A stretch of 62,157 nt of DNA, filler included, from Catajapyx aquilonaris (GCA_000934665.2; 3 parts of 3 records of this genome joined end to end with filler, not necessarily neighbours in it); one strand, 5' to 3'; shown: positions 1-62,157, counted from the whole stretch's first letter. Notes: a model not told the origin generated them from the letters alone. Program-made: numbers and translations.

Positions 1-1550
1 TGCGGTTCTTCACTACTCTAGTGAAGAACCGCAAGAAGAACCACCTGCAAGAAAACCAGCCTCTGCCAACCCAGCATTGACATTATGAGTATCTCGAAAA
101 GGCGTGATATCATTGAACCCAAGCATTCGGATTTCTTCAATGACTTCTTCTTGGTTGTCAAGCGTATTCTTGATTTGGTTGAACATTTCTGTGTCACAAT
201 TGCTTATCATAAAGGTTGTAAACACTGTAAATAAATAGATGATAGATATGCTATTTTCTATACCTTAACTAGCTATCCTTGGAAATACCACCACCACGTC
301 AGCTGCTATAGGAAACTTTAGAAGCCATTATCTCGTAAACTCATGTATGTCAGCCGCAACGAACTTCACTTTTCACATCAACCATATCGATTCTTGCCCT
401 ATGCCAAGTGTCATAGGGCTACTCAACTTACAGCAAGTACCGTTCCCTTGTTAGCCTCCTTTCCGACGCGAGGAAAGCACTGCATACTGGAGCGCGGCGA
501 TTATTTTCCCACCTGACACTGATCTAACACCTCAAAATTCATACCTTTTCTGGTGTACAGGGTGAAGGTATATTCTCCCGCCAAATCGCCAGGTAGACTC
601 ATAGTACAGTACTCTTAAAACTAATATAGGGATGTGCAAGTGGTATTGGGCGCCGTTGCAAACTAATTCCATAGGCGCATTCTCCTGGTGTTTCTCTTTC
701 TTTTGATATACCGGTATAATATGTTCATTGGGTTTTGACCAATTCCACTAACAGAATAAAATTCTCCAAAAAAGGCCTCATTTTCGGCCTTTTACCAAGT
801 TTCTCGAATTTCCCCCTCCCAACGGTATTGTGCAATGTGGTTGAAACTTAGTATGCAGCATTATGGCATATGTCGGTACATCTGTGATTATTTTCACCAA
901 GATCCGAGATGATGTAAAAACATTTCGGCTCACTTGATTCGGAAAGACCCATAGTAAACCGGTCCAAACTTGAAAACGAGATATCCCAAAAACTGTGCCT
1001 GACAGCACAATTATTCTAAGCGCAGATATGGAATCAGCGGAATAAAAACCCAGTAGAAACAGGTATTATTACTCGAGCAAATATTTCCTTGTCAAACAGT
1101 GTAATAGAAGTGCCCTGGGCCGTATCCGCACCATGGAACATTTAAGTAATAATAATTTTCACAAAGATCGTGATAATGCTGTGCTTAAGAAAACCTTGCC
1201 TTATACCTGCATACCCTGCTTAGACCAGCATGCTGGTATGGGCATCAAATTGTGAATTTTTAAAAGCTGGTCTACCTCGGCTACACCGGCCTGCCGCTTT
1301 AAGTGAGGTAATACAGTACTACCTGCACCTCAATTGGTTATGAGCGGTTATGAGCTACTTTCTCTACAATTCCTACTATTTAAAAAAAAAATAGTCGACT
1401 TTTCTCATTCAACCATTATCCACCTGTTCCAGCAAAAATCTTGATTTGCCAAGTAAAATAAGCCTATGTATTTTATGACATATTTGGTAATATCGATGAA
1501 TCTTACAGATACACTGCCAATTAAAGGGTTAACACATAATTATTTTGTAC

Positions 1551-2524
1551 CTTGTTTTGCGGAATGTAGTGTTCCCTCATTTGATGGAGTTCCAGGTCCT
1601 TTTTTGTTGCAAAAGGTTTGTCGCAGTCACTACAGAAGAGGACATGGACCAGACGGACAAAGGGGAGCTTTGCCTGGGGAAGCAAAGAAAGAAACAGCTT
1701 TTTTTCTAAGAATTTTGGCAATTCCGGCAATTTTAGGTTGGAAGTTTCGACATGTTTGTTTTGGTCAATTCCCCTGAGTGGTTAGTCTGAGGGGCCCACC
1801 CAAGATGAAACCAGAGATTCTGAACTCCACACGAGAATGTCAGGGAAACCAAGGCTTGGAATTGACACAAGGACCCTTCCAATCCTGGAGGCAAGTGAGG
1901 CCACAGTGCCACTCTGTCTGGTCGTAGTTGCTCTTATTTGGTCAATTAACTGAAAATCAGCGCCTTGAGGACTGCTTCCTTGCAACATAATGTCAGAGGA
2001 AAATATTTTCGTAGGCCCTGAAGTTAGTGTGGCCAATGTAACACTTTAGAAACAAGCAGCTTCCTGCCAGAAAATTGCTCACCACTGTGAACACATTGCA
2101 CATTTGCAATTATACTCATGTTTTGCTGTTTGCCATTTTTCCCTAAAATTCCCTAAATTGAAAATTCCCTAAAATTGAAGAAAACTAATGGCATGGAATA
2201 ATCAACAAATACTTCACTGGAAGTTGCATCTCATTAATTTCCATGAAGACAATTTCAATCAGACAGACAGGTTCATGTTAATGAGCACATGCTGTTTGAG
2301 TAATTGCTTGATGAAAGAGAGTGACCTCACCTTTTGTTTTCTTGAAGGCCCAACTTGAGATTCCACTGCCCCGTCCCTTGGCAGCACCTTTGGCTTTCTG
2401 TAACTCCTTAAGAATTGCCTGTCTCGAGCCTGCTCCTCTACGTCCACCTCTTCCTTCACTGGTGCTGCCAAGGGCCGCTCACCATTTCTCACATTCTCTT
2501 CTCTCTGCGTGTCCATGTCCAACC
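1551..2524 (-). CDS. C2H2 zinc-finger paralog C (partial): acidic exon ~2331-2524 and 123-nt single-finger exon 1551-1673
   Basis: Exon 1551-1673 (cttccccag|GCAAAG ... AAG|gtacaa) encodes AKLPFVRLVHVLFCSDCDKPFATKKDLELHQMREHYIPQNK. It has the same length and phase as exons 4179-4301 and 13694-13816. The upstream exon contains PVKEEVDVEEQ and ends at AAG|gtgagg. It may be a separate gene or further exons of copy A. Confidence 0.6.
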
Positions 2525-4178
2525 CTGCAGGAGACTGAAAAATTTCCAGTGAGGTCACATTTCACCCCCCCTGTTACGGCCAAATATGATGAAAATGTAC
2601 CATAAAATTGCACATGTAAACATGGCCGAACAGGAAAGGTACCTTTGTGTCCACTCATAATTTTCACCACAATTGATTTTGTGCCCAACAGTAGCAAGCC
2701 CGCAGTAGTTATAGGCAGGTAACACAGAAATTTGCAGACATGTGATGTCAACATCGATATGGTTATTAGACCTTCAAAACTAAAAATTGGCCCAAGATGC
2801 AAGTGCTTGCAGAAGTGCTAACGATCCTCACTTTCTGGACATGCTCATTTACTAAAGCCCATTAACCATGGATCAGTACCATAAGGTAATTAAATACCAC
2901 ATATCTGATGTAGTGAAAATGTTCAAGCTACCACAATAAATTGCTCTGGTATTTTTTTTAAAATGATGGATTATTGTAAATAAATTCCTAATAAATTTAA
3001 TCAACTTTTAAAAGAAGGGATATCAATATTCCCATTAATAGACAAATGGAAGAAAAATCTCGTCAGAGAAACGATGCAAAAATGACAAATTACAATCAAT
3101 ATCAGGAGAAAACTCTTCATAAAAACCAAGTATTGTAACTTTACATGAGAAGATAATTTATGGGATGGAGTTTGGACAAGAGCTATTAATATAATTTAGC
3201 AGAGGACCTGTTATTTGCACGGGTTTGATAAATTTTAAAAGCAGAGAAATTTCTATAACCTACATAATATATTATGCCTCTAGGAGCTTTCGCCCCATTG
3301 CATATTCTATTCGCCACAGTTCGCTGTGGTCGTCGGGACAGAGTGACACTTGCATGCAATTGATTCTTGGCAAAGCCACAATAACTTGCAAGTAACCTGG
3401 TGTCGCCTGGGTGTGTTGTGGTGGTAGAGGTATGGGTATGCAAGAATGAAATACACTTCATCAACTTTCCAGTTACTCATTTGAAGTTCTCTAAACTTTG
3501 CCACACCAGTTTTGGGCTATTACTTTTGCCTGCTCTATTGGACCATCGGCCATGACACAGTCAATACGTTGAGCCTGGGTCAACCCATTCCTCTTCCCCA
3601 ACATTTTAAAACTTGACTGAACAGTGAACGAAACCTGAAGGCAGGGCACCTATACGAATCATGAGTCGCAATCTTCTTGGCCCCCCTGCAAGCCGTCTCT
3701 TCGTTTTCCAACCAGAAATATTGTAGTTCCCTTTCCTCACGAATATCTTACAAGCCACGGTCAGATAGCAATTTCAGCAATTATGAGACATGGTATGGAC
3801 TTATGGTGTAGGGCAGTGATTTCCGTTATGAACATAGATTTTCTCTGAAGGGAGACCGAAATCCCTTCCACGTTAGGGAGGTTCCGCTACATCTGTCAAT
3901 TAATACATTGCATGCGTTATACATATGCCCCTTCCCCGCAGAAAACTTTCGGCAATAGATAGGTTTCCCCTACAACCAGGGACCGCAATGGGCAGGTTTC
4001 GCTGTAAGTGCTCTCTCAGAGGTGTGGAAGTGGATTGAGCTATCTACAGTGTAATTTTTCCTTACTCCTTCTCATTCACCTTTTATGCACCTTTTGCACC
4101 AAAAATTGATTTTCAAAGAAAGGTACGTACATATCCTTACAGTACTTGGTAGAAACATTAACATTTGATATGCTGTAC

Positions 4179-5437
4179 CTTGCTCTGAGGAGTGCGGTGT
4201 TCCCTCATCTGATGGCGTTCCAGGTGCACCTTTGTTGCAAATGGTTTCTTGCAGTCATCGCAGAAGAGGAGATCCGCCAGATTGACAGAGGTGATCTTTG
4301 CCTGAGGAAGCAAAGAACAGCACAGCTTCACTTCCAAGAATCCTGTTAATCCATTGTTGCAATTTTTAGTTGGAAGATATTATCATTATTGCATGAGGAG
4401 GCAAAATTTTAACACTAACTTGACTTCTCTGTGAAAGACATGGAATATTCTGCTGCTTTATAATAATCCCCAACCGCTCACCCATGAGGACAGTGAAGCT
4501 GTGGCAGAAGTACAGGGATAAGCCACATATCATTACCCTTCCATCCTGCCAGTCCAACTTCCAATATTGTACGGATGCATAAAGCAGAGAGAACAGAACT
4601 TTCTTTGAAACTCAATTATGATTAAACCATGTAGTCAAGTCATAAACTAGGCTTCTCAAGGCAAGGTGAGCTCGTCTGGAATAAGGCTCACCTCCAAAAG
4701 GAAGGAGTGACGCTTCCCATATTGATGTTATAGTTTTCATTGCACTATGGGGAATTTCAAGTGATTTCCCCTTTGCAGCCTATTCCAGAGGGACTGCTTT
4801 TGTCACACCCTACACCAATAATAATAATTCTGCTGATGATGATGAAAACATCCTGCTGTTCATTACCAGGTGTCACTTCCAATGCAAGTAAGGCACTGTA
4901 TACTGGTAAGATCGTGACTTTCCTGCATCTGTCCCTTATCCAAGCTTCCTAGTCTCGAGTTTTGCATCTCAAGGTTGAGGCACACATGTGCTCTGCTCAG
5001 TATATCCAGAACTCTTAATGAACTACATTACGCCTCCTGTGTGCACTTTGCAGTTCTTCCTAGAGCAGGTGTTGGAAACTTCCCCCATGGACCTGAAGTC
5101 ATATCTGTCTATGACGTCAGACCTACAGGGACATTTTCTGACATCTCCTGCAGGAAGAACTGCAACATGGCATGGCACTTTACTGCCCAGCAACTTTTGA
5201 GACACCCTGCAGTTCTCTCACCTGAGCATTTGCATCTCCTCCACTTGCACCACCTTCCCCTTCCTCTAATCGAAGAGTGACCACCACTTGATTCTCCTCC
5301 TCCTCCGCTTCATCCACCTCCCTCTTGACCATGTCCCACTTGGAGTGGGTCATGCTGTGTCCCACGAGCAGGCATCTCCTCTCAAAGACCTGGTCGCAGT
5401 AGGGGCAGGGGAAGGTCCCCAAGGCCATCATGTCCAT
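4179..5437 (-). CDS. C2H2 zinc-finger paralog A: exons 5222-5437 and 4179-4301; 3' end unresolved
   Basis: ATG at 5437 begins MDMMALGTFPCPYCDQVFERRCLLVGHSMTH (CxxC..H..H), with donor CAG|gtgag. The second exon reads AKITSVNLADLLFCDDCKKPFATKVHLERHQMREH. It is closely similar to paralog B at 13694-14970. Confidence 0.7.
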
Positions 5438-5520
5438 GTTTGCCTAATGTTGTGCCCACCAAACCGCAGTGTAGGGGACGACGCCTGGTGTCCTCAGTAC
5501 CTAAAGAGTACATGTCATTA

Positions 5521-5841
5521 CAGTAGAGCATCAATTATCCGAAACAATTGGGAACTGGGGGTGTTCGGGTAACTGATTTTTCAGATAACCAATCATTTAC
5601 GAAAAAAAATTGTGCCGGTGTCATAGGAGCAATATGAAACAAAGAAACAGTGATATTAAACACGAAACTGTATATTTTGTATCGCACGTCTTAAAAGTAC
5701 AAACCTTACATAAAGTACATGCCACAGCACTAGCAGCCACAAGAGGAACTACATGGCGAGCAAATTTGAATTTGCCAACTCGAACGCTCTCGGTTGAGCA
5801 ATGTTTCGGTTGATCGGTATACAGATAATCGATGCTCTACT
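5521..5841. mobile_element. Tc1/mariner-type MITE
   Basis: TA|cagtagagcatcaattatc at the left end is inverted to gataatcgatgctctact at ~5824-5841. Confidence 0.5.
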
Positions 5842-5892
5842 TGACAGTGTCTGAACTGTTCTGAAACAATCCAAACCAAACAAAAACTAAAC

Positions 5893-5993
5893 CTAAACCA
5901 CTGCAGAGCTCTCTCAGGATGGGTAGGATACCTAAACAAGGCCACCGGTGCTGGACTTTTTAATCCCGACACACCGCACACACTGCACAGCAT
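5893..5993 (-). other. THAP-domain-like N-terminal coding fragment
   Basis: MLCSVCGVSGLKSPAPVALFRYPTHPERALQWF matches the CxxC...FxxP....W pattern of the first half of a THAP domain. The second half was not found. Confidence 0.4.
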
Positions 5994-7019
5994 AGCGGCA
6001 TCAAGCAGCACATCCGCGCACCCGAGTGTGCCTGGTGCCTCGTTGGAGCTCCTGCAACGCCAAGGCAGAGACTTTTATATTACACTACCGTATAATAAGA
6101 GGAGTTGCGTAGGGCTGGTCTGCATTGACTGATACCTTGACATCATGGCAAATTAGTCTCCCCCACCAGCTGAGGTATGCTTACCCCTGCAGCGTAACTG
6201 CGCCCAACATGCCAAATTTCACTTCTGAATTGATGTGCGCATTCCGGACATTGCCTGAACATGCCCCCTTCATTGCAAATTGTGCTGGACAAACGAAGCC
6301 TGTGCGCCACCACACCACTGCTGCTGTGAAGTGCAAATAATGGCCGGTTAAGGGTGCCATCTACGTGTGCATGTCTGTGTGCCAACGTCCCCAAGTGTCC
6401 TTCTGCTCAGTGTGCAACCATACATGCATTGGCCCATACCTTTTGTCTTACCAACTCCACCTCCTCCAGTCCAACAGTGGGTTGCCGTTCTCTGATCCCT
6501 TCGCACTGCCTCGTGTGTCCCCCAAGCAGCATCCGAGAGAGAGGAGGAGCGAGCAGGCAGGCAGGGAAGAGACATGGGGGCTGAAGAAGAGACGGAGCCG
6601 ACAGAAGAAAAAGGAAGAGACGCCCAACAAACGTCCTTGCGCCCAACCCTTCCGGAGGCGTCTAGTCCACGCACGAGGAACGAGGAACGGACCGAGCGTC
6701 GGAGCCACGCGTCGGAGCGGCGAACGGACCAAGCGTGAGTGGGGGCGCATTCGAGTCGATGGCCACGGCAGTCCCGCCATCTCTCCGCCGATTTGGGAAC
6801 CAGGTTTGAACAGTGACCGCCAAGGTCCACAGAATTAAAATCTTTCATAAAAACCACAGGAATTTACCAAAAGCAACACTTGAATTTGCCTCGTTAATGT
6901 CCTTCATTTCAGTTCCCCTACTTGGAATACAAACAGTGCAAGAAATCAATTAAATTCAGCAAATTAAAATTGGCAAAACCTATCCAGACGTGATGTGACT
7001 TGTGATGCATACAACTCAA

Positions 7020-7583
7020 TTTCCTTCCGCACTTGGAAACTTTGCCAGGATGATGAAGGTAGGTTGTTACGGAGATCGCCATCTAGAGGAAAAGACATAC
7101 GATCCTGCAGCAATGGAAAATAATTATTTCCATTCGCTGATTACATTACCGCGCTGTGATGATTCCAGTTCGAACCCGAAAGAACCAGGGCGAGACTTCC
7201 ACTTGAGGGCCTCCTCCTGGTGGTGCCAGTCGACTGAGGTCAGGTCGATCTTTAGAAGGTCGTGTACAGTAAAAAAAAATGATTAAGCAGCATGACGGCT
7301 AATTGCACGAACTTCAGAAGGAAGGTCATCCGCCTCTCATTTCCGAGTGCAGTAGCGTCCCATGTAAAGTTGACACCATGCAGCGAAGGGGATCGGAGCC
7401 AGTGTGTGAGAAAAGCCAGTTCCTCTTGTACTGCTTGTCTCGTGTGTTATCCTCTGAAAACAGTCCGAATGGTATCCTTGAAATGATGGGCACTGGACGG
7501 AAAGAATCATATACGCCGGACATGGTTGGACTCGAAACACTTTTCTGCTCGTTTGAACAAAGCGTCATCGTGTTACGTACCAA
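7020..7583 (-). pseudogene. Gustatory receptor pseudogene (internally deleted paralog of the 9070-10556 gene)
   Basis: The N-terminus VYDSFRPVPIISRIPFGLF matches VYDSFRPVAITSRIFSLF. An exon-2 remnant reads DLTSVDWHHQ / PQVEVSPWFFRVRTGIITA. An exon-3 remnant starts ctctag|ATG MAISVTTY and is frameshifted. Most of exon 1 is missing. Confidence 0.8.
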
Positions 7584-7933
7584 GGGGAGTGCCTTTCATC
7601 TCTATCTGAATGTGTGATGGACGATGGGTGTGACTTGGGCTTCACCCCGATATTCTGACACAATAGGTCACTGAAGTCGATTGTGTCTACAAACGGTAAA
7701 TATTGATGGGAAGGTGCAATCAAAGAATGATGGAGACAGAGGGAGGACTTTTATTGACATTTTTCTAATCAATACATTCTCATTAGTGTGTGTTGAGACA
7801 ATCTTTGTCTCTTTTTGGTATAATGCAGCAGTATTGTAATTTGCTTATGGCCATAACTCTTTTCCACGTCATTTTTATTATGGCTCTTCACCTGCAAAGA
7901 ACCCTACTTATTAGCATAATTATGTGTATATGT

Positions 7934-8570
7934 TAGACTCAAACCCCGAAAACGGTCATTGAGCGAAAAAAAACCGAGCATTTCTCGCAATGCTCTTTTC
8001 AAAACGGGAAGATCACGTAATGTTCCTTTTCAAACCATCCATTTCGCGGAATGCTCATTTTAAAACCGGAAGACCCCGAAATTCTCTTTTTAAAAAGGCC
8101 AGAACCCTCTTCTGGCTTACACAAAAATGTCAGGACGCGAAATTAGTGTCGTGGCTGGTTCAGAAAAAGCCCATAACGCGCTCTAGCAGTTTCTTGTTAC
8201 GCCATGTACAGTACTTGCAGATAACAACAATATGGTGATTTATTTCCATCATCTCCATGGCGTAGTGGGTAACAGGAAACTGCCACAGCGCGTTATGGGC
8301 GCTTTCTGAACCAACCACGACACTAATTTCGCGTCCTGGCATTTTTGCGTAGTCCAGAAAAGCGTTGTGGTCTTTTTAAAAGGAGTATTTCTGGGTCTGC
8401 TCGTTTGAAAACGATCATTTCGCAACCTACCAATTTTATAATGAGCATTTCGCGAAATGGCTGGTTTGAAAATAGGCATTTCGCGATCTCCCCGTTTCGA
8501 AGAGAGAATTCCACGAAATGCTCCGTTGTTTTTTTTTTCGCTCAGTAGCTGTTTTCGGGGTTTGCGCCTA
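7934..8570. mobile_element. Long palindromic MITE (possibly PIF/Harbinger-type)
   Basis: The left arm (caaaccccgaaaac...gagcgaaaaaaaa...cgcgaaattagtgtcgtggctggttcagaaa) is the reverse complement of the right arm. There is no credible ORF. Confidence 0.75.
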
Positions 8571-9069
8571 GCATCTACGCACACAAATTGAGTAGTGCTG
8601 AGATACATAAGCTGTGTGACACATATAGATAATAAAATAAGCACCCCCATGTTATTTTCATATTGGTCATACTTAAATCACGTCAGTTTTTACGAGAGCT
8701 GAATTACTGCACCTCTCCTTCGAAAGTCTATATAGATGCATTCATTCAGTGAATGCGATATTTAATATGTAGTAGGTGCCCTGTCTCAGGTGAAAACTTG
8801 AAGTCTAAAATAATCATATGTAGTACATAGTGCCAGAATTTTTTGTTAGTCATTGCATAACATACGCATTCCTGGACTTCTAGAAGAGTTCTATCAATTC
8901 AACTGGAGAAGTCGCAGCCTCTTTTTTTAAATGCTGATAAAATAAAAGTTCCGAAAAGGATGTAAAATCATCTTCAAATTGTCGAATCTCGTAGTCATTC
9001 CATTCAGCCTCTCATCATCCTGTCTTTCAGGTTCTTCATAACATGTTGTAATCGTAGCAGTATTTTACT

Positions 9070-10556
9070 TCAATGCCCTTCTGCACCACGAAACTGAGCA
9101 ACTACGACAAGATACGTTGTTATTGAAGCTGCCATCTGAAATGATCAACGCATAAATTAAGTACTAAATAAAAGGCGGAGAGAGACATTCTTGTGGAATT
9201 CAGCTGTGGATAGGCAGGGTTGAAATTGAGTTAGTTTAATAGGTAGTGCAGTAAGTAGCTCAAGTGAATAATTACTCAAGATCAGAGTAAATAATTATTA
9301 CAGCCCAAAAATGGGCCATTTTCAATGCCAACTTACCGCAGTGAGAATCTCCCTCCTGATATGAAAAAAGCAAGCAGAGATTTCCACCTGAGGGTGAGTC
9401 ACTTTGGCGATCAGATCACGAATCACCATTTGTTGATGCCAGTCCAAAGAGGTCAAGTCCACCCTGTGAAGTTCTTGCAACAGTGACGCAGTCTGCGCAG
9501 AAAGGATAATTATTATTATATATTTACATACAGGTACCCATATAAAGTGTGCATTGGTGTTACCTCACGTGTCAACCTGTCAATCACGCATGTAGTGCAT
9601 ACGATTATGGTGACTTTGGCGACCGTGACTAGCATCGGGTGATGGCTGACACGTGTCTCGCTTCCCAGCAAGAGAAAGAAGCATTCATTGATCACTGCGA
9701 CCAGAAGGTGCAGATAAGTCGCGGCCAGTGCCAGGCTGTATGTCTTGTTGAGTTGTCCGACAATGACGCAGAGGTCAGTGAAGGCGCCACTCAGACGGGT
9801 CAAAGGCTGAAGATATGTTATCTGAAACAGCTTCCTCGGATTGTCAGGGGTGGGAAAGGAGCTGGGCAGCTCCCGGACAATATCAGTGATTCCTTGCGAA
9901 ACGGAGGCGAAACGAAGCCGGATAGACTCGGAGAAAAACATGGTTTGGACCAGCATCAGGATAGGAATGAAGACGCACACTTGGAACAGCACGGCGGCCA
10001 AATAGGTGATGGGACCATCTGTCTTTCCCAGACAGCGAGAAATTATGTGCGCCAGTAGCACCACGTACCATATGACGACTGATGCTATCGATGCTTTCCT
10101 CATCCTCCTGTTGACCTCTCCACTTCCGGACATTGCTTGGTCAAAGTCGTGCAGCCTCCTCAAAAGGTCACACACTGACTTGAAGTTGACCTGGAGGATG
10201 ACGTACACGGTCAGCATAGTCAAGTTCATGTTGACGTACTCCAGCAAGTATATTATATCCTCGACAGATTCCAAGTAGAAGATGCGCCACTTGCTCAGCC
10301 GATACTTGTGCATCTGCATTAATATGTTGAGAGAAATGAGAAAAATGGGGCCCAACAAGCAGTAGGGCCAGTACTTTCGGAGAGGTCTCTCGCGAGTGTT
10401 GGCAACCGGAAAGAGACTGAATATCCGGGAAGTGATCGCCACTGGACGGAAAGAGTCGTACACGTCCATGGCCGCGTCTTGCAACTCGGAATGTGCTGCT
10501 TTTCCTTTGCAAAAATTAATCGTGTTTCTACAGACATCGATAATTAATCTGAGCAT
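9070..10556 (-). CDS. Insect-type gustatory receptor (7tm_7 family), ~404 aa, exons 9564-10556, 9337-9492, 9070-9135
   Basis: Exon 1 has multiple hydrophobic helices and both introns are phase-0 GT-AG. The last exon MAASITTYLVVVAQF carries the TYhhhhhQF TM7 signature of Gr proteins. Confidence 0.9.
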
Positions 10557-11909
10557 AAGTTATGCAAGTGGGTGTGGTGTAGCTTGCTATATGTGATGGT
10601 GGGTGGGAGCAGCGTCGCGCAAAAGATATATACAGCATGTGACATCTAAATTGATGGAGACAACCGCATCTACGGTTCGATGAAAGAACAAACACAAAAG
10701 CAACACACGCAAAGGAGATAAAGTGATGGGTGTTTCTTCAGATAATCGATATGCCACCACATTCATCGCCTTATTTGGAATCATTTTCTTCGTTCTCGTC
10801 CTGTTGTTGTTGTTGTCATTTAGGCCTATTTGTAAATTGGACAGAAAGAAATATGGAATTTTAAATAATATTGATTTGAGGTTAAAACACAGATAAACGG
10901 TAAATAAATGGAAACTAAAGGCAAAAACCACCCTACATCAAGACTCCATAAAAAGCAGTGGTGATAAAATACTATCTGCTCCTTGGGTGAGCAGTGTGAT
11001 GGCCACATAAATGCAGTTTGACATCTGATAGATTGGTCCTAGTTGGCAATAATTCTGCAGCGACTATTTGCATTGGAGCCATATTAGCAAATTTTGACCT
11101 GAAAATTTTGTAAGTGGTGCTAGGTCCATATTAAATTTTCGCACCAGTGGTCGAGGATACAGCAATCGTCCCGAAGAAAGCCTGCTTGTACACAGGCTCA
11201 TGCGTGGTGCATCGTTGCCTGAAGTCACTGTAAACTTCAGAGGCAACCAGACAGACAACATTCAAGAGGTGCGATTATTTATTTATTTTTCTCTGCCCTT
11301 AACAAACACAACAAAACACAGACACGTATACCGTACAGTATGAAGGTATTGACCACTACCAAAAGTTTGTTACAAAATGTACAATATCATTTTACTTTGC
11401 TTATTTGTGACATTATTAAAATTACATTCATTTACATAATAGTATCTAATCACATTTCTTCCTACAACAGTGTTGAGAAGTAGCCCACAAGGGCACTGTA
11501 TATGCTCACTGGGCAATATTAACCCCTTCGCTATTAGATCTACTCGCCCTCGCCTAGTTTTTCACTTACGCGTACACGGAAGATTTTTCCTCGTCTAGAA
11601 GTCCCTAAATTAATTTCCAAAATGATCGCTGTAAAACTCGACATTCGAGTACTGCCAGCCAACTACTTGGCTGATTTAATTATGATATGCGTTAAAATAT
11701 ACGGAATAACAACCTTGAGAACAGTGGCAGACGAATCTGCTGAAATCGTCGTACTTTGAGAGAAATACATGAAATTCTTATCTGCGGCTTTCCTGTTACT
11801 TCGGAAAACTCCCAAATTAATTTAAATGTGAGCTTTCAATGTATCATAACAAACAAAAGATTTTGCCACTCCCGACAACTGTATAATTTCTCTTCTCTTT
11901 GTGTGATAC

Positions 11910-14900
11910 CTAATATTTTGATTGGATGTTTTCTGGCACACTGGGCAGCTCACTGGGCTTCTCACGTGTGTGGATTCGAATGTGAGCATTTAGACCCCCT
12001 CCCTGCGAAAACCCTTTCTGACACACACAGCATTTAAATGGTTTCTCCCCAGTGTGTGTCCGCATGTGAACATTTAGAGTCCCTGCCAGCCGAAACTTTT
12101 TCTGACACACATGGCATTGAAATGGTTTCTCACCTGCATGTATTCCCATGTGAGCTTTTAGATTACCTGCCTGCGAAAACTTTCTATGACACATCTGACA
12201 ACTGAAGGGTTTCTCACCTGAATGTATTTGGATGTGAGTTTTTAGATTACCTGCCTGCGAAAACTTTCTGTGGCACACATAACAACTGAAGGGTTTCTCA
12301 CCTGTGTGTGTTCGCATGTGAATTTCCAAAAACCTTGCATGAATAAACTTCTTCTGGCAAACGTCACATTCAAGCACCGTTTCAGTCCCTCGTGCCTCCC
12401 TGCAACTTCTCACTTGAGCCTGCTTCTTTCCAATTCTACCGCTTGTTTTCACTCTTGCTTCCTAAAAGATAAATTACATGCCATCCCTTACTCACTTACT
12501 GTTTCACAAAATGGAACAGGCCACTAGACCAAGTTATCTTCAATAGCATATGCACAACCAATCACAGATTCTCCAAGGCATCATATCCAAGCAACTAATA
12601 AATTATAGGGAACCACTTTAAATAAATGAAAACCATAGGGATCATAACATCATATCACTTGCCAGGGGCCTGACATCGAATCAATTTGAGCCTTGATGAA
12701 TTATTCACACTCTGAAACCAGTAGGCTTCTGCACAATCATAAGTTTCATACATAAATCTTTATTAACTGTAAGGAGTTGAGAAAATTCTGCCTTATGTAT
12801 AGTACCATATAGTACCACTGTTATAACACTGTTAATCGCCGTCCACCATCTACGGTCAAAGGACATCCTCGTAGAAGGCACTTCTGGAAATTTCAACTTT
12901 TTAAAAGTTCCCATAGAAATGACCTCAACAATATGAGTAAACAGTGTCAATGAAAGGGCACTGTTTATTCACACTGTTGTGTGAGGGGGCCAATCGGATG
13001 CGTTGCAGTAACAATATGTGGCGGACCAATCAGAGGCCATGATCAAATACTAAGAGTAGGATTTTAATATAATAGAAGAAGATGGTATGCAAGTTAATTT
13101 TCCATAATTAGCAATGTTCCAAACAAAGGGTTGCCAACACAGCAGCATTCCAATCAAAGTGTTTCTAACATTATTTTTCACATGTGCATGTATACAGCAT
13201 GTGTATGATTAGCATTGGGCATGTTCATCGTGATTATCCAAATGCCTAATTAACATATATGACCATTGACAATCTGGGTAATAAAAGTAAGTGCCAATTA
13301 ATTCTCACGAACATTAACTATGGGAACATTTCAAAGGCCATAAATTTTTACACACCCATAGGACCATTTTTTCGATACCCAGTGACAGAATCGAGGGGAA
13401 AGGGTGTGGATGGAAGGTGACAGGAGAGTTGTTGTTAACTCATCGGCAGTCAGCTGACAACTGACTGAACCGAGGGGTTACTCCTGGTTACTCCCCCCAT
13501 TGCGCATGCTCGGAACGGGGGTCAATAGGAGGAATCATGGTAAAAATACGTCGCAGTAACAATAGACAGGGGCCAATCGGAACGTGCCAGTAACAACAAT
13601 TTGCAGATGACCAATCAGAGGGCTTAGGCATAGTCTGAAAGCATTTTAATATACTAGACTTGATAGAATCATTAACATTTGATTATGCTGTACCTTGTTC
13701 TGTGGAGTGCGGTGTTCCCTCATCTGATGGCGTTCCAGGTGCATCTTTGTTGCAAATGGTTTCTTGCAGTCATCGCAGAAGAGGAGATCGGCCAGATTGA
13801 CAGAGGTGATCTTTGTCTGAGGAAGCAAAGAAAAACACAGCTTCACATCCAAGAATCCTGTTAATCCATTTTGGTCATTTTAGTTGAAAGGTATTACATG
13901 AGATGGCAAAATCTTAGCACGAAGATGATTTCCTCTGCGTGAAAGACATGGATTATAGCCTATTCCTGCATTATGATTATCACCAACCCCTCACACGTAG
14001 TGATGGTGAAGCAGATATGTCATATCATTAACATACCATCCTGTCAGTCCAACTTTCGAGTACTGGTACTTATGAAAGCATTAAGCAGAGAAAGCAGAAC
14101 TTTTGTTGAAATTTAATTACACCGTATTCCCTGTTATCCGGGTGTGGATTATCCATGTTTCGGATTATCCGTGAATCACCAAAAAATAAAACTAGAAATA
14201 ACAGTACGAAAAATTTATCAATATGTCTCGCAACCAAAGATTTAACAGGCCTTTTTCTAGAGACAAACTAAACATCTCCAGTAAGTTTTACTGGGTCAAT
14301 ATAACATTCTTGGAAAGCTGGTCCCGGAATACCTCCATAAGGTCCTGCGCATTTTTATTACTCTGAATATACCAGACTCATTTTCACCTCACCTTGGCTA
14401 TAGCATACCATTATTTGGCCCCTCTCTGGGAAACTATGGTCCTTTCAATTACCTAGTATCATTTCCCATTCAAGGAAGGCACTCTATACTGAAGGGGAGT
14501 GATTTTCCCACCTGTCACTGACACAAGTGCTCTGCTCAGTGTATCTACATTCTACAACTCTTAATGAACTACATTATACCTCCTGTGTGCATGTTGCAGT
14601 TCATTCTACAGCAGGTGTTGGTCATATTCACCCAATCAGCCCGAAGACATGTCTGGCCATGCCTTCCAGCCTGCAGGGACAGTTCTGACACCTCCTGCAG
14701 GAAGAACTTCAATATGATGCTTGGTAGGCTACATTACTACACAGCAACTTTTGGGACAACCTTCACCTGTTCATCTCCTCCATTTGCATCACCGTCCTCT
14801 TCTGTGAATCGAACAGTGACCACTGGTGGACCCCGATCCTCCTCTTCCACCTCCCTTATGGCCCTGTCCCACTTGGAGTGCGTGAAGCTGTGCCCCAGGA

Positions 14901-14970
14901 GGAGGCACCTCCTCTCAAAGACCTGGTCGCAGTAGGGGCAGGGGAAGGTCCCCGTGGCCATCCAGTCCAT
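11910..14970 (-). CDS. C2H2 zinc-finger protein paralog B, ~292 aa, 7 fingers; exons 14767-14970, 13694-13816, 11910-12461
   Basis: There is an in-frame stop before ATG 14970, and all splice junctions are phase 0. The last exon has five tandem fingers with HTGEKPF-type linkers. Confidence 0.85.
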
Positions 14971-15558
14971 CTCTGCCTAATGTTGTGTGTCGTGTCCACC
15001 AAACAGCAGTACGGGGGTCGGGTGGGTCTTCACTGTAAGTAGAGAAGTGAACGTGTCATTATTCATTCTGTTCATTTACCCCGAGTCACAAAATGCTATC
15101 TTAGGTCTTCATTGTTTCCTTGACGTACTGGGTACACTTCCCTCAGCCTGTGTCTTTCACCCACCTTTACCTTCCTCTGTGTGTGTGTCGGCAAGCAGCA
15201 TCCGAGAGGAGGCAGCTGGCAGGAAGAAGAATACGACGCAGACGAAGAGAAAAAAAAGCTGATCGAGGAGGAAGTAGCCTTGGAGGAAGAGACGCCATCT
15301 TGGTCCACACAAGGAACAAGGAATGAGTGAACTGGGGCGCATTCGGGAGGATGTCCACCGGACCTGTCCCGCCAGCCACCAACGTTGGGAATGCTGTTTA
15401 ATATACTAGTTAGCAGCACTATGGTTAGCAGTATAACTACAAGAGTAACTATAGCAGTGGGACGAAAATGTTGGCCTACCACAAGCACGTGTGTGAAATT
15501 TTAAGCGAGGTCAAGGTCAATTTTTGCATTATTATGCAGAGTGGTTGTGTGGGCAAAG

Positions 15559-15729
15559 CTGCCGTCAGATGTAAGAAGACCGTAACTCAAAAACTAGTAA
15601 GGGGGAAAGTCGCATGCACGCCCTGCACTAATCCCCTCTGAGTCAGGGGGGATTAGTGCAGGGCATGCATGCGACTTTCACCCTTATACTAGTGTATATG
15701 AGTTACGGTCTTCTTACATCTGACGGCAG
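15559..15729. repeat. ~170-bp near-perfect hairpin (small MITE)
   Basis: ctgccgtcagatgtaagaagaccgtaactc...gcactaatcccc is inverted to ggggattagtgc...gagttacggtcttcttacatctgacggcag. Confidence 0.8.
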
Positions 15730-15853
15730 AAAGGGTTTGATCGACATTCACGCTTCCACAACAGGATCAACAATATACAGGGTGTTTTCTGTAACTCTGT
15801 AAAGACTTGCAGGGGCAATAGAGGGGACCAAGACAAGTGTTTTTGGCATAGGA

Positions 15854-17467
15854 CAGCGGTTCCCAACCTGGGGTACGCGTACCCCCAGGGGTACGCCGCA
15901 GGATGGTCAGGGGTACGCGAAAGAAAATGAGCAATGGCGGATTAATCAATATATTGCACCTGGCTGACTGCAAAGGGAAATCCTTCAGTTTTTGGGCAGA
16001 CATCAGCAGAGAATATGAACAGCTGAGCAACAAGGCGCTTCAGTTTTTTATGCCATTTACCAGTATGGAGCTGGTGGAGAGGGCTTTCTCGTCTTATACA
16101 TTTATCAAAAATAAATACCGCAATAAGCTCAGTGCAAGTCCAGATTTGACACTGTATCTGACATCAATTGAACCAGATTTCAAGAAATTATGTGCTACAA
16201 AACAAGGTCAAGGATCTCATAGAACATTTCCTGTGTGTTATGTTATTCATGAAACAAGATTCCAAATATATGGAAGTGTGTGCGCATATTAACTATTCAT
16301 AATAATTACATATGTTAACCCTTTGATGACGGAGTTTTTTTTTCCCCTTTTCCGGAAATTTTATGACCTCGCCGATTTTCTTGAAATTTGGTGCATTGGT
16401 AGCCCACCCCAAGGGATGACAAACGCACCTATAGTTACCTGATCAAAATGACCTCGTGACCCAATTTTGAGGGGGGCAGAGGTCAAATTTCGACCTCACT
16501 GGATTTTCTTCAAATTCGGTGCATTGGTAGCCCACCCCAAGGGATGAAAAATGCACCTATAGTTACCTGATCAAAATGACCTCGTGACCCAATTCTGATG
16601 AGGGCAGAGGTCAAATTCCAACCTCACCGATTTTCTTGAAATTCGGGGGTTATACCAAGGTTATACACACTTACATTTTTTGCGTACACGTACTACCCGC
16701 CTTAGTGAATCATAAGGGAGACTTTGCAAGTGCCAGTCACAAATTTTCTTGAAATTCGGCGCATTGACATAGGTCCCCTCCAATATGGGTCACAGAGTCA
16801 TGTCGAGCAGGGATCTATAGGTGGGTTTGTCATCCCTTGGTGTGGGCTACTAATGCACCGAATTTGAAGATAATCGGCGAGGTCGGAATTTTATGATTTG
16901 ACCTCTGCCCCCTCAAAATTGGGTCACGAGGTCATTTTGATCCGGTAACTATAGGTGCGTTTTTCATCCCTTGGTGTGGGCTACCAATGCACCGAATTTC
17001 AAGAAAATCGGCGAGGTCGAAATTTTATAATTTGACCTCTGCCCCCTCAAAATTGGGTCACGAGGTCATTTTGATCAGGTAACTATAGGGGCGTTTTTCA
17101 TCCCTTGGGGTGGGCTACCAGTGCACCGAATTTCAAGAAAATCGGTGAGGTTGAAATTTTTTGCATTGAAAAATGACCCAAGTTTGGCAGGGCAAATCTC
17201 CGGACATCATATGATGGCCGTAGGCAGCAAAGGGTTAATCAGTAAGTATCATTTGAATTTGAATATAAAAATATATGCTTTGTATATCTTATTGTTGCTT
17301 TGCATTATTATCGTATTACTGATTAATTTATTTCCTGTTACAGCCTATATTTTAAATAACAGCAGGTATTTATTACAAACATTCTCCATTAGGGATATTA
17401 AAGGAGTACAATTTATGGGAATGGGCCGCCAGAGGGTACGTAAGTGAAAAAAGGTTGGGAACCGCTG
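15854..17467 (+). mobile_element. Non-autonomous hAT (Buster/Charlie-like) element with a transposase C-terminal fragment
   Basis: TIRs cagcggttcccaacc / ggttgggaaccgctg and an 8-bp TSD gcatagga on both sides. ORF 15903-16292 contains FW...EYEQLS.KAL...PF.S..LVERAFS....IKNKYRNKL...EPDF..L....Q.Q.SH, typical of the hAT dimerisation domain. Confidence 0.9.
16319..17234. mobile_element. piggyBac-type MITE containing inverted arrays of a ~130-bp repeat
   Basis: Termini are TTAA|ccctttg ... caaaggg|TTAA. An internal unit (gattttcttgaaatt..ggtgcattggtagcccacc..ccaagggatg...gatcaaaatgacctcgtgacccaatt) is repeated forward at ~16365-16645 and in reverse at ~16790-17155. Confidence 0.85.
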
Positions 17468-18804
17468 GCATAGGATATAAGAACCCGTGTCCGGAAACGC
17501 CATCTAGAGGGGGTTCATCGACAAGGAACGGGTGCGATCAGACGCTTCACGCGGGAGGCGCTAGGCGAGCGGACTGTTTTGTTGATAGATGGCGCTCGGA
17601 TGGTAAACACCGATGCGATGTGCCATAACCTGGCAACAGCAGAGCCACCTAGCAACTAAAGTCCGCCTCCTAGGAGACGCGCGGATAGTCAACAGCGGTT
17701 CTGTTGTTGCCAGGCTATGGCATATTGCGTCGTTGTTTACTTACAACGACGCGATATACCATAACCTGGCAACAACTGCGCGCCATCTATCAACAAAACA
17801 GTCCGCTCGCCTAGCGCCTCCCGCTTGACGCGTTCTGAGCGCACCCGTTCCTTGTCTATGATCGAACCCCCTCTAGATGGCGTTTCCGGACACGGGTTCC
17901 TAGGTCAAAAATACTTGTCTTGGTCCCCTCTATTACCCCTGAAAGTCTGTGCAGAGCTATAATAAACACCCTGTATTATCATTGGATGATGATCGAATTG
18001 ACCTACAAGATTGCAGGTGATGCATGTCGCCAACCAAACACTTCTTAAGAACAGGGTTCAAGGACCAAGGGTTGAGGTAAGCAGCTTTTGCCTCTGCCCA
18101 CATGACACTCCATATTGTATACAGTACAGAAACAGAGAGGAATAAATCCAGAAGTCTGAATATTTCTTTTTATTTATCTTTAACAAACACATTAGTACTG
18201 CAATGTAATACATGTATTGAATATTACCAAATATCTGCGAACACAAAAGAACAAAATCTTCTTAAACAGCAGTACAGCAATAGATAACATTGCATCACTC
18301 ACACTGAGCAAACTTGAAATCTGAAAAATCCAACTGGTTTTTAAGAAATGGAAAAGAAAAATCATGAATAGTACAATACACTTACATATTATATCAACTG
18401 AAACCTCAATTAGGAAAATCAAAGAAAACTGACAACAATTGCATGTTTTTCCCTGCCTGTTTCTCTCCTGCTTACTCGTTTACACTTCAAATCTGCCAAA
18501 TAATTATTTATACCTAATCCAATTTTTCTTTTTCACAGGGAAGAATCGACAGATCTGACCTAACTGAACACACTTATTTCTTAGCAGACTAGAGTGAGTG
18601 CATGAGCCAAATTTCAGATTAAGATTTCTGAGACAACCTTTTCAAACAAAAGTGACATGGAAATGGATTTTCTCTAGATTTTCTCATATCTAGATTGCAA
18701 TATGCTTCCCTTACCATCTAACTTACACCTCTCAATTTTTTTATGGCACATTTGAAAACTGAATGCACATGGTCTACCATCAGTGTGAGTTCTGATTGCC
18801 AAAA

Positions 18805-20662
18805 TAGTCCAGTCATTCAGTGCTCGAAATGGGTTCTACCTGGAAAGTTTTGGAGAAGTTCTGATTTTTGGGTCCAGTATGTTTTTCGAGGTGCTGATTA
18901 CGAATTTCCACTTTGCCACCTCGAAAGATTTCGGGAAATATCTTAAAAATGCAAAAAACAACAAAAAAATGGGACTTTTGTTTTGTTTTTGCCCATAACG
19001 CGAAACCTATGAACTTTTCGAGACAAATCATTGTATTCAAATATACACTAGACGTAATTTCCTACAACCTACCTCTGTATGTTTTTTCTGTCAGACGAAT
19101 AGTTAAGGCGCAAGCGCCCATTGAAATACTAGCGTCCAATCCCAAGATGGCGCCTTGAGGGACAATCGACGCTATCCTCATTTTCCCTCTTTTCCATCCA
19201 TTCCTCTCAACCTTGTCACTCTGTAGGGGCGAGTCATTCAGTTCAGTTCGGCCAGGGGCGGATCCAGGGGGGGGGGGGGGTCANNNNNNNNNNNNNNNNN
19301 NNNNNNNNNNNNNNNNNNNNNNNNNNNNNNNNNNNNNNNNNNNNNNNNNNNNNNNNNNNNNNNNNNNNNNNNNNNNNNNNNNNNNNNNNNNNNNNNNNNN
19401 NNNNNNNNNNNNNNNNNNNNNNNNNNNNNNNNNNNNNNNNNNNNNNNNNNNNNNNNNNNNNNNNNNNNNNNNNNNNNNNNNNNNNNNNNNNNNNNNNNNN
19501 NCCCCCCCCCCCCCAAAAAAAAAAGAAAGTCTGGATCCGTCCCTGAGTTCGGCTGTATAATGTCTCTTCGGGTATGTTTTATTTGTGACAGTAGGCCTAC
19601 ATTGGAAGGTGGACGTGAAGTGACAGTACTAGTGAAACAAAAAGGTTGGAAGACAGTTAGTGAAGCAAGTAAGCAGAGGAAGGATGGAAAGGGCGTTAAT
19701 CTGAAGGGGAAGACATCAATTATTATTGAAGTTCACGAAAAATGTCGAAAGCAGTACATTAATGAAAAATTAATTGCTGCCTATGCGAAGAGGGCTCACC
19801 AGGGTGGTCAGACGCAACAATTACCCTCGTCGGTACCTACCTTTTCTTTCAAAACGAATTGTTTTTTGTGTGGATTGGTGATAACACCACAGTTTATATA
19901 GGAACAAAAACGACTTCCTGCATCGAAACGCAACCTTGTGTATAGTGTTAGGCAGTTAAAAGTGAGAGAAAAGGTTGTACAACTCGCTGAAAGACGTAAT
20001 GATGAGTATGGCCGAGCCATACTTGTACGTGTTGGACCAGAGTATGAAAAAAAAATGTACTGTCGCCCACAGGCTGAAAAAAAGAAAGCACGTGGTCCGT
20101 TTGGCAATGACATTGAGAAAGCAATGCAAAATATATTCACTTTTCTCGAAAATAGAAGTGTCGCCCCGAATAATGTTGTAAGTGACATTGGTGAAAATGA
20201 TCACTCACAACGTGATAACACTATACACAAGGTTGCGTTTCGATGCAGGAAGTCGTTTTTGTTCCTATATAAACTATGGTGTTATCACCAATCCACACAA
20301 AAAACAATTCGTTTTGAAAGAAAAGGTAGGTACCGACGAGGGTAATTGTTGCGTCTGACCACCCTGGTGAGCCCTCTTCGCATAGACAGCAATTAATTTT
20401 TCATTAATGTACTGCTTTCGACATTTTTCGTGAACTTCAATAATAATTGATGTCTTCCCCTTCAGATTAACGCCCTTTCCATCCTTCCTCTGCTTACTTG
20501 CTTCACTAAATGTCTTCCAACCTTTTTGTTTCACTAGTACTGTCACTTCACGTCCACCTTCCAATGTAGGCCTACTGTCACAAATAAAACATACCCGAAG
20601 AGACATTATACAGCCGAACTCAGGGACGGATCCAGACTTTCTTTTTTTTTGGGGGGGGGGGG
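18805..20662 (+). mobile_element. Degenerate DNA transposon 5' portion (Academ-like transposase N-terminus) with a fold-back duplication
   Basis: ORF 19560-19901 and its continuation read CFIC...VHEKCRKQY...FSFKTNCFLCG...ERRNDEY. From memory this resembles the N-terminal region of Academ-type transposases; the superfamily assignment is an inference. There is a possible TAG terminus at 18805 and an internal stop. Confidence 0.5.
19253..19545. mobile_element. hAT-type MITE spanning an N-gap
   Basis: TIRs caggggcggatccag / ctggatccgtccctg with an 8-bp TSD agttcggc at 19245-19252 and 19546-19553. Confidence 0.85.
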
Positions 20663-20762
20663 NNNNNNNNNNNNNNNNNNNNNNNNNNNNNNNNNNNNNN
20701 NNNNNNTTAATTAATTAANNNNNNNNNNNNNNNNNNNNNNNNNNNNNNNNNNNNNNNNNNNN
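20663..20762. other. Assembly gap with artificial ttaattaattaa spacer (also at 41421-41520)
   Basis: A 100-nt N run contains a 12-mer with stops in all six frames, and the same arrangement occurs at both gaps. Confidence 0.9.
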
Positions 20763-21338
20763 TGTTTACAAATTAGTGAGTGACGCGGACGACCCAGCGA
20801 CGGATCTCTTCTGCCTGCGCACTCACTCATTCGATTTGTAAACAGTGGCAACAATGGAAGCAGTCTCCATGGGCTGATGTTTGAATTGGCCCGCCGGACA
20901 GGATTGCCAGGTAACGCACTACAACATAAGCAGCTTAGGCCGAATTTGTCAATAGCTGTTCGGACAAAAAAGTTGGACCACCCTGTATACAAATCATCAA
21001 CAAAACCAGGGCTGCCAATGGCATCCTTCGACATCCACATCACTAATGATGTGCGTTACACAATGCTAGTGACTACATTGAAGGACTCTGAAAGTTTAAA
21101 GCTGCCATGAATTTCCAGTCCCAAGTAATTAAATAGTTGCCACTATTTTATTTACAGTCCTCGTATTTTTCTATGAGTACTTTCCTATGCAGCAGCAATT
21201 TGTTTACTAAGGAATATTTTTGGAGAATAGAAAGATTCTGCTATATACAGGTTTCGTTATAATATTAACAGTGTCAATGGGAATTAATGAATGGCATGCC
21301 ATTACTTTACAGAAGCAAAAGAAATTACGACAGCTTAC

Positions 21339-24300
21339 CTGAAGACCCTGATCATTGCGACCTCCCATGCTGTCAAAATAGCGTATAGACTTGTCTCTGA
21401 AGTCTACCACAGCCAGACACCAGTGCATGCCAAGGTGCACTGGTATAATGATGAGGCTATAAGAAAAGATGTCGATCCTTCTTGTCCATCTTTTCAGGGC
21501 TGCTTGGCCTCCAGTCAACATCTTGGGGTAGAAGAAGGTACTGAAGGCATATGCTTTGGGCAAGCCATCAGTGCCTCCCCTTTCAGCCACCATGCTCATG
21601 TAGAAGTTAATCACCTCGTCATTAAGCCAAGACAGCCCTTTCAGTGTCACCAGGTCTTTGCGAAGGATTTTCATCTTGAACCCTTCTGATAGCACCTCCA
21701 TACCTGGCCCTGGCTTCAGTGCCCACGCAATCTTTTCTTTCATTTCAGGAGTGAGTTCTGGTAGTGTTGTTTTTGGGGCAGCAATTTCTCGTAGTTCTTC
21801 CTGAACCTGGGCTTCAACTTCCTTCTTGCGTTCATAGTCATCAAGATCCAGGAAAAACATCTGAGTTTCAAGGCGATCTTCGAGATTTCTTTTTGGAATA
21901 GCCCTTCCTGCACGGGCCTTGGCAAAATACCTTTCTTCCTCCATCTTTCGGATGAGTTCACGCTCATGACTGCTGTATCTTTCCCTCACCTTCTCTAACC
22001 AGTTTCGACTTGCCTCCTTTGTCAGTATATATGTCTGTCGAGGTGACAATATTTGCCTGGCTTTTGCTGTTGTTGCTTCTCCTTGACTGTCTGAGTCCGT
22101 TGAAGCGCTACGAGAATCTAAAGTGAGCCAAGATAATCCAATAATATATAACATGGAAACATACCATGAATGTAAAATTTGAAACAACTAGGTGCGTTGA
22201 TAGCAATAGGTACAGGTAGTCCACAATTTGAACACCAGAATGTTGGCTAAAAATAATCTCCAAAACATACCAATGTTAGGTAAAGATGGTGACGAGAGTG
22301 AAGAGGATGTAGCAGGATCATCGTCTTCTATTATAATCACTTCCTTCTCAGCGGCACAATCCTCCTGTTTTGTCTCCTTCCCAATGGGCTCTTCTATCCC
22401 TGACGTCTTCCCACCACTCTTCTCCAGAGAATCTTCTTTGGGGCTAGTCAGAACCCTGATCCTATGCAGAGCTCCATTCAACAGGCTTGTGGAACCAGCT
22501 CTGCTCCCACTGCTCACAGATATAGTACCTGAGGGTCCCAGTTCAGGGGATGCACCAACTGGCTTCAAAATATTGTCCATCCCATTGAGTGACGCTCTTG
22601 TGTGCTGCTGGAGCAGCTGGTGGTAGCGCTTTTTCTCCTCCAGCTGGTAGCACTGTAATATCAATTGTATCACATCAAAATTGCCACAAGTAGATTTTAG
22701 AAAGTGTAGATGTTAATGTTCAACCCATTCTTAAAGATTGCCGATTCTGCACTGCTCCTTAACCCTTTGAGGCCTATGGTTTTGATTGATTGATTGATTG
22801 ATTGTAAAATGCTAGGAAAAAATTCATCTACAGGGTGTCCCAAAAATAAAACTTTTTAGAATCGTTTGGCTCTCAGAAAGTTGATAGGCCTAACAAGTTT
22901 ACTCCGTCACTATACATTGTTATTATGGTTACGTTATATTACCACAACACTGTGCTATGATAAACTCCCAAGGGTCCAGACTTTACGGGACACCCAGTAC
23001 TCAGGGCGCATGTTTACATAAACGATCGGGTGGGAGCAAAGTGACCTTGGCTTATACGACTCAACTTGGAACAGGGGTGAATCTGGGGGTGCTATGGTAG
23101 TCACCATCCAAGAGCTGGCAGGAGCATATTGAACCATGCTTGGAACTGCAGAGTTCGCCTTCTCTATATGCACATCCTAGAGGACCAAATTCATAAATGC
23201 TCAGGACATCATAATATGATATACGTACCCATCAAAGGGTTAAGGAAGGGCGGCGAGGAAAGAGAGGAGAGGCAGGCATGCGGGAGGGAGGGGAGTATGA
23301 TGCGGATAATTTTAGGATGAGCATCATTAACAACAAGGTCTACACCGCAGGCCTAGAAAAAAGCGAGTGAAGCGAGGGGTTTTCTAGGCCTGAGCCACAG
23401 AAAAATGTGAGCAAAGCAAGAGTTTTTCTAGTAGTGACTTTAAAAATTTAAATTAATTTAATTACATTTAAAGTTCATTGCACTTTTTCTTTTTTTTCCC
23501 TCTAACACCCTGTAGATGATTTTTTTTCAGCATTTTACATTCAAAAGGACCATGAGTTAAAATGATAAATACTGGAACATACTGTTTTTAATTAATATCA
23601 CTCCTACTACAACTTTTGGCACGGCGACAAAATTTTTAAATTAGTACTAACCTCATGCACAGTAAACTCCTTGCTCTTCCTTTGTGAAAAAAACTTGCTG
23701 TGTACACTTGCTAGGTCAGGTTTTTTTGTTGGCTGTGGCTTTCTGAAGAAAACCCCCTCCCTAGGCGTGACACTTGCAGAAGCCAGCACTGGAAGAAAAA
23801 AAATGGCAGTAAGTGCCACAAATAACATATCATAAGACAACATTCCACATTTGCGTAATTTCATAACAAATAATGCAACAATCACCATCCACTATCTCTC
23901 TGGATATGATTGCAATTTGGTGAGGCCTCTTTGCAGCGAGGTAAGTAACTTGATGCATGAGGCACATGCATCTGGAAAGATTCCAGTGGACAAGAAGTTA
24001 TATTGGATGAGATGTTTCTCAGTCAGCACCAACCTTGACTGTAGGCAGTCAGTGGTCCAGTGCCATTAGCTTCGATGCGGTGACCATTGCTGAAACTGTA
24101 CTGATGCCTGAGAGGGATAAGTGGCTTTCTTTGAATCTTGGGTAATGAAGTGTTTTTCTTCTCAAACAAGTACTGAACTTCATTCTGTAAACGATAGAAA
24201 AAGTTACATTTCTGCACTTCAATACTCAAAATAGCAGGCTTATGCAGTTATCAAACCTGGGGTTTGTAGGTATCAGCACTGACAATTTCAATAATGTTAT

Positions 24301-25144
24301 TGTACTGCTGACTGCTACTTTTTGGGCCATTCATCTCCGTTGAACCCTTGCATTCCCGAACCTTCTGGGTCCTTGGCACCATTGCAGGTGACATGCTGGG
24401 TGGTGAAGTGGCATCACCCATGTGTCCAACTGTAATGCAAAAAGAAAGGATACTGTAGCAAATTATTGAATGTTGGTCAAATCATCATTTCCACAAATTC
24501 TTCCACTGCCATAAATTGCGGGGAAAAGTTCATATTTCGGGCAAGTCGGAAAAAAATAACAGTCCAAGAGGGTTAACTTTTCACAAATATGCATTATCTG
24601 TGTCAGGTTTGGAGCAATCAACACTGAAACAAGTGACCACTTGGCCACTAATTATCCTTACAATTCCCACTGAGCATTGTTACCTGCAAAGGCTCTTTGG
24701 TAGAGCTCTCCGCTCTGGAAGATTGAGTTCTCAGGTATAAGAGGCCTGCGCTGCCGCTTACTTGGGGGTGGACCTAGGCTGTCATCACAGCGTCTGAAAT
24801 CGGCAACAGGGCTGTAAGAAATGAAAGAAGATGAGCATGGCATGCCATGTTCCAATGCACACATGTATGGCAACAGCCCATCCCTTCCCACCACTGGTGA
24901 GTTTGTGAGGTTCGAAGCCTGTACCGTGGGTGCACATGCACGGTTCCCATGGCAAGGCAGCCCTAGATCCTGTTTCTGGGTGTTGTCTGGGCGATGGGGC
25001 TGGGCCTAGTGGGCGACCGTTAAATGTATACCTAGGGTAGTTGTTCTGGTCGTCGTCGTCGTCCGAAGCCCGCCTCCTCTTCCTGGGCAGGAGACCGCGG
25101 ACCCAGTTGGAGACCCAGTCGACCGTGTTGCGGATGGTTTGCAT
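21339..25144 (-). CDS. SENP1: Sentrin/SUMO-specific protease (SENP1/2, Ulp1 family), 3'-incomplete; exons 25032-25144, 24684-24811, 24257-24429, 24034-24184, 23652-23788, 22271-22652, 21339-22117
   Basis: Peptidase C48 motifs WLNDEVINFY, LKRWTR..DIF, PVHLGMHWCL and YFDSMG are present, and the exon phases are consistent. The exon with the catalytic Cys (QxNxxDCG) is not seen. Confidence 0.9.
22763..23560. mobile_element. Composite MITE(s) in a SENP intron
   Basis: TTAA|ccctttga ... tcaaaggg|TTAA spans 22763-23239. Separately, aaaatgct..aaaaa.tcatctacagggtg (~22806-22838) is inverted to caccctgtagatga..tttt..agcatttt (~23507-23537). Confidence 0.5.
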
Positions 25145-26139
25145 CTGAACTAGCTGTGGCCTGGCGCCGAACTCTCCTCACCCCAAACAGTCGATGCACA
25201 CATCGACAATAACACAAGCCTCGGTTTCGTCGGCTAGCTACCACGACTCCTGACTTCTACGAGTCGCTTGTCGCTTCCCCGCGAGTGCCCCTTGCTTGCC
25301 CTCCCGCGAAGGCCTTGCTTGCTTGATGCTGCTGTCTTCCCCCCTCTCCTGCCCCCTACACCCCCCTTTTTAAGGAGGGCAAAACGTCATGGCGGAACAT
25401 GCAGCGAGATCGTCCCCAGTTGCCGGCAGGGGGAACACATGTCGCACATACGCAGATGGCGCTGGTCTCAACGGGTTTCGTTCAGCGCGGCCGGTTCGTC
25501 CTTCCCTTCAGTTCTTTTGGGCTCAAATTTGGACACAAAATGGGTTTCATTAAGTAATCAGTCAACATACATCTAGGATATAAGTGCAGTTTTAAGTGTT
25601 AATGTGATATGAATGTGATTTCACTGCGATGTAGCTCAAGTTATGCCAGGATCAAGTGCACCTCAAGATGGGTGAAGGTGTTCTATGCAGCTTAGTGCAC
25701 GTATACAGGTGCAGAGCCATCAGTGGAGATTCTTGCTGTTGTTTCATGCTGGTTTCACAGTTGAAGCAAAAGAGCCGGAGGCAATAATAATTGCAGGTAC
25801 CTGCCTTATTACCTTCTGTGGTGGGGATGACTGGGGAGTAACAATCCAGTTTCCGGCGACACCAAAACTGAGAGGACCACCGACTCAACCCACAGATCTC
25901 CCGGATGAATGACCACCGGCCAACATACTACAGCTGACGTTCCATTCGTTCCATTCAGCCGGCTGGCCGGTTGGCCACCCTGAGCCAGATGTTGCCATGT
26001 TGGCCATCCTGCGGGAAGATGGCGGCCTCCACGATGGTGACTTGGTGATGCGAAATTTGCGGAGGTAATCCTCCTCCTCCTCCTTGCTCAAAAAGGAAAG
26101 CGGTCTGGTTGGTGCCTGGCTCCGGGTGTGTGGCGAACG

Positions 26140-29100
26140 ATGGCCAGTTCCAGCCGATTGGGAGGCCCTGGGTCCAGAGCGGTGGTTGTCAGGCATGCGT
26201 CTGCCAAGAACTGCTTCCTTGCTGTGCCAGACTCATGGGTCAGGGCCTGGAAACCTGGAGGACAGAAGGTGGTTCACCATATCCCACTTGGTTGGGCCGC
26301 TTCACGAGACGCATTTGTTGCTTTTCCAGGTTCCGGCAGTGAGGTTGAAGTGGGCAGGAGGATCTTCGAAAGGCTACTTCTCATGCATTGGGTCGCCCTC
26401 CCTTGCTTCAGATGAGGTGTCTCTCAGCGGGGCGTTTGCACAGCAACTTGGGATCAAGGATGGAGAAGAAGCAAGCTTGACTGGGTGGCATGATGCACCA
26501 GTTGCCAGGGAGGTGGAGGTCAGGCCTGCTTCGAAGGACGACTGGGAAATTCTTGTAAGTGCAAGGAATCGTGTTGCATGATGGTAAGCAATGTAATATT
26601 GGTTGAAGAAAGTTTGGAGCGACAGCCAGGGAGTATGCAAAGTGTTGTGATAACCATTTGGATTTATGGATTGTGGTCATGTTGACATGGAATGGAGACT
26701 GGATATTTAAAGTGTCAAATTATTGACATGATGTGTGGTGTAACATGGTGAAGATTCTTCATGGACCTCTTTAAATGTTACTTGGAAGTAAGAGATTGAA
26801 ATTAATGCCTGGGATGTATTTCAACAGCAGCCATATAGGAAGGGCTACATAAGTTGGCTAGGGGGATATAAAAGGAAGGTAACATGAAGAAAGTGGGGAT
26901 ACCCGTGGTACAGCTTAAATCAATATTGGTGAAGGTCTTACGTGCGCCTGCCTTGTTTCAGTACTTTCATTCCACCACGGGGGTCTTACTACCCTTTTTT
27001 GTCAGTCAAGGGAATGTTTTTGCTCTTATAGTGCTTATAATTGCCTATTTTGTGGTTTTTGGCACTATTTTGCCTATTCTGGCTTTTTGTGACTTTTCAG
27101 GCCTATTTGGCCTTTTTTGGGATAGTTTTTGAACTTTTTGAAGCAATTTTGGGACTTTTTGGGCCTATTCCAGACCTATTCCTTCAGAGGCATGTTTGGT
27201 ATTTTTTTATGCTCCTGAAAGGACCAAAATCATTCAGAAGTAATACGAATTATGTTGCTATGACGTGCATGAGCCGGAAGGCGTTTCCAATCCGAGGATA
27301 ATCTGGAAAAATATTTGGTAACATACTGTGCACGTGGAATAATGGGCTGTAATGGTAGAGTCCAGAGGGGGGAGGCACGGTGGCCGAGATGGTAACGTCT
27401 CGGCTTGCTATGCGAAAGGTCCCGGGTTCAAATCCCCACCTGGGAACAAACCTTTCGCTTGCGTCAATGGGTCGTGACCCGCGCCTAAGGAGGCGCTAAG
27501 GTGTCTTGGCAACCTGACCTCCTGGGCGACTGCACCTGGCCCACGGCTGGACAATGCACCTGCACATGTGTCCCCTCCCCAAACCCCCCAACCCTTACCC
27601 CATTTCCTAGTAATCCTTGCACCGGAGTTCGAAGATAAACCATTAGAAAACTGTATGGTGGTCTGCCACCCCCCGATAACGACCAAGTGTTGTATCACGG
27701 GGTAAATTTTTTTTTTTTTAAAAAAACAAGGTAGAGTCCAGAGCAAGTGATACTTGCTTGTATTTTGTGTCTTTTGCCCAAGTTTTGTGATTTTCTGTCA
27801 GTTTATCATTGTTATTTGGTTTTTGCTCTGGTTTGTGACCGTATATTTGAAGACTGGGGGGAAGAATGATCAAGGTCCACTTTTTGTGTCTGTGTCTGGA
27901 AACACATCTGAGCGACCCGTTCCTTGTTTATTAACCCCCTCTAGATGGCGTTTCCGAACACAGGTTTCTATATGAAATATGTTTGTCTTGGTGCCCTCTA
28001 TTACCCGTAGAAATTTGTCAGTCCGCTCACCTAGCGCCTTCCACCTGACTTGTGTGAGCACTCCCGTTCCTTGTCTATTGACCCTCTCTAGATGGCGTTT
28101 CTGGATATGGGTTCCTATGTGAAAAATACTTGTCTTGGTCCCCTCTATTACCCCTACAAGTTTGTCGGCTGAATTTAGAAACTCCCTGTATAGGAGGACA
28201 GTCTCACTCCACTCACCAGAGAAAAGCAGAAACAGAGAAGGAAATATTATATTTATAATTGTATTATTGTAGTATGGTGTCTGAGCTATGTACTGTATTA
28301 TAACCTGTCAAGGCGAGTTCAGTGAATGAATTTTGATGACTACTGTTTGCTTTCAGGAGCTGAATTCTGATATAATTCAGTCGTCACTTTTGAACCAGCT
28401 CCGAGTAGTATGGCATAATGAAGTTGTGCTGGTCTGGATATCATCTTCATCGAGTATTCATTTACAAATTGGTACGGGCAAACGTGGATGTTGTATGTTC
28501 TGCTTTGGGCTAATGGTGTATATTGCCTTGCAGTGTCAGCTGCTCCTGAAGCTGGTTTTTGTTTTTTGGAACAGTTTACAGAGGTCAGCATACTTCCTCC
28601 AGATGCAAAAATGGCCTTGCCTGAAGCAGATCAGGATGCACATGAAACTTCAATTGACAACAGTGGTTTGAAGATGGACCCCCTCTCTCGGGGACTTCAA
28701 GTTGCTTTCTCTCAACTTATGTCACCTATCAATGCCTTTAAGTCCTTCCTTCAGTTTCCTGATTCAGAAGCAAGTGTTGATGAAATGGACCTATCTGGAG
28801 GATGTGTAAAATGCAGAGACAACTCAAAACCACACTTCACTGTGTGCTCAAGGGTTCATCCTTTTCCTGAAAACATTCCTAATCCCATTAGTAATGAAGA
28901 TAAGCTTTTATTGCATCCTTACAATGTTTTTGTGTATGAGAAGGTTTTACAGAGTTCAGGCAAGTTACCAGACAGGTTTCTTGTTTCGATCAAAAAGTAC
29001 CAAACTGTTCCTGATACGTCGGAGATCGGTTTAGTTGCAAGTGTTGTTATGGTTGATAAATTTAAATTTTCACCACCAATCCAAGAATGGATTGAGAAAA

Positions 29101-32100
29101 ATTTTGGAAGTACTTCTGTTGTTGTGCCTGATTCACTGCGAAGAAGTCTGGGACTCAGCATTGGTTGCAAGGTGGAGATGAGCAGACTAAATTGTGATTG
29201 TGTTCACTCACCTGAAAAAGTGGAACTTCTTCCATTAACAAAATGGGTGAGAATACTCTTTTTTTCTTTTATGTAATTATATTGTAACTGGGAAAGAGCA
29301 ACCTACCAGGGCTCCAAATTTTAAAAGTTTGTAGCTTAAGAAAGTGTTGCTATTGGTACCACTTAATTTTACAATATGTGATTGCATTGCTCCGCAGGAA
29401 GGCAATCCGTTGGAATGCTTGACCACTGCTGCAAATTTTTATCAACATATTTTGGTCAACACATCATCTCTTTTGACTCTTTCTGGCCAAGACTTTGTAG
29501 TGCAATTATCCCCATCATCTCTGCAGTGGACTGTTCTGTGCCCAGAAAACCTTCAGTTTATTAGAGTGACATTGGGCCCAATTTTCACTGCTGCCACACC
29601 ATATTGCATGGGCACATTAGAATTGGACTTGCCAAAGTGGTGGGAGCAAACAGCAACACGTGTGTGAGTATTTTGAAAAATAATTGTTAAAAGGAATGGT
29701 GTTTGTTTATGTTCAGGGTTTGTACAGTCTATTACTTGCAGAGATGTGGATACATTGATGGACACTTGCATAACATACCTGCATACAGGTCTTCATTTGG
29801 ATGAGGTGGCAGCACAGTTGTTTCAAGAGTCTTCTGGCTCACAAACTGGGAACCTTTGTGTGACAGGTCCAAATGGTGCTGGAAAGTCAACTCTTGTAAC
29901 TGCTATTTGTCAAAAGTTACAAATGTCACCATACTATGTGTGGTCTCGCATTATTGATTGCAAAGTTCTGAAAGGTTTGTTAATCATCACAAGGCTGAAA
30001 GGTGCAATATTGGCATATGAGAGAATATCTGACATATTTTTGTTTATGGGTTTCTAGGGAAAAAACCAGACACCATTCAAAGGCACATGCAAGAAATATT
30101 TTCTGATGCTGCTAATCATCAGCCATCTATTGTATTTCTGGAAGACTTGGACTTGTTGGCACCATCATTATCAAGTCCTGACGAGGCCACTTCAGATGCA
30201 AATAAATATTCTCAGAGGTACAATCTTTTATGCATGTGGCTAATGGGAATCCATTACATTGCTGCTCTCCAACATGCAGGATTAGCCATGTGATATGGGA
30301 AGCTGTCAATAAGCTCCCCAAAGCAAACTGTGTGGTTTTGATAGCAACAGCTAAGTCAAAGACATCTCTCCATTCAGATATGAAGGCAAAGCGAGGATGC
30401 AGGCTATTTCAGAAGTTTGTGGAAATTTCACCTCTGGACAAGGTATAACATTGTTATTTTGTGTTGATGATCCGCTACTAGTACAGGTGTTTAATTGTAA
30501 TATTTTGATTCTGCAGGGAGGAAGAGAATTGTTGCTGCATCATGAATTGCTCCAGCTTTCGGATGGGATTGCAGAAGATATTCTGTCAAAACAAACTTGG
30601 AATGCTTATTCAAACAAGATGGATGGATATGTAGCCCATGACTTGAAGATGGTTGTTGAAAGGGCTGTCTTGTCTATGTGCCATAGATGTTCCAGTTCAA
30701 GCAACAAACGGATTCTTCAAGAATCCGATTTAGAGGCAGCTATCTCTGGATATTTACCAGTTTCCTTAAGAGGTATAGATTTACACAAGTCCAGTGATAA
30801 AAAGAGCTGGAGCAATGTTGGAGGTCTTCAAGCTGTCAAGAAGACTTTGGTTGAGATTCTTCTTTGGCCTACAAAGGTAGCTTATTGCTTTGATGCAGTT
30901 TCCTCTTGCTAAAAGTCAAATTGTGTTTTTGCAGTATCCAGACTTGTTTGCCGACTGTCCTATCCGGCTTCATTCTGGAATACTGCTGTATGGTGCTCCT
31001 GGAACAGGAAAGACCCTCCTGGCAGGTGTGGTGGCTCAAGAATGTGGGCTGAACTTCATTAGTGTGAAGGTTTGTAATTGTACTGAATAAAGTTTATAAA
31101 CAGTGCTGATCCTTAAAATATTTTAGGGTCCTGAGCTGCTCTCCAAATACATTGGTGCAAGTGAGCAAGCAGTGGTGGATCTGTTTCAGAGGTACGGTTC
31201 GGCCATAATATATGTAAAAGGGCAGCAATTTTAATACATTGATTGACTACCTGATTCTTGCAGGGCACGAAATGCAAAGCCATGCATTATATTCTTTGAC
31301 GAATTTGATAGTCTTGTACCGAGGTGAGTTTATTTTGCTTTTGTGGCCTTTAAAAAACTCCTATCGGCATGCAATTGTACAATTTGATGAATAGCATGCA
31401 TTTTGCTGTTATGTTACTGTATGAGGCGAGTAATAAGCTTTCTGGAATGGCATTATTGCTGCAATCATTCTCCATTCACCTACACAATAGGGCAAAATTG
31501 GTGATTAATTATGTCTTCTGGTAAGTGGCCTCCTCCATTGTGACCACATGTCTTTGGCAATGACAGGTATCAGGTGAGCAGTACAAGGTCACTCAAGCAG
31601 TTGCACCAGACTTCCTTTCACATGCCTTCTTTTAATTTTTTTTCTGCTAGATTCTTGCTTACAGTGACACCTTTTGAAATTCATTAGAGGAGCCATTCAA
31701 GTTGGGAGTGGTGATCATTGTGGGGCACAAAAGAGATGAAATATGGCTGTCATCCCAAGTGGGCGCTTGGGGAGAAAGGCTTGAATATTTCCCCCATCCT
31801 GCCACCTCACCCGCCAACCTTGCATGGGAAATTTTCCTGTCAGGCTCAAATGATGAGTGTGGTGATGTCAGGTGATTTGCTTTAGTTTGTTGTGGGCTTC
31901 CTGCAGACTGTGTGCTAATCTTCTCATAATGCATGGTGCCTTGTTAATTTAAGTGGGAGTCTGTGTCGAGAAGGCTGATTACACATGAGTGGGACGAATT
32001 CAGGTAACAGTTGGCCAGTGTGAAGGTGGCAAATGAGTCCTTTCAGCAAACTTTCATAGGCGACTTAGGTGAATGAAGATTAGGATGTCCTCTTGCAATT

Positions 32101-35100
32101 ATTATCCAGGCGAGGACATGACAGCGCAGGTGTGACAGACCGGGTGGTCAACCAGTTTTTAACTCAACTGGATGGTGTGGAGGGTGTCAGCAGAGGAGTG
32201 TATGTCCTTGCAGCCACCAGCAGACCAGACCTTATTGACCCTGCCCTTCTTAGACCCGGACGCATTGACAGGGTCATACATTGCCCTATGCCTAATAAAG
32301 TTAGTTGGAATTCTTTATATGAATCAGATATGGATTGGTACTTTTCACAGTTGCTCCTAATTTTACTGGTTATATATTGAATTGCAGGGTGACAGGAAAG
32401 AAATTCTTGACGCCCTCTCAGCATCTGTAAACTTAGGAAAGGATGTTGATTTGTTTGCAGTGGCATCAGCAACAGAAAATTTTACTGGAGCAGATATCCA
32501 TGCTTTATTGTACAATGCGAGGTTACTGGCTCTTCGAGAAATTATAGGAACTAAGAACAAAGGTAAATTTGATTGCCTAATCTTTCTAGTCTACCATGTG
32601 TTTTACTTTATTTGTCAAGAAACAAGTTGTTGTGAAACATCCTTGAGGTATGAAAAGGATATAGAATCTAACAACTTGTATGCTTAAAGTGATGGTGAGG
32701 TGAGGATCAACCTGTGTCAGAACCAAATAAAAAAGTAATGTGCAACTGAAAAGGGCTATCTAGGAAATTGTTTAGCAGGTGTATGAAGCTTGTTGTAATA
32801 TTAAACTCTCATGGGGTTTAGTGACGTATGCATCATTAGCAAAAAAGTTATGAGTTGTTTACTTTTGGAGAGCAGAAGCTGTACACCTGTTATGTGATCA
32901 AGAAAAAAGAATGGTATGATGCTGTCAGAAAGATCTTAAGACTTGAGACCAGACCATCGAACATAAAGTACTTTTATATCCTTTCTGAATGGGATGGGAA
33001 GGAATGTGAATAGAAACTTTGTCGTCATGAGCACATGTATTAGTACTATCTGGACCATCTTTTGGCCTATATTAGATGTTTTGGCTTTTTACTTTGTGCC
33101 ACTAACACAAGGTGTGTTAATTTCTTAGGAGCCTATCTTTCAAAGAAGTGACAAATGTGGACATACACTACTCATTAATTTTCAATACACCACCTGAATA
33201 GTCGTTTATTCCGTAAGTAATGAACAATAGAAGCTAGTTTGTGAAAAATATGAATCTAATTGGGCATGTGAACATGTTTTGAACTCATACACGTAGTTTA
33301 CAAAACAATGAATTCAGCCTTCACTTCTATATATTATTTTTTCTCCATCAGAGTACCCACCCTTAACAGCGATCACAGCAGTGAAAATGTGGGGCTTTCA
33401 ATCTGTGTAAATCAATTTGTCGAAAGTTCAGTCCCAATTGCAGTCTCCTCTTGCACCAACTCCCAAAGGTAATTTTGCATGTCTCGAACACATCTATCCA
33501 GATGATTCCAAGGAATTCAATTGGATTGCGATCAGGACTCTTGGGTGTCTAAACCATGTTCTTCAGACCCTGTTGTCATTGTTTTGACTGAACATACTCG
33601 TACTTTTTGCAAAGAATGGAGGTGTGTTTTGGGTCATGGTCTTGGTGTAGTATGAAACTCATATTAAATCTATAATTATTTATCATAAACTAGCTTTGTG
33701 TGTTTATCTTTCTGAATAATCAACTACTGAGGTGGCCTGATGATGTATTGAAATTAATGAGCAGTAGTGTATGCTGACACCATAAAATTGGGCTGACCTT
33801 TAAACCACCATGTCACTATATGACCTTCTATTTCAAATCCATACTTTGGTTAGCCACCACTGTTTCCCCTGAAACTGAAATGCCGTGAAAGTTCTCTAGT
33901 TTTAGAGTAGGGCCTACCTTTAAAGAACATTTGAGGCAATTTATGAAAAGCATCCATTTATTATTTTCACGCATGTTTCTGTAGTGAGCTGGGGGAAGAC
34001 AAGTTTTTGATAAAATGTTAATTTATTTTTAGAGTTGGAAGCTGGAGATTCTGGTGAGACTAAAATCGAAGGCCATCAAGGTCAGGTGAGTCAGATGCTT
34101 TTTATTTAAGTGGTTATTCGAAATTGAATTTGGACTACTCGAATGATGCAGCATGCTTTCCAGTATACACCAAACAAAATTCAGCAACACTTTATTATAG
34201 TACTGGTACTAGCTTATAGTACTAGTTTATACAAGTATCTCTTTTATTGCTCTCAGCTATGCATGACATCATCACCAATAAATGAACTACAAGCACAATC
34301 AAGCTTGGTTTTGGTTGGAATTGCATGAGATAGACGTAGTTCAGTGCCTGACTCCACGTAGTCGCAACTCAATTTCTCTCTGGCAATGCTGGAGTTAGGT
34401 TATGCTTGCACTCTAGGCATCAATTATACGGTAATTCACTGTACGCGGGTGTTGACAAACGCCTCAACGTTTGGATGGTGAATCATTGTTACTTGAAGAA
34501 GGCTCAACCTACTTACCCTTTGAAAAATATCCCATGCAAACTGACCCACTTGCCATTAATCACCAGCCGAACTCAAGGCAACAGGGATTAAACTTGAGAC
34601 AATAACACATTCAGTGCAGAACAGGCGGTTGGACCCGAACCTTTTGTGGTAGCAAAGGATTAGAAACAGTTGAGGAGAAAAGGAAACGCAAATCCCATTC
34701 TGGATCCCAAAACACTAGCGGTGCAAGTACTGTGGTTGCTACCTGCACGGGTTGCTGGAAACAAAGCCGATTCCTCTTGCCAAATGCAGCAGTATCAATA
34801 TCCTTTCCTTTGAGTTCAAAGCAAATCTTGCTCGCTACAGTGCATCCTCTTCAACGATCAGGCTTTGTGCATTTACCCTCTTTCAGTTATTTCGTGCATA
34901 GTATGATAATAGTTGAGACTACTCTTGCATGTCCAAAAGATTTGCCAGACATTTACCGGGGAAGCACACTTGCATCCATCCATCCTTTGAGGCCCTCTTT
35001 TGTACAGTACACTCCGCCCACGTTGGTCTTGTTATTCAGTACTGCTCAGGGATTATTAGACATATGTAGGAAAGGGCAACTTAAAAATAAATATCTGGAG

Positions 35101-38100
35101 TAAACACTGCTACCCATCGCTCCAACTTTACCACAAAAACTCTTTCCCCTCCCTGGAAGGCAGGCAAGAATAATTAAAACCAGCAATATGAACTGTAGGC
35201 TAAGTTGAGAGGGGGAGTTGGAACGCCCAATAAAGGCAGCCGAGTGTTTTTCCACTTATTAAGTCATTAAATCCCCATTTAAAAGTTTGGAGATTATTGT
35301 GGGTTATTCTCTGGGCGTTGCCTGGAAACATTTGAAAAATCCCAACCCTCCCTCCACCTCTTCTCTCTCTGGAATCAAGTGGGGAAGAATGAGGCGAAAT
35401 GAGCTACCGCGTCATGAGTTTAGGCCTAACCCAGATTAAGGTTTTCCATCAAACCCTGTAGCTGCAAGGCTGGATCATCCCTTCAGGTCACATTGCCCAT
35501 TTAAAAATAATAAAAAAATAAAAGTATAGCCATCATAGGTCGATTTATTTGCCATAGTGACCGCGAGAAAGTGGGTGGCTGACTTGATCTTGCGCGTCAT
35601 GTGGTATGGTATTAGAGCCGTGCAGTGCAGGTACGTGTTTGTTCCTGACACAACGGCAGTTTCAATTCTGAGGTACGTTTATTATGACGAAAATCCGTTT
35701 CTGTGCGGCGAGACACATTGTGATTTTGTTAAGCTTATGTGCAGAAACGTGGAGTCGAGTTGGAGAGTCTCTGTAAGTTGCACAATGAGGCCCCTCCCAG
35801 TCGTAATTACATGAACTTTGTTGTGCCAGAATGAAACCAGCGGACTCGTCGGATATAATTTGAATTGCGGGCATAGTCCTTGCAATGATCGATTACAGGG
35901 TCTTGTGCAGTTTCTTTCCCCCCCACTCCCACAGCAGCCCTTGGCAACCTCCTGGTGCGATTGCAAAGGTCGTGAAAAGCGATATTTTTATTTATTACCT
36001 CCGAGATTTGTGAGTCTTGGCAAGAAATGACCGCACTTTTACGACCTCTCAAAAAATGGAGGGTGGGTGGAATTGACTTTTTTTTCTGACTCTCTCATTT
36101 CCTCGTGACAATCCCTTACGAAATGGAGTCTTGGCTTCCATTTTTTTTTTCTGTGGGTATTGGGCACATCCTCGCTGCTTTTGTGGCTGACCTAAGACCA
36201 AAGGGAAGCTTCCTGTGTTTATCACGTTATTTAAACCTGCGGTCCGGTGGGCTCCGTAATAAAGTCGTATTATCCTCGGAATGATGAAAGGTTGTTGGGG
36301 GAAAAGCATCGGGTGGGATTAAGTGCAGTGGGGTCTCCTTAATGTTGCAGACCCACGTGCAAGCAGGCTAATGAAAGGAATGCTGGCTGAGAGTTTGAGG
36401 CGGATTAAGAGGTTAATTAAGAGGGCGCCCCTCAGAATTATGGGTGCTCTACTATGCAGGAGAGCCTTGATGTGAGGGGACTTCCCATGATATTGATACA
36501 TTCATTTGCGAAATATGCGCTTGTATTTCGTATAAGTGGAAAATACGGAGATACCACGTATTAGTATTTAAATTGTGACGTTCCTCATTAGATGGCAGTG
36601 GGCCTGGGTGGAGGGCTCGTTTGTAGAATCGTGAAACGGCCTGGCTGCAGGCTTGTCTCAATAAATGGGTTGTCCCGAACGTGTTGGACCACGACCCCGA
36701 GTGACCTTACGGAGGGCTAACCAGAGGTGAAACTCTCGCGAAATTAATAAATTAGCATGTTTTTATTTATTAGAATTAGGTAATTACTTTGGGTGGAAGT
36801 GTGATAACATGACCTCCAGCAAGGGACGATTTGAGGCCAACTTGTTTGTCAGGTGGTGTCGAAACGACGTGTATAGGCTGACACGCCCCGGCGTATATGA
36901 ATAGTGTAACGGTCCGGCGGGGATCGACGCAAGCAGAGTGAGGTTCTCCGGAAAGGCGCAGGTCTACCCTTGTTGCTGGTTAATTTTTCAATTATTTTTT
37001 GCAGCGGGCCTGCGTGTGGAGGGGTTTTCATTGCCCAGCCCCCACGGATTAATTGGAGCCTTGATTGCTGTTTGCTTCTCCCAGTTTTAATTAGCCTCTC
37101 GCTGATTTACTTCCAAAGGAGAATATTTGGTCTTGGTTGGAAGCCGCAAAGGAGACGGTTAAGGGTCTGCTGCACGATATTTTTTGATCGTTGTTCTGTG
37201 GTTTGGGTATTGTTTATGGTGTGCCTTGTTCTTGGGGGGGTAATTATATAAATAGTGCTATTTTGCTGTGCTTGTGACGATGATGGTGGCACTATAGGGA
37301 AATAGTGTGGGAAGAAGTGTGTATAGGAGACGTATAACTATATACGTACAAGTATGCAGTGCACTGCTCTTATGCGCAGTAATATCACTGGTACGATCAG
37401 ATGACGTTCACGTGTAGACCTGGCTGGTATGAGCTATGCGGCATATTGATTCACACATATAACAGTTTTTTTCACAATTTAATATATCCTGAATAAGTTA
37501 TGCCGTTGTGAACATTATACTTATAATCAGTATTGTGGAAGACATAATTATAACACACGTGTGCAGTGGAAAATCGCATGACCATTCGACTTTACGGAGA
37601 TATGTCAAATATGCGCTAAAATTTCGAAATAATTGAAGCATTTACGATTAGTTCTACAAAATCGTATTATCCTTTGTTAACTATTGCTGGTGCATAATAG
37701 AGCACCTCATTTTCCGTACAAACGGGATTTGAATATATGTCCTGTTTAATTGAATTTCCCACGATCTGCTAATTCTTACGGACGGGTGAGTAATGATAAG
37801 ATTTTAAGTGGCGCAATTAATCGCACTTTTTTATTTTGTGGAGAGAAGATATGGCGTTCCTGGTGATAACAGTTCAAAAACGAACCACCTTTGTTTCCGT
37901 CTTTCAACAAACCATTCCAACGTTGTTGTTTTTCTTCATTTTGCGAAAACTTGGTGCCCGCCATCACTCCCTGTGTGTCGACAGACATATCGCGTCTTTT
38001 TCTGCTCGGTATACATTTTCCTCCCCATCCTTTTTTTCTTTCTTGTCCTCCTCTATCTTGTTCCCCTCTGCGAAGCTCCACCTTCTCCATGAGCTTGGAC

Positions 38101-38728
38101 AGCGGAGAAAATTGATTCCATTTCCGGAGATGCCCAGATTTTCCGGGATGCTGCCAGTCACGTCCCAGGTGACGGGGCCGCATTCTTTCCTTCCTTCTCA
38201 ATTCCCCCCTAGCTCCTCCAGCTCTTTCTGTTTCGCTTTATCTCTCCACACCCCTCCAATTCTTCTCACACTTTTTCGCTGCTCTGCGCTTTGCCCAAGG
38301 GGAGACACATTATTTATACTGGCAGATTTCACTTTTTTTTTTTGTTCCACTTACTTCCTTTGCAACCCAGTGCTCTTGGGGTGCTATACGAAAGCGGCTT
38401 GGTCGCATTTAGAATAATACATACGCATTTATGTTAATATTTTGGATATATTTCGCCAGTGCAATAAATGAATATCTGTTTGTAGAAACCCTTGAAGAAG
38501 GCGATCGTAATTAACAAGAAGCATGTGAATGAGGCGCTGTCAAACTTGCGGCCGTCATTGAAGAAGGATGACAGAAGACGCTTTCAGAAAATGTAAGTAA
38601 ACGCGATTGTAAACAATGATCAGTTATTAACAAACGTGGTCATTTTCAGATTCAAGTCGTTTCAAAGTGCAAGGGGTCATTTTGACATAAGCGAGGCTTT
38701 GAAGAAGCCTAGAGTAACATTAGCCTGA
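26140..38728 (+). CDS. PEX1: Peroxisome biogenesis AAA ATPase PEX1; 17 exons: 26140-26268, 26330-26554, 28357-28471, 28534-29246, 29398-29663, 29742-29974, 30058-30217, 30280-30442, 30517-30876, 30935-31069, 31127-31191, 31264-31323, 32110-32299, 32388-32562, 34033-34085, 38486-38592, 38650-38728
   Basis: N-domain KNCFL and DDWEILEL. D1 Walker A GPNGAGKS with FLEDLD. D2 motifs [58 protein letters not shown] and [11 protein letters not shown]. The C-terminus is RVTLA*. Confidence 0.95.
27368..27729 (+). mobile_element. tRNA-derived SINE in PEX1 intron 2
   Basis: Pol III A-box tggccgagatgg and B-box ggttcaaatcc, a T/A homopolymer tail, and a 14-bp TSD ggtagagtccagag at 27354-27367 and 27730-27743. 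Confidence 0.85.
27910..28190. mobile_element. Partial, tandem-duplicated copy of the Tc1/mariner MITE family at 15778-17973
   Basis: cccgttccttgt...ctctagatggcgtttc...tgtcttggt.ccctctattacc occurs twice, and the block ends in ccctg|TA. Confidence 0.75.
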
Positions 38729-41700
38729 GGTTATGTGCCACAGAGAGAGAGAGCATAGATATTTTTTCTCTCTCTACTGGCACACGTCTCTCTTCCTCAG
38801 CATAGAAAGCTTTCCGGGTAAGAGTATAATGCCTTTTATTGGAAGGCTAGACAGGAACATTACTTGCCAATAAATCGGGGATCAGAAGAAATATATTGTC
38901 GTTTTTATGGGCCCCCAGAATTCAATAAAAGTAATATACTCAGAAGACCGTTTTTGAGTTTGGTTTGGGAGATAAGCTATGGGCGATGGGGGAACGAGTC
39001 GCCATTCTTCCACAAAGTCGCTTCGATAACTTCGCAAGAGTACAATTTGCAAAGTGGCTGGGAGTTGGGAGCAAAGAGGGAGACTTTAGGGCTGGAAATG
39101 GGTGGATGTCGAAAGAGGTCCATTTCCGATGACATGCATGACGAAGACGACGGGGACCTGCTTTGTGCCCAAAGGCCCAAAAACTGCGCTGGGGAATTGG
39201 CAGCGGCCGAGTTGGCAAGGAGAATAACAGGACTCCTGAGTCCTACAGACGTCTGCTTGCTGTGACTGTTTGGCATTACTCATGCCTTTTTGCTGCCACA
39301 AGAACTCGCGAAATCAACGTCCGACTAACTTGCTAAGAGGGCGGGAAACTTTTTTTTTTCGGTTTTATTTCAGGCTCCTGGATATATCTTGGAGAATATA
39401 GACGTGTGAATTGGGAAGTTAGACGGTTTGCATCCTGAGGGATGCGAGTGATCCCGGAGAGTAGATCCCGGAAGGACCTCAGGCAGCGAGTTGGAGGAAG
39501 CTGAGGAGCAAGTTTTGATGAGGAATGTCTGCATCTCTGTTCCATTCCTGCCTCTCTTGTCCTAACTTCCTCAAGTGCTCGTTGCGGCGCGACATGGCTT
39601 AGTCGTCTTGCTATGGGCCCCATTTGTCTCCTTCATGGACAAGTTGTGTTGGGGGGAAACCTGCCTGCCTCCACATTGGCATAGGCAGAAACTCCATCCT
39701 CACAGGACGACTGTTCGTCTCAGCCTCTTGCTTCATGCTCTCTCTTTCAGTTCCGCTCATAATGGGACGCTTGAGTGTAACTTCACCGCCTTTGTGCGGC
39801 TCTAGACTACACGCTACCTGCTTGCCGCCGGAGTCAGATTTGGTCACAAGATGGTGGCAAATGAGGCAAGGTCGAGGAGAAAACTTGTCCCATAATGCAG
39901 GTGACGCCGAAATGTATTTGAAAAAAAAAAGTTTACCATTTTGCTGCCTGGAGGGAATAAGAGGGGCAAAAAATGGCTGAACTAGGAGAATAGCAAGTTT
40001 GAAGACGAGGAAACTAACTGGCTCTTGATTATGAGGTTGACTGGAGATTTGGAGGCGAAGAAAACACGAGCTTTCTTTCTATTTCATGAATATGTAAAAT
40101 CATTTGCCAGCATATTTACTCCCCATTCAGGCGACTCGGCTATGGCAAAACTTTTGCCTTTCCCTCCCCTCTCCCCTCCCCCGTCTCAGACTCATTTTTC
40201 GAAATTAACTTTCTTGGATTCTGCTGGGAGAGGAGTAGAATTCGCCACCTCCCTTCCCCCCCTCTCCTCCTTCCATGCCCGAACTTGCTTTTCAAAGTCT
40301 TTCAAAGAGGAACTCTTTTCGCCAGGGTGAAGTATATTATTAGGCAGTATTCATTCTCGCCCCGTACCTCTCCCTCTCCCCTCCTCCTCCTCCTCCTCCT
40401 CCTCCTCCTCCTCCTCTTTTTTTTTTTTTTTTGGAACGCCCCACCCACCGGTCCCTTTTCTTCCTTCTCTTTTCCTCATGTTCCCAAGGCCCACTTCGAA
40501 TCCAAGTTTGACTAATAGCATTATCTGTCCGGGCTTGGAGACAAGGGACCGTCTGACAGCCGAGGAGTTTTGAGGCGTCAAAGTGGGGCGGAGAATGCGA
40601 ATGCTGGCAGGAGGGGGGGATTTTTTTTAAAGAAGAAAATGTTCTTTTTTTTGGTGGGTTGAAACATCTTGAGAGAAGATGCCACGCCCCAAACTTGTTC
40701 TCTGGCTAAGGAAAAGGGATGCAGGCAGCCTCCTTTTTGTGGCCGGTATCAGTGAAGGAGCCTTTCTTGGGGTCCTCTTCCGGCCCCTTTGCCGCCCCGT
40801 CTCGGGCGGTATAAAGGGAAGGGCGACAGGTCCTTTGGTGTTACCGGAAGAGAGGGTCTGATCGGCACACCCAGGGCGCCATCGGAGTGCCACTTGACTT
40901 CAATTGGCTGCCCAAACTGAATATAGAAGGAATGACAGACGCTATAATGAAGTGTGACTGCTCTTCCACCTTTCAGGACAGATGGATTGTCCATAGTGTG
41001 GACCCACTATATGCAATTAGTTCCGGACATTGACCTTGACGTGGTGGTGGGGCTCGCATTTCTCTCATGACCCCAAGAGCTATGCCGGCGGTAGCTTTGT
41101 ATACTGGCAGAGCCACCCAAGTTGGACAGGTCTTTGGGATATGAGACACTGTCCCACCTTTGTGTCTTCTTATAGCCATATCCATAGTTTCTTTGGCTTC
41201 TTCCTAATAAACCAAACAAAAACCAAACATTACTGTACAGTACACATTGGTATGCAAAAAGTACTATGTGACTGATCTATGGCAACTCGTCCTTTTATCA
41301 GAGAACATTGCGGTCCAGACCGCATATATTCCGTAACTGAAAAGTGTGGTACCGGCCTATAGACATATCGCAAACCATTTGGGGTCCCTCTTCCTCCTCC
41401 ATCCAATTGCGGGCTGGAGCNNNNNNNNNNNNNNNNNNNNNNNNNNNNNNNNNNNNNNNNNNNNTTAATTAATTAANNNNNNNNNNNNNNNNNNNNNNNN
41501 NNNNNNNNNNNNNNNNNNNNTGCTCTAATGAGTGTCACTACCTTCAGGTGGAAGGACATCATTATCAGCCCACGCCATCTACCTTAGGCTCATAACTTAT
41601 TGGACGACCCTCGTACAACTTGTTCTTGTTGGGAAGTTTCGGCATACAAAAATGCTGTGATTCCATATGCCTACAGGGTTTTTATACACAGACTGAGAAA

Positions 41701-42209
41701 CACTGCACAAAATCAAACCACTACCTGGCATTTTAAAAAATCCCCATGCAAATTGCCCATCTGTTAACAGTACCCTTGGTACATACAACCATCTGGAAGC
41801 AATCTGCTCCACATGCTCACCACAAGAACCAACCATGAATTAGTAAACTGAATGTCTGCAGGCTCTTCAAAAGGTGCACAATATATATCCTGCACATAGG
41901 AAACATCATAAAAAATTACCCTCCACCTTATCTGGTTATCAAACCAAGGATCTCTTAGGTGGAAGTTTGGTTCTAAACTACTTACTACATCATGCTGGAC
42001 TTCTTCGAACCATTATATCGTTTTATGAATTCTTGCTTTAAAAATTCCAACATTTTAAGATCTAGAAAAGCATCATAATGTTTCCCACATCAATTAATAA
42101 AAGCATACTCTTAATTTCAGGATATATTTTAAATATCATGCAAGCAGTTTCCATTGATTGTCTATAAACTGGGGGTATCTGTATTTGCAAGATATTACAT
42201 GTTAATAAT

Positions 42210-45200
42210 TTATGAGTGGTTCTTAGAAACATTCAAAGTGATGCAACCAGCAGACACTGACCTGCACCAAGAGATGACTCTCTGAGCCTCTCTAATACCA
42301 GCTTCAATGGCTCCATGTGTGGTTGAGAAGAAACAATGGTGAGTGGCTTCCCCTGCAAATAGCACTAACGGCTGTCCTGCTTCCCCAGACTCGCCCTTGA
42401 ACAACGGTTGAGCCAGTTGACGAGCCCTAGCTTCAGAGCTCAAACCTCTATGACTGTAAGAACCCTTGAAAAGTGGGTTACATGCCCAAGTGGATCGAAG
42501 CATCTCATATGGTCTACTTGGTAAATCTTCACCAAGGTAGTTTTTGAGCAGTTTCCAGCAGCAGTCAATAACTTCTTCATCACTAGCCTTTTCCATGGAT
42601 TTGGCAGCATTTCCAGTAACCCAGGCACATAAGACCTTGGGCTGGTCCCTTACGGCACAAAAGCTAAATATTTCTCTCCACCACTCCTTGTCTGGATCAC
42701 GCTCACCATCATCCAGGTCTAGCAAAGTGAACCCAAAGCAATCTTCATCCCACCATTGCTCTTCAAATCGGAGAAAGATCTTGTCCACAGTCCCAAACTG
42801 CAAACCCTACAAGAATGGAAATGAATGTTAATAAAGAATAACAATCCAAAGAAGAAGGAAGGGGAGAAAGTTGCTGGATTAGCAGCATTAAAACTCTAGT
42901 CTAGAGTAGGACACAAGGATTAGTAGTTCTCCCTTTCCTTTTCTGCATGCTGCTGACTTATTTACATTGCCAGGGGTGGAAAATAATCAATCAACTCTTT
43001 CTGCCCCTCTGGATCACCCACTTGGACAAAGGAATACGCCATATAGTGGACAAACGAGATGCTACATTACAATTAACTTATGCCTTAAATGTTTCTACAT
43101 ATGATCAACTGGTTTTATGTACTTTATATGTTTTACACAGTGGTCCCCAACCTTTTTATCGCCCCGGACCGGTCAACGTTTGATAATTTTACCACGGCCC
43201 GCTGGGGGGGGGGGGGGNNNNNNNNNNNGGGGGGGGGGGGGTGTATAGTTTATTTTTGATTTAATAATTCCGGTTCCATCTAGGGGTATAGTGTTGGAAA
43301 TACCCTGCCAAGGCCAGAAATACCGTACCACGGCCCCAGATCAGACGATATATCGATAAATGTAGAAAAAAAAAGGAATGGAAATAATTGGGCGGCCCGG
43401 TACCATTTGATCCACGGACCGGTACCGGTCCGCGGCCCGGGGGTTGGGGACCACTGTTTTACAGTATATCAATCATCAGAAAGCTAAATCAAACAAATTC
43501 CCATAAAGTTACTTTTGAGAAAGACAAAAATCCACCCAAGATGATGAAGAGCAATATTCCTTCATGAAAACAAAGCTTTACTCCCAATTTCCTGAACAAG
43601 AGAGGGGGGACAACGACACGACCTGCAAGTGGCAAAATATCATGCATGGATATATTTTGTCACTAGCAGGAAGATTAAAAACACCTACCCAGGGAAAGCA
43701 GATAATACCTGTAACCCAACATGCTTCATGCTTAAAATTCAGGTTGCATCAGCATCAATAAAAACCTAATTTACTGTTACACATAAAGGTGAGGTGACAG
43801 CAGGGTGACAGGTACAATACAAGTGAAAATAAGCATTTACAAAAAAAAAAAAAAAACTGATATGGATGACGTGATGTATATTCTGAAACATGTGTTGTAT
43901 TGTATTAAAATATGGAGAACAGCATGCTCCCCACCCCCCAACATGCACACAGAGGCATACACAATACACACCTGGATAACTTCCATTTTGGACAGTGGCA
44001 TAGGTGGAATGAATAATTCTGCTGCCTGATTTTTAAGCACCCCCAGTGAAACAGTGACAACTACATGATCTGCAGAGTACGAGCTTCCATCTTTGCAATG
44101 CACAGCCACTGGGTCTGAACCACTCTTTCCCCAGTCTATTTGCACAACTTCCTTCCCCAGCAGCACATGATTCTTCACAAATTCTTGCTGCGGTTTAATC
44201 AGCAGATCAATCAGGCCTGAATACCCTTGTCGCCAACTGACCAACGGATTCCCCTCACACTCCTTATACTCGCAAGATCCAATCCCTGATGCCATCTGCA
44301 GGTCCTCTGCTCCTTCCACTGAACTCTGGAAGCGGCGAAGAAACTGAAGCAATCCGTGCTGAATCTTGGGATCCTCATGCACCGGATCATGCTTCTGAAG
44401 TCTCCAAAATCTGTTGAAAAAGAGGGAAAGTACTTATTTGGTGTAAGTGACCCTCCGTACCCCCGCACAGCAAGTCCCGAATTTCGCGGTATTTTCCCCG
44501 CTGGTGACGTAACCAATTGCAAAACGCCATCATCTGGCAACCCCGACCTCGCCCCAACTCTATCTGGCCACCTTGAGCTGAAGTGAACTAGTGAAGGACA
44601 TTTCCTAGAATAGCACTTCCAAGGCAGGCAACCAGGCAAGATGGAAGTCAGCAGGTACGCAATCTCTTTTCGTAAAGGCAGCCTGCAATTTCGGGCCGCA
44701 GTCATTAATCGGGACAGAGAGAGTCAGATTCTTGGCCTCAAAACAAGAAGATCATGGATTAATGGCGGGCTTCTCTTCGCCCCTAGTTCCTTTGTAAACA
44801 TGCATCATTCTGGGGTAACTAAGGAAAATGGCCTCCAGTTCTAAACACTGGATATTTTGCATGAGATAACAGTCGCGAGTTGACAGCATTATCGGACTAC
44901 AGGTTGCATTCAGGCTAACTGGCATGATTTTATGTGGGTCCCCATTTACGGCAGAAGAGTATGGCCCAAAAGTCATTTCAAAACTAACTTATGAGATATG
45001 GCAATCAGACCTTTTGGAAGCCAACGTAAATATACTGCCAAACACACTGCTGACAATGACAGTAGGTCATTTGCTTTAACGTCCTTGGGTCAAGAGAAAA
45101 TGCTCAAGCCTCATTCTCATGAGTGCAATAAACCAGGAAAGGATTAAATTAATAATGTAAATTTGTGACATTTGAAATGTGCTCCAAATATAATTGGAAC

Positions 45201-48200
45201 CATATTTTAATGTTTTGAGCAAGAGTAGATCATACCCAGTTTGTAGAGGTGCATATTTTTAAATAATAATGCTGACACCTAATAAAGTTGATGTGCGTGC
45301 ATTAAAGCCCTTGCATGGTAATACGCCACTTGAAGGTGTGTCACGTTGCGTAACCATTAACCCCTTCGCTACCAGATAGGCCCGAACCACAGATTTTCTT
45401 CTCATTTTTGCTATATTTTTATTCCCTTTCCATTGCTTTCTCCACGACCCTTAAAAACATGCTGGCAACTCTTTTTTGGGTTGCAACACAGGTGTCCGGA
45501 ACCGCTAATTGACTAATATATCTACATACTTTTTCCCCATGTCCTGCAAGCAATTGGATTGTGTTAGAGTGGAGATTTACCCCCACATTGTGTGTGCCCC
45601 CACCCTGTCGTAACTGACAGTGAGTGACTTGGTGAGAAATAATTGTCAGCAGTACCCCCTACCATCCCCCCTAGGCCTATCATGCCTCTGTGCTCATCCC
45701 AATGGAATGATGCCATACATTACCCTGTTCCCATGGAGTGAAGTGATGTATACTCCTAGAGAGTGCCACCTACCCCCATTCCCCAAAGCAGAATTACACC
45801 CTAGCATATCTAAAATGCTCTAATTTACCACTTAAATTGCTTGTTACAGGGTCGGAACAAGGCACATGGTGCGCAACGCCAAAACAGCATGGGATGAACC
45901 CAGGTGTCAGGACTTGGCCAAATCCTGGGCTGATAAGGCAGAAGAGAAGCAGATTTATATTGGGCACTTGTTTACTAGTCCTGGTTTCGATATCCTGAAG
46001 TGTGTCATACGGGAACTGGATGCAGTTCCAAGGGACAGAGTCCTGATCAACGGATATCGGGACCTAGGGGCATATTTAGGGGCACATCAATGCATCCCTC
46101 AGATCTACGAAAATGGCATCCGCCCTTCGTTTGGACCAACCGCAGGTATATTATGGGACAGAAGAAAGGTACCACTGTGCCACTTTATAAGTGCACTCAT
46201 AAAAATGAAGCGCCTTGATATTGTTTCTATGATAGAAGATCATATGCCTACATTCTTGGAAGCTCCTGTCAACCACAGCGTTGAACAGTTGATACCCATA
46301 CCCATTGAGTCTTGCGACACCTTGGAGGAGTTTGCTGCACAGTTCCGTTACACACGCCGTGCACCAATTATCAATTCACTTTCTAATCAACTACCAATAC
46401 AAGAGCAACCCAGGAGAACCACAGTGAGACCTGATATGGTTGTCTATTTAACCTATGGTGAAGATGGCATTGAAGATGCACGTGAAATAGCAAGAATCAT
46501 ACGCCAGCCACGTGAAGATGGTCTTCGAATTGGTGTTCTGTTAATGGATGAACACAGAACTGAGTTTGAAACAGATCCAAAGGCCATTCTGGAAGAATTC
46601 TACACCCAAGTGCGATTCACCCTTCCCATAATTACGCCTGGTTATTTGGACTCTCTATCATCCCCTGATGTCACGTCAGCAGCCACCAACCTTGACGTGA
46701 AACTGGTACCACATGCTTACAGACTCATGCTGGGCCAATATGACCAAAACTGGTACAAGAATAAAAATGTTAGGTGCATAGTGCCTGACAGATTTTCACA
46801 GGTAGTGCCACAGAGGACGGACTTTAACAGGCCACTTTTTTCTGCATGGTTCTCAACTTCAGAGTTAGAAACGCTACTTGACAAGTTTTGCCAGCTCATC
46901 AAGTAGGAACAGAGTGAAACCGTTCACGCCTTTATTCACATCTTGTATAAATGCAGACGTATCACCACTGTTGAAGTTCTTGCATACAACCGGATATGTG
47001 GATATACAGTAGACTGAGGGTGAATTCAAGTGTCAGTTTCTTTTTCTTTTTTTAAAAATCCAGCCTTCATGCTGTGAAATTAAAACCATCTGGTTACTTT
47101 TATAACCAAGTTGTTGATCACCCATAGTAGTACATGAGTGAGGCCTTTTTTTTGTGCTTCTCTAAATCGTATTTACTGCTGTTTATGCATACCAAAACAA
47201 GGAACATATGTATTTTCCCCATGGCTACATTTTTTGAGCTTGTGAAAATTAAAGGAGGTCCCTTTTCGGTTTTTGGGTGGGTTGTGGTTCAAGCCCTTGT
47301 ACAAATTCTTTTGGGATCAGTGCACACCTACATAAAATTATTAAAATCTGTCTAATGAACTCCAAATTAAGCATGAATACGTCCATTAATGGAAGTGTGG
47401 ATTTTCCATACATTTTGGTTGATTGAAAGTAAAACCTGCTCAGGATAAATTTGATTAGAATGGAATGACTCATGTAGACTTGTCTTAAAGTACGTGCAAT
47501 GCAATGCAAAAATGTAAATATGGTTTGTCTGTCATTGCATAAATGTTTTTGCTTTTTGATGCATCACTGAAGTTTTCCTGCATGAAGTGTTACTAATTAG
47601 TAGGAAAATTTTATATTGAATGCATATTGTATAGTGACAGCTACAACTTAACAACAAACAAGAAGTTACACCATACAAATAAAGTAAATAAATGTTACTG
47701 ATTTTTGTTTGTGCATCTTTGTTAAAAACTGATATAAAGACTGTGCGAAATGCAGTGAAATATAAAGCTAAATTCCTTGAGTGTAACATTTTTCTACACT
47801 AGCAAAGTAGATGTTCCAGATGCATTTTGTCAAGAAGAGAAGCAAGCTGACAAAGTGGTTGGGCAACATCTCGTTCTGTCTGTAGGAGGCAGGCAGGTCT
47901 CCAGTGGTCTATTGTGGGGCCATGAGACTGGTCTGTTCAGCTATTGCAGACAATGCGTTCTTGCATCTAAGTATGTGATACATATTATGTAACATCCCCT
48001 TGTCAGTTATATCTACTACAGACCATTTCATAGTTTATTTCAAACCAATCTTAACAAATTATGACTAATGACAGGAATCAGATAGTAGTCTACGGGTACA
48101 GAGGCAATGATTATATGACAATACATGTTCCCCATTTAGCAGTTAATTTTTTAGGAGGCCCATAATAATTAAATAGTCATCAGTATCATCACACTACTAA

Positions 48201-50166
48201 TCAACAATGTCAGTTTGTCTGAGATGAGACATCATGCAGATCACCTGAATAGGTTGACTCAAATGGAATTTAAACTATTTTTTATCCACACCTTAACAAT
48301 GCGATTGGGGTTGGGCGGGCGGGGGGCCTCCCGACAATTGGCAACGTTGCGTCGCAAACAATCGGGTGCCTTGATACTGCTGCCAGCCAACTTCGAATGC
48401 CTTCACGGTTGCTTGATGAAGTGTCGTTCTTTGGGTTAACGGACTGCAGCAACCATCATGGCTTTCATATTTCCCACCTCCTTCATTAATACTGTTGTCC
48501 TAGCACTTGTCTGATCGGTTCGCGTGGCAGGGGTAAGAAGACGCCCTTTGTTGCGCTCCCCCGGCAACTGATTGTTTGGGACCCGTAGCCAACATGTTTG
48601 GAGCCCACCACGCCTTCCCAACCCCGCCGCGTCGCTAGGTGCGGATAAACAATAGACTTTCCCTCAAATGTCTTGAAAAACTTGTAGTCAATCTTGTATA
48701 TGTTGGGTTTTTCTCACTACAAGTAGTATGAGTGTTGAAAACGTGTGGCTAACCCAGCCCCCAGACACTTCTATCCCAGCCCAATAGAAAAAGCTGTGCC
48801 TTTAACCCTTCCCGAATTGGCGCTAGTATATCTGCAATGGAATCCTGTTGTGGAACTCGCGGCAGCCGTAGTGACCAGCAACCCTGATGGTACAGTGCCG
48901 TGCACAATAGCATATAACAAGTGTAAACAACGACTTTGGCGTCACCTGGCAACTGGGCGTGTTCGGACATCGGCATGTGGAGAGGGCTTAGTGCTCTTTC
49001 TGTCGTTGCCACTGTTTACAGGTAGCGATTGATGCTGGGCGACCTATAGCGAAGGGTGTGTGCATGCTTACCATTGCATGGCATCGGAATAAGCGGGCTG
49101 AGGGGATATTATTTTGAGAAGGCGCTTCGTTATTATCACACTATCGTCACTGTCTTATTCCCACGATGATGGAGTTATCATCAATCGCTACCTGTAAACA
49201 GTGGCAACGACAGAAAGAGCACTAAGCACTCTCCACATGCCGATGTCCGAACACGCCCAGTTGCCAGGTAACGCCAAAGTCGTTGTTTACACTTGTTATG
49301 TGCTATTGTGCACGGCACTGTACAACTATGCATCTTAGTGTATCGCTATTGGTACCTAGGTGTTAATGCATAGTTGTACCATCAGGGTCGCTATGGCTGC
49401 AGCGAGTTCCACAGTGTGATTCCATTGCAGATATCATAGCGCCAATTCAGGAAGGGTTAACGGCAAGAAAGATGGTGGCAAGTGTCCCGACCTATTCTTC
49501 TAACACCGTGGGCTAACCGCTGGCCAGCTCTGTACCGGGTTGCACAGTGTAAATATTGCCCAAGTTTCTTTGTCCAACTCTACTCTCTGAATCCTTCAAA
49601 CCAATTCATTCTTCATAAAGAGTAAAATAGAATGGGACATACGAGTAAGGTATGCTCATTACTCACTCCTTGTCATAGAATTCCCCAAGTGACCAATCCC
49701 CATCCATTGGTTGCTTCTTGGCGGTGGCCTCTATCTTAGCAGCAGTCAACTCAAACCTCTGTATCTCTTCCTCGGTCAGCCTGCGTCCATCCGAGGCAAC
49801 GTACTCAATCCCTCCAAGCCCACCATTGAGTGGGTCAACTGTGTCAGTGTCCAGCAGCCCAGCCTCCACTCCCATTTGGAACACAGTGTTCCCTTCTTCC
49901 CCATGGACCCACTGGGCACCCAGCTCCACCAGTCCATCAGCAAACTTGGCAGTGTGCACCCTCCCACCCAGTCTCTCGGAAGCCTCCAACACTGTCACTT
50001 CTCTGAACCCATTGCGATGCAGGTGGAGGCTGCAGGCCAGGCCGGACACTCCAGCCCCCACGATCACTACCCTTCCAGGCATATCCAGGCCACGATTTTG
50101 GACAGAACAAACCAATCTGCTCAGGTTCCTCGTCAGAAGTGGAGGCAGAATGAGCTGGAGCCGCAT
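42210..50166 (-). CDS. Flavin amine oxidase, spermine/N1-acetylpolyamine oxidase family; exons 49667-50166 (alternative start 50082), 43972-44410, 42210-42806
   Basis: FAD-binding VVIVGAGVSGL, EASERLGGRV, ELGAQWVHG, ADHVVVTVSLGVLK, FGTVDKIFL, GSYS and LFAGEATH...STTHGAIEAG.REA are present. Splice phases are consistent. Confidence 0.93.
43138..43456. mobile_element. hAT/Charlie-type MITE in intron 2 of the polyamine oxidase
   Basis: TIRs cagtggtccccaacc / ggttggggaccactg, with ttttaca duplicated on both flanks. Confidence 0.8.
44488..44515 (+). promoter_or_regulatory. Candidate promoter elements of the nested gene: kappaB-like site, CRE-like tgacgtaa and ccaat
   Basis: ggtattttcccc (reverse complement GGGGAAAATACC) is followed by tgacgtaa and ccaat, about 130-150 bp upstream of ATG 44641. 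This is a motif match only. Confidence 0.35.
44641..46906 (+). CDS. Nested antisense gene: death domain + SEFIR/TIR-like adaptor (Act1/CIKS-like), ~356 aa; exons 44641-44654 and 45850-46906
   Basis: A 346-aa open frame joins in frame to ATGGAAGTCAGCAG|gtacgc via ttgttacag|G. The N-terminal part (YRDLGAYLG..PTAGIL..FISALIKMKRLDIV) resembles MyD88-type death domains. The C-terminal part (VYLTYGED, PIITPGY, YRLM..Y.QN..KNKNVRCIVP) resembles the Act1 SEFIR boxes. Confidence 0.75.
48806..49456. mobile_element. piggyBac-type MITE with long inverted arms
   Basis: Termini are TTAA|cccttcc.gaattggcgcta ... tagcgccaattc.ggaaggg|TTAA, and the ~230-bp arms are reverse-complementary. Confidence 0.85.
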
Positions 50167-50548
50167 ACTTGGAAAAGGCACTCTGGATTTTCCAGTGGGT
50201 CCAATTTGGCCGGCATATTCTGGCCAATGAGGGCCGAACCTTGGCAGAATGTAGGAAAATTCGGAGTGCCTTTTCCGTACATCAGCAATGCAAATAAGGA
50301 CGACCGGCTGGGTAGCGGTTATTTCAAATCGCTTTTGGTGAGTGGCTATCTATTGCAGGTCTCCCTGTACTACGTTGAACAAGAAACAGCTGTGCAAGAA
50401 AACACAAGCAGCTATGCTCCTGGCGTAATCGCAGACAATGCCGTGTCTGCTGCAATTAGCTGCACTGAATAGATGAGGATCGCAATACGCCACGATTCAT
50501 GACCTCTCTTTGACCGTTTCTCAACTGGGACTGAAAACGGCTTGGAGG

Positions 50549-53500
50549 ATGCAGCAGCTGCGTCGTACATTGCATCCGGAGTACCTGCGTCTTGTCCTGA
50601 ACACGACCAGAAGGTTTCTGGCGTCGTCTGCTTGTGCTGGAGGAAGAGATGATGGCGGGTGGCAATGGGGCAGTGGCAGGAGGAGTCACGTTGTGACCGT
50701 CGCAGCAGGAGTTGGGCTCGGGGTGGGATGCGGTCTGGCCCTGCATGCCATCTTACAGGGCAGGTGACTTCATTGTTAACACCCTGTTTGTTGCAATGGC
50801 ATGAACTGCTATGGAAATGAGAGTTTCAGTAAATATGCCCTGGCATACCGTACTTTGCGCTTAACATGACATAAATGTCGCCTCTCAGGGTTCCCTACAG
50901 TAATGTTAGGCGGTTAAAATTTTCACGAGTACCATGTCAAGTGGCGTGAACATACAACACATTAAAAGTTGAAAAACTGCATTTTCAACTGTGCACCTAT
51001 TCACAGGTACAAAAACACCTGTTTTTATTTGGAGATTTATAGGAATTTTCAATGTTCGCCAATTTTAATATTAGAGATCTCAAGTTATTCATAAAACACC
51101 ATTGCATTCTACTGTGCGTTCACCAAAGCTATCAGCCTAACACTTGATTGAATCAACAAACAGTTTGTAGCCTGTAAAAATGATACCAAAATAACAGATC
51201 TGATTCTCACCATGCCATTCTAAACATTAATAATTTTAAAATAATCATGTCTATGGCATGTGACAGATAAAAGACATCCCTTCTGTAAAAACCATATTTT
51301 GATCTTTCAATTGAGATAATATTTTGCAACTTTTTGTCACTATTCACCCTGTATAATGGTACTGATTTTACGAAAAAGCATGAACTACTAAAAGTGAAGG
51401 CGGCTAGTTCACTAGTGCGAGTTGGAAAATGTATTAGACACATGGCATAAAAACAGTGTTACAAATTTAAAACAATGAACATATTCTTACCTTCCTGTAG
51501 CTTGTGACCAGAGCTCCATAAAATTCAGACACAGTAATATCATAAAATTTATGTAGCCTTAATGTCACTAAATTTTTCCACCCTGTCATGGGAAAATATT
51601 ACATTCAAATGATAGCTAACAAACATTGGATAATTCATTTGAGTGTACCACTAACACTAGTTTGGGTAGCTCTGTAAATATATTGCCTTTCTGTACATTT
51701 ATCAGATGCTGAAGCAGCTCAAATTCACCCTCAGCTGGCAGGGAATCCACGTTCGGACCTCCCTTCATACTCACTCTCAGAAGTAAGCCGTCATAGCTCC
51801 ATACCTGACCGTATATGGGTCACCTACAGGCACGGAGTATATGATGTCACTGACTTTGTCCCAGAGCACCCTGGTGGAGACAAGATAATGATGGGTGCTG
51901 GTGGGTCTGTAGAACCCTTCTGGGCTCTCTATGCTGTTCACCAAACACCAGAAACTCTCACTATGCTGGAAGGGTTCAGGATAGGCAACCTGAAGGAAGA
52001 TGACGTGGTAATAGACACAACAGATCCGTATTCAAATGACCCAAAGAGACACCCAGCACTGATTGCTAGATCCGAGAAGCCATACAATGCAGAGCCACCA
52101 CTCGAACTGCTCACGGAAAGCTTCACAACTCCCAAGTTAGTCTGCTGCATTTGCTCAGCTTCCCTCTTCCAATTTCTCGCAGCTTATATCAATATACTGG
52201 AGTGTGCACTGCAAGGTTAACAGATTTTTACAACGTACAACATACCTATTTTATATCTAACCCAATATAGGCCTACTCACTAATGATTTTTAGACAACAC
52301 TGAACTTGTATCTCGGAGCAGTAACAAAATATCGATTTCAACTCCAGTGAATCCAAAACTGCCAAAGAAACCACAGTGAAGGGCAGTTTATTTTAAAATC
52401 TACAGTCTGTACTATATTACAAAGTAAAAATAGGCCTTTAAAAAATCCCCGTATATGGGAAGTTGTGTGTGTAATTTTTAGACCTACTTTTTAATACCCT
52501 TCCTCTAGATTGAGGGTCTTTCTGGCCTTATGCTAACATTTAATTTTACACCCCACATAGTGAGTTATTCTACGTGCGCAACCATCTCCCTGTACCTGAA
52601 GTTGATGCTGCTGATTACACCCTGGAGATTTCTGGATTGGGAGTCCGCTCGAAGACGTTCACTCTCAATCAGTTGAAGAAACTTCCCAAGCACACAATCA
52701 CTGCTACCATCCAATGTGCCGGAAATCGTCGCTCAGAAATGAACAAGGTGGCCCAGGTGAAGGGCCTTGAGTGGGGTGCTGCTGCCTTGGGTACTGCCAC
52801 TTGGGGGGGATGCCGTCTGGTGGATGTTCTCAAGATGGCAGGACTGAGCAGAACTCCAGAGGAGGCTAACCATGTGCAATTTGAAGGGTTGGATCTGGAT
52901 CCATCAGGAAAACCATATGGAGCATCAGTAACCATCCAGAGAGCACTAGATCCATCCAATGATGTGATTTTAGCATATGAAATGAATGGAGAGCCACTCC
53001 CCAGGGATCACGGATTTCCAGTCAGGGCTGTGGTACCTGGAGTGGTTGGAGCCAGGAATGTCAAATGGTTATGTACGTGCCTCAAGTGTAGACCATGTTA
53101 TCATTTGCTTTCCCTCTAGTATTTTGAAAAGTATTCAGTGAGAAAATTTATATTGAAAGATGCTGATTTGGAAATCAAAATATACCTTGCAAAGCAGTCT
53201 TAGTGAACTATTTAACAAATCACTATACATGTTCATGCATTGACCTAGGAATCAATGTAATCTGTAAGCTCTAGTCTTGCCCCAAGGGTAAGTTACCTCT
53301 GCTGCATAGACTAGGGCTTTGCTTTGCTCTTATCAGCACTTGTCTCAGCATTGGGTTATTGTTGTGTTTGTGCTGATCCAACCAATAACTGCTGAAGGCC
53401 TAAAATTGTGGGCCGACTTCTTCTGTTCTACCTGTCAAACTTTCATAGAAAACAAAAGTTGGTGAGCATTCAGTGGGTACAGGAATTATTAGAAATATCA

Positions 53501-54383
53501 GACCATCGTTACAGTTCTGCTGTGAACACAAGGTATAATTATTGAAACCTAATAGCATGTTTTGTTTGGGTTAGCTCGAGTGGTGATATCTTCAGAGGAG
53601 AGTGACTCCCATTGGCAGCAAGGAGACTACAAGGGATTTAATCCATCAGTCAACTGGGACACAGTGGACTTCTCCAAGTCACCAGCCATTCAAGAACTTC
53701 CGGTAGTGTCAGCCATATGTGACCCTGTGTCTGGGGCCACTCTCCCAAGAGATAAAGATGGGATGGTACCTGTGAGAGGCTATGCTTGGAGTGGTGGGGG
53801 GCAGGAGATTATTAGGGTTGACCTCAGTTCCGACCAAGGAAAGACCTGGGTGTCTGCAAACTTGGAGATTGACAAAGTAACTTCCCAGAAGAAGCCACCA
53901 TATCACTGGGCCTGGACATTGTGGACAGCAAGGATTCCTGTCCCACCCAATGCTAAGGAGGTAATTTTGTGATTACTCTCTCTCTCTCTCATTGGTTTTT
54001 TCTCACATTAATTTCATACTTGCTGTGCATTGGTGAGTCAGAGGTATCGCTCTACATCTAATAGTAGAGGTGCATGAACTTTAAGTCTTGTGCTTCATTA
54101 AAGGTAGACCATGGAACTAGGATTTATCCCAGTCATTAGCTGTAAGCCACTGGCTGTAGCCCTCCATAAAATCGAGACATAACATAAGCATGAAATTTCT
54201 AGCTCACTAGTAATAGTCACTCAATCATTGAAAATGATTTCTTTGTTTGTCAAGGTGGAGATATGGTGCAAAGCAACAGATTCATCTTACAATGCACAGC
54301 CAGAGTCCTTTGAAAACATCTGGAACCTGAGAGGTGTCCTTGGAAATGCATACCATCGAATCAAAGTGAAGTTCATGTCCTGA
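50549..54383 (+). CDS. SUOX: Mitochondrial sulfite oxidase; exons ~50549-50760, 51706-52135, 52561-53072, 53575-53960, 54255-54383
   Basis: The protein has a presequence plus TM segment, a cytochrome b5 domain (VYDVTDFVPEHPGG) and FYVRNH. It also has the Moco cysteine motif QCAGNRR, DHGFPVR.VVPG.VGARNVKW, RGYAWSGGG and IWNLRGVLGNAYHR. Confidence 0.95.
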
Positions 54384-54547
54384 ATGTACCTGAATTCCAG
54401 AGATTTATTTTATTTTTTATGCAACTGGTTTATCATATGTACTCAATCAAGGATCAGTCAACACAAATACTCAGTCTGATCAAATTCTTGCACAAACAAT
54501 AAAAGCATATGTTGATAATGGGTTGTTTTAGTTGTAAACAGCAGCTG

Positions 54548-56456
54548 TTAGTTTATTGCTGTCACTGGTGTGAGGGTGATGAGAGTATTGCTGCTGTCAG
54601 CCAAATCACTGAGTGACACACGCCCTTGCTGTCTGATGAATTTAGCCACCTTTTCAAGCTCCTCCTGAGATATGTAGATGAACTTTCCTCGGTCATCAAT
54701 CACACCTGTGAAGACAGAAAAGCATTTTGCTTACCAGAAGTTTGTTTGAAGTGATCAGAGCATTGTGATGAAACCTTTCTATTAATGACTCCCTCCCTCC
54801 AACCTCAGTTTTCCCCCCTTTTGACAGTCTTGCACCATTCTTCAATCTTATGCTGACTGAACATCAACGGTATTTCAAATGGTGACATTTTGATGGAAAA
54901 TATGAGATAATGAATAAACAGTGTTCTCTAGCTGTGCATTCCATATCTGCATAAACATTCAACTGCTCACTATCTCAAATGTGGGTGTCCGCTTACAGTT
55001 ACATGTTATTAGTTCAGCATGTTCATAAAGTGAAGGAGTAACCACTGCATGACTAGTTAAGGCCCAAGGAAACTTATATCATATTATTGCTGTTATTTGA
55101 CCTTTCCCAGGTTTCCACATCCCATTCTGCATATTCCCCATGAAATACGCTAAGTAAATCCTTGCCAACCAACATATCTCTGGGAATCCCGCGATATTTG
55201 CATGAAGTCTAATTAGTTATTTCAGAGTGTAGAACAAGACTCACCTGTTAATCTCCCTTCAGCTATGAGAAGCTGCAACCTATCAATTGCTTCTTGTGTC
55301 TTGAGCTTGAACCTTGCAGCTAAATCTTCAAGTAGCACTACCTTGTTACACTTGATGTAGTCAACAAATGCTTCAAGTAGATTTTCTTCTTCAGTGCCTT
55401 CCACTCCCTCTTCCCCCTGGCCCTCCTCTTCTACTACAAATGCTTCTCTCAGCTTCAGGTATTCCTCCTCATCCCTCTTTCTCTTCTCCTCTCTCTCCTT
55501 GGCTTCCTCCTCTGCCTTCAGCGCCTCTTCCAGCTTAGCAGCCTCATCTCTTTGCTGTCTGTCCCTGTCCTCCCGCTCTCGCCTCTTTTTCCTTTGCTCT
55601 CTCTCCTGCTCCTCTGCCTCTCTGTTTGCCTTCTTTTCTGCTTTTGCTTCTAGTTTAGCCTGCTTCTTGGCTCCTACTCGTGATTCCTTTAATAATGGAG
55701 TTGTACTGTCAGGGGAGCTCGCTTTCTCCTGCTGCTGGGTTGCATCATCTGAGTCATCTTCAGCGTGTCTGGTAGCTTCATTACGGCGAGCTTGGCGCAG
55801 ACGTGCTCTGGCACCTTGGCCTCCTCCTGCATGCCTAGGAGCTGCTCTGGGACGAGGATCATCACCTGCACCTGCTGCCGCCGCCTGAAGTTGTTCAGCA
55901 GTAGGAGGACCACGGCGCTTTGGGACTGAAAGTTAATGTGCACATTACCAAGTCAGCTTAAAATGCATTACATTAAAAACTAGTTCAGGGTCATTGTCAT
56001 TTTTAAACACATGGCCAAAGGTAGATGCACTAATCTTATAGGTGCCTCACCATAAGGTTGTAAAAGAACCTTTCGATTATTGATATTGGTTCCAACTGAG
56101 ATAAATTTTAGTCCCGGGGCCTAATACGGTCCCCAATCGAGGCATCTGCATTTGAAAACCATACCCTTGACATTTTCCCTAACTTCATCTGAGTTTGTAG
56201 CATCATTCATTAAACTTTTTCCAGGGGTTACCAAACATCGGCTGCACAACTGAAGCAAAGGCTTTTAAATGGTTTAGCATCAACTTTGAGGGATTCAATG
56301 AGCACATTCAAGTCACATTGTCCATCAGTATGAAGAGCAAGTGAATGCATATCATCCCAACTCACTTCTGTGCTTTTTGCCAAGGACGAACCAGGCCAGT
56401 CCGACCAGCAGAGCCAGAGAGGCCACGATCAGACCCCAGAGTACCACGTCGTCCAT
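54548..56456 (-). CDS. DDRGK1: DDRGK domain-containing protein 1 (UFMylation adaptor); exons 56366-56456, 55245-55925, 54548-54705
   Basis: N-terminal TM helix, a charged coiled coil, and the PCI-like end [15 protein letters not shown]...FIRQQGRVS. Confidence 0.95.
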
Positions 56457-56729
56457 AGCGGTCAGAAGCAACCAGAAATCGAAGCAGCTGGACGTGAGCT
56501 GGACTCAGGTTGAAAGTTTGCAGCTGGACACGGGCGCAGCCATCTTTTGTGCCTAATGCAAATGATGAATCAAATCACATAATGACGATTCCACCTGTTT
56601 TGCCTACTAAATAAAATAACGCGTGGTTTTAAGGTAAAGAGAAAGGTTTTTAATCGAGTGTAAATGTGTCAGTTTATTCAACGTCACTTCCCGCTTCCCA
56701 GTTGCCTACCTGCCTGATGGTGTTCCAAA

Positions 56730-58489
56730 ATGGCGGCGTTGTGGTGTCGACTGTTTGCTTTTCTCCTGCCCTTGCTTTGCGCCCGGTCTGTCTTGGGGCT
56801 GTATTTCCACATCGGAGAGACGGAGAGGAAATGCTTCATCGAGGAGATACCGGATGAAACCATGGTCATTGGTACGAAGGGCTTGAGCTGGCCTTCAGCG
56901 CCGGTTTCCAAAAGACACGTCACTTTTATCGCTGCAGACATGTTCATGTTCATTGAACTCGTATTGAGACTAATCCATTTTCATATTAGGGATCATGCAC
57001 CTTGCTGGTAAAATGAGGGCATGCAATGACGTTAATTATGATTTAGTATGTTTGCAGCTTAGAAAAGTAGCTGTATGTGGCAGGTAGAATGTTTCAAGGG
57101 AGAGGAGGCAGACCTGCCCTTAGCTTGTTGCATATATTATTGCTTGGAAGATTCAGTTCCTCTTCTGGCTAAATATTAGCGAAAATTATCAAAAGACTGT
57201 GTTTCTGAATGTGACGATCAATTTATGTGAATCTAAGGGCCCTTCATAATTAACAATAGCTTGATCAGCAGGTCTGTGTTCTCAGATGTTAAGAAAACAA
57301 TTTATATTCACATTTATGGATGTAAAGAGTAAGGTAGTCACTATGCCTTCCTACTTTTTAGGAAACTACAAGGTTCAACTTTATGAACCACGAACTGGTG
57401 GCTTCATGCCGTCAAGCCCTGGAATCGGCATGCACGTGGAAGTCAAAGATCCTGACGATAAGGTGATCCTTTCCAAAGTGTACAGCTCAGAGGGACGCTT
57501 TACGTTCACATCCCATGCTCCTGGGGAACATGTCATCTGCCTGTATTCCAACAGCACCAAATGGTTCAGCGGAACTCAGCTTGTAAGTATGGAAAGCACG
57601 ATGCTGTAACTTGTGTACTTAAAGCATTTTCTTTTTTAATTGCAGCGAGTACATCTTGATATCCAAGTGGGTGAGCATGCTGTGGATTATGCTAACGTTG
57701 CACAGAAGGAAAAGCTGAGTGACCTCCAGCTGAGAGTCAGGCAGCTGTTGGATCAAGTGGAGCAGGTCACCAAGGAGCAGAACTATCAGAGGGTGTGTGC
57801 CAAAATGTCCTTAATCCTTTAAGGATGGGTCCCTTTTGTTATGTTCTTGTTTCGTTGGGGTTGAGTAATCAAAAAATTCACCGAACCCTTGGTAGGTAAT
57901 ATACATTTTTAAACGCGCATACACATTAAGACATCACAACAAAAACATTGAATACAGGCAACTCCTGACTTACATCTGGACTTGGATTTAAAATAAAATT
58001 TTATGGCATTTACAGAACAAACTGGCGAAGTATAAGATGCCCTCATTTACTAGAAATCGTACATTAAATTAATGGCAACTCTAAGCTGCCTGCCTAGACT
58101 CATTCCATTTACATATCAGACATTTTAACCCCTTGTGGGGAATATACTATACTGTATTCCCATTTGCAGTGCCCCTCAATTTAATATCATGGTGACTCGA
58201 GCATCAATGTACGAGGTACAGTACAGCGTACTGTATGAGTTGCAGAAAATCTACTTAAAACATGTTTTATGTCTGATCAATATCTTAGTTTCATAGGACA
58301 GTAGTTGTTACTGTATATCCTTTTTCTCTGAACTTGTAGTACCGAGAAGAACGATTCAGGCTGACAAGTGAAAGCACCAACCAGCGAGTCCTGTGGTGGT
58401 CTGTGGCCCAGACAGGCATCCTTCTCATCATGGGCTACTGGCAGATGCGCCATCTCAAGAGTTTCTTTGAGGCTAAGAAGCTTGTGTAA
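56730..58489 (+). CDS. TMED9: p24/emp24 cargo receptor, alpha subfamily (TMED9/TMED4, Drosophila eclair); exons 56730-56871, 57362-57582, 57646-57792, 58340-58489
   Basis: Signal peptide, [21 protein letters not shown], a GOLD domain, a coiled coil, a TM segment and the C-terminus FFEAKKLV*. Confidence 0.95.
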
Positions 58490-58682
58490 TTGTTTTTCCA
58501 GCAGGGAGGAGGTCCCCCTACCAACAGGAAAGGAGAGTTGTACAGTGACAGGGATAATAATAAAGATTGGTTTCCACCCATTACATAAAAAATCCAATGG
58601 TTTATTTGTAATCTCACGCATTTCTCCGATTTCAGAGAGGCAGTTTCCATCAAAATACTAAGGTAATCAGAGAAGTTAAGTA

Positions 58683-59083
58683 CAGGTTGAGAATCCTTTA
58701 TATCCAGAAATGAAAACCTCCAGAATCAAAGTTTTTTTTAGTGCTGACATGATACACCACAAATAGAAAATTTCACGTAACAAGACTAATTATATAATTA
58801 TGTCCATACATGTAAAATAAAAATTTATGTAAAACTACCTTCAAGGTTTGTGTAACCTCTTATGATTTTTAATTTAAGTAGATCTAGTAATTAGGCTTAC
58901 TTCCCATCCCAGTGGATGGCTGATGCAAGCAGAGATAGCCAGATAGCTGTAGCGTTGCTTTGGTTCCTTCCCAATCAAACGAACTCCCCATTTTATGAAT
59001 GTAAAATGTTATGGCTCTACAAATATTCCAAAATCAGAAACACTTCTGGCTCCAAGCATTTTGGATCAAAGATTCTCAACCTG
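58683..59083. mobile_element. Tigger/pogo-type MITE
   Basis: Termini are TA|caggttgagaatc ... gattctcaacctg|TA. Confidence 0.75.
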
Positions 59084-61256
59084 TACAACCAAACCTGCAG
59101 TTTCGTTGTACAATATTGCTTTGAACATAGACAGGGTCACCCAGAATCCCTCAGGCAATAACAAATACACATGAATTTTGTCATTCCTCAAAAGCTGACT
59201 GGGCGTGATATCCCACTTCCTAAGGCATGTCTGAAGCTCATTGGGACAGACAATGATACAGTGGGAAATGCAGTGCAAGGCAGTGGTGAGTTTTAAAAAA
59301 GTCTTCTGAAAGGCCTCTTGAAGATGCTATTAAGGTATCCCTTGATTGATTCTGGATCACCCTGAGATATATTTCCTCACTGGGTCTGAGATTCTGTGTT
59401 CAAAATCCATTTACAGCATCTGCTACCTGAGAAGTACACCATTTAAAGCATAAAATTGTGATGTTAGTGTAAAAATTTAGAAGCCCACAATGTGAAAAAT
59501 AATTCTACTGTGATAAAAAATGGAGTGCCACAGGAATCACACGTATCATCATCAGGTAGCATATGTGAGGGGGAAAGAACAGTTTTGTGATGACTACACA
59601 ATTGTTACAGGATTTCACAATGCTAACAATATGGCAATTCATTGTACATGATATCATAATGAAACCTGAAAAAGCAGGTTTCCACGAATGTAAACATTTT
59701 TTGTTGTCTTTTACTCCAAAGAATTCTGTGACACGGAATCAAAGTGAATATCCTAGGGTGAATATATCTCTTGATATAGATTAATCACAGCTCTCTTCTC
59801 AGTAGGTACCCACAAATACTCACGAAATGAATTAATAATTGGTAAGAAGAGGCAATTAGTGGTCCCACAGAGAGGTGCATGCCAAAGGTCTTTTCATTAG
59901 TAGCATGCTTGGTCTGATTTTGCCAAGCAGCCACAGCACATTCGGCACACATGGAGGGCCACCACTCCATCTTACGGGGACATTCCGAGATAAAATTTAT
60001 GTGGTTGGGGCAACTTGGAGTGAATTATTGATGCTGATTAAAACGTCAGCAGTAGCACCTCGAAATCAGTCGATGGCGGCCCACAGCTCTAGTCCCAAGA
60101 CACATTCACTTTCATCCCATTCACAGGAGCATCAAGTTGCGAGATTCGCAGTCTCACTCTTACGCCAAAGAGAACATTAAAGGTGTTCCAAACCCACAGT
60201 GAGTTTTCATTAGTGGCCTTAAGCGCTTATTATGATGCAGTTACTTTAAGACTAGCAAAAATATCAGCTGCTAGTACCGTATTACCTCTCATAAAGCGGC
60301 ATGCCGGTGTAGTTGAGGTGGACCAGTTTTTCGAAATGCATGATCTGGTGGCTGTACCTGCATACCGGTATAAGGGGAGGTATTCCAGTATAAGACGAGG
60401 TTTTCATATATTAAGTTATTCGTTCCTAACTTGACATTTGCCTGAAATCGAAATTCAAGTCAAGGATATCGAAAAATACGGCACATTTTCTTAATAGGGT
60501 ACCCGTATCATGGATTGTTTTCAATTTCAGCGTCTGGCAATAATCCATATTTAAACAGTATGTTGGAGCAGGTCCCCTGTCAAAGCAGGCTGACGATGGG
60601 ATTGGTCACAGACTCTACATTTTTTATATGCATTGTGCAACAGAACTTGCATATTCTCACAGCCTGTACACTCGCCCATTTTCATTGTAAAATTATTTTT
60701 GTATGGTACCAGAAGCATTCAAAAAAATTGGGCAATGATCAGAATTACGGAAATCTACCTCGGTTCTTGTGACATGCCAGCCATCCCCGGGTTATACTGG
60801 CATGCCGCTTTATGAGAGGTAATATGGTATTAGACTGAATGGAAACGCCCATTCTGTCATCCTCAGACAAAGATTTGTAACTGCATCAGTCTAACGAGGC
60901 TTGACTCACTCAACCATTGTGTATTGCATGGACATGTTCTGCTAAAGATAGCAACATTTAAGCCCTGAATCGATGTCAATTTCCAGATCAACATATTGTG
61001 TACAACCCACTGGGAATCCCTGGCATTTGAGGTCAAGAATTGAACCCATTATTTAACATGTTAGATCCTCATGGAGTTGTTGAAAAGAGTATGTCTACAT
61101 TTAATATTATCAGCTGATGCTTTTATAATCTCTAAATGTGACAGTTTTTTTATAAGCAGCTTAAGGCCAAAAAATGAACTGAAACAATATCTTTGGAACA
61201 CACTGTGTATCCTTACACATATAAATAGAGTATTTCCGTATAAGTGAGGTTTACAG

Positions 61257-61736
61257 TCACGGCCCCATTGACTTGACGAAGGCTGATCTGGACAGAATTG
61301 CTCTGCTCCGAGCACCACCCCCAACACTCCTGGACCTTGCCCTAGCCGGTAACCTCAGTTGTACCCCTCCTTCCTCATAGAAGGATGGATCACCCCAAAC
61401 ATCTGTGTCGTCTGAAGCAGCAACAGATGCTCCTGAACTACCACCATCATCATCATCCATGGTGCCACCAACTGGAGTCTGATCATACAGTGACCCATGT
61501 CGTGACCTTCTTGTTGAGGATGACAATGCAATCTGGCAAGCAGAGGCTGGGCTCGGTATGGCCATCACATGACGGGCTGCCCCACCCCATCTTGCATGGT
61601 CCTCTGAATGGGTCCGCAACACTGAAGACCACTCATCAAGTTCAGATCGGGTGTGGGTTGCCAGACGAGATGGATGAGGATCACCTTTCTGGGACACACT
61701 CAGTTCACACAGATCAGACTCACGAACAATTGTGTT
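61257..61736 (-). CDS. Terminal exon of a rhotekin/anillin-family PH-domain protein; the rest of the gene lies beyond the window
   Basis: The acceptor ccccacag| opens a frame reading ...RLATHTRSELDEWSSVLRTHSEDHARWGGAARHVMAIPSP...RHGSLYD. This resembles the PH-domain C-terminal helix and the GSLY motif of rhotekin. Confidence 0.55.
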   Translation of the reverse strand, partial: NTIVRESDLCELSVSQKGDPHPSRLATHTRSELDEWSSVLRTHSEDHARWGGAARHVMAIPSPASACQIALSSSTRRSRHGSLYDQTPVGGTMDDDDGGSSGASVAASDDTDVWGDPSFYEEGGVQLRLPARARSRSVGGGARSRAILSRSAFVKSMGP

Positions 61737-62157
61737 CTGTGGGGATCACAAAGGTTGGATGTAATTTATTACAAGAACGATTACCTAGTTTTGCTTTGCA
61801 TCATTGAAAGTACAGAATTGCAAGCACAAAATTCACTGCCTGATTCAGGACCCCCCCCCCCCTTTTTTTTTTGTAACAGGCAGTTAGTGTAGATTGTTTG
61901 AATAAATATTTTCTACTTATGAAAAAAATAAATTATTCAAATTCGAACATCTTACGGCACAGTAATGCACACTACATTCACATTTCAATTAGCAGCTTGG
62001 AATCAGAATATCTTGCCTGGCCTTATTAAACTTGTGAAGTTAGGCAACAAACATTACCCTCACAATGGGGAACTAGCCTTGGTCTGGGATTTGGGATTTT
62101 TGTTCATAACTAGCTAGCCCATGCCCGTAAACATACATTCCATCACTCTGTTGCATC

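Follow-up and report, generated by a model that had tools for sequence, protein, structure and literature searches.

The window, that is, the whole analysed stretch of 62,157 nucleotides of Catajapyx aquilonaris DNA (filler included), carries on its plus strand a gene for a predicted two-domain adaptor protein (Table 1). The gene is nested in antisense orientation inside intron 44434..49662 of a flavin amine oxidase gene. The oxidase gene was recognised by matches to Pfam Amino_oxidase on three minus-strand ORFs at 49663-50349 (profile positions 1-72), 43837-44433 (178-279) and 42210-42806 (279-443).

Table 1. Features of the adaptor locus and of its host gene, in positions of the window.
Feature	Position	Strand	Residues	Basis and remarks
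Host gene: flavin amine (polyamine-type) oxidase	42210..50349	-		Pfam Amino_oxidase on three minus-strand ORFs
Putative exon 1	44641..44654	+		ATG; 14 nt coding for MEVS and part of R; GT donor at 44655
Putative intron, GT...AG	44655..45849	+		Splice-site motifs; short repeat at 45356..45396
Main coding exon	45850..46906	+		ORF list; translation P0001; family HMM 214 bits; stop codon TAG at 46904..46906
Alternative in-frame start ATG	45866	+		As possible a start as the exon 1 model
Death domain	45950..46276	+	34-142 (P0001)	Fold, family profile, family-level Pfam matches
Short linker	46277..46423	+	143-191	About 50 residues; mostly low-confidence/disordered; pLDDT <50 at residues 165-182
SEFIR-type domain, most like the ACT1/TRAF3IP2 SEFIR	46424..46897	+	192-349	Predicted structure, family profile
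Probable 3' UTR	46907..47765	+		Ends where the covering contig ends

An intact stop-to-stop frame of 356 codons, the longest ORF of the window, was found at 45836..46906 (+). At the stop-codon frequency of the window (0.047), a frame of this length would be open by chance with a probability of approximately 4e-8. Joining of putative exon 1 to position 45850 (donor CAG/GTACG, acceptor ...TTGTTACAG/G) kept the frame and gave 1071 nt encoding 356 aa with a single terminal stop. Exon 1 contributes just five residues (MEVSR) and is without homology support, as no family-like sequence was present among 51 frame pieces upstream of the main exon (44434..45900). The product comprises 351-356 aa, and its domain content is identical with the exon 1 ATG and with the ATG at 45866. 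A 1902-nt contig from public run X1, which is not on record as RNA, matched 45864..47765 with zero differences at a depth of 27.9. No public contig was found on exon 1 or on the flanks, and in the intron only the repeat was touched, by three unrelated contigs with loose ends. The two-exon ORF of about 356 aa described in the sequence-only reading was thus retained with respect to its intact frame, but exon 1 received no independent support, either from the contig, which begins at 45864, or from the upstream frame pieces.

Homologues were collected by a phmmer search against 1.84 billion representative sequences, resulting in 71 matches at E<=1e-3 (best 1.2e-25); the family set used for Pfam and motif counts comprised 72 sequences. 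Names were available for 18 of the 30 clusters looked up, all from insects or crustaceans, with Darwinula as one more. Together with the neighbouring genes, these named homologues indicate an arthropod host. The named members are labelled "uncharacterized" or "Death domain-containing", with the exception of the Artemia sinica sequence, which was deposited as 'MyD88'. The adaptor protein is a member of a conserved, fast-evolving pancrustacean family. When the window protein was left out of the family HMM, its residues 1-150 scored 50.5 bits and its residues 185-351 scored 161.9 bits, and the best of 400 shuffled controls (200 per half) reached 1.1 bits. In a quick within-family tree the window protein formed the third-longest end branch among 45 rows. 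When the window protein was used alone, no Pfam match was obtained at E<=10, no homologue was returned by a word-index search, and phmmer against the PDB yielded noise only (E ~0.8). With the family alignment, the sole return of the word-index search was P0052. Cimex lectularius has a family member and is also listed with an IL-17R in Dataset S1 of PMC11087794.

The N-terminal half was assigned to the Death-domain superfamily. Pfam Death matched 41 of the 72 family sequences, the window protein itself not being among them, and the family profile matched the PDB death domains of p75NTR, MyD88 and IRAK3 at E 1e-8 to 7e-8, as well as that of Pelle. The predicted fold was nearest to the MyD88 death domain (6i3n_M; Z 11.3, rmsd 1.9 Å, 98 residues), followed by 3mop_A (Z 11.1). 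Both the six-helix bundle, in the predicted model, and similarity to death-domain profiles were found. Family-level Pfam matches, PDB profile matches and predicted fold therefore agree with the MyD88-type death domain originally read from the sequence, and the blocks WxxLA, PTxxLL and LxKxxRxDI picked by eye are profile columns that align to the p75NTR and MyD88 death domains.

For the C-terminal half, an AF2 model calculated with the family alignment (pLDDT 86.1) was used; the single-sequence model (pLDDT 37.7) was unusable. VIA-align against 48,161 PDB representatives placed the human ACT1 SEFIR at the top (9ot1_E; Z 16.4, rmsd 2.7 Å, 146 residues aligned), leading the IL-17RA SEFIR (4nux, Z 13.1) by 3.3 Z units and followed further by the IL-17RB SEFIR (3vbc, Z 12.4), so that the top three structures were all SEFIR domains. 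All TIR domains scored at 12.2 or lower, including the MyD88 TIR (7beq; Z 12.2, 128 residues aligned). The SEFIR structures were ranked in the same order by a second structural comparison. Structure prediction and search, proposed as a check together with the domain assignment, thus favoured ACT1 in VIA-align, but Foldseek with the two-domain model gave nothing at E<=1e-3, its best row being the TIRAP TIR (7.3e-3), narrowly before the 9ot1 SEFIR chains.

On the sequence level, TRAF3IP2 was the only C-terminal match of the family profile in the PDB (E 0.006), and zero TIR chains were found at E<=10. With a smaller, C-terminal-only profile, TRAF3IP2 fell to E 0.1, beside a spurious histone at 0.22. 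The block aligned by HMMER corresponds to ACT1 467-516 and contains I504, F506, I507, M512 and F514, which are located at SEFIR-SEFIR interfaces in the cryo-EM structure (PMC12828022). The by-eye pairs 'PIITPGY ~ VAISPKY' and 'YRLM..Y.QN..KN.NVRC ~ HRMMQIEF..QGSMNFRF' of the sequence-only reading correspond exactly to the stretch over which human TRAF3IP2 was aligned by HMMER. Pfam profiles, in accord with that reading for Death, did not follow it for SEFIR (PF08357), which matched 1/72 family sequences at E 0.01; the generic TIR_2 matched 10/72 (best 4.1e-6), and the canonical TIR PF01582 was absent among the families listed for all 72 sequences. TIR_2 does not discriminate, because bona fide SEFIR clusters match it too. 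The ESM Atlas neighbours were arthropod 'Death/SEFIR', nematode SEFIR and mollusc SEFIR+Death clusters (0.96-0.91), with MyD88 at 0.88; for the C-terminal domain alone, the best named cluster was a mollusc 'Adapter protein CIKS-like' (0.89). In the predicted model, the C-terminal domain has a STIR-superfamily fold and is closest to the ACT1 SEFIR rather than to a canonical TIR. The proposed Act1-like SEFIR is therefore upheld by the first rank of ACT1 in predicted structure and by the sole C-terminal PDB match, but not by Pfam. Given the Pfam, smaller-profile and Foldseek results, the assignment rests largely on predicted structure.

The linker contained no Pfam family and no U-box in a Pfam scan at E<=10. 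It holds a single PxExx[acidic] match in the window protein (PIESCD). The motif PxExx[aromatic/acidic] was found in 11 of the 72 family sequences at non-aligned places; a conserved TRAF6 site was rejected because this frequency is close to the chance rate. The maximum Kyte-Doolittle mean over 19 residues was 1.16, which gives no indication of a transmembrane segment, and the protein is considered soluble.

In a 2024 PNAS survey (PMC11087794), CIKS was stated to be absent from arthropods, 'even using a sensitive method'. According to the same survey, arthropods keep IL-17R-type receptors binding CFSH and PTTH, for which the adaptor is not known, and TLR adaptors may stand in for CIKS, "but it requires verification". 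The combination of death domain and SEFIR is the ancestral Act1/CIKS layout in non-amniotes, as described in PMC11087794 and PMC7190641. Of the IL-17-type DD-SEFIR module proposed from the sequence, both domain calls hold, but the fusion itself is not new. We infer orthology at the level of a probable assignment: the gene product is probably the arthropod counterpart of Act1/CIKS in a minimal DD-SEFIR form, comparable to C. elegans ACTL-1 and to short cnidarian CIKS. There is about an even chance that the family as a whole is the 'lost' arthropod CIKS, acting as adaptor for CFSH- and insect PTTH-type ligands and connecting IL-17R-like receptors to Pelle/Tube-type death-domain kinases.

Like non-amniote CIKS and ACTL-1, the protein has an N-terminal death domain and a C-terminal SEFIR and is soluble, and its expected partners would be the SEFIR tails of IL-17R and the death domains of IRAK/Pelle. 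It is similar in size to the proteins of the nematode cluster (357 aa there; ESM feature-space score 0.94). In contrast to non-amniote CIKS, its family has diverged so far that Pfam SEFIR fails, and the arthropod members are unannotated and reported absent (PMC11087794). The U-box and TRAF region, which are defining in most CIKS, are missing; compared with CIKS type T1, the window protein is without the long middle region that bears the U-box and TRAF sites. Type T4 of hydra likewise lacks most of this region (PMC11087794). Human ACT1/TRAF3IP2 is the best structural match of the predicted domain, with the block of interface residues aligned (9ot1; PMC12828022), whereas identity is only about 10% and human ACT1 has no death domain but a U-box and TRAF6 sites. 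In ACT1, N- and C-terminal SEFIR extensions bind the SEFEX of IL-17RA (PMC12828022). With MyD88 the protein shares the two-module logic, the size and the death-domain fold, whereas its C-terminal domain is nearer to SEFIR than to the MyD88 TIR.

The receptor partner, the death-domain partners and the signalling output of the adaptor are inferred as follows. A cystine-knot ligand of the IL-17/CFSH/PTTH type would gather IL-17R-like receptors, whose cytoplasmic SEFIRs would nucleate a head-to-tail SEFIR-SEFIR assembly of the adaptor, as IL-17RA does with ACT1. The clustered death domains may then recruit Pelle/IRAK, Tube and possibly MyD88 or MALT1 into a myddosome-like oligomer, which would lead to NF-kB/AP-1-type outputs. 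Since the protein lacks both a U-box and a conserved TRAF6 site, its output would be expected through the death-domain branch and not through the TRAF6-ubiquitin branch of mammalian ACT1. In amphioxus, Pelle, IRAK4 and MyD88 are binding partners of DD-CIKS1, whose death domain is required for NF-kB/AP-1 activation. In C. elegans, ACTL-1 forms complexes with PIK-1/IRAK and MALT-1 and is a positive pathway component, according to PMC7190641. By analogy with these two proteins, the link to Tube/Pelle or the competition with MyD88 suggested in the sequence-only reading is plausible.

The adaptor might instead be a divergent MyD88 paralogue, with a death domain and a degenerate TIR, whose place would be in Toll signalling rather than downstream of SEFIR receptors. 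Arthropods have a separate canonical DD-TIR MyD88, which counts against this explanation. Layout and size resemble MyD88, the death-domain fold is nearest to that of MyD88, Pfam TIR_2 exceeds SEFIR in the family (10/72 vs 1/72), and the MyD88 TIR still reaches Z 12.2. However, the ACT1 SEFIR aligns over 146 residues at Z 16.4, against 128 residues for the MyD88 TIR, and heads three best structures that are all SEFIR; TIR_2 is non-discriminating, none of the 72 sequences has PF01582 listed among its families, and the family profile meets MyD88 in the PDB via the death domain alone, with no TIR chain at E<=10. Although the Artemia sinica member bears the name 'Myd88 protein' and served as AsMyD88 in a published tree, it has Death alone in Pfam. 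A MyD88 paralogue is therefore considered unlikely. An enzymatic, NAD-cleaving STIR domain as in SARM1 or bacterial TIRs is far less credible: SARM1 and bacterial TIR/ThsB structures were found at Z 10-12, but they rank below all three SEFIR structures, and the partner death domain points toward scaffold signalling.

A true DD-SEFIR protein could also serve mainly as a brake or decoy, sequestering the death domains of Pelle, Tube or MyD88 or capping SEFIR assemblies while passing on no signal itself. The missing U-box and conserved TRAF6 site would fit such a role, as would the weakening of amphioxus CIKS1 output by co-expressed Pelle and IRAK4 and the cross-talk between CIKS and MyD88. However, addition of the death domain to CIKS strongly raises NF-kB/AP-1 activation in amphioxus and zebrafish, and ACTL-1 acts positively in its pathway (PMC7190641), which renders a braking role rather improbable. 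Finally, the ORF might be a non-functional gene, either a decaying or an untranslated intronic copy, given its antisense nesting in the intron of another gene, its putative exon 1 and its long end branch in the family tree. The intact frame, the strong scores of both domains against the family HMM, the confident model and the exact 1.9-kb contig (depth 27.9), which spans the CDS and downstream sequence and not the flanks, make this highly improbable.

An arthropod counterpart of Act1/CIKS remains the preferred explanation. Crustacean CFSH, which functions in sex differentiation, and insect PTTH were recently shown to bind IL-17R-type receptors, and the conserved pancrustacean DD-SEFIR protein is a concrete candidate adaptor for signalling by such receptors in arthropods. 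The Artemia sinica "MyD88" used in MyD88 phylogenies is a probable mis-annotation. The reported loss of CIKS from arthropods may reflect divergence past the reach of profile searches. If the family is indeed the 'lost' CIKS, the published view of CIKS-less arthropods would be overturned, and the neuroendocrine axis of sex differentiation and moulting would be tied directly to the death-domain machinery of the Toll pathway.

The candidate adaptor gene is represented by a plus-strand reading frame of 356 codons without a stop, the longest ORF of the window. The chance of 356 open codons was about 4e-8 at the window's own stop-codon frequency (0.047). The sequence-only reading had described an intact two-exon ORF of about 356 aa, and splicing of the putative exon 1 to the acceptor kept the frame and gave a product of 356 aa. 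Support for exon 1 itself was not found, and translation may just as well begin at the in-frame ATG 45866. Upstream of the main exon, no family-like coding piece was found among 51 pieces of 44434..45900. A 1902-nt contig (depth 27.9) from one public run, of unrecorded kind and with contigs summing to only 32 Mb, was identical to 45864..47765; it is compatible with, without proving, a transcript covering the CDS and 3' UTR. Within the putative intron, a short repeat (45356..45396) was touched by three unrelated low-depth contigs, each with both ends loose.

Features of the window, with positions along the whole stretch
Feature	Position	Strand	Remarks
7tm_7 chemosensory (gustatory) receptor ORF	9516..10559	-	single ORF, 347 aa; Pfam E 6e-11
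C2H2 zinc-finger gene	11910..12461	-	
ORF of inverted pair	19227..19901	+	PPPPKKKRKSGSVPEFGCIMSLRVCFICDS...; adjoins N run
Intervening ORF	19902..20345		no Pfam family found
ORF of inverted pair	20274..20714	-	near-identical to its partner; adjoins N run
Ulp1/SENP protease	21207..22187	-	
Flavin amine (polyamine-type) oxidase gene	42210..50349	-	hosts adaptor gene in intron
Host intron of the amine-oxidase gene	44434..49662		5.2 kb
Adaptor, putative exon 1	44641..44654	+	ATG; donor CAG|GTACG; adds MEVSR only
Adaptor, main ORF	45836..46906	+	
Adaptor, acceptor of main exon	45850	+	TTGTTACAG|G
Sulfite oxidase	51678..53972	+	Cyt-b5, Moco and dimerisation exons
DDRGK1	55222..55932	-	
p24/GOLD cargo receptor	57265..57609	+	

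The adaptor gene lies nested in antisense orientation in an intron of the flavin amine-oxidase gene, three exon ORFs of which matched consecutive parts of Pfam Amino_oxidase. The best named matches of a sulfite-oxidase exon were arthropod (insects, crustaceans and mites), all at no more than 70% identity. An inverted duplication, a mobile element or an artefact of assembly could account for the inverted ORF pair.

The window protein gave no Pfam match at E<=10 and no match in a word-index homologue search, and phmmer against the PDB returned noise only. Exhaustive phmmer against 1.84 billion representatives recovered 71 proteins at E<=1e-3, 38 of them at E<=1e-10 (best 1.2e-25), with lengths of 88-480 aa and identities of 24-37% in the rows at E<=1e-10. 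Eighteen of 30 clusters looked up were named and all were pancrustacean, with Darwinula as one more. The members came from Orthoptera (Gryllus, Anabrus, Schistocerca), Ephemeroptera (Ephemera, Neocloeon), Blattodea (Blattella), Phasmatodea (Bacillus, Timema), Odonata (Hetaerina), Hemiptera (Cacopsylla, Lycorma, Cimex), Hymenoptera (Trichogramma), Lepidoptera (Eumeta) and crustaceans (Meganyctiphanes, Chionoecetes, Armadillidium, Artemia and the ostracod Darwinula). Their database labels were "uncharacterized", "hypothetical" or "Death domain-containing", and in one case (Artemia sinica) "Myd88 protein".

Against a family HMM from which the window protein had been left out, the first 150 residues of this protein scored 50.5 bits and the last 167 residues 161.9 bits; the top score of 400 shuffled controls was 1.1 bits. 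A quick tree was calculated from the 45 proteins of at least 300 aa, with 27 shorter rows excluded. In this tree the window protein formed a long branch that diverged basally to the insects, a weakly supported position (SH-aLRT 81), and it stood apart from malacostracans and branchiopods. Together with the chemosensory-receptor ORF and the sulfite-oxidase matches, this indicates an arthropod that has no near sequenced relative among the named sequences. The tree roughly tracked taxonomy, as would be expected if the family were a single fast-evolving orthologue.

The N-terminal half of the window protein is a Death domain, as the sequence-only reading had proposed. Pfam Death was matched by 41 of the 72 family sequences at E<=10 (best 5.5e-13) and by 33 of 48 scanned at E<=0.01; the window protein itself gave no match to this profile at E<=10. 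Against PDB death domains, the family profile found p75NTR (1.1e-8), MyD88 (1.8e-8) and IRAK3 (6.7e-8), followed by RIPK1, ankyrin, Pelle (1e-4) and FADD. Residues 34-142 of the AlphaFold model superimposed on the MyD88 Death-domain filament subunit 6i3n_M with Z 11.3 and 1.9 Å over 98 of 103 residues, and on 3mop_A with Z 11.1.

The C-terminal domain falls within the STIR superfamily and, judged from the predicted structure, is most probably of SEFIR type. The model, calculated from the 72-sequence alignment, had a mean pLDDT of 86.1, with residues 190-351 mostly above 90. When it was ranked with VIA-align against 48,161 PDB representatives, the human ACT1/TRAF3IP2 SEFIR came first (9ot1_E; Z 16.4, 146 aligned, rmsd 2.7 Å), followed by the SEFIR domains of IL-17RA (4nux; Z 13.1, 145 aligned) and IL-17RB (3vbc; Z 12.4, 131 aligned) and by the TIR domains of SARM1 (Z 12.2, 125 aligned) and MyD88 (Z 12.2, 128 aligned). 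A second structure comparison left the SEFIR order unchanged, with a SPARTA TIR (13.6) falling in between. The sequence evidence agreed with this ranking but was weak. TRAF3IP2 was the sole PDB match of the C-terminal half of the family profile (E 0.006), and no TIR chain in the PDB was matched by the profile at E<=10; a smaller, C-terminal-only profile found TRAF3IP2 at E 0.1, beside a spurious histone at 0.22. The TRAF3IP2-aligned block corresponds to ACT1 467-516 and includes I504, F506, I507, M512 and F514, which are located at SEFIR-SEFIR interfaces by cryo-EM (PMC12828022). Pfam SEFIR was found in one of the 72 family sequences (E 0.01) and the generic TIR_2 in 10 (best 4.1e-6); TIR_2 does not discriminate, because true SEFIR clusters match it too. 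The sequence-only reading of an Act1-like SEFIR is supported overall; the Pfam SEFIR and TIR_2 counts speak against it, as does Foldseek, which returned weak rows only, with a TIRAP TIR at the top.

The main rival reading is a divergent MyD88 paralogue. The MyD88-like fold of the Death domain speaks for it, as does the deposited name of the Artemia sinica member (P0090; AEJ08192), which served as AsMyD88 in the LvMyD88 tree according to the legend of Fig. 4 in PMC3470552. Pfam found a Death domain alone and no TIR in P0090, and its 'Myd88 protein' label is probably a mis-annotation. In the ESM Atlas the whole window protein was nearest to an arthropod "Death/SEFIR" cluster (0.96), followed by nematode SEFIR (0.94), mollusc SEFIR plus Death (0.91) and MyD88 (0.88); for the C-terminal part alone, the top named cluster was a mollusc "Adapter protein CIKS-like" (0.89), which is a lead only. 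A MyD88 paralogue is considered unlikely. The window protein is best filed, on the basis of the model, as a highly diverged arthropod DD-SEFIR member of the Act1/CIKS kind: it has the Death domain and the predicted fold, and neither the Pfam SEFIR profile nor a U-box/TRAF region was found.

Arthropods are reported to lack CIKS, described as "entirely absent" there "even using a sensitive method" (PMC11087794), and Dataset S1 of that study holds 45 CIKS, none of them arthropod. The text also states that annelids are without CIKS, yet the dataset lists one from Helobdella robusta. Arthropod IL-17Rs are included, one from Cimex lectularius, in which a member of the present family also occurs. Loss of IL-17R is reported for Diptera. 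No description of an arthropod CIKS/Act1 was found in open-access and bioRxiv full text, and term searches of two crustacean CFSH-receptor papers found no named adaptor. The automatic name "Death/SEFIR domain-containing protein" exists for an arthropod cluster, and the resemblance is therefore not wholly unseen before.

Residues 143-191 form a short linker, poorly ordered in the model, in which no U-box or any other Pfam family was found. It contains one PxExx[acidic] match (PIESCD); matches of this type turned up in just 11 of the 72 members, where their positions did not align and their frequency was about that of chance. With a maximum KD19 of 1.16, hydrophobicity nowhere reached the level of a membrane-spanning segment. 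In columns ~340-390 of the family alignment, many homologues share a proline-rich linear motif of the linker, approximately (I/L)xPxx(L/V)PxxPxx(L/F), of which the window protein retains only a part (RRAPIINSL).

Published systems offer parallels for the possible mode of action. The non-amniote Act1 layout is DD-SEFIR, parallel to the DD-TIR of MyD88, according to passages in PMC7190641 and PMC11087794, and passages of PMC7190641 place C. elegans ACTL-1 in a complex with PIK-1/IRAK, MALT-1 and NFKI-1 downstream of IL-17 receptors. The Death-domain-bearing amphioxus CIKS1 has IL-17R1, TRAF6, MyD88, Pelle and IRAK4 as partners, and removal of the Death domain abolished NF-kB/AP-1 activation (PMC11087794). 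The human ACT1 SEFIR forms a double-stranded helical polymer nucleated by the IL-17RA SEFIR (PMC12828022). IL-17R-type receptors have shrimp CFSHs and Lygus PTTH among their ligands (PMC11087794). By analogy, the SEFIR tails of IL-17R-like receptors would recruit and oligomerise the adaptor, and its clustered death domains could then recruit Pelle/Tube-type partners. Since the protein has no U-box or TRAF module, its output would be expected to run via the Death-domain branch.
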